From: Acetobacterium sp. | GTDB taxonomy: Bacteria; Bacillota; Clostridia; Eubacteriales; Eubacteriaceae | Reading direction: 5' to 3' | Assembly: GCF_030652775.1 (NCBI RefSeq) | Contig: NZ_JAUSPS010000010.1 | Coordinates: 19,280-83,279, forward strand | Length of the DNA stretch: 64,000 bases | Shown: positions 1-64,000 of the stretch, in pieces | How the letters are laid out: each line of letters begins with the position of its first letter | How positions within the stretch are numbered: the first letter of the stretch is position 1 | Notes under the pieces: model-generated | The model's input: the letters and a program-made list of their open reading frames with translations, nothing else | Databases searched by the model: none | Told to the model about the DNA's origin: nothing | Program-made: the position numbers and the translations under genes

Positions 1-130
1 TCGTAGTCTTGCCGGCTCCATTACGGCCAATAAAACCGGTGATGGTGCCCTGTTCCAATGCAAAAGAAACATTATCGAGTTCAAAACGGTCATATTTTTT
101 GCATAAATTGTTAACCGCCAGGACGCTCAT
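1..130 (-). CDS. ABC transporter ATP-binding protein, 5' part (runs off window start)
   Basis: Manual translation from ATG at 130: MSVLAVNNLCKKYDRFELDNVSFALEQGTITGFIGRNGAGKTT (Walker A). ATGA overlap with the upstream AbrB gene stop. Confidence 0.85.
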   Translation of the reverse strand, partial: MSVLAVNNLCKKYDRFELDNVSFALEQGTITGFIGRNGAGKTT

Positions 131-360
131 TTTTCATCACCCGTGTCTGAATCAGCGTCCTTTCCGCCAAAAACCATTTGCGAAATCTTAGCAAACATAT
201 TTTTAGGGGGAATCGCAATCCCCTGTTCTTCATCTCCCAGCAATATCAATGTATCGCCTGGTTTAATATTAAAGACATCCCTTGCTTCTTTGGGAATGAC
301 AATCTGTCCTTTTTCACCGACCTTAACAGTCCAGGCATATTTTCCTTTTGGCTGAGTCAT
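127..360 (-). CDS. AbrB/MazE/SpoVT family DNA-binding protein
   Basis: VKVGEKGQIVIPKEARDVFNIKPGD swapped-hairpin signature. Start moved to ATG 360 behind a GGAGG RBS. Confidence 0.88.
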   Translation of the reverse strand: MTQPKGKYAWTVKVGEKGQIVIPKEARDVFNIKPGDTLILLGDEEQGIAIPPKNMFAKISQMVFGGKDADSDTGDEK

Positions 361-452
361 TATTTTCCTCCATTCAATGTGGCAAGTACAATAAGTATAA
401 TAAGTATGATTTGTACTACATATTATAATAATATCCCTTTGCCAAGGTTTTG

Positions 453-1199
453 TCAATCCTCTGCCAGCAGGTAATGCAGCATCTTTTCGGGATTCTCTAG
501 GAATCGACGGGTCAGCTGATAATGTTCCGTTTCTCGATAATCTACCGATTGGATGCCCTCTTCGGACAACTGATATAGTTCTGCTTCCGGATAGGCCATC
601 AGAATGGGCGAATGCGTGGCGATAATAAACTGGGAGTTCTGCCGTACCAGTTCGTTTATATGAACCAGCAGGGTCATCAGCCGACTGGGAGAAAGTGCGG
701 CTTCAGGCTCATCCAGCAGATAAATTCCATTTCCGTTGAAGCGGTTTTCCACCAATGACAGGAAGCTCTCACCATGAGACTGGTTATGCAGTGACCGATC
801 GCCGTATGCGGTTGGCAGCTGGTTCTGGAATTCCGCTTCATAAACCTCATCCAGATAACTGGCCGCATTGTAAAAACTTTCGGCCCTTAAAAAAAAGCCA
901 TCCTTGGGATAGGCTCTTCGCGAAAGAGTCAGGTGACGATGTAAATCAGAGTGGGTTGAGCTGGTAGAAAAGCTAAAATTGCGCGTACCACCTTCAGCAT
1001 TAAAACCAAAGGCCACTGCGATCGCTTCCAGTAAAGTTGACTTTCCCGTGCCGTTTTCACCGACTAAAAAGGTCACTGCTTTGGGAAAATACAGCTCTTT
1101 CATCTGTGTCAGATGGTGTACCACCATCAAGTGGTGAAGATAAGAGGCTTCATCCACTGGTGAACTGAGTCGCACACTACTGATATAATTTTGTTCCAT
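453..1199 (-). CDS. Predicted ABC/AAA-type ATPase (COG3910-like)
   Basis: GENGTGKS Walker A, QSHGESF signature variant, LLDEPE Walker B, ATHS H-loop. Confidence 0.88.
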   Translation of the reverse strand: MEQNYISSVRLSSPVDEASYLHHLMVVHHLTQMKELYFPKAVTFLVGENGTGKSTLLEAIAVAFGFNAEGGTRNFSFSTSSTHSDLHRHLTLSRRAYPKDGFFLRAESFYNAASYLDEVYEAEFQNQLPTAYGDRSLHNQSHGESFLSLVENRFNGNGIYLLDEPEAALSPSRLMTLLVHINELVRQNSQFIIATHSPILMAYPEAELYQLSEEGIQSVDYRETEHYQLTRRFLENPEKMLHYLLAED

Positions 1200-1231
1200 C
1201 TTAGGCTCCTTCCAATTTGGCTGAATTTGAT

Positions 1232-1954
1232 TTAAACAATGATATGGTTTTCTATCCAGCGCCTAAAAAATCCCAATTGTTCTTCCGTATGAAAGTAATG
1301 TTCGCCATGTTCCATTACGGTTAGATCACAATTAAATTGCTGTGCGAAGTTTGAAACCGTATCGAATTCACATAAATCATCGTCCGAGCCATAAAGAATT
1401 GCAGTCGGTTTATCCCAGAAATTAATGGGATGTTCCTTAACATAGCAATAATAATCCCAATATAACACCTGTCCGATCGGGGTTGAAACTTCTTTTTCAG
1501 CTTGTAACTGTGTCTCGCTGATGCTAAACCACGACATCATATTATTGATAATTCGCTCCATATCGACAACTGGTGACAGGAATAGGCACTGCTTCAAATC
1601 AACATCCTTGTATGCAAGAAAACTAAAATATGCACCCATGCTACAAGCAAACAAACTGATCTCATTCCATTTTGTTTTTGCATATTCCATAATGGCAGAA
1701 AGATCTTTTACGCAATATTGAACCTTGCATGGCGTTGGATCATTGCGACGTTCACCATGCTCAGGCAGATCAAAGCTAAGCACCTGATATCCTAATTGTG
1801 TTAGTTTTTCTGCCAATATCACAATTGTATCATCGGATTTGCTTGACATATTTCCGTGTACAGCGATAAATACTTTAGGGGAATTCTCGCCCCAAATAAT
1901 CGCTGGAATACCATCTATTGTTAATTTTTGTTTTATCATTTTCCCTCCATTCAT
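1232..1954 (-). CDS. Alpha/beta hydrolase
   Basis: HGNMS oxyanion region, ACSMG nucleophile elbow, C-terminal GEHYFH. Confidence 0.82.
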   Translation of the reverse strand: MNGGKMIKQKLTIDGIPAIIWGENSPKVFIAVHGNMSSKSDDTIVILAEKLTQLGYQVLSFDLPEHGERRNDPTPCKVQYCVKDLSAIMEYAKTKWNEISLFACSMGAYFSFLAYKDVDLKQCLFLSPVVDMERIINNMMSWFSISETQLQAEKEVSTPIGQVLYWDYYCYVKEHPINFWDKPTAILYGSDDDLCEFDTVSNFAQQFNCDLTVMEHGEHYFHTEEQLGFFRRWIENHIIV

Positions 1955-1976
1955 GTCTCTTTATTAAATCGGATAT

Positions 1977-2426
1977 TCATTTTCTCTTTTTAAATTTTTC
2001 CATAGCAAACGCATAGGATTCGTCAATCAGCGGTTTTAATTTCTCAAAGGTATCCTCTGATGGGTTCAAAATGCTGATCCATCCCATCCAGGCATATACA
2101 GGATGTGGTAAAATCGTATCCAATAAGGTAAAATCATATTCCATCCTAACAACCTCACCGGCTGCTGGGCGGGCCGGGTTACTCCCAAACAATTCTGAAA
2201 ATGTTTGTTTTCGCAATCCCATATTCGTTCTAAAAATCCCTTCTCGGTTCAGATTGGAGCCTTTATCGTTGGCACCATCTTTTTCTTTCACAGTCAACAC
2301 ATAAACGCCACGCTTCAAGGCATGATCGGGGTTATAAAATATTCCTTTTTCACCCCAGCTCTCTACCAAAACAGTATCGGATAAATACTCCGTGCAATAG
2401 TTTAATATCTGATTTGCTTTCATCAA
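1977..2426 (-). CDS. Conserved hypothetical protein (DUF6194-like)
   Basis: SWGEKGIFYNP ... KEKDG ... PHPVYAWMGWISILNP pattern recalled for this family. Confidence 0.65.
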   Translation of the reverse strand: MMKANQILNYCTEYLSDTVLVESWGEKGIFYNPDHALKRGVYVLTVKEKDGANDKGSNLNREGIFRTNMGLRKQTFSELFGSNPARPAAGEVVRMEYDFTLLDTILPHPVYAWMGWISILNPSEDTFEKLKPLIDESYAFAMEKFKKRK

Positions 2427-2623
2427 AACTTCACCTCGTCTTCTAACATTTACTCAAATGCTACGCTGTTCTCAATGTTAATATTACCCCAACTATGTCT
2501 GCTTTTAAAACCATTATACCTCTTAGTTTCGCTCATTTAAACAAAACCTTCTATTCAACAATAAAAAACGAGGCCTCAAGATTTGTTATCTCAATACCTC
2601 GCCATTTTTTTTCGCAACACTTT

Positions 2624-3250
2624 TTATAATCGACCGATATTCCCACACATAATATCATTTAATTTTCCACGCAGTTGATCTTTATTCCAGTCCCACCAAC
2701 AAAGCGACTGCAATTTTTCAATTGTTTTATCGTCGAATCGTTTTTTAATCGGCTTTGCGGGTACTCCGCCAATGATTGTGTAGGACTCAACATCCTTTGT
2801 GACAACGGCTCTAGTTCCGATGATTGCCCCATTGCCAATCTGAACCCCCGACATAATAACGGCTTCATAGCCAATCCAGACATCATTTCCAATCACAATA
2901 TCACCCTTTTTATCCCAGGCCTGAGTAACATCTTTCTGCTCAAGGCCATATTCTTCCCAAAATAACGGAAATGAATAAGTCGATAACGACTTCAAGGTAT
3001 GATTGGCACTGGTAAAAATGAACTTTGCACCACAGGCAATGGAACAGAATTTACCAATAATCAATTGATCCTGATTGATGGGATAATGATATAACACATT
3101 ATTTTTTTCAAAATCAATGGGATTATTTACAAAATCGTTATAGATGGTATAGTCGCCAACCTTAATATTGGGATTGTTAATAACAGTATTTAGATAAATG
3201 GTCTGGGTATCACCAGTCCGAGGGTATGTTTTTTCTTCCGGAATAGACAT
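2624..3250 (-). CDS. CatB/Vat-family xenobiotic O-acetyltransferase (hexapeptide repeat)
   Basis: VGDYTIY, IGKFCSIA, STYSFPLF, IGNDVWIG, GGVPAKPIKKRF, WWDW motifs. GGAGG RBS. Confidence 0.9.
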   Translation of the reverse strand: MSIPEEKTYPRTGDTQTIYLNTVINNPNIKVGDYTIYNDFVNNPIDFEKNNVLYHYPINQDQLIIGKFCSIACGAKFIFTSANHTLKSLSTYSFPLFWEEYGLEQKDVTQAWDKKGDIVIGNDVWIGYEAVIMSGVQIGNGAIIGTRAVVTKDVESYTIIGGVPAKPIKKRFDDKTIEKLQSLCWWDWNKDQLRGKLNDIMCGNIGRL

Positions 3251-3393
3251 TTCAAATCCTCCTAAATAGTTTAATTATCTTTCAGATCTATTCCAGTAAT
3301 TACAATACAGCATTTCATTGCTTTCCCACCTTTTCTATTCCATTTTAATTTAACCAAAGATGACATGATGTCTTTTTTCTAAAGCACTCTTCG

Positions 3394-4020
3394 CTATTGT
3401 ATCGAGTTCATTAACGCATGAAAATACTCCGATTCATGCGTTTTATAAAGCGGATACCAAGCCTCTAATGTTTCTGGCGAAAAGACCGCCAAAGCTTTCA
3501 GAACTTCCACCGTAAATTCCAATGGTGCAACCCCGGTCGCTGTGATTAAGTTTCCATCCGTAACCGCTGGGTCATTTTTGTAATATGCTTCACCTTGATA
3601 ATCCGGACAGACCATTTTGAGATATCCCAGATCATTGCTTGTATGGTATCTGGAATCCAGCAACCCATTCTTGGCAAGTCCCATTGTCGCACCACAGATG
3701 GCCGCCACAATCATGTTTTCTTTAATACCCTGCTCGGCTATATTGATGATCGGTTCGTGGATTGCCTCTAACCAGGTATCTCCGCCGGGTAAAATCAGAG
3801 CATCTGCGCTTTTTAAATCGCACTCGGCCACACTGATATCCGGTAATATTTTCAAACCGCCCATGGTCGTAACTGGTGTCGCATCAACGCCTACGGTTAC
3901 TACTTTGCATGGCGTTATCCCCTTCTTAAAAAATCTGCCGGAATTAAGTTCTGCCGTTAAATATCCAATTTCCCAATCTGCCATGGTATCACAGACATAA
4001 AGATATATCGTTCTAATCAT
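3394..4020 (-). CDS. DJ-1/PfpI family (type 1 glutamine amidotransferase-like) protein
   Basis: ADWE, LILPGG, AAICGA nucleophile elbow, DGNLITA. Confidence 0.9.
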   Translation of the reverse strand: MIRTIYLYVCDTMADWEIGYLTAELNSGRFFKKGITPCKVVTVGVDATPVTTMGGLKILPDISVAECDLKSADALILPGGDTWLEAIHEPIINIAEQGIKENMIVAAICGATMGLAKNGLLDSRYHTSNDLGYLKMVCPDYQGEAYYKNDPAVTDGNLITATGVAPLEFTVEVLKALAVFSPETLEAWYPLYKTHESEYFHALMNSIQ

Positions 4021-4168
4021 CTTAAATTTCTCCTCTTAATAATCTTCTCATCTTATCATGATTTTCTTTTATTATTTCTTCGTACCACCAAATAATTGCC
4101 GCAACGCATAGAACCAAACTAATCACAACCGCTATTATTGTCCCCTAAAGCCCGTTTCTGTTTTGTAA

Positions 4169-4648
4169 TCATTCCTTCAAACAAATAATTTCACTACCTT
4201 TACTTTCATAATAACGTAACATTTCGTCAATTTTCCTTTTATCATAACTGGTAACGCAATCGGATAGGACATTAACGCCATAATTTGCTTTGCGTAAGTT
4301 GTAACAGGTTGATTTGACACAAGCAACAGCATCTGCTCCTGCTATGTAGAAATCACATATTTCATTTTTACTAATAAAGTCGGTAAATTCTTCACAGCTT
4401 AATGCGTTTCCTTTGTATTTTGTAAAAACATTTTTTGATACTATTTTCAAGTCTGAAGCTAATTCAGACCCATATGTATCGGGTTTAAAAGTCCTCGTGC
4501 CGGCTGATAAATTTTCATGCCTGATATAAATAACACGAATATTATGATTGACTGCCCAATCAATCGCTTTATTGATATTGCCAATAACATCCTTGTAATT
4601 CTTTGTTATGTCATTTTGAATATCGATTATTACTAAGGCTTTTTTCAT
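4169..4648 (-). CDS. Isochorismatase-family cysteine hydrolase
   Basis: ALVIIDIQND, catalytic K in FTKYKGNA, ACVKST. Confidence 0.88.
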   Translation of the reverse strand: MKKALVIIDIQNDITKNYKDVIGNINKAIDWAVNHNIRVIYIRHENLSAGTRTFKPDTYGSELASDLKIVSKNVFTKYKGNALSCEEFTDFISKNEICDFYIAGADAVACVKSTCYNLRKANYGVNVLSDCVTSYDKRKIDEMLRYYESKGSEIICLKE

Positions 4649-4703
4649 AGTGTTTCCTCCTGATCGGTCGATTGATTTGGTTACTTTTTTATTATACCTT
4701 GCA

Positions 4704-4736
4704 ATTGTTGACAGCAGTATGGCAACAATCTATAAT
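4704..4736 (+). promoter_or_regulatory. SigA promoter of the WYL regulator overlapped by an inverted-repeat operator
   Basis: TTGACA(4708-4713)-17 nt-TATAAT(4731-4736). Inverted repeat ATTGTTGACA-GCAGTA-TGGCAACAAT at 4704-4729 in the divergent intergenic region. Confidence 0.7.
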
Positions 4737-4768
4737 GATAATAATAAATTTTGGAAGGCGGCTGACAG

Positions 4769-5701
4769 ATGAAAGTTGACAGGCTTGTTAGCATTATTAT
4801 GATACTCCTTGATAAAAAGCGTATCGGCGCACAGGAGTTAGCCGATCTGTTTGAAGTTTCACCCCGTACAATCTACCGCGACATAGACACGATCAACATG
4901 GCGGGTATTCCGGTTCGCGGGGCATCGGGAGTGGGCGGCGGCTTTGAAATCATGCAGCAATACAAGATTGATAAAAATGTTTTTTCGACTGCCGACCTTT
5001 CTGCTATCTTGATGGGGCTTTCCAGTCTTTCCAACATGATACGAGGTGATGAACTGGTAAACGCCCTTGCGAAAGTCAAGAGTTTTATCCCTGCCGACAG
5101 AGCCAAAGACATTGACTTAAAAGCAAATCAAATCGCTATCGATTTAAGTCCGTGGATGAGCAACCAGAACATACAACCCTATTTAGAAATGATCAAAACA
5201 GCTTTACAGGAAAGCAAGCTACTTTCCTTTGAATATTCAGACCGCTACGGAAATAAAACCGCACGAACAGCCGAGCCGTATCAGCTTTTATTGAAAAGCA
5301 GTCATTGGTACTTACAAGGGTATTGCCATAAAAGAAATGATTTTCGCTTATTTAAACTATCCCGCACATCAAACCTACAAATACAAGCAGAATTTTTTAC
5401 GCCACGAGATTATCAAAAACCGCAGTTAGATTTTACTGATATTTTGGCAACGATGCAAACAAAAATCAAAATTCGCATCCACAAATCTGTCATGGACAGG
5501 GTCCTTGATTATTGCACTTATGAACACTTTTCGCCAGACGGTGAGGAACATTACATTGTTAGTTTTCCTTTCATTGAGAACGAATACCACTACAATATTC
5601 TTTTCAGTTTTGGGGATAAATGCGAGTGTTTAGAGCCGTTACATATCCGCACAGAAATGAAGCGTAGAATACATGATATCGCTGCCCTATACGAAAGTTA
5701 A
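4769..5701 (+). CDS. YafY-family HTH-WYL transcriptional regulator
   Basis: N-terminal wHTH (ELADLFEVSPRTIYRDIDTI), WYL domain (EPYQLLLKSSHWYLQGYCHKRNDFRLFKLSR), WCX tail. Confidence 0.93.
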   Translation: MKVDRLVSIIMILLDKKRIGAQELADLFEVSPRTIYRDIDTINMAGIPVRGASGVGGGFEIMQQYKIDKNVFSTADLSAILMGLSSLSNMIRGDELVNALAKVKSFIPADRAKDIDLKANQIAIDLSPWMSNQNIQPYLEMIKTALQESKLLSFEYSDRYGNKTARTAEPYQLLLKSSHWYLQGYCHKRNDFRLFKLSRTSNLQIQAEFFTPRDYQKPQLDFTDILATMQTKIKIRIHKSVMDRVLDYCTYEHFSPDGEEHYIVSFPFIENEYHYNILFSFGDKCECLEPLHIRTEMKRRIHDIAALYES

Positions 5702-5763
5702 TACTTCTTAAAGTATTTTAATTAATGTCCCGCAATGCTGGCTGATATCTGTAATAAGCAAAC

Positions 5764-5804
5764 TAACGGGGCCAGAGCTTTAAAAATATGCCCTGACCCC
5801 GTTA
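5764..5804. terminator. Hairpin between convergent genes (likely bidirectional terminator)
   Basis: TAACGGGG-CCAGAGC ... GCCCTG-ACCCCGTTA inverted repeat. Confidence 0.55.
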
Positions 5805-5827
5805 TTATTCTTTTTATGAAGATTTTT

Positions 5828-8239
5828 TTATTCCATCGCCCGCAATCGTTCAACCAAGGAATTGTTTTGAAAAGAGCGTACTGAAACACCCGAAACCAGA
5901 ACCGGCACCAGCAATGTGACCAGAAGGTATGCTAGAAAATACCAAATCGGAAAGCGATAGTGCATATAGGTTGCGCCAAGTTCCCGCAGCAGATGGACCA
6001 GCAGGTATCCCATCCCGGTACCCACTATCAAGGTAATAACCAGATTCCCCAACGCCAGAATTAATCCCTCGCCCTGAACCATCTTCATCAATTGGCCACT
6101 CGTCATTCCGATTGATTGCAGCATTGAAAACTCCTGTCGACGCGAAATAATATTGGTCATCAGCGTGTTGATCAGATTGATCAGACTAAAGGCGATAATA
6201 AAAATTGACAGCCCCAGAATCACTCGATTGATCAGAGTGAACGATATCTTATCGGCAATCAGCTCTTCTCTAAGCGTATCCATTGCCAGGAGCGGATTTT
6301 CGTTGACCAGATTTTGTATCTGCGGCTCAATCTCAGCCCCTCTCAATTCTAAATCATCAACCGAGACCACCAGCGTTTCAGTGGTGTCAACCCCAGGAAA
6401 TAAGAGATCCAGCTTTTCCCGGGGAATGAGAAACCAGCCGGAATTATAAGTTACTTCGCTATAAGTATCGATGGCGCCGACCACCTTAAAATTTTTCTCT
6501 ACTTCCTCGGTGCCGTTGAAATAATGGAGGGTGACAGTGTCGCCCATTTCAAATTTCCAGCCAAATATTTCCTCCGCCACGCCATTAAGAACAATCAGCA
6601 GTTCGTCATTGGCAATCATTTCGTCATAATCAAAGTTGCCTTCTTCTAAGACATTTCTAACATTTTCCTGATCTTCCCGGGTAAATGGAGCCAGGCTGTC
6701 CTGATTGTTGACTTGATCCTTGTAATCGTAATTGACTTGGGCTTTATGATAACTTTGTACCGCTTTGACGCCGTCAATTTCTTTAATGCTTTCAATAAAT
6801 TCGGGATTCAGAGGATTGTTCAGCTGAATCCCGACATTGCCGTTCTCCATCGTTTGTGAGGCATTATAGTCATAGGCGATGATGTATTCACCCCATTGAT
6901 AAAAGCCCTGTCGGGAATAATCCTCCGCTGTCATGGAGCCGATAAATGTCGCTCCGGAGAGAAAAATAACCCCGCCAACGCCCAGGGAAATCATCGTCAA
7001 TAGTGTTTTTTTGCGATTCCTTTCGGCACTCATCATTGCCAGATGCAACGGCGTCATTTTCCGTTTGATGCTTTTAGATTCTTTTTTTCGACTCTGGCGG
7101 TACTGTGAAAAAAGCGATGCCTCAATCGACGTAACAGAGGCTGCCAGTTTTGCCGGTTTTCGGATAGAAATCAACACAGTGATCAGATCGGCCAGCAGGA
7201 TGATCAAACTGACAATCAGGGTGCTTTCCCAGTCCCAGCCGCCCGGCTTGATATAATAAGCGATCGGCCAGGCAATCAGAAAGCCTGCCATCGACCCGAT
7301 CAGGCAGAGCAAAACCCCTTCCCGTCTGACTAAGGCCCTAATCTGTTTTTTGGTTGCTCCCAGTGTTCGCAGTTGCCCAAACTGCCGGATTCTGCCGACC
7401 ACCGAAAGATAGAAGACACTGTAGATAACCAATACACTAACCAGCAGGATGCCGATACCAACGCCGACAGCTACCCCAACATTCATGGCCGACATCGTCA
7501 GCGAATTGGAAAAATAGTTGTTTTCATTGATGTTTTTTCGTTCGATTCCGGCCTCTGCACCAATGCTACGAATGGTATCCAGAAACTCCTGCTCAGACAT
7601 ACCCTCGGCCCCCTGAATTCGACAAAGTGCATGATAGGCGACATCCTTTAATTGTGGTCCATTCTCGGCATATTCCCGGGAAAAGATTAGCGGATAGACC
7701 TTGGTAACCTCCGCTTCTTCTAAAAATCCGCAAACGATAAAGGTTTCGGTTTCCCCATCCAGAAAGGTCAGAGAAACCGTCTCCCCGATCGTGGCCGGCA
7801 CGCCCAGTACCTTCATCAAGGATTTGTTAACCGCAATTTCATTGAATTGATGGGGATAGCTGCCTTCGATAACCGCAGTTGTTTTAATCGGCGCCGTTAT
7901 TTCCTCATAATAAACTGGCTGGATCATTTCTCCATTTAGTTCAAAGCCCTGACCCAATTTATCCAGAGTCATAAATTCAACCTGTTCTTCGCTCTCCAGC
8001 GCGGCAATCTGGGCCGCATTTACATTCATATAGGTGACATGCTGCATCATCGCTACCTGTCTTTTTAGTTCAATACCCTGGGCCGAGGTGAACAATGCCA
8101 TCACCCCCAGCAAACTGACGGACAGGGCAATGGTTATGAGGATAAAGAGATTTCTTGTTTTACTGGTTTTGATACTGCGCATGGCAAGATGACGAATAAT
8201 GGCCTGATTGTTGTTTATGATTTTTTTTGCCGTTTTCAT
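5828..8239 (-). CDS. ABC transporter permease, double FtsX/MacB-type
   Basis: 803 aa. Two FtsX units (RIRQFGQLRTLGATKKQI; RRQEFSMLQSIGMTSGQL) with large extracellular loops. Confidence 0.92.
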   Translation of the reverse strand: MKTAKKIINNNQAIIRHLAMRSIKTSKTRNLFILITIALSVSLLGVMALFTSAQGIELKRQVAMMQHVTYMNVNAAQIAALESEEQVEFMTLDKLGQGFELNGEMIQPVYYEEITAPIKTTAVIEGSYPHQFNEIAVNKSLMKVLGVPATIGETVSLTFLDGETETFIVCGFLEEAEVTKVYPLIFSREYAENGPQLKDVAYHALCRIQGAEGMSEQEFLDTIRSIGAEAGIERKNINENNYFSNSLTMSAMNVGVAVGVGIGILLVSVLVIYSVFYLSVVGRIRQFGQLRTLGATKKQIRALVRREGVLLCLIGSMAGFLIAWPIAYYIKPGGWDWESTLIVSLIILLADLITVLISIRKPAKLAASVTSIEASLFSQYRQSRKKESKSIKRKMTPLHLAMMSAERNRKKTLLTMISLGVGGVIFLSGATFIGSMTAEDYSRQGFYQWGEYIIAYDYNASQTMENGNVGIQLNNPLNPEFIESIKEIDGVKAVQSYHKAQVNYDYKDQVNNQDSLAPFTREDQENVRNVLEEGNFDYDEMIANDELLIVLNGVAEEIFGWKFEMGDTVTLHYFNGTEEVEKNFKVVGAIDTYSEVTYNSGWFLIPREKLDLLFPGVDTTETLVVSVDDLELRGAEIEPQIQNLVNENPLLAMDTLREELIADKISFTLINRVILGLSIFIIAFSLINLINTLMTNIISRRQEFSMLQSIGMTSGQLMKMVQGEGLILALGNLVITLIVGTGMGYLLVHLLRELGATYMHYRFPIWYFLAYLLVTLLVPVLVSGVSVRSFQNNSLVERLRAME

Positions 8240-8904
8240 CGTTTTACGATCTTTCCATCCTCAATGCGAATGATGCGGTCCGCAAGTTGAGCGATTTCAG
8301 TGTTATGGGTGATCATCACCAGCGTCTGGCCGAATTTTTTGATGCTCATTTTTAAAAGACCCAGCACTTCCTGACTGGTTTTACTGTCTAAATTTCCCGT
8401 CGGCTCATCCGCCAGCACAATCGCCGGCTTTGATGCTAAGGCCCTCGCCAGGGCGACCCGCTGTTGCTGTCCCCCGGAGAGATTATTGGGGAAGCGCTGC
8501 GTCATCGTCTGTAAGTGCAGCAGCTCAATAATTGCACGGATATAGTTGCGGTCCGGCTTGTTGCCATCGAGTTCCAGGGGCAAGACAATATTCTCGTAGA
8601 CGTTCAGCATCGAGACCAGATTGTAGTTTTGAAACACAAAGCCAATCTGTCGCCGCCGAAAGATAGTCAGCTGCTCATCGGACATCTGCGAAATTTCTTT
8701 ACCGCCTATCGTTACATTTCCAGCGGTGGGAACGTCCAGTCCGCCCAACATATGGAGCAGTGTCGATTTTCCGCTGCCCGATGTCCCGACAATCGCTAAA
8801 AACTCGCCTTTCTCAACTGCGAGTTCGATACCATCAAGGGCTTTGACGCAATTTTCTTCTTTTCCGTAATATTTTTTTAAATTTTTCGTTTCCAGTATTT
8901 TCAT
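8236..8904 (-). CDS. ABC transporter ATP-binding protein (LolD/MacB-like)
   Basis: GTSGSGKS, LSGGQQQRV, LADEPTGNLD. Start moved to ATG 8904 behind GGAGG. Confidence 0.95.
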   Translation of the reverse strand: MKILETKNLKKYYGKEENCVKALDGIELAVEKGEFLAIVGTSGSGKSTLLHMLGGLDVPTAGNVTIGGKEISQMSDEQLTIFRRRQIGFVFQNYNLVSMLNVYENIVLPLELDGNKPDRNYIRAIIELLHLQTMTQRFPNNLSGGQQQRVALARALASKPAIVLADEPTGNLDSKTSQEVLGLLKMSIKKFGQTLVMITHNTEIAQLADRIIRIEDGKIVKR

Positions 8905-9046
8905 CAAATTGATTCCTCCTGTTTGCGCCAGTATAGCAAGACAAACTAACCAAAATATAACAGTTCTCATGAAATGAATACGAAATTAACTAAAAAAGAG
9001 CATCAATTCTAACAAGCCGGTTAGGATTAACGCTACTTTGACAATT

Positions 9047-10060
9047 TTAAAAAGCATTGGGCAAAAAAATAGAAAAGGTTGAGCCCTCGCCGATAACAGA
9101 GCGCACCATCATATAGCCGTTCTGCTTCTGTATGATTTCACGGGCCAGATAAAGACCGATTCCAATTCCCTCAATCTCCAGATTTGCTTGCTCCCGGTAA
9201 AATCGCTGAAAGATCTTCCCATAATGCGCTTCGGGAATCCCTTTGCCCTGATCGGTGATAGTGATTCGGGTATACATTTCGCATCGTTTGACCTCAACGG
9301 TGATGAAACTGTGATCCGGTGAGTACTTCACCGCATTCTCCAGCACATTGAACAAGGCTTCCGCCGTCCATTTTAAATCATGGTTTAAGCGGTATTCCTC
9401 TGGACAATTAACGGTGATCTGGATCTGCTTTTTTTCGGCCGGAACGGTTATATCCGACAAGGCTGCTGCCAGCGTATCAAACAAATTTTCTGGCTGCCTT
9501 TTAAGTTGAATCAGGCCCGCTTCCAATCGTGACGCTTTTACCATGAAGGATAGTAAAAATTCCAGCTTTTCAAGCTGAGTTCCCATTAATTTGAGCAGTT
9601 CATTTCTGGTCTGCTCCGGCAGATCGCGATCCTGGATGGTTTCGTGCAGCATTTTTAAATTGGTCATTGGCGTTTTTACCTGATGCGATATATCCGAAAT
9701 AAAACCCTCCAGCACCTTTTTTTCAGTGGTTGATTTTTCTGTCGCTATTTTTAATACGTCGGCGATGCGGACAATTTTCTGGTTAATCTTTGAAATCAGT
9801 GTTTCATCCAATAAATCCAGGGCATTGACGTTTTGATAATCATCATTAAACAGCAACTCCAGATTTTCGCTGATGTCATCCGTGATTGCGCTAATGATCT
9901 TTTCATCTCTGCGTTTCACAAAATAGCCGTTCAAAATAAAAAACAGACAGAGTAGCGCCGAAACTGCGGTTGCCAGGGGATGATGGAATAGCAAAAATAT
10001 AAAACCACAGTAAGCAACGCTTAGCAAGATTGCCACGCCCCCCCAAAGCTTATTTCTCAT
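9047..10060 (-). CDS. Sensor histidine kinase (HisKA-HATPase)
   Basis: ISHQVKTP H-box, NVLENAVKYS N-box, DQGKGI, GIGIGLYL. N-terminal TM pair. Start at ATG 10060. Confidence 0.92.
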   Translation of the reverse strand: MRNKLWGGVAILLSVAYCGFIFLLFHHPLATAVSALLCLFFILNGYFVKRRDEKIISAITDDISENLELLFNDDYQNVNALDLLDETLISKINQKIVRIADVLKIATEKSTTEKKVLEGFISDISHQVKTPMTNLKMLHETIQDRDLPEQTRNELLKLMGTQLEKLEFLLSFMVKASRLEAGLIQLKRQPENLFDTLAAALSDITVPAEKKQIQITVNCPEEYRLNHDLKWTAEALFNVLENAVKYSPDHSFITVEVKRCEMYTRITITDQGKGIPEAHYGKIFQRFYREQANLEIEGIGIGLYLAREIIQKQNGYMMVRSVIGEGSTFSIFLPNAF

Positions 10061-10736
10061 CGGGCACCCCCATCCATTGATAACCCATCCCATAAATGGT
10101 TTTGAGATGTTTTTTGTCCCTGGTGTCAATCTTTGATCTGATCCGGCTGATCATCATGGTCAGAGCATTTTCATCGACAAAGTTCTCGTTGCAATCCCAC
10201 AATTTTTCCAGTAGCAGCCGTCTTGTCAGCACCGTCTGGCTGTTTTTGATAAAAATGTCAAGCAGCTTGTATTCGTTGCTGCTAAGCTCGATGGCGTTTC
10301 CACCAAGACTGGCTTTTCGCTCTGAGAAATCAATGATCAGATTGCCGTCGTTATAAATATGCTTCTCAACACTACCGCCATTTCTTTTGATAATCACGGC
10401 GATCTTTTTCAGCATGACGCTAATCAAAAACGGCTTGGTGATGTAATCTTCGGCCCCCAGTTCAAACCCCTTTAAAATATCACTTTCGAGATCATTGGCG
10501 GTTAAAAAAATAATTGGTGTATCGATTTGGTCACGCCATTTTCTACATAAATCAAAACCATTGCCATCGGGCAGATTCACGTCTAAAACGATCAGATCAA
10601 CCTGACTCAGCTCCAGCGTGCTGTCAGCTTCTTTAAAATTGTAGGTCGAAGTCACCTGATATCCCGCTGAAATAAGATTATAGGCCAAGGTGTGATTCAA
10701 CACCTTGTCATCTTCGACAATCAATACCTTCATCAT
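10050..10736 (-). CDS. OmpR-family response regulator
   Basis: LIVEDD, LDVNLPDGNG, DYITKPF, wHTH ending TIYGMGYQW. Confidence 0.95.
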   Translation of the reverse strand: MMKVLIVEDDKVLNHTLAYNLISAGYQVTSTYNFKEADSTLELSQVDLIVLDVNLPDGNGFDLCRKWRDQIDTPIIFLTANDLESDILKGFELGAEDYITKPFLISVMLKKIAVIIKRNGGSVEKHIYNDGNLIIDFSERKASLGGNAIELSSNEYKLLDIFIKNSQTVLTRRLLLEKLWDCNENFVDENALTMMISRIRSKIDTRDKKHLKTIYGMGYQWMGVPDEK

Positions 10737-11030
10737 ACCATTCCCATCCTTTTAGTGTATTCGTATTTAGTGCATTCGCCATTATTGGTCTGCGCCCTGA
10801 TCATTTTTCCTGGTTATTTTATCAGTGCCGCTCGCTTTAAGCTATCATTTTCCGGTTTCAGTTGCAAGCGTTTTTTCGGCCTGCTTTTTATAGTGACTTG
10901 AATCATCAATTTTTCATAAATCTTTCTCACTCATTGATCCAACTTGACTTTATTACATTTTACCATTAAAATTCAACTATCCAAATGATAAAAGAAATGG
11001 CAGTGGGAAAGGGATATTCCTGACACAAAT

Positions 11031-11795
11031 ATGGAAGGAATGAAGATGAACACGAATGTAAATATCCCCTGGCAAAAAATTTATGAGTTTACTCTGACCT
11101 GCGGAAATATGCATGACCTGAAAGCCTTTTGCGCCGAAATTTTGGCCGGCCTTGGCAATCTATGCGACTTCGATCAGTCCCTTGTCTATTTTCTCGATGG
11201 CAATGGCAAGGTGTGTAATCAGTATCTCCACAATATTGACAAACAATGGAGTACCATGTACCTCGAATACTACTCAAAAAGTAAGACCGGCTATTATAGC
11301 CTGGTGAAAAATTTACGCGAAAACCCTGCTAAACCAACCATCAATATCCGAGCCTGGAAAAAAGAACCACCCACCGAGTTTGTTTCTAATTATATTCCTC
11401 CCCGGGGGGTTAAATACTCTCTTGGTTTTGCGCTGTTTGATCTAAACGGCAAGCCGCGAACCTTGTTTGCCCTGGACAAAACAAAAGATGAAAACTTTAC
11501 CGAGACCGAGTTTATGACCCTGTCCCTGGCGGTTCCACAGTTAAACAATCTGCATAAGAATTTTTTCACGCAGCAGACAAGCCGACAAGCTGTTGATCAG
11601 ATTTCCTGGGAAACCACAAACCTGACCTCCCGCGAGATCGAAATTGCCAATCTGCTGTGCCAGGGGATTTCGCCAGCGGTCATCAGTCAATCGCTTTACA
11701 TCTCCCAGTCCACTACCAATAAACATATCGCTCATATCTATGAAAAGATGCATGTTTCCAACCTCCAGGAACTGCTCGTCCGGTTACTGGCTTAA
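11031..11795 (+). CDS. LuxR-family transcriptional regulator with N-terminal sensory (GAF-like) domain
   Basis: C-terminal LTSREIEIANLLCQG...IYEKMHVSN LuxR HTH. The true start may be ATG 11040 or 11046. Confidence 0.88.
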   Translation: MEGMKMNTNVNIPWQKIYEFTLTCGNMHDLKAFCAEILAGLGNLCDFDQSLVYFLDGNGKVCNQYLHNIDKQWSTMYLEYYSKSKTGYYSLVKNLRENPAKPTINIRAWKKEPPTEFVSNYIPPRGVKYSLGFALFDLNGKPRTLFALDKTKDENFTETEFMTLSLAVPQLNNLHKNFFTQQTSRQAVDQISWETTNLTSREIEIANLLCQGISPAVISQSLYISQSTTNKHIAHIYEKMHVSNLQELLVRLLA

Positions 11796-11821
11796 GTAGA
11801 ACAATTATATCGCTAAATAAA

Positions 11822-11869
11822 ATCCCCCTGGAGTAGTCGCCTTTGGGAGGCGCATCTACTCAGGGGGAT
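11822..11869. terminator. GC-rich hairpin between convergent luxR and SDR genes
   Basis: ATCCCCCTGGAGTAG-TCGCC-TTTGGGA-GGCG-CAT-CTACTCAGGGGGAT. Confidence 0.55.
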
Positions 11870-11910
11870 CAAATCCGCAATCTATTCAATTATTGATTGA
11901 CCTGATTTGG

Positions 11911-12837
11911 TCAGTCCGCTTTCGGCCCCGGAATACAGCCGGCAACGGTGTAACTCCATGGCCTCGCCTGATAACTGAGCAGTGAGCCACCATCCACATC
12001 AATGGTCTCACCAACGATGAAGTCCGACATCGCAGTACACATCGCCAATACCACCAGCGCCACCTCGTCAGGATTCATGACCATCGGTGTCTCGCGACCG
12101 TATTTGCCGCGTTCCTCAGCAAACTCCGGTCCATACAGACCAACTGCTTCCGCAGCATTAGTCAGGGCTCCGGCTGTCAGCATCCCACCAGGTGCGACAC
12201 AGTTGACACTGATGCCGTATTGGCGCAATTCTTTCGCAATTCCCTTTGTCATACTGACAATCGCCCCCTTGGCTGCATTATAGTGGGTCATCGTACCCAA
12301 TTTAGCGGCGTCAGAGCCTTTATGAGCAACTGACGAAATGAACACAATTTTTCCCTTGGTCTTTTGCGCAACCATCACCCGGGCAGCCGCCTGGGCAATA
12401 AAATATTCGCCCTTTAAATCGGTGTTGATCACCGTGTCAAAAGCCTCTTCTGGCATATCCAGAAACGAATACATTGACCATACTGCGGCATTGGCCACGA
12501 CAATATCAACGCCGCCGTATTGTGCCACCGCATAATCAACTGCGGCATAACAGTCAGACACCTTGTTAACATCGGTCTGGAACCACTTTACTTCAAAATC
12601 TCTGGCCCGAAAATCAGCCTCGGCCTTCATCCCGGTCATTTCTTTTCGCGATGCAATGACCACCCGCACGCCGGCCTCGGCTAAACGGTTTACGACGTTA
12701 TAACCCAACCCAGTGGCGCCACCGGTTACGATTGCCACCTTACCCGCCAGATCCTTGCCGAACACTTCCGGTAGACTACGAATTTGCTGGGTACTTTTTT
12801 CCGCCATTGCTAAGATTGTATTGGCATCCATTTTCAT
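11911..12837 (-). CDS. Short-chain dehydrogenase/reductase (SDR)
   Basis: TGGATGLG Rossmann motif, VVANAA, catalytic Ser and YNAAK, VNCVAPGG. Confidence 0.93.
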   Translation of the reverse strand: MKMDANTILAMAEKSTQQIRSLPEVFGKDLAGKVAIVTGGATGLGYNVVNRLAEAGVRVVIASRKEMTGMKAEADFRARDFEVKWFQTDVNKVSDCYAAVDYAVAQYGGVDIVVANAAVWSMYSFLDMPEEAFDTVINTDLKGEYFIAQAAARVMVAQKTKGKIVFISSVAHKGSDAAKLGTMTHYNAAKGAIVSMTKGIAKELRQYGISVNCVAPGGMLTAGALTNAAEAVGLYGPEFAEERGKYGRETPMVMNPDEVALVVLAMCTAMSDFIVGETIDVDGGSLLSYQARPWSYTVAGCIPGPKAD

Positions 12838-12961
12838 AAAATCGTCTCCCCTAACTTATCACATAAAATTATTTTCACTTTTGTTTAGTTGGCGTATGAA
12901 CCAGTCACACTTAACTCAGTTCATCCGCCCGTCTTGCTCTTTCTGAAAATTACCGTCTTGG

Positions 12962-13870
12962 CTATCTTACCGTGTACTTTTGTTCCAACTGGTTCAGGAA
13001 TTTGTCAAGTTCCTGCGCATCCATGTGGAAGCCGTGCTTATCTTCGGGATATACACCAGTCCGAACATCATTAGCCCAGCCACTGTATGCGGTTGCAGCC
13101 CACTTAAAGAAATCACCATAGGCCTTGGCATGAGCAGCCGCTGATGGCATCATGTTGAAGGTATCAAAGTCAACCATTTCGGAACCGTCAGCGTCACCAC
13201 CGGCACAAATGGCAACCACTGGTACACTCAGTTTCCTGGCGATGGCGTTGGTAACTTCGATCGGGGTCAGTTCAATGGTCATGCCCATCATCCCATTTTC
13301 CTGATACTCATAAGCCATTCGGAAAACATCCATGGCATCTTCTGCAGTTTTACCCAGACGCTTGTAGCCACCATGCCGACTGGTCTGCCAGCCCGACAGC
13401 GCCCCGACGTGACCGAATACAACCAGATGGTTATCGGCCATATACTTCAGAGTCTCGTTACTGACACCCATCGGGAGCAGGGAGTCAGCGCCATTGGCCA
13501 TGTACAGGGAGCCGTTTTTTAAAGCCTCTTCTTTAGAGCAGTAGGTCGGGGTCTGCATATAGAAGTTAAGATGGATCAGCTGCGCCGCACTGCGGACGTC
13601 GCGAATCCGCCAGCTGGCGTTGGCAATCTGCATCTCGGTGTTCTCACCGGGAGTCGTCAGGCGACAGATGTCACAGTCAGCCATTTCAGCGGCCATCACA
13701 AAATACTTGTCGCGGTCGGCTGGGCACATCTGCACAATCTTCTCGCCATTATCCTTCTTCTCCTGAAGATAAGCGATTGATTTTCGGCCTTTTTTCATCT
13801 TGGATGCTTTAACACCTTGTTTTTCTTCTTTACTGATTTCGACTTCGTTGTTTCCCTTTTCTGTTGACAT
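12962..13870 (-). CDS. Divergent PanB (ketopantoate hydroxymethyltransferase)-fold protein
   Basis: FGHVG, GGYKRLGK, TIELTP, VPVVAICAG, GVYPEDKHGF match the PanB C-terminal half. The GDS, AD(L/M)PF and KIEG motifs are absent. Confidence 0.75.
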   Translation of the reverse strand: MSTEKGNNEVEISKEEKQGVKASKMKKGRKSIAYLQEKKDNGEKIVQMCPADRDKYFVMAAEMADCDICRLTTPGENTEMQIANASWRIRDVRSAAQLIHLNFYMQTPTYCSKEEALKNGSLYMANGADSLLPMGVSNETLKYMADNHLVVFGHVGALSGWQTSRHGGYKRLGKTAEDAMDVFRMAYEYQENGMMGMTIELTPIEVTNAIARKLSVPVVAICAGGDADGSEMVDFDTFNMMPSAAAHAKAYGDFFKWAATAYSGWANDVRTGVYPEDKHGFHMDAQELDKFLNQLEQKYTVR

Positions 13871-14299
13871 ATGAAATCCTCCTTTTATTTTGGGTCATTG
13901 CCCATCATTCCAAACACGTCCGAACTCCACATCCTTTTCAGATGGCTGGTGCCGGTTTGTAACACGATCGCAATTTTGTTAGTTGAGCGTGTAATCCTTT
14001 TCATGTTTTGCTTGAGTTAACTATATCAAAAAGAGTTTTATCGAGTAATTAGTAATTTTATGTATTAAATATTATCGATTTTACCCATTTTACGGACAAT
14101 AAAAAAATGATATAATATCTAATTCTCAATATTATATCACTTGAATTACATTACATCGTATTATAAACAATATCCGGGGGTGAGAGGTTCCGAGAAGAAC
14201 ATCCGGTTTTTTTTATTTCCGCATAAAAAAATCTGCAGACCAAGACAAAAATCGGGAAATAGTCAGACCTATTATTTCCGTGATTCCATTTTTACTTGT

Positions 14300-15028
14300 T
14301 TAATTGCTATTTCTAATCTTCCTGACATTATTATTCATTAAATGTCTTCCCAGATTTTTATAGATGAATTTTTTTATTTCAGACATTTCCTGACGATGTT
14401 CCTTGAGCAAATCATCGGGATTATCATAAACGCCAAAATCCTGAGTTATACCTTCACTTTGGATGTAGGTGTTGTTCTTGTTCCAATCAATAATTGGATG
14501 TTGAAAGTCTTTTACTGCCACCCCATATCCACAAAAAGGGCCCGTACATTCACTGTTAATTTTCTGCAATTTCTCCAGGTACTTTTTATCCAGAATAAAT
14601 CCCTCTAACTCACACCAATTGTTTTCATATAATACTTCAACCCAGCTATGAAATACATTCTTTGGTGCATTTTTGTAGACAATTCCCGTCATCGCGCCTT
14701 TTTGCAACTTTTTATCAATCGTAAACCCATGAACTCGACACGGTATTCCAACTGCTCTTAACAGGGCCATAAAAAGTGTTCCTTTCGTGTTGCATTGCCC
14801 ATATCCATCTGAGAGGACTTTTGATGCCGGGATGTTGTCGTCCACATTATAGCCAAACATTATTTCATCCCTAACATAATTATAAATTGCCTTTATCTGT
14901 TGATCGTCTTCAAGATTTTCCCATTTCCTAATTTTTATTAAATCCTGGATTCTTTGATGAGAATAATCTAATAGTTTTGTTTCATCTAAATATCTATTGC
15001 TTTCCATTGATATCATCTCCCTAATCAA
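14300..15028 (-). CDS. Transglutaminase-like domain protein (intact copy)
   Basis: DGYGQCNTKGTLFMALLRAVGIPCR (catalytic Cys), HSWVEV, LEGFILD. Confidence 0.9.
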   Translation of the reverse strand: MIREMISMESNRYLDETKLLDYSHQRIQDLIKIRKWENLEDDQQIKAIYNYVRDEIMFGYNVDDNIPASKVLSDGYGQCNTKGTLFMALLRAVGIPCRVHGFTIDKKLQKGAMTGIVYKNAPKNVFHSWVEVLYENNWCELEGFILDKKYLEKLQKINSECTGPFCGYGVAVKDFQHPIIDWNKNNTYIQSEGITQDFGVYDNPDDLLKEHRQEMSEIKKFIYKNLGRHLMNNNVRKIRNSN

Positions 15029-15139
15029 AAGCTGAATTTTTTACTCAAATAACAGCAGGTTCATATGCTTGTTACATCTTTTTATAGGATATATTATTTA
15101 AACGTCCAAGTAAAGTAAGTTGTTAGGCCTAACCTAAAA

Positions 15140-15330
15140 GTTACGTTCCTTTTTTTGCTTAACGACGCGGGGCTCAGGGCGCTGCATAATTTCCGGGAAA
15201 AATGAGTGTTTGTACCATCAAAAATAAATGCGTTAAAGGAGACTAAACAATGACTTTTCGGGGAAAAACCACTGATAATGACATGACTAAAGAATTGTAG
15301 ACTTTTGAATCCCGAGCCAAAAGCGATGTC
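15140..15330 (+). pseudogene. Remnant of padR 3' end plus DUF1048-like 5' end
   Basis: Manual translation RSFFLLNDAGLRALHNFREK*VFVPSKINALKETKQ, then MTFRGKTTDNDMTKEL*TFESRAK. Internal stops; resembles padR-DUF1048 operons. Confidence 0.55.
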
Positions 15331-15441
15331 CCACAACAATAGCAACGCAACCAAAGCTGACATTTTTTGTGCCATTATGTTAACATTAATTGATGGATGT
15401 CATTTCCAAAAGCTGGTAGAATAAGGACAGGTGGTGAAAAT

Positions 15442-15909
15442 ATGAAAAATGTGATTAGTATGAATTTACAGACCCTACGAAAAACCCATCAGTACACACA
15501 GGAAGATGTAGCCGATAAAATCGCAGTTTCCCGGCAGTCCGTTGCTAAATGGGAAAACGGCGAAAGCTTACCGGATATGAATAAATGCATTGCCCTGGCT
15601 CAGCTTTATAACATTTCCCTTGATACCCTCGTCAACGGAACCGAAACGTCAGGAGTACCCTTGCCGCCAAAAGGGAAGCACGTTTTTGGCACGGTGATTG
15701 TTGGCGAACGCGGACAAATTGTCATTCCCAAAAAAGCCCGGGAAGTCTTTCAGATCAATCCCGGAGACAACCTGATGATTCTGGGTGATGATAATCAGGG
15801 GGGCCTTGCCCTGATTGACGCCAGTCGATTCATCAGTCAGTTTGAGTTTGTTAAACAAAGTTTGGGCTATGCCGATCGAACCGTTAAGGATAACGAAAGT
15901 GAAGATTAA
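15442..15909 (+). CDS. XRE-family HTH fused to an AbrB-like domain
   Basis: LRKTHQYTQEDVADKIAVSRQSVAKWENGESLPD HTH, then VGERGQIVIPKKAREVFQINPGD. Start at ATG 15442. Confidence 0.9.
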   Translation: MKNVISMNLQTLRKTHQYTQEDVADKIAVSRQSVAKWENGESLPDMNKCIALAQLYNISLDTLVNGTETSGVPLPPKGKHVFGTVIVGERGQIVIPKKAREVFQINPGDNLMILGDDNQGGLALIDASRFISQFEFVKQSLGYADRTVKDNESED

Positions 15910-16990
15910 GAAAATGCAAGTAGTCCTGATTGTTTTGGCTTTTTTAGTAATCGGCGGCGCCGCCGTCTTTGGTTATTTTTTTTACAGCAATTTACATCCG
16001 ATCGATGATCGCTATCTCAAACAGACCCTCGCCGCTGGCTTTACTGAACAAACAGCCACGCTGGATAATGGTTCGGTTATTAATTATGGTGAGGGGCCAG
16101 ATAACGGCCCCGCCCTGCTGTTAATCCACGGACAGGGCGTTTCCTGGGAGGATTATGCCGCAGTTCTGCCCGAATTATCGAAAAACTATCATGTCTTTGC
16201 GGTGGACTGCTTTGGCCACGGTCAATCCAGTCATGATCCAGCGCTTTATTCCTGTGCAGCCAACGGCCAGGCGCTGATTGCATTTATGGAGCGTGTTATC
16301 GGTGAAAAATGCTTTGTCTCTGGTCATTCTTCCGGTGGTATTCTAGCTGCCTGGCTTGGCGCCAACGCACCGGAGCTGGTCAGCGGCGTTCTACTTGAAG
16401 ACCCCCCACTCTTTTCCGTGACCCCTGAGGAAATGCAGGAAGGATCCGGCTGCTTTGCCTGGCAGGATACCTTCATGACCATCCACGGCTTTCTGAATCA
16501 AACGGCTGAAACGGATTTTGTTGTCTATTATTATAAGCATGGCTATATGGTTTCCCTTTTCGGCGGCTTAAAAGAAAAGGTGGTAACGGCCGTTGAGACG
16601 TTCCGCCCAGAACATCCCGATCAGGGGCCCAGAATCTACTGGATTCCCTATTCCTGGCTGCGACTGATGAATACCATTGATCACTATGATCTGGCCTTCG
16701 GCGAGAGTTTTTACGATGGTTCATGGATGAATGGGGTCGATCAGGAAACGATGCTAAAAACGATTTCGGCTCCGACAATTTATCTGAAAGCCGAAACAAA
16801 TTACGGTAAGGACGGGGTCTTGTACGCCGCCAACACCGATGAAGATGCCAACAAGGTTCAGGCTTTGCTCTCCGATTGCGAAACCCTGACCATCAAATCA
16901 GGCCATGACATCCATTATGAGCATCCCGTCTTTTTCATTTCCGCGTTAAACAATCTGCAGACCAAGATAAAAATAGAGGAAATAGTCTAA
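15899..16990 (+). CDS. Membrane-anchored/secreted alpha/beta hydrolase
   Basis: N-terminal TM, LLIHGQG, VDCFGHG, GHSSGG nucleophile, SGHDIH. Probable GTG start at 15899. Confidence 0.88.
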   Translation: MKIKKMQVVLIVLAFLVIGGAAVFGYFFYSNLHPIDDRYLKQTLAAGFTEQTATLDNGSVINYGEGPDNGPALLLIHGQGVSWEDYAAVLPELSKNYHVFAVDCFGHGQSSHDPALYSCAANGQALIAFMERVIGEKCFVSGHSSGGILAAWLGANAPELVSGVLLEDPPLFSVTPEEMQEGSGCFAWQDTFMTIHGFLNQTAETDFVVYYYKHGYMVSLFGGLKEKVVTAVETFRPEHPDQGPRIYWIPYSWLRLMNTIDHYDLAFGESFYDGSWMNGVDQETMLKTISAPTIYLKAETNYGKDGVLYAANTDEDANKVQALLSDCETLTIKSGHDIHYEHPVFFISALNNLQTKIKIEEIV

Positions 16991-17022
16991 CAAACTATTT
17001 CTTCTATTTCATTTTTACTTAT

Positions 17023-17229
17023 TTAATTGCTATTTTTAATCATCTTGACATTGCTATTCATAAGTATGTCAAGATGATTTTTATAGAAAAAATTCTTAAT
17101 CTCAGACATTTCCTGGCGATGTTCTTTTAGTAAATCATCGGGATTATCATAAACATCAAAATCCTGAGTTATATCTTCACTTTAGATATAGGTGTTGTTC
17201 TTATTCCAATCAATAATTGGATGTTGAAT
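17023..17229 (-). pseudogene. 3' fragment of the transglutaminase-like gene (copy B)
   Basis: Translates IQHPIIDWNKNNTYI*SEDITQDFDVYDNPDDLLKEHRQEMSEIK..., colinear with 14300-14510. In-frame TAA; no 5' part. Confidence 0.85.
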
Positions 17230-17235
17230 GCTTAC

Positions 17236-18210
17236 TCAATCTGAAAATAATGGTTCAATCATTTTAAGAATAAGCTCAACTCTATCCTTCACCTCCGGGA
17301 TTAAAAGAGAAGCGATCGTAATAACCATGTTTTTCTTTGTATTCACGTAAATCACGTTCCCCCCATCTCCCAGGGCAGCATAACTTTGCTCTTTTTCATC
17401 AATAATCCACCAAAGGTAACCATAAGACAAGCTGTCCCACCTGATGTGTTCCTGTGTGCTTATATCGATCCATTGTTTTGATATGATTTGTTTGCCTTCC
17501 CATAACCCGCCATTTAGGTACAATTGGCCTATTTTTGCCATATCCACCGGCGTCAAGGTAAGACCCCAGCTTGCCGTGTTGATCCCCTGGGGATCAACAA
17601 CCCAGCCATTGGTATGTTTTTCTTTTGCATAAAAAGCCATCTGTTCTTCTTCACTTCGCAACACCACATTATGCATCCCATTGATTCCTAGCGGCGAGAA
17701 TAAATTTTTTATCGCAAACTCAATTATTGGTTGCCCTGTCGCTTTTACAAGAATGCCCGACAGGATATGTGCGCCAATGATGGGCGAATACTTAAATTCT
17801 CCGATTTGTTCGCCGCCCAATAAATCCAGGGCGGCTTTTACCCAGTTTTCACTGGCGAAAAATGCCTCATATGGCTCTAACTGATATTTATATGGGGCGG
17901 TCATGGTAAGCAGATTTTTAATCGTAACTTCCTGTATTGTTTTTTCACCGGCTTGAACAGCGTAATCCGGAAAAAAATCTAATACTTTCTGATCTACACT
18001 TTTAATCTGTCCCTTGTCAAGGGCGATCCCGATCAAACCGGAAACAATGCTTTTTGTCACTGAATACACATGAATGGAGTGATCAGCGGCATACCCGTTA
18101 AAGTAGTTTTCGTATAATTTATTGCCGCTTTTTTGCACAACAATGCCCGCTATATCGGGATAGTCACTACTTATCATCTTTTCAAACGCTTTAATTTTTT
18201 TCTGATTCAT
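17236..18210 (-). CDS. Serine hydrolase, beta-lactamase class C/6-aminohexanoate-dimer hydrolase family
   Basis: YSVTKS (SxxK), FKYS, DMAKIGQLYLNGG, YGYLWW, GDGGNVIYV. Confidence 0.88.
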   Translation of the reverse strand: MNQKKIKAFEKMISSDYPDIAGIVVQKSGNKLYENYFNGYAADHSIHVYSVTKSIVSGLIGIALDKGQIKSVDQKVLDFFPDYAVQAGEKTIQEVTIKNLLTMTAPYKYQLEPYEAFFASENWVKAALDLLGGEQIGEFKYSPIIGAHILSGILVKATGQPIIEFAIKNLFSPLGINGMHNVVLRSEEEQMAFYAKEKHTNGWVVDPQGINTASWGLTLTPVDMAKIGQLYLNGGLWEGKQIISKQWIDISTQEHIRWDSLSYGYLWWIIDEKEQSYAALGDGGNVIYVNTKKNMVITIASLLIPEVKDRVELILKMIEPLFSD

Positions 18211-18308
18211 ACAATTTTCTCCTTTAGGTTTTAACGGATATCCTTGAAACTAAGGATAAGTCCATTAAAAATGTATTGCAAGAACTATTTTAAAAATGTT
18301 AAAAAAAT

Positions 18309-18335
18309 ATGACACAGCGACGTTTCCCGTTACAT
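18309..18335 (+). repeat. REP-like element, dispersed copy
   Basis: ATGACACAGCGACGTTTC matches 16/18 of the RAYT-flanking element ATGACAAAGGGACGTTTC. Confidence 0.6.
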
Positions 18336-18479
18336 TATTAAATTAGTCGAAAGATCATGGAAATGTTTAAAAACATATGGTATGATAAATTTTAACAGCA
18401 CTTTGAATTGTTGCCTTTTTAAGAATGATTATCAGGAAATAATTTTATCTACTATTTCCTTGTTTTCATTTTCACTTAT

Positions 18480-18737
18480 CTAATTGCTGTTTCTAATCTT
18501 CCTGACATTGTTATTCATAAGATGCCTTCCCAGATTTTTATAGTTGTCATCCACATTATAGCCAAACATTATTTCATCCCTAACATAATTATAAATTGCT
18601 TTTATCTGTTGCTCCTCTTCTCGATTTTCCCACTTCCTGATTTTTATTAAATCCTGGATTTTTTGATTTGAATAATCTAATAGTTTTGTTTCATCTAAAT
18701 ATCTATTGCTTTCCATTGATATCATCTCCCTAATCAA
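18480..18737 (-). pseudogene. Internally deleted transglutaminase-like gene (copy C)
   Basis: The N-terminal 65 aa (...GYNVDDN) are fused in frame to the last 20 aa (YKNLGRHL...) of copy A. The catalytic core is missing. Confidence 0.9.
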
Positions 18738-18835
18738 AAGCTGAATTTTCTACTCAAATAACATCAGGTTCATCCGCTTATTATACCTTTTTATAGAATA
18801 TATTATTTTAACGTCAGAGTAAAGTAAGTTGTTGC

Positions 18836-18862
18836 ATGACTCGGTGACGTTTCATTTGTTAT
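18836..18862 (+). repeat. REP-like element, dispersed copy
   Basis: ATGACTCGGTGACGTTTCATTTGTTAT versus ATGACAAAGGGACGTTTCGTTTGTTAT. It starts 2 nt after the end of homology between copies A and C. Confidence 0.7.
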
Positions 18863-18921
18863 TTATTTGGATTAAATGGTATAAAAAGAGTAGTTTGAAA
18901 AATAAAACTGGAGGAAGTAAG

Positions 18922-19395
18922 ATGATTTTTATGGGTTTGTTCATCGTTGGTTTAATCACCGGGTTGATTCATTGGTTTATTAAACGAAAAACTGGGATTG
19001 GTTTGGCGGAAACCTTATTGCTGCATCAGCTCTTTTTTTTAGGAATCTCAATGTTCCTTAGTGCCTATGGGCATATTTTCATGAGTGAGAAAATTGCCGC
19101 ACAAATCGGCTGGGTCTCTAATGGTTTTCAGAAAGAATTGGGAATGGTGTCTTTGGGGATTGGTATCTGTGGTTTTCTTGCCGTAAAATTCCGAGGGCTG
19201 TTCTGGGTACCAATTATTATTATTTCTGCGGTCTTCTTTTTCGGTGCATCAATCGTTCATATTCAGGAGTTAATTGCCGTTGACAACTTTAATCCCGGAA
19301 ATGTACTGACCATTATTCCAGACTTGCTGGGTCCGATTACCATGATTGTTTTGGGATTGCTGACAATACGAGAGAAGAAAAACAATTTAAGCTAA
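18922..19395 (+). CDS. Membrane protein (DUF6790-like)
   Basis: 4-5 TM segments; GHIF...AAQIGW.SNGFQKELG motif. Start at ATG 18922 behind GGAGG. Confidence 0.7.
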   Translation: MIFMGLFIVGLITGLIHWFIKRKTGIGLAETLLLHQLFFLGISMFLSAYGHIFMSEKIAAQIGWVSNGFQKELGMVSLGIGICGFLAVKFRGLFWVPIIIISAVFFFGASIVHIQELIAVDNFNPGNVLTIIPDLLGPITMIVLGLLTIREKKNNLS

Positions 19396-19404
19396 ACCGC
19401 TAAG

Positions 19405-19615
19405 AAATTATTAGCGATTGCGAAACCTATGGCTATAAAATCATGCGGCGGTTGAATGCGCTCGGCTTCACCGATGTTGTGGACGGAACGGTCTACACCA
19501 TTTTGGTGCGGGCTGAGAAAAACAAACTTGTAGCTATCGAAAAAAAACGTCCGATATGGGGCCGCTGCACAAGTTTTATGCGCTCAACGACGCAGGGCGC
19601 AAGAAACTAGAATCA
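19405..19615 (+). pseudogene. PadR-family regulator remnant
   Basis: IISDCETYGYKIMRRLNALGFTDVVDGTVYTILVRAEKNKLV, frameshift in an A-run, then SDMGPLHKFYALNDAGRKKLE. No start codon. Confidence 0.75.
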
Positions 19616-19678
19616 ATTGGCATATTCCATCCCGAAAATGTCACCAGGTATGATACATTAAGAAATTAAAAAACATGT

Positions 19679-20485
19679 CTAAACAAAGGGGACATTATAG
19701 CGGTTCGCCGAAAATCTCCCCATGACTGTGTTAGTTTTTTTTTTATACTGATATCTATCTCTCTTCTTAGTGGATTTACCGTACTGTATTGCAGATTGCT
19801 TACATCCATTAATACATTTTAGACAAAATGTGCATTCTCCTACCCACACCGGTTTTCCATCCATCATCTGAATTGTATTGCATGGGCAACTTCTTTCGCA
19901 CTTTTTACAGCTGTTGCATTCTGATGTCGCAAAAAATTTTTTAGTGTGCTTGGCCTTTCTGTAAGCATATCCAGTAATTGGCGTAACAAAACGGATCCTT
20001 CCCTTTTTTATATATTCAATATTTTCACGCCGCTCAATCATAGTCATAATTTTAGTTGTTTCCACTTCTGCATTTTTTAAAATAGTCCTTTGCTTATCAA
20101 CATTAATAATATTATATCCAACCACATAATTGTCTACCATCTGTACGCCGAATATACCCTTCACTTGCACTTGCTTATTACTCAAGGTTTGGATTAATCT
20201 GTCCATTACATTTCCCGCCGCTAAACCATAAGTTGTTATTGCATAAACATATTGCTTGTGATAACCCGATAATTTCAGCTGTACGATAAACTTCTCAACT
20301 ATTTTGGGCATACAATACCAATATACAGGAAAAACAAATCCGATTCTCTCATTTTCTTCGATCTCATATGTCTCATTTTCAGCTATGATATTTTCAGAAA
20401 TACACACTAGCCTTTCACCTGTACTATTCGCTATTTTTTCAGCAATATGTTTAGAATTTCCGGTTCCGCTAAAATAAAAAATCAT
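19679..20485 (-). CDS. EFR1-family ferrodoxin (flavodoxin plus 2x[4Fe-4S])
   Basis: YFSGTGNS flavodoxin motif; CNSCKKCERSCP and CTFCLKCINGC. Confidence 0.9.
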   Translation of the reverse strand: MIFYFSGTGNSKHIAEKIANSTGERLVCISENIIAENETYEIEENERIGFVFPVYWYCMPKIVEKFIVQLKLSGYHKQYVYAITTYGLAAGNVMDRLIQTLSNKQVQVKGIFGVQMVDNYVVGYNIINVDKQRTILKNAEVETTKIMTMIERRENIEYIKKGRIRFVTPITGYAYRKAKHTKKFFATSECNSCKKCERSCPCNTIQMMDGKPVWVGECTFCLKCINGCKQSAIQYGKSTKKRDRYQYKKKTNTVMGRFSANRYNVPFV

Positions 20486-20486
20486 T

Positions 20487-20765
20487 CTATTTTTCCTTCT
20501 TTCGTTCTCTCAAATAATTGAGAATTCTCGTTACACTGAGTTTCTTTTTAATTTTCAATGCAATATCGCGACCGATCATCAGACTTCCGATCCAAAATAG
20601 AATTTCACTCGCTATTATCATCGATCCAGTTATTCCTGCAACAGCACATGTCGAAAAGGGTAAACAGATATTCAATGGCATAATGATATATAATACCAAT
20701 GACAATATAATTATGCCCATCGCAATGATCTTATATATTTTCTGATTTATTTTCATACATTTCAT
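20487..20765 (-). CDS. Small membrane protein (2 TM)
   Basis: Hydrophobic helices; SEILFWIGSLMIG; translationally coupled to neighbours. Confidence 0.65.
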   Translation of the reverse strand: MKCMKINQKIYKIIAMGIIILSLVLYIIMPLNICLPFSTCAVAGITGSMIIASEILFWIGSLMIGRDIALKIKKKLSVTRILNYLRERKKEK

Positions 20766-21199
20766 ATGTTCTTTTTCTCCAATTTTTCTACCAATACTGA
20801 AATAATATGCTCAACGATGATAACTTCTTCTTCATTGGCTGCAATACTTTTAATGGTATCTGTTACCCATTTATAAACTGCTTTATCCCCCTGTAAAATG
20901 GCTCTGCCCTTTGCCGTGAGTTCAACATAAAAAATTCTTTTATCTTCAACTGATTGCCGTTTTTCAACTAGCTTCATATTAATCAGTTTTTTTACGATCG
21001 CAGAAACGGCTGGTTTCGTCAAAGCTAGTTTTTCAGCTATCTGTGAAAAATTCGGTCTCCGTAGTGATTGAATTACTAATAGATGGTAATAGTCGTTATT
21101 TGAAAATTTTTCTGCTTCATCCTCTGTTAGTGCAGCATTAAGATTTCGTATACATTCTTCCCATAATAAATTTACAAGTTCCGCAAAATTTTCTTCCAT
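20762..21199 (-). CDS. MarR-family transcriptional regulator
   Basis: FSQIAEKLALTKPAVSAIVKKL...DKRIFYVELTAKG. Start at ATG 21199. Confidence 0.9.
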   Translation of the reverse strand: MEENFAELVNLLWEECIRNLNAALTEDEAEKFSNNDYYHLLVIQSLRRPNFSQIAEKLALTKPAVSAIVKKLINMKLVEKRQSVEDKRIFYVELTAKGRAILQGDKAVYKWVTDTIKSIAANEEEVIIVEHIISVLVEKLEKKNI

Positions 21200-21433
21200 A
21201 TAAACCTCCAATTCACAATATATATTAGTTCATTGTTTTTAATTAAATATCATTAACTAATTTATCATAAAAATAACGTGCTGTCAATCGTGCGCTTTTA
21301 TTTAAAACCCTGTTGAATCCTGGGAAACTAACGAATCAACAGAAAAAATATTATCCTTGACAATCGCCATTTATATTGTGTAAAATATAATTGTCTAAAA
21401 TTTACATAGATCACTATTTTAAGGAGAATCACG

Positions 21434-22276
21434 ATGAATATTAATTTTTCAGTTGAAGAAACCGTAAAAAAGCGCTATAGCGTCAGAAATTATAAAGAAC
21501 AGGCGATTGAATCTGATCAGCGAAAGGCCATTGAAGCTTTTATCGATTCATTGGAAAACCCCTTTGGACCAAACGTTGCGTTTCATACCCTTGCTATCCA
21601 AACTGGGAAAAACGCCCAAAAACTTGGTACCTACGGGGTCATCAAAGGTGCCAGCCACTATATTGGCTCGACGATCACCCTGGAACCGATGGCCTTGGAA
21701 GCTTTAGGCTATGAATTTGAAGCCCTCGTCCTTTATTTGACCGATCTTGGTCTCGGCAGCTGTTGGCTGGGCGGCACTTTTGACCGTCAGAGCTTTTCAA
21801 ACGCAATGAAACTAGAAACCGGTGAAATTTTCCCGATCATAGCCCCATTTGGATATGCGGCCGACCATCAGCATTTTAAAGAAAAGGCCATGCGAATACT
21901 GGTCAAAGCTGATCATCGCAAAGAATGGCAGCAATTATTTTTTGCAGATGATTTTCAGTCCCCGCTTTCAGCAGCAACTGCCGGTGATCTTGCCTTTGCC
22001 TTGGAGATGGTACGATTAGGGCCATCCGCATCCAACAAGCAACCCTGGCGAATTTTATTAAAAGATGGCAGCTGTCATTTTTATGAGGATAAAGCACCGG
22101 GCTACAGCAAGGCCTTTTCCTACGATATTCAGCGGGTCGATATGGGCATTGCTGCCGCACACTTCGATTTTGCCGTGAAAGAAAGAAAAATTGACGGCCA
22201 TTTTGTCACTTCAGCCCAACCGGAAATCGACTTACCTAAGCACCTGGAATATGTCTTTTCGTGGATCAGGGATTAA
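21434..22276 (+). CDS. Nitroreductase family protein (duplicated fold)
   Basis: KRYSVRNY, GLGSCWLGG, GPSASNKQPW, DMGIAAAHF. Confidence 0.9.
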   Translation: MNINFSVEETVKKRYSVRNYKEQAIESDQRKAIEAFIDSLENPFGPNVAFHTLAIQTGKNAQKLGTYGVIKGASHYIGSTITLEPMALEALGYEFEALVLYLTDLGLGSCWLGGTFDRQSFSNAMKLETGEIFPIIAPFGYAADHQHFKEKAMRILVKADHRKEWQQLFFADDFQSPLSAATAGDLAFALEMVRLGPSASNKQPWRILLKDGSCHFYEDKAPGYSKAFSYDIQRVDMGIAAAHFDFAVKERKIDGHFVTSAQPEIDLPKHLEYVFSWIRD

Positions 22277-22341
22277 GCCGATCCTTCTTTTACATGCATG
22301 TCCATACATTGTCTGCCGTGAATTTTGGCGGTTGACACACT

Positions 22342-22376
22342 AAAAAAAGTCAGCTATCATTTAGCTGACTTTTTTT
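22342..22376. terminator. Bidirectional intrinsic terminator
   Basis: AAAAAAAGTCAGCTA-TCATT-TAGCTGACTTTTTTT between the convergent nitroreductase and acsB genes. Confidence 0.85.
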
Positions 22377-22450
22377 CGACTAAAGAACCCATAATTGCGC
22401 TCTTTTGGAACTAATCTTTTTTTACTTAATTTTTTACTTTGGGACAATTT

Positions 22451-24586
22451 TTACATAATCGGATCCATCGCCAATGCGGGATGGTTTTTGGTTTCCAGGA
22501 ATTCCAATACTGCTTCAGAGTCAGTTGCAATGGTTTCGTCACAAACCATATCGGCAAAATTTTCAATGCCGGTCATTTCAAAGACCGCTTTGTTTAAACG
22601 TTCGGCGACATCGTTTTTCAATTCTTTAGGCATCCAGACGATTCGGGATAAACCACCTTCCGCTGACATGAATTTTTTAGAACCAATCAGGAAGCGGCCA
22701 TGACCCATAAAGCCTGGGGTCTGAACCCCGCCGCCGGTCATCGAAGCCAACTCACCAAAGGTCATTCCGACTGGTGAAGACTCGCTGAATTCACGATTGA
22801 CAATGATGACGCCATTGGCTTCCGGCATAATCCCGCAGATACATTCAAAACAACCACAGGAAGTCATCGGATCTTCCAGAATCGAATAGAGGGTTACTTT
22901 TTCGACGGCTCCCTGGGAAGCGGCATTTACCACCTCATTAACTGAAGCCCAGATCCCCAGCCGTTCATCAACAGCTTCACCTTTGACAATCGGCTGGTTG
23001 GGTCCCAGTGGATCCAGTTCTTTGGTGGCCTTGGCATCTAGCCAGGATACGGCTCCACAAAGACCTAGACGTTCTGGGGTGACAACGCAAACATGACTTG
23101 GCGCAAAGGACTGACATAATAAGCAGGTATAGAATTCATCAACGCTGGCATCGGTTAAGGCACTCATTCGAGCATCACGTTCAGCATAAATCGGTTTAAC
23201 CATTTCTTCGCCCAGTCGTTTGACATCTTCAGGCTTGGTGTAGATGGTAATTTCGCATTTATCAACAACCTTTTCAAAGTCTGATCGCATCTTGGCGTAG
23301 AGCACTTCGCCGATATGTTTTAACCGGAATCCCTTTTCAAAGGCTTCTTTGGTTAACCGAATCCAGGCAATGTTTCGTTGTCCGACATGCATAGCGCCAT
23401 CGATGTAGTTGGTGAAATAGTGGATCCGTCTTTCCAGCACGGTTTCAAAATCTTTCTGCATCGCTTTTCCGCCAACAGTCACCACAATCCCTAGTGGCAA
23501 ACGAACCACGTCGGCTCCGGCAAACATCGAGTCATCGATATCCGGTCCAATCAGGGTAATTTTGTGATCTTCCATTTCGGCCGGATCACCGCTGGTCACA
23601 AGTTCCCAACACTCGGTTTTGTTGCCGCCAAATTCAGCAAACATGGTGTCTTTACGAACCCGTTCACCTTCAAATGCCGATGCCACGGAAACAGGCACAT
23701 CAATTTTGGTAACTTTTATTTTAATTTCCCGAGCCTCTAAGGAGAACTCAACGGTTTTGGTGTGGTCAGCCTGGGTCATTAACGCACCGGGTACTTCCGG
23801 CACCGGGACATCAGCGATAACTGGGAAGCCAAGAGCAATGGCGCCAGCTCCCACGGAGACAATTACTTCGTTTAATTCGCCGAAGGTATTGACAAAGGCG
23901 GGTACCCGATCTTTGGTATAGGTCAGGAATTCTGCCAGTTTGCCCGGTTCGATTCCGCCAAAAATCAGGGCGGCCCGAATCGCAACGGAGACAACATGGA
24001 TCACTGAGGTCACTTCATGACCTAAGGGAATGACCCGATATTCCAGTCCCATTTTCACACCGGCTGCTAACGCTTGCTCGATGATATTACCAACCATAAA
24101 GGTCAACAACCCTTTTTCCTGATAATCTTTAACGATGGCTGCCAATGTGGCGGGATCTGAGGATTCACCCAACAGTACCGCAATTCCGGGAATATCTCCG
24201 GTTACCAGTGGCACGCCCAACGATCGAATAATCGGATCAGCGACAAAACCGATGCCGGCATCGTTAGCGTAAGGGTCGCCATCCAGATAGCGGATCGCTT
24301 CAATAATTTCAGCCCCGACTGCGGTAGCCAGCCCGGCGTTTAAGGCTTCTCCCAAATCTTCTTTGTTGGTAATCAGACTTTTAAGAATCCCCACTGCTGC
24401 CGGCAAGTCGCCCAGAGTTTTAATTTTAACCCCGGTTGCCGCATAAATGATCGGTAAAAAATAGGCCGTATCCGGGTATCCAACCGCATGATCGGCACCA
24501 TACTTTTCAATAGCGTCATTAACAGCGCCTTCTGTTAAACCTGCAACCGCATTCGAACCCGCATAAATTAAATCTGTCAAACTCAT
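22451..24586 (-). CDS. acsB: Acetyl-CoA synthase (CODH/ACS beta subunit, bacterial three-domain form)
   Basis: 711 aa. A-cluster ligands TCLLCQSFAPSHVCVVTPERLGLCGAVSW and PMTSCGCFE intact; N-terminal domain YPDTAYFLP. Confidence 0.97.
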   Translation of the reverse strand: MSLTDLIYAGSNAVAGLTEGAVNDAIEKYGADHAVGYPDTAYFLPIIYAATGVKIKTLGDLPAAVGILKSLITNKEDLGEALNAGLATAVGAEIIEAIRYLDGDPYANDAGIGFVADPIIRSLGVPLVTGDIPGIAVLLGESSDPATLAAIVKDYQEKGLLTFMVGNIIEQALAAGVKMGLEYRVIPLGHEVTSVIHVVSVAIRAALIFGGIEPGKLAEFLTYTKDRVPAFVNTFGELNEVIVSVGAGAIALGFPVIADVPVPEVPGALMTQADHTKTVEFSLEAREIKIKVTKIDVPVSVASAFEGERVRKDTMFAEFGGNKTECWELVTSGDPAEMEDHKITLIGPDIDDSMFAGADVVRLPLGIVVTVGGKAMQKDFETVLERRIHYFTNYIDGAMHVGQRNIAWIRLTKEAFEKGFRLKHIGEVLYAKMRSDFEKVVDKCEITIYTKPEDVKRLGEEMVKPIYAERDARMSALTDASVDEFYTCLLCQSFAPSHVCVVTPERLGLCGAVSWLDAKATKELDPLGPNQPIVKGEAVDERLGIWASVNEVVNAASQGAVEKVTLYSILEDPMTSCGCFECICGIMPEANGVIIVNREFSESSPVGMTFGELASMTGGGVQTPGFMGHGRFLIGSKKFMSAEGGLSRIVWMPKELKNDVAERLNKAVFEMTGIENFADMVCDETIATDSEAVLEFLETKNHPALAMDPIM

Positions 24587-24657
24587 AATTTTTCACTCTT
24601 CCTTTTCAAAGAAATTTTTTCTTGTAATTCATTCATGTAATTTATTCATTATATAAT

Positions 24658-24673
24658 AGCAAGTTTTATGCCA
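24658..24673 (-). promoter_or_regulatory. Sigma54 -24/-12 promoter for acsB
   Basis: Minus strand TGGCATAAAACTTGCT versus consensus TGGCAC-N5-TTGCW, about 70 nt upstream of the acsB ATG. Confidence 0.85.
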
Positions 24674-24680
24674 AAAAATA

Positions 24681-24712
24681 AAATCCGCCTAATTTAGCAT
24701 CCAGGCGGATTT
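24681..24712 (-). terminator. Intrinsic terminator after the sigma54 activator gene
   Basis: AAATCCGCCT...AGGCGGATTT followed by TATTTTTT on the minus strand. Confidence 0.7.
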
Positions 24713-24747
24713 CAGTCGATACTTGGTATTTTGCAGTGTCCATTTTT

Positions 24748-24790
24748 TTGACACTGTCAATGACATTCTTTACAGTTTTTGACAGTGTCA
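24748..24790. promoter_or_regulatory. Paired palindromic upstream activating sequences (putative EBP sites)
   Basis: TTGACACTGTCAA (24748-24760) and TTGACAGTGTCA (24779-24790), about 75-115 bp upstream of the sigma54 promoter. Confidence 0.65.
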
Positions 24791-24820
24791 GACACCATCC
24801 GGTCAACAACCTGCAAGTGT

Positions 24821-26755
24821 TTATGTTATGTTATATTTCTTAATTTTATTGTAGAGTGTTTGCCGCGTGATGCCCAGTTTTTCCGCAGCAGCAGTCTTAT
24901 TGTCGTGGCAGCTTTTTAGAACCTTGACGATCAGATCCTTTTCATTTTCTTTAATTTCACTTTTAGCGATTACTGAATCAAAACCATTTAAGGTTTCTGC
25001 GGTACATAGTTCTTTAACAATCAGATCATTCGTAATAACCCGATCATCAACTAAAAATGTCAGTCTTTTCAGTAAATTTTCTAACTCTCTAATATTACCT
25101 GGCCAATTATAATTCATTAATTCCCGCAGTCCTGCTTCATCAATTCTTTTTAATGCGGTTCCCGTTTCTTTACTGATATGTTCCAGTATTTTATCGACAA
25201 GACCGGGAATTCCCTGACGTCTTTCTCTTAACGGCGGCAAAATAATATTGATGACATTAAGCCGGTAATAGAGATCTTTTCTGAATAAACCCGCCCTGAT
25301 CATCTCTTCCAGATTTTGACTTGTCGCTGCAATGACTCTTGTATCAACTTTCCGGGTTGTGACAGAACCCATTTTTTCGAACTTTTTTTCCTGCAGAAAG
25401 CGGAGTAATTTCGATTGGATTTCGATTGGAATCTCTGCGATTTCATCTAAGAAAACAGTGCCGCCCTGAGCCATTTCCAATCTGCCTACTTTGCCATTCT
25501 TGTTCGCACCAGTAAAGGCTCCGGGTTCATAGCCAAAAAGCTCGGTTTCAAAAAAATTCCTGGGGATCGTGGTACAGTCAATATAGACGAACGGTTTTTG
25601 ACTTCTGGGACTCTCTTGATGAACAATTTCTGCAAACATTGTTTTCCCCGTTCCACTTTCCCCTCGCATTAGAATTGAGGCATCTGTTTTTGATACCTTC
25701 TTGATGTAATTCACCAGTTCAATCATTTCATGGCTGTCGACAATGACGTTTGTGTCGCAAAGATTAACCGCCTGCTGTTCTCTGGCTTTGTTTTTGCCGT
25801 CAATCCGTTCTTCCAGGTCTGAGATTTTGTCAAGCAGCAGTTTAATAAAATCCGACTCCACCGGAATTACCTGTCTTAGCACTGCCTTTGATTCTAAAAT
25901 AGGGCTCTCAAAGATGATATGTTCCTTACCCGAAATCATCTGCTGCCATATCGCCGGTTCCCCGGTTGCCAAAACCTCGGTATATTTTGATTCCCATGCT
26001 AACGAGATGATGCTGGTATTCTTTTCAAATGCCGAGGCTAAGAATTCCTGGTACTTTTTATTGATTCGCACCACCATTCCCCTATTATCAATGACCGCCA
26101 GATAATTGGGGATGCTATCGATGATATTCTGATTGAAATTATCTGCCTCCAAAGCATTTTCCAGAGCATCATTGAGTTTCTTATTATCTTGAGTCGAACG
26201 CTGACTTTGGGATTGGATCTGATTTTTGCTTTTGGCTAACTTTAATGAGTTGATGGTCAGGTAGAGCATATTAATATCGTTTTTGCCACCGTCACCGTCT
26301 TCATTGAAGCTCTTTTTATTCCCAACTGCTTTGGTAACTTCGAATTCGCAATACGCATCTCCCAAGGCATTGCACTTCACTTCCAGCGCATCCATATCCT
26401 GTTTGCTGATGGTACTGACGGCACCGGCTAAAATCCCCGCTTCAAAATAGCATACCGGTTTTCCAACGTTCTCCATATCACTGCAGGTAAAACAGTCATC
26501 CAGACGAAAGACGACTTTCTCGTCCGACATGTTGGTTATGACGATTTGCCCAATTCCCAATTCCATGATTTTTTCTGACAAGCTATTATAGTCTGTTACA
26601 TTTAGGCTGCGCCCGACATTTTTTGCGGTATTATAATATATTTCTTCCTCAACAGCTTTTGAATTCTGACTGGCATTTGCCAAATTCAGGACATTTTTCA
26701 GGTTTTTTTCGACATTATTGTAATTTTTGTAGTTCACAATACCATTATTAAACAT
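24821..26755 (-). CDS. Sigma54-dependent enhancer-binding protein, V4R - PAS-like - AAA+ - Fis HTH
   Basis: V4R (DCFTC...CYFEAGILAG...EVKCNALGDAYCEF), GESGTGKT, GAFTGA, FLDEI, FRKDLYYRLNV, WPGNIREL, AAEKLGITRQTLYNKIKKY. Confidence 0.93.
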   Translation of the reverse strand: MFNNGIVNYKNYNNVEKNLKNVLNLANASQNSKAVEEEIYYNTAKNVGRSLNVTDYNSLSEKIMELGIGQIVITNMSDEKVVFRLDDCFTCSDMENVGKPVCYFEAGILAGAVSTISKQDMDALEVKCNALGDAYCEFEVTKAVGNKKSFNEDGDGGKNDINMLYLTINSLKLAKSKNQIQSQSQRSTQDNKKLNDALENALEADNFNQNIIDSIPNYLAVIDNRGMVVRINKKYQEFLASAFEKNTSIISLAWESKYTEVLATGEPAIWQQMISGKEHIIFESPILESKAVLRQVIPVESDFIKLLLDKISDLEERIDGKNKAREQQAVNLCDTNVIVDSHEMIELVNYIKKVSKTDASILMRGESGTGKTMFAEIVHQESPRSQKPFVYIDCTTIPRNFFETELFGYEPGAFTGANKNGKVGRLEMAQGGTVFLDEIAEIPIEIQSKLLRFLQEKKFEKMGSVTTRKVDTRVIAATSQNLEEMIRAGLFRKDLYYRLNVINIILPPLRERRQGIPGLVDKILEHISKETGTALKRIDEAGLRELMNYNWPGNIRELENLLKRLTFLVDDRVITNDLIVKELCTAETLNGFDSVIAKSEIKENEKDLIVKVLKSCHDNKTAAAEKLGITRQTLYNKIKKYNIT

Positions 26756-26804
26756 CTCAACAGCTCCTTAAATCTATAGCTTTGCAAAGGTCAATACTCG
26801 GACA

Positions 26805-26911
26805 AACCCATCATCAACCAGCACCTTGCAGTGTCGCGGCGGTTAGGCTGCCATGAAAATTATCTGCTCTCTCGATGGTTCCAGTATACGCTTGCAGTAA
26901 ATGAAATTCAA
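26805..26911 (-). promoter_or_regulatory. SigA promoter and structured leader with SAM-I-like motifs
   Basis: TTGAAT-17-TATACT. The leader contains AUCGAGAG, GGCAGCC, AAGGUGC and GAUG in S-box order, but P2 and P4 are not recognisable. Confidence 0.35.
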
Positions 26912-27034
26912 TAATAATATTTTTCGTATGAAAGAAAATATTTACATCTGCCGAAAACAGCAACCCATTTTTTAAAACACCATCATTCGTAATCGTGCAA
27001 AGGCTAAAGAAGGATTGTTCGCACCTTTGACCTA

Positions 27035-27420
27035 ACCCATCGGGTCAGGCTTTGGGAGATGTTGGGGCAGTTGCTGATCACCTGTGCAGTCGCCCACATC
27101 GCTACGGTATTGACCAACGGTAAAAATACGGTGTCCCGAAAAATCAGGGATATACACCTGACCACCGCCGAAAAGATTGTCTTGATGACAGGTCTTGGGT
27201 TGATGATGATAGGCGCTATCATTGAGAGCATCGCTATTAATAGCTTATAGCTCACTGGAAAACCTTGTACTCTTTTCTTAAAATCAAAAGCCATCCTATC
27301 AACTTTGCTTTTCATTGTCATCATTGGAATTTTTGCCGGGGATGTTATCTTCCTAAAAGAACAAACCCAGCCAACATGATCTCTATTACCTTTGTTAATA
27401 GCTCCGGCAATTCGTCGGTC
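27035..27420 (+). pseudogene. Decayed membrane-protein fragments
   Basis: Hydrophobic stretches LWEMLGQLLITCAVAH...MTGLGLMMIGAIIES and ILSTLLFIVIIGIFAG, without a credible start or continuous frame. Confidence 0.4.
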
Positions 27421-27447
27421 TTATCGTTTTTCTTAGATTCATTCTCA

Positions 27448-28068
27448 TCACTCCTTATTCAAAGCCGCCAGGTATGAATCAACAAACCGAACCAATTCAT
27501 CAATCAAAACAGCTTCTGTCTGATCAGTCCTTGAGAACTTTACCGTATGTACGGTTCCTTCAATGGCAGCATAAATAATGATACTCGCCGCCTCTCTGGA
27601 GTCAGGCGGCAGCTCTGAGGCTAAATGCTCAAGCAACTTACTAATCCGCATTAAGATGGTTCTCTTGTATTCCTCAAATATCAAGCCAATTTCTTCATCG
27701 GCAATACTCAAGGTTCTGACCTGCTGATAAAATCCAACCGAGAAATTATGTAAATTGAAACTTTTAACAATCGTATCCCTGAGGATTGCTTTTCTGTCGA
27801 TTGACAGTATCAGATCATCGTCCGATACCGCCGAATCAGAAATCACTTCCTGAGTATACGTATTCAAGATATATTTTAATGCGTCTTTTTTATCTGCGAA
27901 GTAGGTATAGAAACTACCGGTTGAAACGCCTGCTTCCCGCGCAATTTCCTTAGAATTTGTCTGATAATAACCTTGCGATGAAAAGAGCGACATGGCGGCA
28001 TCTACAATCTTTTTTTTTGTTTCTATTTTTCTTTCCTGCTGCGATTTATGTTTCATTGATATTTTCAA
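27448..28068 (-). CDS. TetR/AcrR-family regulator
   Basis: IVDAAMSLFSSQGYYQTNSKEIAREAGVSTGSFYTYFADK. Confidence 0.93.
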   Translation of the reverse strand: MKISMKHKSQQERKIETKKKIVDAAMSLFSSQGYYQTNSKEIAREAGVSTGSFYTYFADKKDALKYILNTYTQEVISDSAVSDDDLILSIDRKAILRDTIVKSFNLHNFSVGFYQQVRTLSIADEEIGLIFEEYKRTILMRISKLLEHLASELPPDSREAASIIIYAAIEGTVHTVKFSRTDQTEAVLIDELVRFVDSYLAALNKE

Positions 28069-28118
28069 CTCCTGCTTTTTCTTTCATCATTACTTTATCA
28101 TATTCGAATCATAAATTC

Positions 28119-28200
28119 AACACTTATTGAACTTTAATTCAATAAGTGTTGACATTGTGATCATGATGTGATATTAATATATTGAACTTTAATTCATTAT
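28119..28200. promoter_or_regulatory. Two TetR-type operators in the divergent promoter
   Basis: AACACTTATTGAA-CTTTAA-TTCAATAAGTGTT palindrome (28119-28150) and a second copy TATTGAACTTTAATTCATTA (about 28180-28199). Confidence 0.75.
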
Positions 28201-28324
28201 CTTTCGCATCCTTCGTTCATCACTGTTTAATTGTCCATTTTAGGGTTGTTCGTATGAAAAAATATTACTGCTCGGCAAATGTGAGACAATGTTTGACTTT
28301 TGTTTATAATCTAGGAGGCTCAAC

Positions 28325-29686
28325 ATGAAAACAAATAAACTGTTTCTGAAAATTGTATTGCTCTATTTTTACATGTATTTTATTGGACCTTTAATTTGGT
28401 GTATATGGATGGTTTTTAAACTTGAGATCCTATCTCTGCAAGAATGTTATCACTGCATCAGCTCACCATTGGTAATCGCACTATTTATTTCCTATTTCTT
28501 TTTTAACACCCTCTATATAAAAAGATTAATCAGTAAACTATCCGCGCAACCGTCTGAAACAAAAGCAGAAACCTATCTCAACGCGGCATTAAACGTCCAT
28601 TTTATATCCATCTTTACATTCGGAACAATTGGCACATTTCTTTGCTTATCGATGTTATCAACTCATTCATCCAGTGATTGGCTGCCGAAAGTTGTAATCG
28701 GGGCATTATCAGGCACATCCCTTGTTTTTCTCTTTTATATCATGTTTTCAACAATAATCATTGTCACGCTGGCAGCTCTTATTCAGGCAATGCCATCAAA
28801 TCTGCAAAACCGAATTTTTATCAGACTGAAACATTTTAATCAGCTTCTGTATATAATTGGCTTGATTCTGTTTGTCGGTACCGCTGTTGCTTCGTTAGTT
28901 TATCGCACCAACCAATTCGCCGTTAATCAAAATACCATACTGTTTTTGGTAATATTACTATTGCCCATTTCTATGAGTACTTTTTTATTCTACCAGGCAA
29001 ACAAAAAAATAAATCGCCATATTAAAGTTGAAAGTGCTAATCAATCGACACTTAGCATCATTTTCAACCATAAATTTGCGATTCAGATATTATTCCTTAT
29101 TCTCTTTTGCGTGTTACTATTTACCGGGAAAATACAGATATGGCTTCCTATCTTAATTATCGGATTTTGCATCAGTCTGATATTTGGGCGTATTTACTGT
29201 GGTTTTTTCTGCCCAGTCACGACCATAAACAACGGAATTAAATTATTATTCAAACGAATTGGTATAAAAAAACGACATGTTCCTCAATTTTTTCACACTT
29301 CGCTTTCGGGAGTCGTGTTTTTTGCTTTGTTCTTATCATTATTTGTATTTTCTCTGATATCGAGACAACGCCTTCAATTATTCTTAATAATTACTTGTCT
29401 GGGAATTCTTGTCTCGACCCTATTCAATGCCTCATTCTGGTGTAATTATTTATGTCCCTGGGGAGTTATCCTTAAAGTAATGAGTAAATTTTCGGTCTTC
29501 AAATTTGGCATTGACAGCAATTCGTGCGTAAAATGCGGACTTTGCAGTTTGCATTGTCCTACCAATTCAATTCAAATAACCAACAAGGTTCAAAGCATTG
29601 AGTTCCACAAATGTCTCTGCTGCATACAATGTACCAATGCTTGTCCACAAGATGCCATCGTAATCCAGAAAAAACAATTGCGGTAA
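28325..29686 (+). CDS. Polytopic membrane 4Fe-4S protein (NapH/MauN-like with extra N-terminal TM domain)
   Basis: About 10 TM segments; YCGFFCP, WCNYLCPWG, CVKCGLCSLHCP, CLCCIQCTNACP. Confidence 0.8.
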   Translation: MKTNKLFLKIVLLYFYMYFIGPLIWCIWMVFKLEILSLQECYHCISSPLVIALFISYFFFNTLYIKRLISKLSAQPSETKAETYLNAALNVHFISIFTFGTIGTFLCLSMLSTHSSSDWLPKVVIGALSGTSLVFLFYIMFSTIIIVTLAALIQAMPSNLQNRIFIRLKHFNQLLYIIGLILFVGTAVASLVYRTNQFAVNQNTILFLVILLLPISMSTFLFYQANKKINRHIKVESANQSTLSIIFNHKFAIQILFLILFCVLLFTGKIQIWLPILIIGFCISLIFGRIYCGFFCPVTTINNGIKLLFKRIGIKKRHVPQFFHTSLSGVVFFALFLSLFVFSLISRQRLQLFLIITCLGILVSTLFNASFWCNYLCPWGVILKVMSKFSVFKFGIDSNSCVKCGLCSLHCPTNSIQITNKVQSIEFHKCLCCIQCTNACPQDAIVIQKKQLR

Positions 29687-29702
29687 TTTTATTTGGGGTA
29701 CC

Positions 29703-29826
29703 GAGATTTCATCGGGTTTACCAAAAATATACCCCTGCACGAGGTCTATCTTTTTCCTTTTTTAGATAGTCGTACTCAGCCACTGTTTCAATACCTTCTG
29801 TTAAGATACTTGCTCCTATTTTGGGA
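29703..29826 (-). pseudogene. EAL (c-di-GMP phosphodiesterase) domain C-terminal remnant
   Basis: KIGASILTEGIETVAEYDYLKKEK / +1 frameshift / IDLVQGYIFGKPDEIS matches the EAL EGIET and QGY.FGKP motifs. Confidence 0.75.
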
Positions 29827-29864
29827 TCATTATAAATAAATCCATCCAACGTCTCCTGTTCCTT

Positions 29865-29933
29865 TTAGTCGATATGAATATCACGAATGATCGTCATATC
29901 GACTAAATGACGCGGGGTCGTTTTATTTGTCAC
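29865..29933. repeat. 13-bp perfect inverted repeat abutting a REP-like element
   Basis: TTAGTCGATATGA (29865-29877) / TCATATCGACTAA (29894-29906), then ATGACGCGGGGTCGTTTTATTTGTCAC (29907-29933), which overlaps the amt-GGDEF stop. Confidence 0.65.
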
Positions 29934-31819
29934 ATTGGTTGCTTCACAATCATGTTTCTGCCCTTTTCTTTTGCGCAATAAAGCAGTGAATCCGCCCGGT
30001 TAATCATTTTATTTAAATCCTCTCCTTCGTATTCGACAACGCCCCCGCTAACCGTAATGGTATAATCCTTGTTAAAATCCCAGATCATCTTTTCAATCTT
30101 TTCTCTGATCATATTTGCAAAGATATACGCTGTTGCCAAATCAGTTTTAGGCATAATGACAAGAAATTCTTCGCCCCCATACCGGCCAAAATAGTCTGTT
30201 TTTCTGATGGTATTGCTGACATTCTTGACGATATCAACCAATACCTGATCACCAGCTAAATGTCCGAATTGATCATTGACTTTTTTGAAAAAATCAATAT
30301 CGAACAATAATATTGACAGTTTTTTCTCATAGTTGATGGCAATGCTGATTTCTTTTTCCAAGGCATCGGTTACATTTTTTCTGTTTAAAATTTGTGTCAA
30401 ACCATCCGTCACCGCCATATGATGCAGCGACTGCAAAGCCTCTTCGGCCAGCTCTTCTTTTTCTTTTAAATCATTGACCATACTATTGAAATAATCTGTC
30501 AATTCACCAATTTCAGTTCCGAATTCGACTTCAATTTTTTCTGCATTTTTAAAGTTTTTATGCTCAATGATATTCCGAACCGAATTCGAAAGTTCAAAAA
30601 TACTGGTACTTGCGCCATGCTCGGCAATATTGAGTCCAATTTCTTCATGACTTGGCGATACCCGCATGGGAAAGAATTTATTAATAATCGTCATTAAAAT
30701 AAATGATACGCCAAAGCTCCAAACAAACGCCGCAGTCGCGCCCAGTATTTGAATCATAATTTGATTGGATCTGGTCATCCCAAATTCTAGTAGAAAATTC
30801 TCCTGAATAAAAATTCCGGTAGCAATTGTTCCCCACACTCCGGCAAATCCGTGTACCGGTATTGCACCAACCACATCATCCAGTTTGAGCTTTTCCAATA
30901 GCAGGGTTCCAAAAAAAACAATTAAACCAGCTACAATCCCGATAACCAACGCCCCAACTGCGCTCACATAATAACAACCCGCGGTTATTCCCACCAATCC
31001 GCCAAGAATACCATTGATGATACTTTCCGGTTCGGGAAGTTGATTTTTACTGAATTTCCAACTGACAAACAGACCGGTAAGCCCGCCAAAAGAAGCAGAT
31101 ATCAAGGTATTGGCAATGATGTCGGCAATATTCGTAGTCGCCGCCAGCGTACTGCCGGCATTAAACCCAAACCAGGCGAAAAACAGAATGAAAACACCAA
31201 AGTATGCAAAAACGAGATTGTGTCCTCTTATTTTGTTTGCTTTGCCATCTTTTTCAAACCTGCCCAGTCTTGGGCCAATAATGATCACACCAGAAAGTCC
31301 AACCCAGGCGCCAATCGAGTGAACAACCGTTGATCCGGCAAAATCAAGAAATCCGAGCTGCTGAAGCCAGCCGGCGTTATCCGCATAGAAATAACCACCC
31401 CAGGCCCAATGACCAAAAATTGGATAGATAAATGATGACGTAATAAATGACATTAATAAATAGGTGCTGAATTTCGCTCTTTCGGCAACCGCCCCAGAAT
31501 CGATGGTTGCCGCTGTTCCGGCAAACACGACTTGAAAAAGAAAAAAAGCAGCTTTCCAATCATCTTGTTCAAAATTCACAAAAAAATCACTGATTCCTAC
31601 AATACCATGAAATGATTCGCCAAACATCAGCCCAAAACCAATAAACCAAAAAGCCGCAACGGATAAAATAAAATCCGACATATTCTTAATCGCAACATTG
31701 ATGGAGTTCTTTGCGCGTGTAAGTCCCGTTTCCAAAGCCATAAAACCTGGCTGCATCAGAAATACAATCATCGCCGATATGACAACCCATAAATAATCTG
31801 AAATATCCTTCATCTGCAT
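29930..31819 (-). CDS. amt: Ammonium transporter fused to a HAMP-like linker and GGDEF diguanylate cyclase
   Basis: Amt motifs QPGFMALETG, DFAGSTVVH, WFGFNAGS, DDVVGAIPVH. Then DGLTQILNR, DIDFFKKVNDQFGH, RKTD I-site and GGEEF. Confidence 0.93.
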   Translation of the reverse strand: MQMKDISDYLWVVISAMIVFLMQPGFMALETGLTRAKNSINVAIKNMSDFILSVAAFWFIGFGLMFGESFHGIVGISDFFVNFEQDDWKAAFFLFQVVFAGTAATIDSGAVAERAKFSTYLLMSFITSSFIYPIFGHWAWGGYFYADNAGWLQQLGFLDFAGSTVVHSIGAWVGLSGVIIIGPRLGRFEKDGKANKIRGHNLVFAYFGVFILFFAWFGFNAGSTLAATTNIADIIANTLISASFGGLTGLFVSWKFSKNQLPEPESIINGILGGLVGITAGCYYVSAVGALVIGIVAGLIVFFGTLLLEKLKLDDVVGAIPVHGFAGVWGTIATGIFIQENFLLEFGMTRSNQIMIQILGATAAFVWSFGVSFILMTIINKFFPMRVSPSHEEIGLNIAEHGASTSIFELSNSVRNIIEHKNFKNAEKIEVEFGTEIGELTDYFNSMVNDLKEKEELAEEALQSLHHMAVTDGLTQILNRKNVTDALEKEISIAINYEKKLSILLFDIDFFKKVNDQFGHLAGDQVLVDIVKNVSNTIRKTDYFGRYGGEEFLVIMPKTDLATAYIFANMIREKIEKMIWDFNKDYTITVSGGVVEYEGEDLNKMINRADSLLYCAKEKGRNMIVKQPM

Positions 31820-31909
31820 TACTCCTAACTATTGTCTTTCGAAAGAAAACCACATTCGCTAAATCTCCGGTTTTTTCGCTTCCACAAGGCATTGAGGATC
31901 GATAGACGC

Positions 31910-31940
31910 AAAAAAAGCCAACCTCACCAGGTTGACTTTC
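31910..31940 (-). terminator. Intrinsic terminator downstream of padR
   Basis: Minus strand AAAGTCAACC-TGGTGA-GGTTGGCTTTTTTT. Confidence 0.7.
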
Positions 31941-32022
31941 ATTGTCTGATTTCTGTATTTATCCTATTATGTAGTAATCTTAGCAGAATAAAATATATTA
32001 GTCAATATTTCTGCATCGATTA

Positions 32023-32580
32023 TCAGCTTGGCAATAACTGGGGAACGTTTTGTTTATCATGCTTGTCTTTTAGTGAAGTAATCCATGTTTCGATTGCTTG
32101 AGCCAAAATAAGCTGCTGTTGTAAAACAGCTAGTCCTATTTCAGGAATCTCAGGTATATTTTCTTTTATACTGATATTATCTTCTAAATATGTCTTTAGA
32201 GTTTTCACGTTGTTTTCAATATTTGTTAAACACAACTTTTGATTTTCCGGTGTGAGGCTAGTCAAATTTACGATTACCGCATTAAAATCCAGAAAAATAC
32301 TAATCGACTGTGCCGAAATTCCAATCATTAATTTTTCAAATTCTATTTCTCCATCATCCGTTAACGAATAGACAGCTTTCTCCGCCATTTTTCCTTCTTT
32401 TACAATATTGCCTTTAATAAAGCCTTTTTCCTCGAGCTGAATAACTTTTTTATATATTGAGGGCGTACTAATTTTCACCCACTTAGATATGTTGCGGTAC
32501 TCTACTATCTTTTGAATGTCGTAGGCACTTAAAGATTCTTTCTTCAATATTCCTAAGACAATCAAATCGATTGTTGCCAT
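32023..32580 (-). CDS. PadR-family regulator
   Basis: LGILKKESLSAYDI...SIYKKVIQLEEKGFI...KAVYSLTDDGE. Confidence 0.88.
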   Translation of the reverse strand: MATIDLIVLGILKKESLSAYDIQKIVEYRNISKWVKISTPSIYKKVIQLEEKGFIKGNIVKEGKMAEKAVYSLTDDGEIEFEKLMIGISAQSISIFLDFNAVIVNLTSLTPENQKLCLTNIENNVKTLKTYLEDNISIKENIPEIPEIGLAVLQQQLILAQAIETWITSLKDKHDKQNVPQLLPS

Positions 32581-32607
32581 AATGCCCTCCTTTTTCTCCT
32601 CTTGACA

Positions 32608-32663
32608 AGTACTATAATTTATAGTACTATTTGTTTTGCAAAGTTACTATAAATTATAGTACT
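32608..32663. promoter_or_regulatory. Two palindromic PadR-type operators
   Basis: AGTACTATAATTTATAGTACT (32608-32628) and GTTACTATAAATTATAGTACT (32643-32663) between divergent padR and MATE. Confidence 0.75.
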
Positions 32664-32702
32664 ATATTTCACATCTCGTGTCAAGAGAAAAGGAGAGTTA
32701 TC

Positions 32703-34082
32703 ATGAATGAACGTAACAAGAAAATGGAATTACTGGGAAGCGCACCGATACCAAAAGCGCTTTTAGCACTGGGACTCCCTACCATGATTGGTATGATGAT
32801 CAATGCGTTATACAATCTGGTCGATGCTTACTTTGTTGGCGGACTTGGAACCAGCCAGATGGGGGCGATCACAATCACATTTCCTCTTGGGCAAGTGGTT
32901 GTCGGATTAGGTCTGTTATTCGGAAATGGTGCTGCATCGTATATTTCAAGATTGTTAGGGCGAGGGGACAAAGAAACCGCAAACAAAGTTGCCAGTACTG
33001 CTCTTTACAGCAGTATTTCTGTCGGCATCATAATAATTTTCTGCACAATCATTTTTCTAAATCCGATTCTGAAGCTTTTAGGTGCAACTGAGAGCATCAT
33101 GCCTTATGCGGTAACTTATGCAAGTATTTATGTCATTTCATCGATCTTCAACGTCTTTAATGTAACAATGAATAACATCGTGACGAGCGAAGGTGCTGCC
33201 AAAACAACGATGTTTGCAATGCTGGCAGGTGCTGTACTAAATATCATTTTAGACCCAATTTTTATATATACCCTCAATTTAGGTATAGCCGGTGCAGCAA
33301 TCGCCACTGCTATTGCTCAGATTGTTTCTACCCTGGTGTTTTTATTCTATATATTCAGAAAAAAAAGCGTCTTCAATTTTAGTGTTAAGGCTTGCTGTTT
33401 TTCAAAAGAAATTATGTCGGAAATTTTAAAAATAGGTATTCCTACCATGGCATTCCAGTTGTTGGCTAGTCTTTCGATTACGCTTATCAACATGCAGGCA
33501 AAAGAATATGGCGATTCCGTCATTGCCGGAATGGGTGCCGTAACCAGAATTATTTCTATGGGAAGTCTGATGGTATTTGGATTTCTTAAAGGTTTTCAGC
33601 CAATCGCAGGATATAGCTACGGGGCAAAAAAATACGAACGCTTATTTGAAGTAACCAAAACTGCCATCATATGGTCAACGATATTTTGTACAATCTTTGG
33701 ATTAACAATGGCTTTGTTCCCGATCGCAATCATTTCCCAATTTACAAAAGGTGATATTGACATGATTAATGTCGGTCAAACAGCATTGTGCGCCAACGGT
33801 TTTTCTTTCCTGCTTTTTGGTTTCTATACAGTATATTCATCACTGTTCCTGGTGCTGGGAAAAGCGAAAGAAGGTTTTATCCTTGGTGCTTGCCGACAGG
33901 GAATTTTCTTTGTCCCCATCATTCTAATTCTCCCGATGATTTGGGGAATAAGCGGTATCCTTTATGCCCAGCCGATTTCTGATGTTATCTCTGCCATTGC
34001 GACTGTATTTATGGCTGTGCATCTTCATAAGGAATTGGGTCTCGTAAAACCACGCACCCTTTCCGCAGAACAGGAACATTGA
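32703..34082 (+). CDS. MATE-family efflux transporter
   Basis: ALYNLVDAYFVG, NIILDPIFIY, GFQPIAGYSYGAK, AQPISD. Start at ATG 32703. Confidence 0.93.
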   Translation: MNERNKKMELLGSAPIPKALLALGLPTMIGMMINALYNLVDAYFVGGLGTSQMGAITITFPLGQVVVGLGLLFGNGAASYISRLLGRGDKETANKVASTALYSSISVGIIIIFCTIIFLNPILKLLGATESIMPYAVTYASIYVISSIFNVFNVTMNNIVTSEGAAKTTMFAMLAGAVLNIILDPIFIYTLNLGIAGAAIATAIAQIVSTLVFLFYIFRKKSVFNFSVKACCFSKEIMSEILKIGIPTMAFQLLASLSITLINMQAKEYGDSVIAGMGAVTRIISMGSLMVFGFLKGFQPIAGYSYGAKKYERLFEVTKTAIIWSTIFCTIFGLTMALFPIAIISQFTKGDIDMINVGQTALCANGFSFLLFGFYTVYSSLFLVLGKAKEGFILGACRQGIFFVPIILILPMIWGISGILYAQPISDVISAIATVFMAVHLHKELGLVKPRTLSAEQEH

Positions 34083-34174
34083 TTCAGCATGAAAATAGTA
34101 CCAATCGAAATGAGAAAATTCAGAAACAATATTCATCCAGCGCCCTCATCATGTGAAGTGAACGATTCGCCAGA

Positions 34175-35425
34175 TTAACTTGACGTTCGACTCTTATTCG
34201 TAAAATAGACAAGGCTAAATATCAAACCGATTAGCATAACAGCGGTTACTCCCCAATACGTTAATTGAAAACTGAATCGGTCAATGACGATCCCCCAAAC
34301 AGCTCCGCCTAAGCCATATCCTAGATCCATTGACAGCCAAAATGTGGCACTGGCAGCTCCGCGCCTATTGCTATCTACATTTTTAAGGGCGCTTGTGTTT
34401 AAAACGGTGGTGGTTATACCAATGCAAAAACCATATGCTGCGCCAATGCCGATAAAAATAATTGGGTTTGAAACAAATACCATTGTCACCGTTGAAAAGA
34501 TGCCGCATATAAATCCAGCGGTCAGCGTGGGAACGGGTCCAAACTTGTCAAACAACTTGCCAATAAACAGACGTGTCACAATTGAAGCGACTGCGGAGAT
34601 AATGAAAAACATGGCAGTGGCACTTTCAAACCCTCTACTTATGGCAAACAGCGTGGCAAACACCACGATACTTGCCATTGCAAAACAAATAAGAAATTCT
34701 GTTATCGACGCACCTAATGCCTTTTTTTCAATATATCGCCAAATACCCGTATACTGGACACTTGCTGTACTTTCTGTACTTTCTGCCTTTTTTACTTTTG
34801 CTTGTGGCTGATAGCTGGTAAAATAGTCATTACGTCGAGAGTTAAAAGTTAAAGCTGCTACGGCAAGAATCAACACCCCCGCAAGAATAAACATCTGAAA
34901 ATAATTACCGCCTGATATAAGATATAAGCCGAAGGCTGGCCCGAGTGCCTGTGCCAAAGACATTGCTAAAGTGTAATACCCGATGCCTTCGCCAAAACGA
35001 TTTTTGGGGATGATATCCGCAACAGCAGCCGCCGTTGCGGTATTTACCGCCGCATAACCGATACCTTGTACCATACGCAGCACCGGAAGAGCGCCTAAAT
35101 ATGGCAAAAAGGCGCACAGTATTACCGAAGCGAAAAAGATAAGTTCGCCTGTTAGCATGACCGCAAAACGACCTTTTTTGTCCGCAAAATAGCCGCTAGC
35201 CAGACGAGAAACAACAGCTGCCGCACTAAAACATAACATTAAGATACCGCTAAAAGCAGCTTTTCCCCCAATATGATTCACATATAGCGACATAACATTA
35301 TTTAACATAAATAAGACCGTAGAAATAACTAAAGATGTCAAGCAAAAGACAACAAACAATGTGCTCCAGAGTTTGTTGCACTCGTTCCATTTGATCTGAT
35401 TTTCTATAACTCTTTCTGTTTGCAA
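34175..35425 (-). CDS. MFS transporter
   Basis: 12 TM; motif A GYFADKKGR and GKLFDKFG. TTG start behind AGGAGG. Confidence 0.92.
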   Translation of the reverse strand: MQTERVIENQIKWNECNKLWSTLFVVFCLTSLVISTVLFMLNNVMSLYVNHIGGKAAFSGILMLCFSAAAVVSRLASGYFADKKGRFAVMLTGELIFFASVILCAFLPYLGALPVLRMVQGIGYAAVNTATAAAVADIIPKNRFGEGIGYYTLAMSLAQALGPAFGLYLISGGNYFQMFILAGVLILAVAALTFNSRRNDYFTSYQPQAKVKKAESTESTASVQYTGIWRYIEKKALGASITEFLICFAMASIVVFATLFAISRGFESATAMFFIISAVASIVTRLFIGKLFDKFGPVPTLTAGFICGIFSTVTMVFVSNPIIFIGIGAAYGFCIGITTTVLNTSALKNVDSNRRGAASATFWLSMDLGYGLGGAVWGIVIDRFSFQLTYWGVTAVMLIGLIFSLVYFTNKSRTSS

Positions 35426-35475
35426 AATGATTTCCTCCTTTTGTCCTCATGGGTATGAATTTTCAATGTATTAAT

Positions 35476-35487
35476 TAGACCAGTCTA
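35476..35487. promoter_or_regulatory. LmrA/YxaF-type operator upstream of the MFS gene
   Basis: TAGACCAGTCTA palindrome; related GACCGGTC sites at 36137-36165. Confidence 0.65.
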
Positions 35488-35518
35488 TATATTTCAGGCA
35501 ACAAAGTATAACCCTTAA

Positions 35519-36100
35519 TTACTGATCGCAAAAATAATGATTTAGCAAGATACCGATCTGCTTACTGGCTACGATTAAATCTGCAACATTCTTTTGGGTA
35601 ACTGATATTGTAATCGCACCTTCAATCATTGCGAGAATAACTGCACTCAATTCCTGCGCAACTTCTTTAGGAAGCCCATTTTTAATTAACTTTTCAGTAT
35701 ATATATTTTTAAATGCGTAAAAAGCTTCCTGGCAAGCTGCTCTTAAAGGCTCACTTGATAGATGGGTCTCTAAAGCTAGTAAACCAATCGAAACGTTTTG
35801 TACCTTATCTTCTTCTAAGCTTTCTATTATGCATTTGATATTGTATTGTATCGCCTCAATGGGGTTCGAATACTTGGCTAATGCAGTTTGTATGCTTGCT
35901 TGAATAAACTGACTTGACAACTTAATTGCTTCTAGCGCCAGCTCTTCCTTTCCATCAGGAAAGTAGTAATAAAGCGAACCTTTGGGTGCGCCGCTTTCTT
36001 TTAGGATTTCATTTAATCCTGTTGCATTATATCCTTTTACCTGAAAAAGCCTTGATGCAACTGTTAAAATTTTCTCTTTCGAATCAGTATTATTTTTCAT
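35519..36100 (-). CDS. TetR-family regulator (LmrA/YxaF-like)
   Basis: LFQVKGYNATGLNEILKESGAPKGSLYYYFPDGKEEL. Confidence 0.92.
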   Translation of the reverse strand: MKNNTDSKEKILTVASRLFQVKGYNATGLNEILKESGAPKGSLYYYFPDGKEELALEAIKLSSQFIQASIQTALAKYSNPIEAIQYNIKCIIESLEEDKVQNVSIGLLALETHLSSEPLRAACQEAFYAFKNIYTEKLIKNGLPKEVAQELSAVILAMIEGAITISVTQKNVADLIVASKQIGILLNHYFCDQ

Positions 36101-36136
36101 TAATTACACACTTTCTCTCAAACACAATATTATAAC

Positions 36137-36165
36137 GACCGGTCTATATGCATTATAGACCGGTC
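36137..36165. promoter_or_regulatory. Two LmrA-type operator sites upstream of tetR
   Basis: GACCGGTCTATA (36137-36148) and TATAGACCGGTC (36154-36165). Confidence 0.65.
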
Positions 36166-36182
36166 ATATAACATTGTCAATA

Positions 36183-37610
36183 CTAAAACTTTTTTTTGCT
36201 TGAGGATAAGTAATCAACCGATACATGGTTTTTTAACGGATTAAAGGTCTCTGCACGACCTAGCTCCTTAATTTTCCTAAACTGTATTATAAATAGCGTT
36301 GCTGTTACTGAAACGGCTATTAAATCTGCAATCGGTTCGGCCATATACACTGCCGCAATTTTGTCTGTGAAAATCATCGGTAAAATATAAATTAAAGGAA
36401 TCAACAGAATCACTTTTCTGAGTACTGCTAAAAATAGTGAGGTCTTAGCATTTCCAATTGCTATAAAAGTCTGCTGACAAGCAAGCTGTATCCCGAATAG
36501 GAATGAGACGGCAAAATAGATATGCATCGCATCTGCTGTAAATGCAATAAGCTCAGGATCGGATGTAAAGATGCCTGCAAAAGTCTCCGGTATTAGCATG
36601 ACAAGAAGCCATATGACGGTTGAAAAAGCAACGCAACATTTCAGCAGTGTCAAAAATGCTTCCTTCACACGTTGGCTATTCTTAGCACCATAATTGTAGC
36701 TGATAATCGGTTGTGCACCCTGTGTGAGCCCAACCAGGGGAAGCAAGGAAAACTGCATGATGCTTGTCAGTATCGTCATGCCTCCAACTGCGATGTCCCC
36801 TCCGTATTTCAAAAGTGATGCGTTAAAAGAAATAGAAATTAAACTTTCGGTTGCCTGCATGATAAACGGAGCAAGACCGAGTGCAATGCAAGGTAGTACT
36901 ACCTCGTGTTTTAGGCGAAAATTCTCCCTTTTCAGTTTTAACACCGTTTGTTTCCCGCAAAGAAAGCGGATGACCCAGGCCGCCGAAGCAGCTTGCGATA
37001 TAACCGTTGCAAGGGCTGCTCCAGCAACACCCATATCAAAAACAAAGATTAATATCGGGTCGAGTATTATGTTACATACTGCACCAATTAACACTGAGTA
37101 CATCCCGATCTTTGCAAATCCCTGTGCTGTAATAAAAGCATTTAATCCGATCGTCAGCTGTACAAATACGGTTCCCAGCACATATATTCTGAGATAACTC
37201 ATCGAATATCCGATGGTATTTTCACTTGCTCCAAAAATCATCAAAAGATTTTCACCCCAAATAAACATAACAATACTTAAAATAACCCCAACGCCAAGAA
37301 GCATTACAAATGAATTGCCCAGAATTTTTTCGGCCGTATCATTATCACCCTGCCCCATAAAAATAGAAGCTCGGGGTGCACTGCCCATGCTTACCAGTGC
37401 GGCAAACGCTGAAATCAACAAAATAATTGGCATACAGACGCCGACTCCCGTCAATGCCCAAGTGCCTTCTACCGGAATATGCCCAATAAATATGCGGTCA
37501 ACAAGGTTGTACATCATATTGACAAGCTGTGCTGTAATTGCGGGTACTGCGAGCTGAAAAAGTAGTTTTCCTATTTTTTCAGTTCCTAAAAAGGTGCTGT
37601 CTTTTTCCAT
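36183..37610 (-). CDS. MATE-family efflux transporter
   Basis: MMYNLVDRIFIG, NIILDPILIF, GAQPIISYNYGAK, AEPIAD. Confidence 0.93.
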   Translation of the reverse strand: MEKDSTFLGTEKIGKLLFQLAVPAITAQLVNMMYNLVDRIFIGHIPVEGTWALTGVGVCMPIILLISAFAALVSMGSAPRASIFMGQGDNDTAEKILGNSFVMLLGVGVILSIVMFIWGENLLMIFGASENTIGYSMSYLRIYVLGTVFVQLTIGLNAFITAQGFAKIGMYSVLIGAVCNIILDPILIFVFDMGVAGAALATVISQAASAAWVIRFLCGKQTVLKLKRENFRLKHEVVLPCIALGLAPFIMQATESLISISFNASLLKYGGDIAVGGMTILTSIMQFSLLPLVGLTQGAQPIISYNYGAKNSQRVKEAFLTLLKCCVAFSTVIWLLVMLIPETFAGIFTSDPELIAFTADAMHIYFAVSFLFGIQLACQQTFIAIGNAKTSLFLAVLRKVILLIPLIYILPMIFTDKIAAVYMAEPIADLIAVSVTATLFIIQFRKIKELGRAETFNPLKNHVSVDYLSSSKKKF

Positions 37611-37613
37611 TAT

Positions 37614-38060
37614 CTATATTCCTCTTTTGTCGGTTGTCTTATTTGCATTGTCAAAAATCTTATCCAGCAATGATTCAAATGTTTTAATCTCATCAGCATC
37701 CATCCCCGCAAAAAGTATCTCGATAAATTCCTTTTGTTTGAGTCTGGCACTGTCAATAACGGGGTTTGCTTTTCCGGTTAATTGCAGATGGATCATCCGC
37801 CGGTCTTCTTTGTCTGAAATTCTTACAAGGAAACCTTTCTTGATTAGCTTTTCAACTGATTTTGAAATATAGCTTTTAGCAATCATGCGCATTTCAGCGA
37901 TATCCTTTGCTGTATCAAAACCAGGATTATTTGCCAGAAACGCAATAATATCGACCTCATTTTGAGTGATTTGATACCTCTGACAAATTTCTTCAAACTG
38001 CTTTTCATAAAGCCGTTTCATCTGCTGACCACTAACCAATATTTTAGTCGAATTATTCGT
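37614..38060 (-). CDS. MarR-family regulator (start codon uncertain)
   Basis: AKSYISKSVEKLIKKGFL...DRRMIHLQLT. The RBS AGGGGG points to an in-frame ACG at 38060; the first canonical start is TTG 38039. Confidence 0.85.
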   Translation of the reverse strand, partial: TNNSTKILVSGQQMKRLYEKQFEEICQRYQITQNEVDIIAFLANNPGFDTAKDIAEMRMIAKSYISKSVEKLIKKGFLVRISDKEDRRMIHLQLTGKANPVIDSARLKQKEFIEILFAGMDADEIKTFESLLDKIFDNANKTTDKRGI

Positions 38061-38346
38061 AATGATCCCCCCTAATAAATTAGTTCACTATACAATAGTT
38101 CTGTATTGAACTAATTATATGCAAACAAATACTTAATGTCAAGTAAGACAAGTAACTATGATGCATTCGTCGTGTTATCCAAGTTCATTTAAATTAGGGT
38201 AGATCGATTACAACACCTAGACAATAAAATTATATGAAAGTATAATAAGAAAAACTGCCGCAGTATTAGCTAACGAAAACAAGGTTAAATCCATGCTGTC
38301 CCGGGAAGAAATGAACTAAGAAAACGTGAGAAAAAAGGGAGGAAAA

Positions 38347-39180
38347 ATGATAACCAACAACTATATCAATCGTGCAATTGACTATATCTTAAATCATATT
38401 AATGAAAATATATCGGTTGATGCGATTGCCTCTCATTGCAATTTTTCACGATATTACTTTTCCCGAATGTTTAAACTGGAAACGGGAGAAAGCATCTATA
38501 AATTTATCAAACGCGTGAAAATGGAGCAAAGCGCATTTCGCTTAAAGGTTGAGAAAAGCAGAAGCGTCACTGATATCAGCGGTGATTACGGCTACAGTTC
38601 ATCAAACTACAGCTCTGCTTTTAGACAACATCATAATCTGTCACCGATCGAATTCCGACGTAGCATTACGCAAAAATCTTTGATTAATCCCGTTTTTGCT
38701 GATACGCCTATTAATTTAGAGTCATTTGAAGACTGTAATAAACAAATTTCCATCGAAATACTTGAAGATTGTCCTGTTATATACGAGCGGCATAAAGGAA
38801 ACTATGCGGACTTATCCGTTCATTGGGGAGCTTTTCAAAAAAAATACAGTGAATATTTCACTGAGTTAACACTGCTTCTTGAGCGTACCTACGATGACCC
38901 CTCCATTACCGATATCGACGAATGCCTATATGACCTCTGCCTAACTGTTCCGAAAGGCTGTTCGCTTGAAAATACCTATGTCCTAAAAGGTGGAAAATTT
39001 GCTATTTATCACTTCAAAGGTTTAGTAACGCAGATCTATACTTCTTATCAAAGCATCTTCAATGTGTGGCTGCCGCATGGTAAATATGTGATTGACGATC
39101 GTTACGGCTTCGAGATTTACAGAAAGATAGACTGTGATTCCATGGATATGGAAATTGATCTTTGTATCCCAATCAAATAA
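38347..39180 (+). CDS. AraC-family regulator with GyrI-like effector domain
   Basis: AraC double HTH (FSRYYFSRMFK...YSSSNYSSAFRQ); C-terminal GGKFAIYHFKG...WLPHG...FEIY. Confidence 0.92.
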   Translation: MITNNYINRAIDYILNHINENISVDAIASHCNFSRYYFSRMFKLETGESIYKFIKRVKMEQSAFRLKVEKSRSVTDISGDYGYSSSNYSSAFRQHHNLSPIEFRRSITQKSLINPVFADTPINLESFEDCNKQISIEILEDCPVIYERHKGNYADLSVHWGAFQKKYSEYFTELTLLLERTYDDPSITDIDECLYDLCLTVPKGCSLENTYVLKGGKFAIYHFKGLVTQIYTSYQSIFNVWLPHGKYVIDDRYGFEIYRKIDCDSMDMEIDLCIPIK

Positions 39181-39259
39181 AGCACAAAAACAGAAGTTTT
39201 TTTCTGTTCCTTCCTTTATTCTATATGGTGTAAACAATGAATATAGGGAGGAACTAAAA

Positions 39260-40597
39260 TTGAACTTAGAGCGCATTCAAAACAACAAAGTCAAAACAAT
39301 TCTGCAATTTTCGATTCCATCGATTATTGCAATGGTGCTGACCTCGCTGATTACGGTTACTGATGGTTTTTTTATTGGAAACTACGTGGGAAAAGAAGGT
39401 CTTACCGCGGTTAACTTAGGGCTGCCAATTGTCTATCTATACCTTGCCGTGGGGTTGATGGTCTCCGTAGGCGGAGTGGCAATCGCCGGAATGGCCCTTG
39501 GCGGTGGCGATATCAAAAAGTGTAACGGCGTTTTTAATCAAACCATGTGGACGGCAATGGCTGCGACCGTCCTGCTTAGCCTCATCGTGTGGCTCTGCCT
39601 TGAACCGATGCTTCGTGTCTTAAATGTCGATGCACAAGTAGCCGGATTTTTCAAAGACTATTACGGCATTATGCTTCTGGAGCTTCCGATAATGGTGATA
39701 AACGCATCCTTTGGTATGTTTATCAGAGGCGAGGGTAACCCCCAGTATTTCATGCAGATTAACATTTTAAATGTACTGCTCAATATTCTACTTGATTATT
39801 TGTTTGTCCACTGGTTTAGCTGGGGTGTAAAAGGTATTGCTGCCGCCTCCTTGCTTGCCGCTATTGTTACCCTTTCGGGAATTCTTTTCTTTTTCATCAA
39901 GAAGTCAAACGTCTATAAATTTCGTCGATTTCATTTTTCGACCAAGGTGCTGACTCGCACACTCCTCAATGGCAGCTCGGAATTTGTCGGCGAAATGTCC
40001 CTGAGCATTTCTATGTTTGCCTATAACTATGTCATCCTCACAACTATCGGCGTTGATGGTGTGACTGCCTTTACCATCGTGGGCTATCTTGCCTATATCT
40101 TCAGTATGGTGATCATTGGTTTCGGACAGGGTGCCAGCCCACTCATCAGCTTTGCTTATGGTGCAAAGGAACATCTGCTGGCAACAAGCCTGCGTCGAAT
40201 CACCAACCTGATGGTACTGATTGCCGGCATCGCAGTTCTTTGTCTTGTGTTAGTTGGTTCTAAATGGTACAGCAGTTTATTCATTAAAAGCGACGCCGTG
40301 GAACAGCTGGTGCATTCGGGGGTCATCATTTACGCCGTTTCCTTTCTGTTTTCAGGAATTAATACCATTTCATCTTTTTACTTTACCTCAATTGGCAAAG
40401 CGAAAGAGTCGGCGATCATCTCTTCTGCCCGCGGTTTGGTCATTCTACTGATTTGCATTTTCACTTTACCACCGCTCTTTGCTATGATGGGAATATGGCT
40501 TGTCGCACCGATTACAGAAGTGCTGACCTTATTTTTAACACTGTTTTTTATTGGCAAAGAAAATAAGAACAGATCGTGCTACTTAGCACAAGATTGA
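39260..40597 (+). CDS. MATE-family efflux transporter
   Basis: TDGFFIGNYVG, NILLDYLFV, GASPLISFAYGAK, PITE. TTG start behind AGGGAGG. Confidence 0.92.
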   Translation: MNLERIQNNKVKTILQFSIPSIIAMVLTSLITVTDGFFIGNYVGKEGLTAVNLGLPIVYLYLAVGLMVSVGGVAIAGMALGGGDIKKCNGVFNQTMWTAMAATVLLSLIVWLCLEPMLRVLNVDAQVAGFFKDYYGIMLLELPIMVINASFGMFIRGEGNPQYFMQINILNVLLNILLDYLFVHWFSWGVKGIAAASLLAAIVTLSGILFFFIKKSNVYKFRRFHFSTKVLTRTLLNGSSEFVGEMSLSISMFAYNYVILTTIGVDGVTAFTIVGYLAYIFSMVIIGFGQGASPLISFAYGAKEHLLATSLRRITNLMVLIAGIAVLCLVLVGSKWYSSLFIKSDAVEQLVHSGVIIYAVSFLFSGINTISSFYFTSIGKAKESAIISSARGLVILLICIFTLPPLFAMMGIWLVAPITEVLTLFLTLFFIGKENKNRSCYLAQD

Positions 40598-40835
40598 TGG
40601 TTAATCAGGACACACCCATTGCGGGAGCCGTACTTTTGACGTCTGTGGATTTTGCCTGGCAACTATTACGATAGCTTACCTAATAAACGCATCAAAATTT
40701 TCCTGATCATTTGACCGAGCTGAAAGACCAGTATGGAGTTATTAATATAATTAATTTATGCATTAATTATTTTAACTTTTATATTGACATATTTGATTTT
40801 AGGTAGTATATTATAGTCAAATAAACATAGGACTG

Positions 40836-41234
40836 GTGAAAAAAATGAAGTACAAAGCTCCCGGCAGATGTCCCATCTGTAGTGAAAAGCTATCCATTAC
40901 CAAACTCAACTGTCCCAAGTGTGCCACCACCATTGAAGGTCATTTTGAGCCTTGTGAATTCTGCCGTCTACCAGATGAAGATCTTAACTTTATCAAAATA
41001 TTCATCAAGTGTCGGGGAAATATTAAGGATGTTGAAAAAGAACTGGGCATCTCTTATCCGACAGTACGCGGTAAACTGGATACGGTTATCAGAGGTCTGG
41101 GCTATGAAGTGCCCTCAAAGGAACTGATCAAGGAAAACGAAAATAAAACAGCCGCCCGAAATGAAATCTTGGATCAATTGTCAAACGGTGAAATCACCTC
41201 AAAAGAAGCAACCGAACGCATAAAAAATTTATAA
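40836..41234 (+). CDS. DUF2089-family DNA-binding protein with C-terminal SHOCT-like tail
   Basis: CPIC...CPKC zinc ribbon; FIKCRGNIKDVEKELGISYPTVRGKLD; ILDQLSNGEITSKEA. Confidence 0.88.
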   Translation: MKKMKYKAPGRCPICSEKLSITKLNCPKCATTIEGHFEPCEFCRLPDEDLNFIKIFIKCRGNIKDVEKELGISYPTVRGKLDTVIRGLGYEVPSKELIKENENKTAARNEILDQLSNGEITSKEATERIKNL

Positions 41235-41253
41235 AGAAAAGGGAGATTAGACA

Positions 41254-41691
41254 ATGAACGAACAACAAAAAATATTAGAAATGATCGAAAGCGGGCAAAT
41301 CACAGCTTCCGAAGGTATGGAACTGCTGGAAGCTCTGACTATGACCAATGAAGTGGCAACAATTACGACTGTCGAAACAACTGGCAACCACGGTTACAAA
41401 TTCTTTAAGGTTAAAGTGACCTCGGATAACAATTCCGTCAATGTCAATATCAATATCCCGATCCGTCTGCTGACGACCATTGGTGAAATTGCCGACCGAA
41501 TGACGGCAGTACTTCCCCCGGATGCCAGAAGAGATATGGAGTCGAAGGGGATTGATCTTTCCGGCATCGATTTTGCTAAAATAGTCGAAGAGGTAATCAG
41601 TGGTACCCTGGATGAACCGAATATCGTTGATGTGGAAGCCTGGGATGAAAACAGTCAGACCATGATTAAGGTACGGGTCTATGTCGAATAA
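41254..41691 (+). CDS. SHOCT-like domain protein (YvlB-like N-terminus)
   Basis: EQQKILEMIESGQITASEGMELLEAL, followed by VKVTS...VNINIP. Confidence 0.75.
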   Translation: MNEQQKILEMIESGQITASEGMELLEALTMTNEVATITTVETTGNHGYKFFKVKVTSDNNSVNVNINIPIRLLTTIGEIADRMTAVLPPDARRDMESKGIDLSGIDFAKIVEEVISGTLDEPNIVDVEAWDENSQTMIKVRVYVE

Positions 41692-41995
41692 GGGTTTTCG
41701 CAGCTTATGGATCCGGCTTCAGATTGAGGACAAACAGTTCATAACAATTCCCTTTCCCATCCCCTTATATATTTTCGAAGAATTACTGGACAGTTTTCTG
41801 GATATTCTGATCATCGCATGTTTTTTTACCCCGAAAACACCCGCTCCGAATCCATCTTCCCGGGTCTCAGTCCATTTAGTGAAAGAGCTTGTTGTCGCTG
41901 TGATGATCCTGCTGCGGTCTTTAAACAGCGATGAGCCCTACGATCTTGTCGATGTTACTACTGACAAGGCCAAAGTTTTGATTAAAATCAGATAA
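41681..41995 (+). CDS. Hypothetical protein
   Basis: ORF coupled to neighbours; IPFPIP...PYDLVDV pattern similar to the C-terminal part of the upstream gene. Confidence 0.65.
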   Translation: MSNKGFRSLWIRLQIEDKQFITIPFPIPLYIFEELLDSFLDILIIACFFTPKTPAPNPSSRVSVHLVKELVVAVMILLRSLNSDEPYDLVDVTTDKAKVLIKIR

Positions 41996-42014
41996 ACTGT
42001 TTTGGGAGGTAAAA

Positions 42015-42362
42015 ATGAAAAAACTGTTCATGAAATATCTATCGATCATTGCGACGCTTTACTTACTGTCACTTGTTTTTCACAGCATTCACATCGACAG
42101 CATTTCGGCTCTGCTGATCATGGGACTGGTTTTGTTGGGCGTAAATTTATTATTAAAACCGATTCTGCTACTGATTACCCTACCGCTCAGTCTTCTCACC
42201 CTGGGCTTATTCAGTTTCATTGTGAACGCCTGGATGATTATGATTGCCGACCATTTTGTCACTACTATCAGCATGGGCGGTTTTCTTAATTCACTCATTG
42301 CCGCTTTCATCATTGTTTTATTCAATCAGCTATTCACGGGGATGACTAAGGAATCTTATTAA
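42015..42362 (+). CDS. 4-TM 'phage holin family' protein (YvlD-like)
   Basis: VNLLLKPILLLITLPLSLLTLGLFSFIVNA signature. Confidence 0.88.
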   Translation: MKKLFMKYLSIIATLYLLSLVFHSIHIDSISALLIMGLVLLGVNLLLKPILLLITLPLSLLTLGLFSFIVNAWMIMIADHFVTTISMGGFLNSLIAAFIIVLFNQLFTGMTKESY

Positions 42363-42425
42363 TGATGTGACAAAGAGATGTTTTTGGCAGTAAACCATAT
42401 CAGTAACTACCCGATAAACTTTATA

Positions 42426-42554
42426 TTGACAAAAAATAATTTCTTAGTTATGATATCAAATAAAAGCAGACAATACAAAACTAAACAATTAAAAACAGCA
42501 AGAGTGGTACAAGGAGGTACGCGCAGAAAGTATGCGTATACCTTCATTTTTTTT
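42426..42554 (+). promoter_or_regulatory. SigA promoter plus leader hairpin/U-tract upstream of the uptake operon
   Basis: TTGACA(42426)-17-TATGAT(42449). Hairpin at 42511-42544 followed by T8, about 30 nt before the permease ATG. Confidence 0.6.
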
Positions 42555-42584
42555 ATCATTTCATTTTTTTATCAAAGGAGTTTT

Positions 42585-43643
42585 ATGGAAATCGGCAAGC
42601 GTGAAAAAAGTCAAAACCGTAAAAAAAAGCGGGTGCGAAGAAATCAGATAATAATAGCTGGTATGTTGATCCTATTGATCGTTTTGTTATTAGCCTCCTT
42701 TACTTTGGGAAGATATAACATTGATATAAAAGATTTGATCGTTTATATGGGAAAAAAACTTGGGATTAATCTGGAGCTTGACCAGATTAAAGAACATCTT
42801 ATTTCCAGTGTCAGATTTCCCAGAATAATTGCCGTCATTTTGACGGGTCTGGCACTATCCGTTTCAGGGGCATCTTATCAGGGTATCTTTAAAAACCCCA
42901 TGGTTTCGCCGGATATTTTAGGCGCTTCAGCAGGCGCTGGCTTTGGCGCATCGCTGGGGATTTTATTGTCATTGCCAACCATCATGATTCAATTATTAGC
43001 ATTTGGCTTTGGAATTACCTCGGTGGCGTTAAGCTGTTTGATTGCCGGAATTGTCGGACGGCGTGAAAATGTAACCCTCGTTCTGGTGCTGGCTGGAATG
43101 GTGGTATCATCATTATTCAGTGCATTTATCTCCATTATTAAATACGTCGCCGATCCATATGCTAAATTGCCGGAGATCACATTTTGGCTGATGGGAAGTA
43201 TTTCCGACGCTAAAAACAGTGATTTAATTTTTATAATTGTGCCGGTTGTCATTTGCCTGACGATTATATTTCTGGTTAGATGGGAAATCAACGTTCTCAG
43301 TTTTGGTGATGAAGAGGCCCGCGCTTTAGGGGTTAATGCCGGGCAATTAAGGCTGGTCATTATTATTTGTGCAACCATGCTGACGGCAACCGTAGTAAGT
43401 GTTTCCGGTCAAATCGGTTGGGTTGGACTGATTATTCCACATCTGGCAAGGATGATCGTCGGTCCTGACTACCGGTACTTAATTCCGGCAACAGCAATCC
43501 TGGGAGGGATCTTTCTGTTACTGGTTGACAATATTGCCAGAACGGTTATGCCGGTTGAAATTCCGCTAGGGATACTAACCGCTATCATTGGGGCACCGTT
43601 TTTTGTGTTTTTGATTTTAAGAGGAAGGAAAGGATGGATTTAA
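42585..43643 (+). CDS. FecCD/BtuC-family ABC permease
   Basis: RFPRIIA, QGIFKNPMVSPDILG, GDEEARALG, GWVGLIIPH, DNIART, EIPLG. Start at ATG 42585. Confidence 0.94.
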   Translation: MEIGKREKSQNRKKKRVRRNQIIIAGMLILLIVLLLASFTLGRYNIDIKDLIVYMGKKLGINLELDQIKEHLISSVRFPRIIAVILTGLALSVSGASYQGIFKNPMVSPDILGASAGAGFGASLGILLSLPTIMIQLLAFGFGITSVALSCLIAGIVGRRENVTLVLVLAGMVVSSLFSAFISIIKYVADPYAKLPEITFWLMGSISDAKNSDLIFIIVPVVICLTIIFLVRWEINVLSFGDEEARALGVNAGQLRLVIIICATMLTATVVSVSGQIGWVGLIIPHLARMIVGPDYRYLIPATAILGGIFLLLVDNIARTVMPVEIPLGILTAIIGAPFFVFLILRGRKGWI

Positions 43644-44413
43644 TGCTGGAGCTTAATAACATTTCCTGTGGCTATAACAATATGCCAATCTATCAAGGGA
43701 TTAATTTTAAGGTTCATCCGGGGAGTATTGTCTGTATCATGGGCAGAAACGGAATCGGGAAAACAACTTTGCTAAAAACGATTTTAGGAAGTCTTAATAC
43801 CCTAAACGGTTCAATTATTCTTAATGGCAAAGATATTCTTACCTACAGCAATAAAAAAAGAGCGCAGCAGATTGGATATGTCCCCCAGTCCCATGTTCCG
43901 CCCTTTCCATATTCTGTTAGAGACGTTGTTGTGATGGGGAAAACACCACATTTATCGATATTTTCGGTACCGGGCGATTCTGACTACTCACAGGCCGATG
44001 AAATATTAGAAAAAATTGGCATTAGCTATTTAAAGGAAAAAATATACACCCAAATTAGTGGCGGTGAAAGGCAGCTAGTAATTATTGCGAGAGCTTTGAT
44101 TCAAAATCCTAACATTTTAATTATGGATGAGCCCACTGCAAATCTGGATTATGGCAATCAGATTAAAATTATTAAAACCATTAAAGCCTTGGCAAAAGAA
44201 AAAATATCCGTAATAATGACAACGCATCATCCTGAACAGGCATTTGAGTGTGCCGACTTAGTTGTCGCAATGACTGAAGACAAGGTGATTTCAACCGGAA
44301 CGCCGGTAGAAATATTAACAGCGGAATTGATTGAAGAAATCTATGGCGTAAGCGTTACTGTTCAAACGGTAAATGTCGAGGGAAAGGAAAAAATGATATG
44401 TTTGCCAAAATAA
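43634..44413 (+). CDS. ABC ATP-binding protein (FecE/BtuD-like)
   Basis: GRNGIGKT, ISGGERQL, MDEPTANLD, TTHH. Confidence 0.94.
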   Translation: MDLMLELNNISCGYNNMPIYQGINFKVHPGSIVCIMGRNGIGKTTLLKTILGSLNTLNGSIILNGKDILTYSNKKRAQQIGYVPQSHVPPFPYSVRDVVVMGKTPHLSIFSVPGDSDYSQADEILEKIGISYLKEKIYTQISGGERQLVIIARALIQNPNILIMDEPTANLDYGNQIKIIKTIKALAKEKISVIMTTHHPEQAFECADLVVAMTEDKVISTGTPVEILTAELIEEIYGVSVTVQTVNVEGKEKMICLPK

Positions 44414-45507
44414 AAAGACCGCTAATAACAATAACACTCATATTTATTGTCATTACCTCAGGTGGATGCTCCAATCCTTCGGATTCAAAAAATGAAGCGC
44501 ACAACACGATTATCGATATGGCAGGAAGAACGGTGGAAGTGCCATTAACAATTGATCGTGTTTATTCGGCCGGGCAACCAGGGGTTGTTGCACTCTATAC
44601 CTTATGTCCGGATAAGCTTTTGGGATGGTGTATTGAACCGTCTGATGCGGAGGCTGAATTTATTAATGCAAAGTATCTGAATCATCCGGTACTGGGGCTT
44701 TGTCAGGGAACAAATGCCAATGCAAATACCGAAGAGATTGTTGCCCGAAATCCGGATATTATTATTTTGATGACGGATACGAGTACCGAATACGCGAAAA
44801 CTTCGGCCGACGAAATGCAGGAAACTTTTCAAATTCCGGTTGTCGTGGTTGGTGATGAATTGACGACCATGGATGAGAGTTACCGATTCCTGGGCAAATT
44901 ATTAGGAGTAGCAGCGCGAGCTGAAGAGCTGGCCTCCTATTGCGCCAAGGTAATTGATGAAGCTAAAGACATTTCAAAAACAATTCCAGACAAAGAGAAA
45001 GTCAAGGTCTACTACGCTCAAGGCTCAACCGGACTTCAGACCGCGCCACAGGGATCAGCACACTCACAGGTGATTGAACTGGTTGGCGGAATTAATGTAT
45101 GTCGTCTGGATGCGGTTGATAGCGGTCGTCTGACCATTGATATGGAACAATTGTTTAAATGGAATCCTGATATTATAATCGCCTCATATAGTGATGACCA
45201 TGGCGGAACCAACCTCGGGAACACCGATGTTTTTGACATCATTACCAATGCAAATCCGGAATGGCCTCTTTTAGAAGCAGTAAAGAACGGTGAAATATTC
45301 AAAACCCCCTTCTTACCATATAATTGGCTGGACATGCCACCATCGGCTAACAGAATTGTTGGGGTAGCCTGGCTGGCAGAACTTTTATATCCTGACTACT
45401 ATCATTTTGATATTGTGCCGGCAACAAAAGATTTTTATCAGCTGTTTTATCGGATTGAGTTATCAGATGAACAGATAAACAAATTACTAAATGAGGCAGT
45501 AAAATAA
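44398..45507 (+). CDS. Class III substrate-binding lipoprotein (BtuF/FepB-like)
   Basis: Lipobox TSGGC; DMAGRTV, EEIVARNPDII, EQLFKWNPDII, AVKNGEI. Confidence 0.9.
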   Translation: MFAKIKRPLITITLIFIVITSGGCSNPSDSKNEAHNTIIDMAGRTVEVPLTIDRVYSAGQPGVVALYTLCPDKLLGWCIEPSDAEAEFINAKYLNHPVLGLCQGTNANANTEEIVARNPDIIILMTDTSTEYAKTSADEMQETFQIPVVVVGDELTTMDESYRFLGKLLGVAARAEELASYCAKVIDEAKDISKTIPDKEKVKVYYAQGSTGLQTAPQGSAHSQVIELVGGINVCRLDAVDSGRLTIDMEQLFKWNPDIIIASYSDDHGGTNLGNTDVFDIITNANPEWPLLEAVKNGEIFKTPFLPYNWLDMPPSANRIVGVAWLAELLYPDYYHFDIVPATKDFYQLFYRIELSDEQINKLLNEAVK

Positions 45508-45656
45508 AAATAAAAGGAGGCCGCAATGAAAAAACGCTTAAAGCAGACAGAATGGCGCTGACGCTATGTCGATACAAACGATTGGATAGCAGCGAATTAG
45601 AAAGAACACGAAAAAAAACTGATTAAATTGAGTTTAACAAAGAAGAGGAGCAGTTA

Positions 45657-46439
45657 ATGAAAAAAGCAACGAAAAAAATGCCGGAAAATGCGAAAAAAAA
45701 TGCAATGCCGGGTTTGATTATGATGGTGTTAATCATGATATCGATAATGTCATCAATGAGCGCACCCGTTTTAGCAACTGACCAAGTGGATACAACCGTG
45801 TATGACTCCGCTTCAACAACCGAAACCTTATCATGGAAAGCCTTTAATGTTTTATTGGGTTACAATGATATGGGAACGACAATGACCGGATCTCCGGCAA
45901 CGGGTATCTATGAATTTAGAGTCGGCGGAACCGCTGATGGCGAATTAAAATATGCCTGGACATTTGACGGAAGTGCTTTCACAACACCCTTTACCAGTGA
46001 AACAAAAGGACCAATAAATCTTACGGTCCAAACGGTGAGCGAACCTGAAAAAGGTCTTGGGATTACGTTTGACCTCTATACCTCGCATAGCGAGGGTAAG
46101 GATAATAGCCTGAACGGCGCTGCAAATTTAAAACTAAAAGTGGCTGAATTTTTTGCTGATGGAACAAAACTTGTGATTACTGATTCGAATGCGTACAGTA
46201 AAGAAGTAACTGTAGTGGATGGTTATATTAGTTTTGAGGTCAACCAGGGCGGTACCTACGAAGCTAAAGAAAATCCCGTTGCCGTCCCAGAAAAAACTGC
46301 TCCAGCAGATAATGAGATCGTTACAGCCAAGTCCACCAATCCGGTGAATATTGGATTGGTGATTCTGCTAATCGTCGTGGTTTTGGCAATTGGTGGAATT
46401 GTTGTTTTCCTGAAAAGAAAAGGCAAGCATGATAACTAA
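45657..46439 (+). CDS. Secreted, C-terminally membrane-anchored surface protein
   Basis: Signal peptide, beta-rich domain, C-terminal TM (IGLVILLIVVVLAIGGIVVFL) plus KRKGK stop-transfer. Confidence 0.75.
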   Translation: MKKATKKMPENAKKNAMPGLIMMVLIMISIMSSMSAPVLATDQVDTTVYDSASTTETLSWKAFNVLLGYNDMGTTMTGSPATGIYEFRVGGTADGELKYAWTFDGSAFTTPFTSETKGPINLTVQTVSEPEKGLGITFDLYTSHSEGKDNSLNGAANLKLKVAEFFADGTKLVITDSNAYSKEVTVVDGYISFEVNQGGTYEAKENPVAVPEKTAPADNEIVTAKSTNPVNIGLVILLIVVVLAIGGIVVFLKRKGKHDN

Positions 46440-46446
46440 TTAATGC

Positions 46447-47862
46447 GTGAAAGGGTCGATAATTATGGTATGCGGTGAAAAGAAAGCAAAAACGGTTTCC
46501 TGTCTTTTTAGAGTATTGTTTACGATAATTATCATACAGCTTGTCAGTTTTACGACTACAAACCTGGTTTTTGCTGAAACAATTGGAGATGATACCATTC
46601 ATGATTCAGGAACGGGAACATGGGAAAACCCTTATGTCGATACCGTTGATGCGACTTCAAAGGTATCATGGAAACACCTGGAAAAAATCGGTGAAGAGCA
46701 AATTCATGAAGTCTATCAAATTGTTGAAAATGGCGTGATGCAGTATAGTTGGTATTTTTCTCCTGAAATTTGTAAAAATCCTTCCATTAGTGGTCCCTAT
46801 TTCCTGGGGATTAACAAATATCTCGTCAGTCAGTCTGATCATTTACCCGGTGGAAGCAGCGATGAGTCGCTTTATTTTTCTTTTGCCCTAAAACGGGATT
46901 TTCCCGGAGCAGTCAAAATTAAACTAAATGTTTCAAACAATTTCTCTGATGGCACTGTTTTGGATTTGAATTACTATGGCGGATATGCGAAAACGGCTGT
47001 TCATGGCGACAGTCCACTGATCTTGCCGGGCGAAATCAATACCTTTTCGGGGGTCGAAGCGGTTGCTTCAGGGCTCCCCGTAATTGATGGCTATGTGGAA
47101 TTCGATGTCCGCCATGGTGGAAATTATTATTTAATACCGGAAAACACAAACAGTGCCAATATCAATTCAAGTGAAGTTGTACTCGGTAAAATCGGCGAAC
47201 TTTTTAGCGGTAAAATTGCTGAAACGATTGCTGATTATTTTGGTAAAACCATTGAAGATACCGTTACCGCCGGGGATTTAAACAGTATTAAAAAATTGTA
47301 TCTAGCAGATATGCAATTAGACAGCTTAGATGAACTTGGCAAATATAACTTGAGCGGGTTGGAGCAATTAACGGCTTCAGGAAATAACCTAAACAAGGTT
47401 CCGCTTTTGAAAGCACCTCAAATAACTTACCTGGATTTGTCCGGCAATAAAATTGATGATATTGCCGGGTTAGGACAGATGCCCACCTTGAAAAACATTT
47501 TATTATCCGATAATCGCATGACAAACATCGGGGATTTAAGTATTTTTGCAAAATTAACGACATTAGATTTAAGCAATAACAAAATTACTTCCTGGGGTGC
47601 GGAAATAAAAAGTGGTACCCTCCGGTACCTAAAGCTTAGTGGGAATCAAATCGAAACGGAAATTGACACATCCGGGCTTACCGCATTAGAAGAACTGGAA
47701 TATGATCGCGATGCTTCGTTAGTTGCGGCGTCTCAATCAGTATCTGAAAAGAAGCAAACGGATGGAGAATTTATGAAAAACGGATCCGTAGTTTTTATTA
47801 TTTTGATAATTATTATCGCAATAGTGACGATTAAAGTATATTTTAAAAGGAGTAGTTTATGA
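46447..47862 (+). CDS. Surface protein with a beta-rich domain, internalin-like leucine-rich repeats and a C-terminal TM anchor
   Basis: LRRs such as LEQLTASGNNL, ITYLDLSGNKI, LKNILLSDNRM, LTTLDLSNNKI, LRYLKLSGNQI. C-terminal TM plus KRSS. Confidence 0.8.
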   Translation: MKGSIIMVCGEKKAKTVSCLFRVLFTIIIIQLVSFTTTNLVFAETIGDDTIHDSGTGTWENPYVDTVDATSKVSWKHLEKIGEEQIHEVYQIVENGVMQYSWYFSPEICKNPSISGPYFLGINKYLVSQSDHLPGGSSDESLYFSFALKRDFPGAVKIKLNVSNNFSDGTVLDLNYYGGYAKTAVHGDSPLILPGEINTFSGVEAVASGLPVIDGYVEFDVRHGGNYYLIPENTNSANINSSEVVLGKIGELFSGKIAETIADYFGKTIEDTVTAGDLNSIKKLYLADMQLDSLDELGKYNLSGLEQLTASGNNLNKVPLLKAPQITYLDLSGNKIDDIAGLGQMPTLKNILLSDNRMTNIGDLSIFAKLTTLDLSNNKITSWGAEIKSGTLRYLKLSGNQIETEIDTSGLTALEELEYDRDASLVAASQSVSEKKQTDGEFMKNGSVVFIILIIIIAIVTIKVYFKRSSL

Positions 47863-48827
47863 AATATTTTGAAAACAATGTATTGGCTCTGATGCCTTGT
47901 GCGGTTAAAGTGCCCATGGAAGCAACGATTGCCAGTTACATCAAAAATAAAAATCTTTCCCTAAAATATGAGATATTATCCAATGCCGTCGTCCAGGCTG
48001 ATTTTTTTGAAGAGCTTAAAACAATTGAGGATATTGATAAACTTCCGGATATCATGATTGCTCCGGGATTCAGCCGCTTTTTCTTTCCGGCATTTGTTGA
48101 ACGATTTATAAAAAAGGGCGCCTTCCAATCATCGCTTGACTTTGAGGTGTCAGAGGCTTATCAGGAATCAGGCGTTATTGACCCCAATGCTTACTACGAT
48201 ATCATCGCTGTCAACCCACTTATTTTTTTAGTTGATCAAACGAATTATCCCGATCTTGAGCCGCCAAAAAAATGGGCTGATCTTCTATCTTCGCAATATC
48301 AGCAGAAAATTGCCTTTAGAGGCCATACCGATGAGGATTTGTGTGAGGGCATCTTATTTGAAATCTATCATACCCATGGTATTGAAGGAATAGAACGGTT
48401 GGCTCGAAATATAAAATCAAGGCTGCATCCTTCACAGATGGTAGCCCTTGCCGGAAGCAAAAAAGAAGAAGCGCCCTTTATCAGCGTAATTCCTTTATCC
48501 TTTGCGAATCTTGTGAAGGAAAGCGACACGGTTCGGGTGATCTGGCCGGAAGACGGTGCTGTAATGAATCCGGTTGTCATGTTGACAAAAAAGGATTGCA
48601 GCCAGGATGCAAAGGACGTTTCAAGATACTTTATTAGTGAAGCGGTTGGCGCTTTATTTAGCGAGGTCGGTTTTTGCTCGCTCCGGCCGGGGCTTGAGGA
48701 AAGAATGCCCCACTTTGGAAAATACAAATGGATCGGTTGGGATTTTCTCCTTCAGACGGATGTAAAAAAACTTCATGATGAACTGAATCAGGTGGTTAAC
48801 ACACACTCACTGGAAAGGGTGAAATAG
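47859..48827 (+). CDS. Substrate-binding-protein-fold protein without a signal peptide
   Basis: PKKWADLL, VIWPEDGAVMNP, YFISEAVGALF fit the AfuA/spermidine-type SBP fold. The N-terminus has no hydrophobic leader. Confidence 0.7.
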   Translation: MKYFENNVLALMPCAVKVPMEATIASYIKNKNLSLKYEILSNAVVQADFFEELKTIEDIDKLPDIMIAPGFSRFFFPAFVERFIKKGAFQSSLDFEVSEAYQESGVIDPNAYYDIIAVNPLIFLVDQTNYPDLEPPKKWADLLSSQYQQKIAFRGHTDEDLCEGILFEIYHTHGIEGIERLARNIKSRLHPSQMVALAGSKKEEAPFISVIPLSFANLVKESDTVRVIWPEDGAVMNPVVMLTKKDCSQDAKDVSRYFISEAVGALFSEVGFCSLRPGLEERMPHFGKYKWIGWDFLLQTDVKKLHDELNQVVNTHSLERVK

Positions 48828-48828
48828 A

Positions 48829-49518
48829 ATGCGTCTCATTACCTTTTCCGGGCCGCCTTCATCGGGAAAAACATCAGTCATTATCAGCACCATCAGGGCT
48901 CTTAAAAATAATGGTGCGGATGTTGCGGTTGTAAAAATGGATTGCCTCACCTCCGACGACAAGGCACTCTATCAGAAAGAAAACATTCCGGTTGGGGTCG
49001 GACTTTCCGGCAATCTTTGTCCAGATCACTTCTTTATCACCAATATTGAAGAGTGTTTTGAGTGGGGAATTAAAAAAGCGGTCGACTATCTTATTACCGA
49101 AAGCGCCGGTCTTTGCAATCGCTGTTCTCCGCACATTTCCGGGGTTATGGCGGTCTGTGTGATTGATAACCTAATGGGTGTCAATACGCCTAAAAAAATT
49201 GGCCCCATGCTTAAAATGGCCGATATCGTAATCATTACAAAAGGGGATATCGTCTCTCAGGCTGAAAGAGAAGTCTTTGCCTTTAAGGTAAGACAAGCCA
49301 ACTCGAAATGTCTGATTCTCAATGTGAACGGGATAACCGGTCAAGGATGCACCGAATTTGCATCAATTTTAGCACAAGCCCAGGAACATGATGCGGTTAC
49401 CGATGAAAAACTGCGATTTTCCATGCCCGCCGCCGTCTGCTCCTATTGCCTGGGTGAGAAAAAAATCGGCAAGGCGTATCAATTAGGCAATATGCGAAAG
49501 GTCGAATTTCATGATTAA
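48829..49518 (+). CDS. HypB/UreG/CobW-type (G3E) metallochaperone GTPase
   Basis: GPPSSGKT, LSGNLCPDH, TESAGLCNRCSP, ITKGD, C-terminal CSYC. Confidence 0.85.
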   Translation: MRLITFSGPPSSGKTSVIISTIRALKNNGADVAVVKMDCLTSDDKALYQKENIPVGVGLSGNLCPDHFFITNIEECFEWGIKKAVDYLITESAGLCNRCSPHISGVMAVCVIDNLMGVNTPKKIGPMLKMADIVIITKGDIVSQAEREVFAFKVRQANSKCLILNVNGITGQGCTEFASILAQAQEHDAVTDEKLRFSMPAAVCSYCLGEKKIGKAYQLGNMRKVEFHD

Positions 49519-50509
49519 CTCAATACCCGACGAAAAGATTGCTATCATTCTCAAAACCTATGCTTATTGTCACGATTTTTTCGACGCCATTGTTATCGAT
49601 TATCCTCCACAAGAAAAGTATCATCTAACCGTCAACGAATATTTTGAGAGCCTCGATAGCTATGAACTCCAAACAAAAGGGGTTGAACAGGCAGATCTTG
49701 TCGACCAGTTTGTGTCGTTTTTGGAGAATATGGAAGCACGTCAAAAAAGCGTTCAGTGGAATATCGAGTCACTTACGATTGTCGGAGGACAGAACAAGCA
49801 TGGCGAACAGGAAAATGTCAGCATCTGTCTCAGACCAGGTGATGTCGTATCGATTGTTGGCCCAACCGGTTCCGGGAAAAGTCGCTTGCTGGGGGATATT
49901 GAATGGCTTGCTCAGGGTGATACCCCAACCAAACGACAGATATTGATAAATGATACCATCCCGCCTCAGTCTTGGCGGTTTTCCATTGAGCACAAACTCG
50001 TTGCCCAGCTTTCGCAGAACATGAATTTCGTCATGGATCTGACGGTGGCGGAATTTATAAAAATGCATGGCGAAAGCCGAATGATTGGTGATATCGAAGA
50101 AAAGATCCGCTTGATTCTGGAAAAGGCTAATGAACTTGCCGGTGAAGAAATATCCCTTGACACCCCTGTAACCGCACTTTCCGGAGGGCAGTCCCGAGCG
50201 CTGATGATTGCCGATACCGCTTTTTTGAGCTCCTCGCCGATTGTCCTGATTGATGAAATCGAAAATGCCGGAATTGATCGGAAAATAGCGATATCCCTAC
50301 TGGTTACGAATGAAAAAATTGTTTTGATCGCAACCCATGATCCGGTTCTGGCGCTCAGTGCCGAAAGGCGAATTGTCATCAAGAATGGCGGGATTGAAAA
50401 AATAATTGCAACCTCCCGGACTGAAAAAGAACTTCTGCATGAACTTGAAGCGTTAAATCAGAAGCTGATGAACTATCGGGAACGCCTAAGAACGGGAGGA
50501 AGCTTCTGA
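49511..50509 (+). CDS. ABC-type ATPase with N-terminal extension
   Basis: GPTGSGKS, LSGGQ, LIDEIENAG, ATHD. Confidence 0.88.
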   Translation: MINSIPDEKIAIILKTYAYCHDFFDAIVIDYPPQEKYHLTVNEYFESLDSYELQTKGVEQADLVDQFVSFLENMEARQKSVQWNIESLTIVGGQNKHGEQENVSICLRPGDVVSIVGPTGSGKSRLLGDIEWLAQGDTPTKRQILINDTIPPQSWRFSIEHKLVAQLSQNMNFVMDLTVAEFIKMHGESRMIGDIEEKIRLILEKANELAGEEISLDTPVTALSGGQSRALMIADTAFLSSSPIVLIDEIENAGIDRKIAISLLVTNEKIVLIATHDPVLALSAERRIVIKNGGIEKIIATSRTEKELLHELEALNQKLMNYRERLRTGGSF

Positions 50510-50513
50510 TTAG

Positions 50514-50581
50514 CTATTACCCGAAACGTTCCCGTGTCATAGGGCAGACTATACCCTTGACGAATTTCAGAATGACAAAGG
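50514..50581. repeat. REP-like element (minus strand) with a partial oppositely oriented copy
   Basis: Reverse complement of 50514-50540 = ATGACACGGGAACGTTTCGG...; partial ATGACAAAGG at 50572-50581. Confidence 0.6.
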
Positions 50582-50628
50582 CGGCCTCGGGCAATTAATA
50601 TAATCTGAATCGTGAAAGGAGACATTAT

Positions 50629-51225
50629 ATGAATTTAGAAACAGCGTGCTTAGAGCTTAGAAATTACCATATAGAGGATTTGGAAAATTATTACAAACTG
50701 AAATCTTGCAATGAGGTTTGGAAATATTCCACCTATATTCCGCTAACAGATATAATTCAAGCGAAAGAGGAACTTGAAAAAAATATTTCAATGCAATCTA
50801 CTAAAGAGTCCGTTTTTTGCGCCTTATTTGAAAAAGATACAAATAATTATATTGGAGAGGCTGGTATTATTTCAGTTAACAAAAATGCCAATCGATGTGT
50901 GGTCGGATATAATTTATTGCCTTGCTTTTGGAATAAAGGATATGCAACAGAAATAACAAGATGCTTAATTGCATATGCTTTTAACATCTTAGGGTTTGAG
51001 AGGGTGGAAGCCTTGGCCGATATACAAAACATACCATCTTGTAGAGTGCTTGAAAAATCGGGTATGCTTAGGGAAGGTGTGCTAAAGCATTTCGCAAAAA
51101 TCAATGATTGTTATCATGATATTTGCTATTATGGAATAACAATAGATGTCTATTTCATAAATGAGCAAAACCTAGCGCCGGACAAGTTAAACTGGACTTC
51201 CCATTATGAACTATCGCATAATTAG
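50629..51225 (+). CDS. GNAT acetyltransferase, RimJ/RimL family
   Basis: GYNLLPCFWNKGYATE, NIPSCRVLEKSGM. Confidence 0.9.
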   Translation: MNLETACLELRNYHIEDLENYYKLKSCNEVWKYSTYIPLTDIIQAKEELEKNISMQSTKESVFCALFEKDTNNYIGEAGIISVNKNANRCVVGYNLLPCFWNKGYATEITRCLIAYAFNILGFERVEALADIQNIPSCRVLEKSGMLREGVLKHFAKINDCYHDICYYGITIDVYFINEQNLAPDKLNWTSHYELSHN

Positions 51226-51880
51226 TTTTGATATCTTTCAGACGCTGGTGGATGTCAACGAACGTATCCCCGAAATCTGGCGCGGCATTTTGAAAGACAG
51301 TTACACTGATGAAAAAGCAATGCAGGGTGCAAAAGCAATTTTAAGCACCTTGCCCAACGTTTATGAGAAGGCTGTGCAATCGGAACAGTTTAAAACAATG
51401 GCTGAAGTGTATCAGGAATGTGCTCGAAAGGCCATGGAAAAATTAAATTTTAAGACTTCACCACAGGAAGTGGCATATAATTTGATGTACCAGCATGCCA
51501 AGGCACCCTTTTATCATGACGTCTTGGACTGCATTGCAAAACTCCGCCAAAAATATCAAATTATCCTTTCCAGCGATTCCAACCATTTGATGGTTGATGA
51601 TTTGATTTGCAAGATAACATATGATAAGGCATTCATTTCAGACGACCTTAAAAGCTACAAAGGTGATAAACGCGGTAAATTCTTTCGTACCGTATTGAGC
51701 CAACTAGATACAGACCCAAAGGAAATCATACATATTGGTGATAGTTCTGCGGATGTTTTAGGTGCTCACAGGGCTGGAATCACAAGCTGCTGGATTAATA
51801 GAGATAACCGAAAATGGAACAACCCCATAAAGCCTGACTTTATCATTCAGAATTTTAATGATTTAGCAGATATTTTATGA
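51206..51880 (+). CDS. HAD-family hydrolase
   Basis: ISFDIFQTLVD, SYK, HIGDSSADVLGA. Confidence 0.88.
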   Translation: MNYRIISFDIFQTLVDVNERIPEIWRGILKDSYTDEKAMQGAKAILSTLPNVYEKAVQSEQFKTMAEVYQECARKAMEKLNFKTSPQEVAYNLMYQHAKAPFYHDVLDCIAKLRQKYQIILSSDSNHLMVDDLICKITYDKAFISDDLKSYKGDKRGKFFRTVLSQLDTDPKEIIHIGDSSADVLGAHRAGITSCWINRDNRKWNNPIKPDFIIQNFNDLADIL

Positions 51881-51896
51881 AACAGAAAGAGCGCAA

Positions 51897-52106
51897 ATGA
51901 AACGACTGATATTAGTAGATGACACGATGGTCGCGGGCAAAACTGCCACCTGCACAGAGCTTTCCAAACTCTTTGACCCCAACGTTTTTTTTGGACGGGA
52001 CTGGTATTGGATGATAAGTTCGGTTGAAATTGATGTGCGTGCGATTACGGTGCTGCAAGCCGCAAAACAAATACATAACGTGCGGAGCCAAGGATATAAC
52101 GTATGA
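51897..52106 (+). pseudogene. Degenerate AAA/nucleotide kinase-like fragment
   Basis: MKRLILVDDTMVAGKTATC...DWYW shows a decayed P-loop; only 69 aa. Confidence 0.55.
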
Positions 52107-52639
52107 AAAAAGTGTACCTGCCCAACATAATAACTTCATGCCGGATTTTTTTATCTCTCGGTTTGTTGTTTATTGACTTTCGCAGTGTTCTTTTTATATT
52201 GGTATACCTGATATGCGGCTTAACGGATCTGTTGGATGGCTATATAGCTCGGAGAATCGGCAGTGAAACCTTGCTTGGGGCAAAGCTGGACAGCATTGCA
52301 GACTTGTTCATGAGCGGTATGATCATCATTACGGTGATGAAACAAAATCAGATTACGATGCTGATATTTGCCGTAATTATTATTGTTTTCATCCTGCGAA
52401 TTGGAAATGCCGTGTTTTCAAAAATCAAATTTAGAAAGATATCATTTATTCATACGATTGCTAATAAAATAACGGGTCTGTTTTTCTTTTTCTGCCCATT
52501 AGTCTATACCTTGTGGGGCAATAATCTACTCATCATAACGGGAATTTTAGCTTTTCTGGCAGCCATTGAAGAGTTCCTTATCATCCTCACCTCAAAAACC
52601 TTAGACCTAAACAGAACAAGCATTTTTTCAAAGTGCTGA
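52103..52639 (+). CDS. CDP-alcohol phosphatidyltransferase
   Basis: TDLLDGYIARRIGSETLLGAKLDSIAD motif. Confidence 0.93.
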   Translation: MKKVYLPNIITSCRIFLSLGLLFIDFRSVLFILVYLICGLTDLLDGYIARRIGSETLLGAKLDSIADLFMSGMIIITVMKQNQITMLIFAVIIIVFILRIGNAVFSKIKFRKISFIHTIANKITGLFFFFCPLVYTLWGNNLLIITGILAFLAAIEEFLIILTSKTLDLNRTSIFSKC

Positions 52640-52677
52640 TGAAAAAAAAATCTAATAATTGAAGGAGATGAGCCATA

Positions 52678-53367
52678 TTGAATGTATTGGATTTAGGCAT
52701 AAACAAAATTGGTTTAATTTTTGATTTTAATGGTACATTGTTTTGGGATTCGGACAAACATGAGCTAGCATGGCGGATATTTATCAAAGAGTTGTGCAAT
52801 AGAGATATTAGTGATAGCGAATTTTTGCAATATGTGCACGGGCGTAACAATGACTTTATACTAGGTTATTTTCTCGAAAAAAGTTTATCGGTAGATGTAA
52901 TTGATGATCTGTCGGAGAAAAAAGAAATTATTTATCGCAACCTCTGTACCGAAGATGCGATGAATTTACAATTAGCGCCTGGTGCGATCCGATTGTTGGA
53001 TAATTTAAAAAAGTATAATATCCCAAGAACAATTGCAACGGCATCAACAAAAATCAATGTTGATTTTTACAGAAAAATATTTCAATTAAGTAAGTGGTTT
53101 GATAATGACAAAATCATTTACAATGATGGCACGATAAAAGGAAAACCAAACCCCGATATTTATATAAAAGCGGCCAACATGATACAAGTTGACGTCCAAA
53201 ATTGTGTCGTGATCGAAGATGCGATATCTGGAATACAGTCAGCATACAAAGCCGGAATTGGAAAGATTATAGCCATTTCACCCAAAGATAGACAGGCGCT
53301 TTTCGAAGATATGAAAGAGGTTGATTGCATAATTAATGATTTTAATGAAGTGGACTGTGAGAGGTAA
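52678..53367 (+). CDS. HAD phosphatase (beta-PGM/CbbY-like)
   Basis: FDFNGTLFWD, ATAS, GKPNPDIY, VIEDAISGI. The second motif-I Asp is replaced by Asn. Confidence 0.85.
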   Translation: MNVLDLGINKIGLIFDFNGTLFWDSDKHELAWRIFIKELCNRDISDSEFLQYVHGRNNDFILGYFLEKSLSVDVIDDLSEKKEIIYRNLCTEDAMNLQLAPGAIRLLDNLKKYNIPRTIATASTKINVDFYRKIFQLSKWFDNDKIIYNDGTIKGKPNPDIYIKAANMIQVDVQNCVVIEDAISGIQSAYKAGIGKIIAISPKDRQALFEDMKEVDCIINDFNEVDCER

Positions 53368-53433
53368 GAGGGAGATCAGGTCATTCAATCAGTTTCGTTA
53401 TTCATAAAAGTTTAACACCTCAGTAAATTTTTC

Positions 53434-53492
53434 TTGACTTATGTTTGCATTGATATATAATAGCACTACCGACTGATCAGTCTGTAGTGCTA
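53434..53492 (+). promoter_or_regulatory. Promoter with a long palindromic operator, facing the 3' end of tetR
   Basis: TTGACT(53434)...TATAAT(53456-53461); TAGCACTACCGACTGATCAGTCTGTAGTGCTA palindrome at 53461-53492. Confidence 0.6.
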
Positions 53493-53566
53493 TTGTCATT
53501 TCCCGATGAAAGGAAGTTTCTATAAAACCAGTCACTATTAATTTATCGTATGCCGTACCGTGTGGC

Positions 53567-54172
53567 TCATTCTGTGTCCGTGGCAATTCCGGATAACAGC
53601 ATTTTGATCGCATTGATATGCAAGGCCGCATATTCATCACCGCTTAAATGAGGCATCGTCAAACAGAGTTGGGTGGCGCCTGATAACAAGGACATGACGG
53701 CAAAACTCAATGACTCAACATCGTCTCCTTTTAAAACCTGTTGATCAACACCGCTCTTCACGATCTCTTTAATCGCATTCGATATTACCTCATAGATCGC
53801 CATTATCACCGGTAAAACCTCGGAGTCATCGGTGAGCGTATTCGCAAATTCCATAGCTGAACTAAGTAAAGGGTTTTCGCAATCTCGGCCATAGTGATCT
53901 GCCAGCGCGAGCAACTGTTCGGTTGGCGACATCGATTGAAATTCTGGATTAAGCCAGCTGTTGGTCAGTTGGGTAACGTGAAGATCGAGAAGCTGAAGAT
54001 AAATATCTTCTTTGTTTTTAAAATGATGATAGATATTGCCTTTACTCATCGACGTTAATTGACATAGGTCGTCCATTGTGGCTTTATCATAGCCTTTGTC
54101 GATGAATAACGAGCGTGCATGGGATAAAATAAATGCTTTAGCTTCATTGGCCGGTAATCTGTTTCTTGACAC
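53567..54172 (-). CDS. TetR/AcrR-family regulator
   Basis: ARSLFIDKGYDKATMDDLCQLTSMSKGNIYHHFKNKE. GTG start at 54172 behind GGAGGG. Confidence 0.92.
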   Translation of the reverse strand: MSRNRLPANEAKAFILSHARSLFIDKGYDKATMDDLCQLTSMSKGNIYHHFKNKEDIYLQLLDLHVTQLTNSWLNPEFQSMSPTEQLLALADHYGRDCENPLLSSAMEFANTLTDDSEVLPVIMAIYEVISNAIKEIVKSGVDQQVLKGDDVESLSFAVMSLLSGATQLCLTMPHLSGDEYAALHINAIKMLLSGIATDTE

Positions 54173-54294
54173 AATGCCCTCCGTGGGGATCCGTTCTGGG
54201 GATCCGTTCTCTTCATAATTTGATAAATTCAATTAAAGACAATTATAACAGAAAGTCTAACGAATATACACTCAACAAAGAAAGGAAGATCAAA

Positions 54295-55506
54295 ATGAAA
54301 GAATTATTTCAAAACAAAGTATTTAGAATTATTATGACTACCGATGCAATCCAACTGCTATGCATCTGGATCCGAAATATGGCGGTACTATTCTTTATCA
54401 TTGAAAAAACCAATGCCAATCCAATTGCGATTTCATTGATTACAATTTTTGAATATCTGCCTATATTTGTGTTTTCATATCTGGGCGGCACCCTCGCCGA
54501 TAAATGGAATCCCAAGCGAACCATGATTGCCGGGGACTTCTTAAGCAGTATTTCGGTCGTCGTTATTCTTTTACTCATCAATCAAGGTTTGTGGCAAACC
54601 GTTTTTGCCGCCACCCTTGTCTCTTCAATGGTAAGTCAGTTCTCAGCCCCTTCGTCAGTGATCATGTTCAAACGAAATATTGATGAACAACTCATCACCC
54701 CGGCGATTTCACTATCTCAAGGGTTGCAATCCCTCTATCTTATCATTGGGCCGATTATTGGCACGTTGCTCTATAAAGGCCTCGGCATTAGCTTTTCGCT
54801 GACAATCATCGCCATTCTGTTTTTATGCTCCGCGATGGTACAATTCTTATTACCCGCCAGCCCCAGAAAGGCTGATTATATTAAGCCCAATCTGTTAGCT
54901 CAGATGAAGGAAGGCCTGGTCTATATCAATAATGATAAAGGGTTAACAGTTCTTTGTTCGGTGTTAGGATTGTTTGGTTTTGCCCAAGGTCTGATTCAAC
55001 CGCTGACCATTTTTATCCTGACCGATAGACTGCGCATCGAAACTGAAAGTCTCCAATGGTTCTATTCGCTATCCGGGGTGGGACTTCTTATTGGTGCAAT
55101 TATCTCCATGTCAATCGTCAGTAAATATAAAACCAGAATGATCTTGTTTTTGGGGATGATCGCTTTTGCCGCTGTCACAATCGCCGAAGCGCTATCAACC
55201 GTAGTGATTCTTACTGCGATGCTATATTTCTTATCTGGCTTAATCATCGCTTTTGTTCAAGTCGCAATCAGCGTGCCATTGATTCAAAATGTTCAGGAAG
55301 ATTATATCGGCAGAATCAACGGCCTGATCACCCCGTTGTTGATTGCGGGAATTCTAATCGGTACCGCATTATCCGGTGTTTTAATCGAACAACTCACTTT
55401 AATTCCGGTGTTTATGTTATCCGCATTTACTCTGATTATTTGCGGCGTCATCAGCCTGGGATACCAAAGCGCACCTGAACCTGTTGAGTTTGACCGCGCA
55501 CCGTAG
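54295..55506 (+). CDS. MFS transporter (macrolide-efflux/H+ antiporter-like)
   Basis: 12 TM; GGTLADKWNPKRTM, YIGRING. Start at ATG 54295. Confidence 0.9.
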   Translation: MKELFQNKVFRIIMTTDAIQLLCIWIRNMAVLFFIIEKTNANPIAISLITIFEYLPIFVFSYLGGTLADKWNPKRTMIAGDFLSSISVVVILLLINQGLWQTVFAATLVSSMVSQFSAPSSVIMFKRNIDEQLITPAISLSQGLQSLYLIIGPIIGTLLYKGLGISFSLTIIAILFLCSAMVQFLLPASPRKADYIKPNLLAQMKEGLVYINNDKGLTVLCSVLGLFGFAQGLIQPLTIFILTDRLRIETESLQWFYSLSGVGLLIGAIISMSIVSKYKTRMILFLGMIAFAAVTIAEALSTVVILTAMLYFLSGLIIAFVQVAISVPLIQNVQEDYIGRINGLITPLLIAGILIGTALSGVLIEQLTLIPVFMLSAFTLIICGVISLGYQSAPEPVEFDRAP

Positions 55507-55552
55507 ATTCTGACCAACGATGCGCCCCACCTCATATGCTACAATTGCTTCC

Positions 55553-55727
55553 GTTACGCTATTGAAATCTTCCAAACCGCTTTCGACATTCGCTGTTCTG
55601 ACTCAGCGTGTCGGGAAACTGTTCATCACTTGGTCTAATTTTTAGGTTGATTTCCAGGCAGTCAGCCTGGTTTTCTTCCTCCGAAAAACGAACAAAATCT
55701 GCCGCTGTCGGAAAATAATCTTTGATC
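55553..55727 (-). pseudogene. Fused remnant of the RAYT transposase and the nitroreductase 3' tail
   Basis: 55582-55727 translates IKDYFPTAADFVRFSEEENQADCLEINLK... (compare 58180-58320). 55553-55581 matches 57125-57153 at 28/29 nt. Confidence 0.85.
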
Positions 55728-56157
55728 ACTCCTCGCTTCCACCTTCACCAATTACAATTTTTTTGGTAAAATATGTATGCCTGATATCTGCCACCTGCTC
55801 AACCCAGTTGTCGATGCCTATTTTTTTCATCAGGCAAAGGTTATACAATTTTATATTCTGCGGAAATTTTCCAGCTCCGTCTGCCAGAGGCATCAGATAT
55901 TTACACGGAAAGTCAACGCAATTGAAGCAATAGTCAACGCCCTTTTGTTTAACACAATCAAGTGTTTTGCAACTTTTCCCCTGCATTTTCAAAAGCAGAC
56001 ATATATTCCCTTCCGTACAGCCTTTACAGGTTATTTTTTCTTTCGGTATCTTCGTTGACTCTGACAATCTTTTCTGAAATTCATCGGTAACATTATCCTC
56101 GTACATTTCACAGTTAAAGCAATCAATCCCACATGGTGCAACAATTTTTTCTTTCAT
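55726..56157 (-). CDS. DUF3795-family Cys-rich protein
   Basis: APCGIDCFNC, CKGC, C...C...C, YCFNCVDFPC. Confidence 0.85.
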   Translation of the reverse strand: MKEKIVAPCGIDCFNCEMYEDNVTDEFQKRLSESTKIPKEKITCKGCTEGNICLLLKMQGKSCKTLDCVKQKGVDYCFNCVDFPCKYLMPLADGAGKFPQNIKLYNLCLMKKIGIDNWVEQVADIRHTYFTKKIVIGEGGSEE

Positions 56158-56240
56158 AATCGATATCCTCCAAATAATTATTTCAGCAATTCTGTTTAAA
56201 ATTGCTTTATATTATTTTAGATACTTGTTTATAAAAAAGG

Positions 56241-57026
56241 TTACACAATATCAGCTGTTAATTTTTTAATTTTCTCCGATACTTCTTTTTTGTCATGTTT
56301 TTGTTCTACGGTATATAGATAGGCAATCTTTTTAAGTAATGACAGATTTTTAAAATGCGCCTTTCGTAATTCATCTGTTTTTGGCTGGTTATAGCCCGTC
56401 GGAAGTGGAAGACGATGATCATTCATATATTTTACCCATAGCTGGCATTTACATGGCTTCTGGGGATCAATTAAACTGCATCTCATTTCAAATAACTCCT
56501 GAAGATGCTTTCTTCCTCTGAATAGCGTAACCTTAACGTTTTCAACTGACATATCCAGGATCTCGGCTATTTCTTTGTTTTTAAGATTGGTACAGGTTTT
56601 TAGTAAAAAACATACCCGTTGGTTTTTGGGCAGGCATTTTAAAAAAGCTTGCAGACATTTTTCGCGCAGTTCATCCATCACCAAATCATCGTCAAAATCA
56701 CAATTGTATTCGATGCTTTCAAAGAATTCTTTTTCTGTAACTCCTAAGTTTTCAGTTATTCTAACCAAGGGCAGCTTGTTTATATATTTGAAATGCTTGT
56801 AGCACTCGTTTATAACAATCCGGTATAGCCAAGTGAATAGCTTTGATTCTCTCCTGAATTTACTTAAATTTTTATATGCATTTAAAAACGAGTTTTGAAG
56901 AATATCCTCAGCATCCTGCTGATTATCAATCATTCTGAATGCACAGGCATATAATTTATCATAATCCTGTATGATCAGATTCTCCAGTTCCATTTGCAAA
57001 TCGATGTAATCAGTATTGTTACTCAT
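56241..57026 (-). CDS. ECF sigma factor with a Cys-rich C-terminal extension
   Basis: Region 2 DAEDILQNSFL...FTWLYRIVINECY; region 4 EIAEILDMSVENVKVTLFRGR; extension RCSLIDPQKPCKC. Start at ATG 57026. Confidence 0.9.
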   Translation of the reverse strand: MSNNTDYIDLQMELENLIIQDYDKLYACAFRMIDNQQDAEDILQNSFLNAYKNLSKFRRESKLFTWLYRIVINECYKHFKYINKLPLVRITENLGVTEKEFFESIEYNCDFDDDLVMDELREKCLQAFLKCLPKNQRVCFLLKTCTNLKNKEIAEILDMSVENVKVTLFRGRKHLQELFEMRCSLIDPQKPCKCQLWVKYMNDHRLPLPTGYNQPKTDELRKAHFKNLSLLKKIAYLYTVEQKHDKKEVSEKIKKLTADIV

Positions 57027-57125
57027 AATTATCACGATGTTTCCACTGGAAACAAACCTCCTTTTTGGAATGCTCGGCATTTGCGAAATGCCACAAATCA
57101 TTCTGACCGTTCGCCAGCCTTCAGG

Positions 57126-57974
57126 TTACGCTATCGAAATCTTCCAAACCGCTCTACCGGCGTCTTCACTAACTTTTACTGTTGGCTGCCAGCCTCGGTC
57201 AATTAGTCCAAGCCAGACATGGCATGCGCATATGCCAATATCGACATTCGGATGTTCCCATTTAAAGTGCTGGTATCCCGGTGGCATCGCAACGGTGATC
57301 GTATTGAAGGAATCTTCAAAGCCGAACCGCCACATTTGGGCATTTCCAGCCGAAGGCGCTTTTCGGCCTAAGTCCAGCGCATACAATAGATCATCTGACA
57401 GATGACTAAAATTATCCGGATTCTCCAGCAACTCAATAATTTCTTTCCGTTTATGGCTGATCGTCTTTTCTGTGATCCTGTCGATCAGACGCAATCCGCC
57501 ATCCTCATAATAACCAAGTGGCGTGATGCAGATCGCCCGCATCCCGGTGGTCTCGCCTTTTGAATGCCCAAACCCCTTGTTTGCTTCTTTTAACTGGTCA
57601 GGTGATTGCAAATGGGGCATCAAGCGTTCAAGCTCTGCCAGTTTGTAGTGCCCATACCAACAAGTAGAAAGGTTCTTACTCTGGGCGTAAAGAATCAGTA
57701 ACTCCCCGACGAAACCCGCCTGTGAAATGGAGATGGCATCGGTTTCGGCCACAAATGCAATGTTATCTGGTGGTGATTTCATCAGTGGATAGAGTGTTTT
57801 TGTCGGATCGGCATGAAAGAATCGAATCGCAACGTGATGCTCAAACGGAATCAGCATTGCCCTGGCAAAGTTTTTGATCGTGTCCATGACGTCTTGATCA
57901 ACAGGCATCATTTGATAACTGCGTGCCGATCGCCTGGCATCGATCGTACTTTTAATCGAAAATGTAATTGACAT
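57126..57974 (-). CDS. Nitroreductase family protein
   Basis: ARRSARSY, LSTCWYG, KAPSAGNAQMW, DIGICACH. Start at ATG 57974 behind GGAGG. Confidence 0.88.
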   Translation of the reverse strand: MSITFSIKSTIDARRSARSYQMMPVDQDVMDTIKNFARAMLIPFEHHVAIRFFHADPTKTLYPLMKSPPDNIAFVAETDAISISQAGFVGELLILYAQSKNLSTCWYGHYKLAELERLMPHLQSPDQLKEANKGFGHSKGETTGMRAICITPLGYYEDGGLRLIDRITEKTISHKRKEIIELLENPDNFSHLSDDLLYALDLGRKAPSAGNAQMWRFGFEDSFNTITVAMPPGYQHFKWEHPNVDIGICACHVWLGLIDRGWQPTVKVSEDAGRAVWKISIA

Positions 57975-58008
57975 TTGCGGTACCTCCATAAATCTTGTTA
58001 TTCAAAAT

Positions 58009-58037
58009 ATGACGCAAGGATGTTTCGTTCGTCATGC
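58009..58037 (+). repeat. REP-like element abutting the RAYT stop codon
   Basis: ATGACGCAAGGATGTTTCGTTCGTCATGC; 23/29 identical to the inverted copy at 58843-58871. Confidence 0.8.
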
Positions 58038-58793
58038 TTATCGCTTCAATGCCTGCTCGACCATCATCTTGCCCAGCCCCAGCACCCGGCTCAACTGGCG
58101 GATACTGCCACCGCTTTCCCGCTGAATCTGTCGGATCAGCTGGTTGCGCTTGTCAACGGACAATTCGCTCAGATTCTGGTACTCGCTATTATGTTTCAGC
58201 ATGTCAGTAAGCAGTTCATCGCTCCATCTCGTTTTGGGGTGGCTTTCCAGACAGTCATCCTGATTTTCTTCCTTCGAAAAACGAATAAAATCTGCCACGG
58301 TCGGAAAATAGTCTTTGATGATCCCACTATCAAGGATCGCCGGATTTCCCTGATCGACCTGGATCATTTTATGATAACTGCTCCATGGATACTCTTCTAA
58401 CTGGCTAACCATTCCCGCTTTTAAGGGATTCCGGTGAATATATCGAAGCACTGTTATCAGATGCTGTTTAGCTTCAACTGCTTCACTACTAAAACGACTC
58501 TGGAAAAGATGGCCGGTTCGCCCATATTTGTTGTTGTGCAATTGAACATATCCAACGGTAATCCGTTTGATGCTGGTGCCCAGCTCTTCCCCTTCTTTGA
58601 TCAGCAGATGGACGTGGTTATCCATAAGGCAATAAGCATACAGCTGAAACCCGCCGGTTTCTCTCGCCTTATTCAACTTTTCCATAAAAATTGACCGATC
58701 CGAATCATCCAAAAAAAGATTACGTCCATCCAGACCTTTTAGCAGGACATGATAAATCCCCGTTGTGCTTTTGACCCGCGCTTGTCTTGCCAT
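58038..58793 (-). mobile_element. REP-associated tyrosine transposase (RAYT)-like HUH/Y1 transposase
   Basis: YHVLLKG, YCLMDNHVHLL (HUH), GHLFQSRF, RYIHRNP (catalytic Tyr), YPWSSY, C-terminal HTH-like tail. 251 aa, longer than IS200 TnpA. Start at ATG 58793. Confidence 0.88.
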
Positions 58794-58842
58794 TGCTGCT
58801 TTCACCTCCTGCTGTTTTTGCCAGTATATCACATTTTTGACG

Positions 58843-58871
58843 GCATAACAAACGAAACGTCCCTTTGTCAT
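58843..58871 (-). repeat. REP-like element upstream of RAYT (inverted partner)
   Basis: Minus strand ATGACAAAGGGACGTTTCGTTTGTTATGC with self-complementary ends. Confidence 0.8.
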
Positions 58872-59037
58872 GATTGATGCTGGTCAGAATTATTTTATAT
58901 CCTTTGATCACTAAATTTAAAACAAGAGAACGGAATTTACATGTTTTTTACATAAACATTAGGTAATCGACTTGATTATTAGATATCTTTAGTTTAGAAT
59001 TATTATAAATTAAATATAATGACAGGAGATTATAAGA

Positions 59038-61905
59038 ATGAAATGGTTTTATAACATGAAGATCAGAACAAAGCTTTTAGCCGGATTTATGCTGGTAACA
59101 GTCCTCGTTGGTATTATCGGCTATGTGGGGATCACAAATATAAAAGCGTTGGATACATCCAGCACGAAACTTTATGAACACGTGACGCTGCCAACCTCGG
59201 ATAGTGGGAATATGGGTATTGAGTTCGGGAAGATCAATAGCTACATCAGAGATATGATCATTGCCGATGATCCCGCAATCATTGCGGCAACTGGCGATAA
59301 AATCGCTGCGAGCCGTGAACAAATCACCCAACTATCGGAATCCTTTGAACAGAATATTCTCGATGATGAGATGGCGCAACTGTATCAGCAGTTCATCGAT
59401 TCCCGAAAGGTTTATGCGACCGAGTTGGAAGCAGTAATGGCCTTGGCTCGCCAGAATCAGGACGAAGAAGCGCTTGCCCGGATCGCAACTACCGGGGTCG
59501 TCGGGATTGCCTCGCAGGCCGAACAGGATGCCCTGGAAAAAATCCACGATATGACTGTGGAGGATGGCAAAGAACTGTCCGAGGGCAATCACAATCAGAC
59601 AAACAACGTCGTGACCACCATGACGGCCTTGATGGCGATCGGCGTTCTGATGGCTCTGTCCCTAGGTTTTTTTCTCAGTTTAGTCATCAGTCGGTTGCTT
59701 AAAAAAGCGGAATATATGATCAAAGAAATGCGGCTGGGGCATTTGGGTGCGCGGCTGAATATGAACAGCCGTGATGAAATCGGCCAGATGGCCATGGCCA
59801 TGGATGGACTGGCCGATGATCTACAGAATGTAGTGATTGCGACCATGAACCAGATTTCCGAAGGCGATGTTTCGGCGACGATTGAAGTCAAAGATGACCA
59901 GGACGAAATCTCCCCCGCACTTATAAAGACCATCGCAACCATCCGGGATCTGATTAGTGAATCAACCATGCTGTCGCAAGCCGCCGTGGAAGGACGTCTG
60001 GACACACGCGGTACGGCCGATGCCTTTAACGGCGGGTTTAAAGAAATCGTTGGCGGAGTCAATGCGATGCTGGGTGCCCTGGTTGGCTACATCGATGTCA
60101 TGCCCAACCCGGTTTTAATCATTGATAATGACTTTAACATTCTCTATTTGAATGATTCAGCGGCTCAGGTTGTGGGACTTGCCAAAAATGAAGCCCTCGG
60201 TCAGCCGTGTCACAGTCTTTTTAAGACATCCGATTGCCATTCGGAAAATTGTGCCTGCACCAGAGCGATGCGTACCGGTAATAAAGCAACCAGCGAAACG
60301 GATGCGCACCCAAATGGTTTAGATCTCGATATTTCTTATACCGGGGTGCCAATTACCGATCATTCCGGGAATATTATTGGCGCGATGGAATTTATCACCG
60401 ATCTGACGGCCATCCGCACAGAAGAACGGCGGATGATAAAAATATCGGATTATCAGCAACATGAAACACAAAAGCTGGTGACCGAACTCACCAAACTTTC
60501 CCAGGGGAATACCGATGTTGTAATTGATCTTGCCGACTGTGACGCCGATACTCAGACGACCTATGAGACCTTCCAGATTATTGGCGACGCCGTCAGTCAA
60601 TGTGTGGCATCGATCAAGGCACTGGTTCAAGACGTTGGAATGCTGGCGCAGGCCGGTATCGCCGGAAACCTCGATACCCGGGCGGATATCAGCAAACATC
60701 AGGGTGATTTTGCTCGGATTGTTGATGGTGTCAACGCCACGCTTGATGCCGTGGTGGCACCGGTTCAGGAAGCATCAGCGATCCTAAACGAACTGGCTCA
60801 GGGAAACCTCGACACCGGGATGGTGGGCTCTTATCAGGGTGATTATACTATTATCAAGGACAATATGAATCAAACCGTCGACTTCCTCAAACGCTATGTT
60901 AGTGAAATCACCACTACCTTAGAAGAAATCGGCCGGGGGAACCTCGATCAGCACATCACTGCCGACTATCTGGGCGACTTCCAGGCCATCAAAACAGCCC
61001 TGAACGACATCACCGCCAATCTCAGTGCCACCCTATCCGACATTAATATTGCCGCCAGTCAGGTTGAAATCGGCTCCCAGCAGATTTCCGATGGTGGTCA
61101 GGCCTTGTCCCAGGGTACCACCGAACAGGCCAGTGCGATCCAGCAACTGACCGCTTCCATTGAAGAAGTCGCCGCCGAAACTAAGAAAAATGCCATCAGA
61201 GCCAATGATGCCAATGACCTGGCCTTACAGGTTCGAAGTAATGCAAAAGTGGGCAATGATCAGATGAATAAAATGGTCACCGCCATGGTGGACATTAACG
61301 ACTCTTCAAAAAGCATTTCCAAGATCATCAAAGTCATCGATGATATCGCCTTCCAGACCAATATTCTGGCTCTGAACGCCGCCGTTGAAGCCGCCCGGGC
61401 AGGCCAGCATGGCAAGGGCTTTGCGGTAGTTGCCGAAGAAGTAAGAAGCCTGGCCGCCCGCAGTGCCGAAGCCGCCAAGGAAACGACCGGTCTGATTGAA
61501 GGATCCATTGACAGGGTCAACGCCGGCACAAAAATTGCCGATCAGACCGAAGAAAGCCTCAAAGAGATTTTAAATCAAATCCAAAAAGTGACCGATCTGG
61601 TCGGTAGTATCGCCCAGGCCTCTAACGACCAGGCCACTGAAATCACCCAAATCAACAGGGGCATCGAACAGGTATCCAAGGTCGTTCAAACCAACTCGGC
61701 CACCGCCGAAGAAAGCGCCGCCGCCAGTGAAGAGCTTTCCGGCCAGGCTGAAATGCTCAAACAAATGGTGGAAGCTTTTAAAACCAAGGATTCAAGTACA
61801 TCACGTTCAATCAGAAAAGAAACAGCTTTCCAACCCGTAAAAACAACCAGATTACGTTCGTCCGAAGTTACGATCAATTTGGATGATGACATCGACAAAT
61901 ACTAA
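59038..61905 (+). CDS. Methyl-accepting chemotaxis protein (4HB - HAMP - PAS - HAMP - MA)
   Basis: Two TM segments; HAMP (RDEIGQMA); PAS with CHSLFKTSDCHSENCAC; IAFQTNILALNAAVEAARAGQHGKGFAVVAEEVR. Confidence 0.95.
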   Translation: MKWFYNMKIRTKLLAGFMLVTVLVGIIGYVGITNIKALDTSSTKLYEHVTLPTSDSGNMGIEFGKINSYIRDMIIADDPAIIAATGDKIAASREQITQLSESFEQNILDDEMAQLYQQFIDSRKVYATELEAVMALARQNQDEEALARIATTGVVGIASQAEQDALEKIHDMTVEDGKELSEGNHNQTNNVVTTMTALMAIGVLMALSLGFFLSLVISRLLKKAEYMIKEMRLGHLGARLNMNSRDEIGQMAMAMDGLADDLQNVVIATMNQISEGDVSATIEVKDDQDEISPALIKTIATIRDLISESTMLSQAAVEGRLDTRGTADAFNGGFKEIVGGVNAMLGALVGYIDVMPNPVLIIDNDFNILYLNDSAAQVVGLAKNEALGQPCHSLFKTSDCHSENCACTRAMRTGNKATSETDAHPNGLDLDISYTGVPITDHSGNIIGAMEFITDLTAIRTEERRMIKISDYQQHETQKLVTELTKLSQGNTDVVIDLADCDADTQTTYETFQIIGDAVSQCVASIKALVQDVGMLAQAGIAGNLDTRADISKHQGDFARIVDGVNATLDAVVAPVQEASAILNELAQGNLDTGMVGSYQGDYTIIKDNMNQTVDFLKRYVSEITTTLEEIGRGNLDQHITADYLGDFQAIKTALNDITANLSATLSDINIAASQVEIGSQQISDGGQALSQGTTEQASAIQQLTASIEEVAAETKKNAIRANDANDLALQVRSNAKVGNDQMNKMVTAMVDINDSSKSISKIIKVIDDIAFQTNILALNAAVEAARAGQHGKGFAVVAEEVRSLAARSAEAAKETTGLIEGSIDRVNAGTKIADQTEESLKEILNQIQKVTDLVGSIAQASNDQATEITQINRGIEQVSKVVQTNSATAEESAAASEELSGQAEMLKQMVEAFKTKDSSTSRSIRKETAFQPVKTTRLRSSEVTINLDDDIDKY

Positions 61906-62176
61906 CCGGACATCACATTTGATGTCAGAGGATAATCAGAAAAAAAAACGAACTTTGAGTCGCTGTTTTTTTATTGGTAAGATTTTCTTGTCCGATTTTT
62001 TATCCCGGGTTTCGCGTAACCGAGTCGGCAGGACGCAAAAATTATCCCCAACCGTTTTTTTCTGTCACGTTCACCATGGTTTTTCGGTGTTTGATAGCGT
62101 CACAATGGGACGCTTGAATATTTTCGTCAAAAGAAATACAATATAAACGCAGTAAAATTAAGGATGGTGAAAATAA

Positions 62177-62863
62177 ATGAAACGGATATTTTTGGTTGAG
62201 GACGATCAGGCCATCGCTAAAAACCTGATCCTGTTGCTTCGTGCGGAGGGATTTACCGTCACTCACGCCCCGACCCGTGGTGACGCCCTGGCCGCCCTTG
62301 ACGGGAATAAATTTGACCTGGCGCTGGTTGATATTTCTTTGCCTGACGGAAATGGCTTTGCGGTTTGCACCGAAATAAAAGCAACCGGGGATATTCCGGT
62401 TATCTTTCTAACCGCTTCCGGCGATGAAGCGAGTGTTGTTACCGGCCTGAACATGGGCGCCGACGACTATATCACCAAGCCGTTTCGGCCCCGGGAATTG
62501 ATTGCGCGCATTGGCACCGCCCTACGCAAAAGCGGGCGTTCGCCAGCGGCTTTTGAAATTCGCAATCTTCATGTTGATACCGCCAGCGGCCTGGTGAAAA
62601 AAAACGGCAACGAGGTTTTTCTCTCAGCACTAGAATATCGCTTGCTTTTGGTGTTTATCAGCAGCCCTAAAAGTATTATCACGAGGGGTAGGCTGCTTGA
62701 CGAATTGTGGGATGCGGCGGGCGAGTTTGTCAACGACAATACCTTAACCGTGTACATCAAACGCTTGCGGGAGAAGATTGAGACCGACCCCGCCAGCCCG
62801 CAAATCATTCTGACCGTTCGCGGGACGGGCTATCGATTGGGTGGGGACGATGTTGCGGAATAA
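62177..62863 (+). CDS. OmpR-family response regulator
   Basis: LVEDD, VDISLPDGNG, DYITKPF, ILTVRGTGYR. Confidence 0.95.
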   Translation: MKRIFLVEDDQAIAKNLILLLRAEGFTVTHAPTRGDALAALDGNKFDLALVDISLPDGNGFAVCTEIKATGDIPVIFLTASGDEASVVTGLNMGADDYITKPFRPRELIARIGTALRKSGRSPAAFEIRNLHVDTASGLVKKNGNEVFLSALEYRLLLVFISSPKSIITRGRLLDELWDAAGEFVNDNTLTVYIKRLREKIETDPASPQIILTVRGTGYRLGGDDVAE

Positions 62864-63839
62864 AGAGTTTCGGCAATTTGCTCTTGTGTTCGCCTTAATC
62901 ACCGCCGTTACGGTGATGCTGGGCTTTGCCATCAATATGGCGGCGGGAATCCTTGCCACCGCTGCTGCCGCCGCCTTTGGCTCCGCGTTTTTCGCGTTTA
63001 CCAAAGCCCGCTACCAAAGCCTAGCACAGATTTCTAATCAAATCGATCGGGTCCTTCATAATGTTGACAACCTGTATATTGGTGAATCGGACGAGGGCGA
63101 ACTTTCTATTTTACACAGCGAGATAACTAAAATGACGCTGCGCATTCGGGAGCAAAACGACGCCTTGAAAAAAGAGAAGGAGCATCTGGCCAATTCACTG
63201 GCCGACATCGCCCACCAACTTCGCACCCCGCTGACATCCGTAAATCTGATTCTGTCATTGTTAGCGAATAACCCTGATAAAAACGAGCGGCAAGCCTTTC
63301 TGCGGGAGACCGAGGAATTGCTGCAGCAGATGGATTGGCTGCTTACTTCCCTACTCAAATTATCCCGCCTGGATGCCGGCATTGTGGTGTTCCAAAGCGA
63401 GCCGATCGATGTTAACAACTTGATCGGTGCTGCGCTGCGCCCGCTGCTAATCCCAATCGAACTGCACGATATTGATGTACAAGTAGAGGTTCCGAAAGGG
63501 CTAATGATCCCGGGTGATTCCGGTTGGCTTTCGGAAGCGCTTCAAAACATCCTCAAAAATTGCATTGATAGCATTGGCGCAAGCGGGAAAATTGAGATTT
63601 TCTGCCGGGACAACCCACTGTATACCGAGATGACCATCCATGATAGCGGCGCGGGTTTTGACTTAGCCGATTTACCCTGCCTGTTTGACCGCTTTTATCG
63701 TGGCAAAAACCAAAGCGCCACTGGATACGGGATTGGCCTGGCGCTCTGCAAGATGATTATCACCCGGCAGGGCGGGACGATTATCGCCAAAAATCATCCC
63801 CAGGGCGGCGCGATCTTTGCCATTCGTTTCTCAAAGTGA
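62850..63839 (+). CDS. Sensor histidine kinase
   Basis: IAHQLRTP, NILKNC, DSGAGF, GYGIGLAL. Start at ATG 62850. Confidence 0.93.
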   Translation: MLRNKEFRQFALVFALITAVTVMLGFAINMAAGILATAAAAAFGSAFFAFTKARYQSLAQISNQIDRVLHNVDNLYIGESDEGELSILHSEITKMTLRIREQNDALKKEKEHLANSLADIAHQLRTPLTSVNLILSLLANNPDKNERQAFLRETEELLQQMDWLLTSLLKLSRLDAGIVVFQSEPIDVNNLIGAALRPLLIPIELHDIDVQVEVPKGLMIPGDSGWLSEALQNILKNCIDSIGASGKIEIFCRDNPLYTEMTIHDSGAGFDLADLPCLFDRFYRGKNQSATGYGIGLALCKMIITRQGGTIIAKNHPQGGAIFAIRFSK

Positions 63840-63921
63840 CGGATCTCTCACCTGAAAGTCACAACGATGTAAGTTGAAACTGCTATTATATGGGTAAACC
63901 ATGAGAAAGGAGACTCACATA

Positions 63922-64000
63922 ATGGAGTTTTTAAAAATTGAAAATTTATGCAAGGTCTACGGCAAGGACGAAAACCAGGTTACCGCCCTGGATCATGTTT
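63922..64000 (+). CDS. ABC transporter ATP-binding protein, 5' part (runs off window end)
   Basis: MEFLKIENLCKVYGKDENQVTALDHV behind an AAGGAG RBS, downstream of the TCS. Confidence 0.8.
   Translation, partial: MEFLKIENLCKVYGKDENQVTALDHV

Follow-up and report, generated by a model that had tools for sequence, protein, structure and literature searches.

We identified a previously undescribed G3E-GTPase system of soluble proteins, encoded by three consecutive genes in the window analyzed here, a 64,000-nucleotide stretch of an Acetobacterium sp. genome. The trio lies at positions 47859–50509 on the + strand and, according to the list of open reading frames, encodes an SBP-like protein of 322 aa, a GTPase of 229 aa, and an ABC ATPase of 332 aa. 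At least 589 species, spread over more than ten phyla, carry relatives of this module, and the order SBP-like protein, GTPase, ABC ATPase was kept in ~76 of 86 loci, again from more than ten phyla, indicating that the association is not due to chance. Hundreds of anaerobes possess the module, whose branch with the window copy is almost confined to nitrogen-fixing species. A literature search returned no published description of the trio, whose function a preliminary description of this DNA had likewise considered uncharacterized. We tentatively propose, with a confidence slightly short of even, that the trio works in the cytoplasm as a machine that hands over metal, whichever metal it carries, for the supply of nitrogenase-type cofactors.

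The first gene (47859..48827, + strand) encodes a predicted cytoplasmic protein of the FbpA fold (SBP_bac_6, PF13343, E = 7e-62), in a short form without the DUF1858 domain, and its product is the putative “cargo holder” of the trio. Its structural model (pLDDT 93.9) displays a two-lobe SBP fold with FbpA and FutA as top Foldseek matches (E about 1e-13, TM about 0.65), and profile matches were obtained to C. jejuni FbpA and FutA1. Cys14, which belongs to the N-terminal “MPC” motif already singled out in the preliminary description, and His190 were the sole invariant polar residues, being jointly invariant in 38 of 48 aligned homologues. FbpA binds Fe(III) through a Tyr-Tyr pair together with His/Glu or a third Tyr, whereas no Tyr or Glu was invariant in this alignment. 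By topology, both positions would match FbpA metal-ligand places, one following strand 1 and the other opening a C-lobe helix, and their placement in the cleft is based on this topology together with what we take to be the ligand positions of FbpA.

All three proteins are predicted to be cytoplasmic. Hydropathy analysis revealed no export signal or membrane segment in any of them, with a maximum Kyte–Doolittle 19-mer value ≤ 1.45 in all three against 3.03 in the FecCD permease encoded upstream. The N-terminus of the SBP-like protein is neither hydrophobic nor basic, and in most homologues its “LPCP” strand is found 80–100 residues inside, behind the cytoplasmic DUF1858 domain, so that this strand cannot be a signal peptide. 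The earlier view of this protein as a leaderless SBP was thus upheld, including by the membrane-segment check that had been suggested for it.

The second gene (48829..49518, + strand; PF02492, the cobW/HypB/UreG nucleotide-binding family, 1e-11) displays the motifs GPPSSGKT, CPDH, ESAGLCNRCSPH, TKGD, and CSYC. GPPSSGKT, ESAG, and TKGD were invariant in 16 GTPases and aligned with the corresponding UreG motifs (P-loop, ExxG, and [NT]KxD), and the three candidate metal motifs previously noted in the window copy, C64-P-D-H67, C96-N-R-C99, and C204-S-Y-C207, were equally invariant in these 16 sequences, which originate from several phyla. C64-P-D-H67 aligns with C66-P-H68 of H. pylori UreG, between Walker A and Walker B, and identity across phyla reaches 64–69% (about 65%). 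The six best Foldseek matches of the model (pLDDT 77) were UreG and HypB, followed by MeaB. Together, sequence and model indicate a true G3E-type GTPase (SIMIBI class) from a new branch with UreG and HypB as nearest folds. The initial label “HypB-like” holds for the fold, but not for family membership: the protein scored 46.6 bits against a cut-off of 121.2 for HypB (TIGR00073), and 30.2 bits against 204.2 for UreG (TIGR00101). Assignment to COG0523/CobW was also rejected, with no GCxCC motif, no CobW_C domain in Pfam, and a length of only 229 aa. A canonical HypB (ENVGNLVCP, CH motif) is encoded elsewhere in this genome, at C51:46043-46738, along with a COG0523 protein.

The third gene (49511..50509, + strand; PF00005, 2.6e-16) encodes a soluble ABC ATPase with an N-terminal extension of ~95 aa which, by eye, looks like a candidate DUF1858-like domain. 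The motifs read from its sequence (GPTGSGKS, Q-loop AQLSQ, LSGGQ, IVLIDE, and H-loop ATHD) identify it as a predicted catalytically complete ATPase that has no membrane partner. As the preliminary description had recognized, it has no cognate permease: the neighboring FecCD permease is served by its own ATPase (43634-44413), and no permease was found within 10 kb of the trio in ~60 of 86 related loci. The tight spacing described earlier was also confirmed, and the three genes are translationally coupled: the ATG of the SBP-like gene and the stop codon of the LRR gene before it share nucleotides (ATGA at 47859-47862), a 1-nt gap separates the SBP-like and GTPase genes, and the GTPase and ABC ATPase genes overlap by 8 nt.

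In the window, the trio forms the 3′ end of an eight-gene operon, all on the + strand, that opens with the genes of a FecCD-type importer, followed by those of two surface proteins. The same eight genes are present in A. paludosum, where the trio operon likewise encodes a type II ABC importer. The importer comprises the FecCD-type permease (type II ABC importer; 42378..43643, PF01032, E = 1.5e-87), its ABC ATPase (43634..44413, PF00005, 1.1e-33), and a Peripla_BP_2 substrate-binding lipoprotein (44398..45507, PF01497, 2.3e-20) whose N-terminal hydrophobic signal ends in a Cys. The ATPase had F420-0, corrinoid, and heme importer ATPases as top NCBIfam matches, and the closest solved chains of the lipoprotein, 4pag (2.8e-46) and 4ovk, are structural-genomics entries with ligands unknown; its matches to 4ino/4ls3 and to MolA/HI_1472 (1.5e-8, C-terminal half only) were weak. 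Next come a surface protein with a signal peptide and a C-terminal membrane anchor (45657..46439), which had no Pfam match and carries one copy of an unnamed domain of ~170 aa, and a C-terminally anchored surface LRR protein (46447..47862, LRR_4/LRR_8) carrying the same domain at its N-terminus. This domain is shared with two proteins of another importer-trio locus, L036, in which an importer and an LRR surface protein recur beside the trio (39% identity between the two LRR proteins).

The true start of the permease is likely ATG 42585, which is preceded by an RBS; in A. paludosum, the orthologous permease has 352 aa. Within the over-extended open reading frame call lies a promoter-like site for the operon, TTGACA-17-TATGAT (42426..42454, + strand), with 11 of 12 consensus positions and conserved in A. 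paludosum. Between this site and ATG 42585, a leader hairpin followed by a T-run (42516..42555, + strand; fold z = −3.0), also conserved in A. paludosum and with no match to an Rfam family, is perhaps a terminator-like attenuator. Searches upstream of the operon for Fur boxes, HcpR boxes, and known riboswitches gave no match.

Importer linkage varies between loci. Peripla_BP_2 and FecCD genes belong to the trio operon in 15 and 12 of 79 loci, respectively, and are located within about six genes of the trio in 22 and 18 of 86. The second trio copy of this genome, on contig C17, likewise follows a FecCD importer, and TonB-receptor contexts occur among trio loci. The link is nevertheless not obligatory, because the orthologous trio of A. 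woodii (83% identical) and ~60 of the 86 loci stand alone. The preliminary description had suggested an intracellular unloading or metal-insertion machine for whatever the upstream system imports: a machine of this type remains plausible, and the importer is co-operonic here, but not in these ~60 loci. YgbA_NO genes were trio neighbors in 6 loci.

The GTPase tree splits the family into a clade A and a set of remaining (non-A) clades that includes the window copy. Clade A trios stand alone, carry the N-terminal DUF1858 domain, and are preceded by an operator of HcpR, an NO-responsive regulator, with an HcpR2-type palindrome common to hcp in the same genome. No such palindrome was found at the window trio or at the second copy on C17, although hcp of this genome has GTTGCATTTGCAAC upstream. 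Non-A trios, the window copy included, are linked to importers or Mo genes. Matches of the nifDKEN type were detected in 22 of 23 non-A carrier genomes compared to 4 of 13 clade A carriers (Fisher p = 7e-5), and all 23 non-A carriers use Mo, via MoaC or nif. The GTPase clades of the window copy are thus almost only found in nitrogenase genomes, and the carriers include Bacillaceae, Aeromonadaceae, and Bacteroidales, in which nif is presumably rare. Within the genus sample, three genomes had both module and nif and one had neither; in the class sample, the module was absent from 19 of 24 nif-positive genomes, which makes it accessory at most. The informative associations are the HcpR operator and hcp for one large clade, and nitrogenase for the clades of the window copy. 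Of the enzyme systems named for a co-occurrence check in the preliminary description, nif was associated with the module and the Ni enzymes were not.

In the proposed mechanism, the importer would bring in a metal or metal chelate, which the FbpA-fold protein would hold on its Cys/His pair. A dimer of the ABC ATPase may act on this holder as an ATP-driven clamp, by analogy with nucleotide-binding domains on binding-protein/permease complexes and with SufC in SufBCD. A GTPase dimer would accept the metal on its own Cys/His sites and hand it to a client upon GTP hydrolysis, the client most likely being the assembly line for the complex metal clusters of nitrogenase. The missing importer beside the A. 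woodii trio counts against this hand-over reading.

As for the cargo taken by itself, iron or a small Fe-S fragment comes close to an even chance, Mo or W is a plausible second candidate, and Ni, Co, or another cargo is quite unlikely; the hand-over machine for nitrogenase-type cofactors with iron specified as its cargo is, as a combined claim, unlikely. Iron is suggested by the FbpA/FutA fold and the ferric-binding-protein profile matches, by the FecCD and TonB-receptor contexts together with Fur-like boxes preceding the trio operon of C. aceticum, and by clade A, which keeps every metal-binding residue in genomes that do not use Mo (no MoaC or nif, e.g., complete Fusobacterium genomes) and shares its HcpR operator with hcp. 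However, a general iron function alone would not explain the restriction to diazotrophs, and the Cys/His site of the SBP-like protein resembles neither the Tyr-rich Fe(III) sites of FbpA nor the hydrogen-bond cages of ModA. The same machine could instead carry Mo or W, a somewhat unlikely alternative in which the FecCD importer would be MolBC-A-like or a metallophore-dependent Mo/W importer, and the trio would feed Mo into the synthesis of FeMo-cofactor or Moco, taking the part played by NifQ in Proteobacteria. Beyond the nif and Mo distribution of non-A carriers and the weak MolA match of the receptor, this would fit the absence of NifQ from 18 of 22 nif-positive carriers, this genome included. 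It would also fit the trio neighborhoods: Mod-type transporter/ABC genes (10–11 loci) and TunR-like regulators (4 loci), all in non-A clades; NifB plus modABC in Ignavibacteria; two homocitrate-synthase-like genes in Methanosarcina; a Moco riboswitch 3.7 kb upstream of the trio on the same strand in locus L042; and a DUF364 gene in the paralogous operon of this genome, a family which in M. maripaludis has a member in a modABC operon that is cofit with nifH. Conversely, the canonical ModAB with its TunR-like regulator and the three Moco riboswitches of this genome are all away from both trio copies, and a riboswitch near the trio was found in only 1 of 40 carrier genomes (best 30 of 58 riboswitch matches placed). 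Clade A and the Fur-like boxes also argue against Mo/W, a free oxyanion would need no surface or TonB receptors, and known molybdate-binding proteins do not work by thiolate/imidazole ligands.

A system that inserts Ni or Co for CODH/ACS, hydrogenase, or corrinoids and draws on an importer of Ni/Co chelates would fit a GTPase nearest to the Ni-GTPases UreG and HypB with a CPxH motif, a receptor family in which some members bind Ni-(His)2 and whose window member weakly matches 4ino/4ls3, and a Cys-rich protein of 80 aa, weakly similar to HypA in its zinc ribbon, that follows the trio in 15 loci. An ACS gene is present in the window and three CODH-like genes in the genome. Yet this acsB-like gene is found at a distance of 23 kb, on the opposite strand and among unrelated genes, and the canonical HypB and the COG0523 protein are encoded elsewhere in the genome. 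The previously suggested service to Ni enzymes such as ACS/CODH is thus unsupported. With CbiD absent from 14 of 36 carrier genomes, neither cobalamin nor NiCo riboswitches found, and statistical associations with nif and hcp instead of Ni enzymes, we regard this explanation as improbable. Alternatively, the trio may not be a chaperone at all. It might instead serve in the cytoplasm as a sensor or brake of the importer (trans-inhibition), or deal with a ligand other than a metal, e.g., heme or a different tetrapyrrole that the FecCD system brings in. Heme, B12, and siderophores are the usual substrates of FecCD/Peripla_BP_2 systems that come with surface LRR proteins and TonB receptors; genes for a TP_methylase and for SAM methyltransferases neighbor the trio in 6 and 11 loci, respectively; and the Cys/His pair could provide axial heme ligands. 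Given that most loci are missing the importer, that the GTPase shares its invariant metal motifs with metal-inserting G3E proteins, and that the cobalamin riboswitch and CbiD evidence applies here as well, this possibility appears comparably improbable.

The proposed metal hand-over machine resembles several known systems in part. The best structural matches of the SBP-like protein, FbpA/FutA/IdiA, are class D periplasmic binding proteins, whereas the trio protein is predicted to be cytoplasmic, without signal peptide, and the Tyr/His/Glu iron ligands are apparently not conserved in its alignment. The importer is of the FecCD type like the molybdate/tungstate importer MolBC-A (HI1470-1472), but its receptor matches 4pag better than MolA. 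Clade A recalls YtfE/RIC and the HcpR/NsrR regulons, since DUF1858, presumably related to the ScdA_N domain of YtfE, is joined there to a metal-binding domain under an HcpR2 operator shared with hcp; the window SBP-like copy, by contrast, has no DUF1858, HcpR2 operator, or hemerythrin domain. NifQ and MosAB, Mo donors for FeMo-cofactor, share with the trio an association with diazotrophy and Cys-rich putative metal sites, and loading of MosAB is nucleotide-dependent; they have no sequence relationship to the trio, and NifQ coexists with it in 4 proteobacterial genomes.

For the ABC ATPase, the closest parallels are SufC (SufBCD) and PhnK (C-P lyase), soluble ATPases with complete catalytic motifs and soluble partners that work in cofactor chemistry, PhnK being also among its sequence matches. 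It differs from them in that no SufB/D-like protein accompanies it, its partner is always a G3E GTPase, and its N-terminus is extended. The GTPase shares its fold with those of UreG/UreEFH and HypB/HypA (Foldseek 4hi0_E, 4lps, and 2hf8), which deliver Ni into urease and [NiFe]-hydrogenase: the Ni-binding CPH of UreG aligns with its Cys-Pro-(x)-His, and a switch-II Cys is placed as in HypB. It is nonetheless only 18–21% identical to UreG and HypB, far under their curated cut-offs, has two extra invariant CxxC pairs, and is partnered with an SBP-fold protein and an ABC ATPase in place of HypA or UreE/F/H.

As the preliminary description had it, the three trio genes lie at 47859-48827, 48829-49518 and 49511-50509, all on the + strand, and are tightly coupled at the level of translation, with an ATGA overlap with the upstream gene, a 1-nt gap between genes 1 and 2, and an 8-nt overlap between genes 2 and 3. 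Against Pfam/NCBIfam, their products matched SBP_bac_6 (7e-62), the CobW/HypB/UreG nucleotide-binding domain (1e-11) and, after an N-terminal extension of ~95 residues, ABC_tran (2.6e-16). The reported absence of an export signal also held, as none of the three proteins has a signal-peptide-like or membrane-helix-like hydrophobic segment. Five same-strand genes precede the trio, encoding a FecCD permease, its own ATPase, the Peripla_BP_2 lipoprotein receptor of this importer (44398-45507, +), and two surface proteins, each with a signal peptide and a C-terminal anchor. The permease ORF as called (42378-43643, +) is 69 codons too long, its first part (42378-42584) spanning the operon promoter and leader; the true start is probably 42585, since both the Acetobacterium paludosum orthologue and a ribosome-binding site support it. 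A strong promoter-like site (42426-42454, +) precedes the eight-gene set, and the 5′ leader includes a terminator-like hairpin with a T-run (42516-42555; fold z = -3) that may be an attenuator or a new riboswitch, with no Rfam match for the leader RNA even at E up to 10. A. paludosum also carries all eight genes, the promoter and the hairpin, and the SBP-like protein of the window is 87% identical to its A. paludosum orthologue and 83% to that of A. woodii. No HcpR-type, FNR-type, Fur, NikR or Zur boxes were found upstream of the window's operon. Directly upstream (40836-42362) lies a cluster encoding a DUF2089 zinc-ribbon/HTH protein, a SHOCT-like protein and small membrane proteins, for which no trio link was seen in other loci.

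The two surface proteins share an unnamed extracellular domain of ~170 aa, found once in the 260-aa protein (45657-46439) and once, N-terminally, in the LRR protein (46447-47000). At L036, a compared locus from a MAG, it occurs twice in a 504-aa protein and once in an LRR protein (L036:14853-18049). Copies are 27-35% identical and always sit beside a FecCD importer and the trio. NEAT domains play a ligand-capture role for heme, and by analogy this domain may serve in ligand capture. Elsewhere in the window, a single 629-aa ORF (29930-31819, - strand) encodes an ammonium transporter (Amt) with a GGDEF diguanylate cyclase domain fused to it, which could link ammonium sensing to c-di-GMP. Also on the - strand, a stand-alone AcsB-like acetyl-CoA synthase gene lies beside a gene for a V4R-domain sigma-54 activator (22451-24586 and 24821-26755), 23 kb from the trio and with unrelated genes between.

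For the SBP-like protein, hereafter the holder, the AlphaFold2 model (pLDDT 93.9) retrieved the ferric-binding proteins FbpA, FutA/IdiA and SfuA as best structural matches in Foldseek, with PotD and PhnS-like proteins close behind (E about 1e-13, TM about 0.65, identity 12-16%), and a profile built from 48 homologues also retrieved ferric-binding proteins from the PDB by sequence. Four residues are invariant in 38 core homologues: Cys14 (LPCP; MPC in the window), His190 (HPxQM), Gly174 and Pro238. Cys14 follows strand 1 and His190 opens a C-lobe helix; judging from topology, we take these positions to be equivalent to FbpA His9 and Tyr195/196. Across 86 loci the holder has a median length of 400 aa, owing to the N-terminal DUF1858 of most copies; the short form in the window lacks this domain. 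A ~300-aa subtype from Synergistota and Anaerovoracaceae (loci L028, L046, L069 and L085) lacks Cys14 and displays the motif HT[SP][IV]N; in every case its gene precedes one for a methyltransferase, and it is set within a FecCD importer. In Methanosarcina sp. T3 (L074:11761-13750), the SBP-like protein of the cluster lacks the invariant Cys, and two HMGL-like/homocitrate-synthase-like genes stand directly behind the importer-trio cluster.

The GTPase contains the motifs GPPSSGKT, ESAG and TKGD, and scores far under the curated NCBIfam cut-offs for HypB and UreG. The metal motifs pointed out earlier (CPDH, CNRC and CSYC) proved to be invariant across phyla, as part of a set of seven Cys and two His: C39, C64-P-D-H67, C96-N-R-C99-x-P-H102 (His102 in at least 90%), C110 and C204-S-Y-C207. 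In a profile alignment, C64-P65 aligns with the Ni-binding Cys66-Pro67-His68 of Helicobacter pylori UreG. Elsewhere, the window's genome encodes a canonical HypB and also a COG0523-like protein, and its trio-type GTPases are therefore additional paralogues. The ABC ATPase has all catalytic motifs and only distant kinship to any solved ABC protein, while its N-terminal extension resembles DUF1858 by eye.

We found no paper describing the trio, whose function was previously said to appear uncharacterised. Database relatives of the GTPase number 6358; the best 120, all at 64-69% identity or better, are drawn from many phyla, and phyla with the GTPase include Bacillota, Fusobacteriota, Spirochaetota, Bacteroidota, Chlorobiota, Ignavibacteriota, Deferribacterota, Thermodesulfobacteriota, Pseudomonadota and Synergistota. 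With one genome scanned per species, the module was detected in at least 589 species, a Methanosarcina among them. We called and clustered ORFs in 86 loci, with crude ORF calls and many of the genomes being MAGs: the order SBP-like protein, GTPase, ABC ATPase was kept in about 76. Neighbours included FecCD/Peripla_BP_2 importers (18-22 loci), an 80-aa Cys-rich zinc-ribbon protein (15), Mod-type ABC genes (10-11), a SAM methyltransferase (11), an ArsR-type regulator (8), a TonB receptor (7), YgbA_NO, a Crp/Fnr regulator and TP_methylase (6 each), and a TunR-like regulator (4). The window's genome carries a second GTPase-ABC pair on another contig, C17, after a FecCD importer and without an SBP_bac_6 gene. 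This paralogous operon (C17:100849-105549; L087:5794-12715, minus strand) comprises FecCD, ABC ATPase, Peripla_BP_2, GTPase, ABC ATPase, DUF364/DUF4213, methyltransferase and NTPase_1 genes, and its GTPase and ABC ATPase are 58% and 49% identical to the window's. Upstream of it, beyond a terminator, lies hydF, an adjacency seen in only two cases (C17 and Alkalispirochaeta).

A maximum-likelihood tree of 81 GTPases distinguished two kinds of module. Clade A (36 GTPases) is characterized by long DUF1858 holder forms, stand-alone modules, and zinc-ribbon and YgbA neighbours. In the remaining, non-A clades the SBP-like protein is short or absent, and contexts are of FecCD, TonB, Mod or methyltransferase type. 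The window's GTPase belongs to the latter, grouping with copies from Heliorestis and the L036 MAG, as does the C17 GTPase, which groups with a second A. paludosum copy. One carrier (L043) is outside the tree and was placed in non-A by its short SBP-like form, since its GTPase ORF was missed.

Clade A is very probably part of a nitrosative-stress response, a reading that rests on HcpR2 sites common to the trio and hcp and on co-occurrence with Prismane genes. For hcp, Rodionov et al. 2005 (PMC1274295) had predicted an HcpR2 operator, GTAAC-N4-GTTAC. Perfect operators were detected 11 times in 1.46 Mb of loci, and 10 of these were located 7-102 bp upstream of the trio-opening SBP-like gene, in five phyla. 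In both F. nucleatum SB042 and F. watanabei, the complete genome contains exactly two perfect sites, one before hcp and one before the trio; Labilibaculum and Dethiosulfatibacter likewise have sites at both, and on a Sphaerochaetaceae chromosome hcp and trio share the identical variant GTTGCAAAAGCAAC. More broadly, a perfect CRP/FNR-type 5-4-5 palindrome was found upstream in 19 of 35 clade A loci. In a 300-genome class sample, all 18 carriers encoded a Prismane (Hcp/CODH) gene, vs 126 of 282 non-carriers (p = 1e-6, likewise without phylogenetic correction; PF03063 takes in both Hcp and CODH), and hcp lay within 3 kb of the trio in two carriers. Neither trio copy of the window's genome is preceded by an HcpR-type box, though its own hcp has one: the palindrome GTTGCATTTGCAAC, about 270 bp upstream, is the HcpR-type variant of the Sphaerochaetaceae hcp and trio. 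This hcp adjoins a gene whose N-terminus resembles a flavodiiron protein by eye (C97:3493-5461, on a further contig of the same genome).

The non-A clades are associated with nitrogen fixation. Clusters of nifDKEN type, called from at least four strong clustered hits because PF00148 also covers nitrogenase-like paralogues, were present in 22 of 23 non-A carriers vs 4 of 13 clade A carriers (Fisher p 7e-5), and MoaC or nifDKEN in 23/23 vs 7/13 (p 9e-4), these p-values ignoring the phylogenetic kinship of the genomes. The only non-A carrier without nif was G026, the one tested genome of the Cys14-less subtype. The non-A carriers include Bacillaceae, Aeromonadaceae, Bacteroidales and Treponema, groups that we assume rarely have nif, and within Acetobacterium module and nif occurred together in three genomes, with neither in one. 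Co-occurrence with nif-like genes, one of the checks suggested earlier, was seen for the non-A clades. Nitrogenase does not require the module, since of the 24 genomes with nif in the class sample 19 are without it. Of the 22 non-A carriers with nif, 18 have no NifQ, among them the window's genome. Further pointers to nitrogenase or Mo are NifB and modABC beside the trio in an Ignavibacteria locus, the homocitrate-synthase-like genes of the Methanosarcina locus, and DUF364 in the paralogous C17 operon: in M. maripaludis a DUF364-family gene lies in a modABC operon that is cofit with nifH. Cyclisation of a SAM derivative has recently been demonstrated for one member of the DUF364 family.

For the cargo, we tentatively favour iron or an Fe-S fragment, a reading we place just short of an even call. 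It is consistent with the FbpA-type fold of the holder, with the FecCD, TonB and surface-receptor surroundings, suited to bulky chelates, and with Fur-like boxes upstream of the C. aceticum operon. It also fits clade A, which retains all GTPase and holder Cys/His in organisms without Mo use and is tied to NO damage. Molybdenum or tungsten is a lesser but still substantial possibility, as Mod, TunR, riboswitch, DUF364, NifB and NifV contexts point to it and a general iron role would not predict the restriction to diazotrophs. However, the window's genome has a canonical ModAB with a TunR-like regulator elsewhere, which removes the argument from a missing molybdate transporter, and its three Moco riboswitches are likewise elsewhere, with none at either trio copy. 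Among 40 carrier genomes, with the 30 best of 58 riboswitch matches placed, one such riboswitch was near the trio, 3.7 kb upstream in a Geobacter.

MoaC is missing in 13 of the 36 carrier genomes, two complete Fusobacterium genomes among them, and CbiD in 14 of 36; this rules out both Moco and B12 as a client common to the entire family. Mo/W is rejected at the family level too, since six genomes of clade A lack MoaC and nif alike, and we retain it as a rival for the non-A clades only. An Hcp link and Mo/W handling each suit a different clade of the GTPase tree, and neither suits the family in its entirety. We also reject B12/cobalt, on the CbiD count and because no cobalamin riboswitch was found; for nickel or cobalt in general only the GTPase family resemblance speaks in favour. 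We therefore regard the earlier view of the trio, an intracellular machine for unloading or metal insertion, as a fair one, but the Ni/ACS/CODH client proposed with it is without support. A cargo other than Fe/Fe-S or Mo/W is unlikely overall.

In the mechanism we propose, cargo delivered by the importer would be held by the holder on Cys14/His190, and a dimer of the ABC ATPase would clamp and open the holder at the expense of ATP, with its DUF1858-like extension (by eye) possibly docking it to the holder or the GTPase. A GTPase dimer would then receive the metal on interfacial CPxH and switch-II Cys sites and, upon GTP hydrolysis, pass it to a cofactor-assembly client. On a broader and admittedly doubtful model, the GTPase-ABC pair would be the engine of a fifth, unrecognised G3E system servicing complex Fe-S-based clusters via exchangeable adaptors. 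In clade A, a DUF1858-FbpA-fold adaptor under HcpR control would serve NO-damaged or hybrid-type clusters. In the importer-linked clades, including the window's, the adaptor would be a short FbpA-fold protein or DUF364, and the Cys-rich GTPase would bring an Fe-S (or Mo-Fe-S) fragment to the assembly of the nitrogenase cofactor, as the Mo/Fe donor missing in NifQ-less anaerobic diazotrophs.

The two kinds of module offer two testable handles, one clade being in the NO-responsive HcpR regulon with hcp, and the window's clades being almost confined to nitrogen fixers, most of them without NifQ. The former bears on metal-centre repair in strict anaerobes after NO damage, the latter on the routing of Mo and Fe into FeMo-cofactor in anaerobic diazotrophs. 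A. woodii, which we take to be genetically tractable, carries a stand-alone trio orthologue. Overall, a further G3E branch about 65% identical over more than 10 phyla would represent a new metallochaperone design, since its GTPase always comes with a soluble ABC ATPase and, as a rule, with a partner of binding-protein fold. G3E GTPases are textbook metal-insertion motors, represented by HypB, UreG, MeaB and CobW/ZNG1, and the nearest folds to the trio GTPase are those of UreG and HypB, followed by MeaB.
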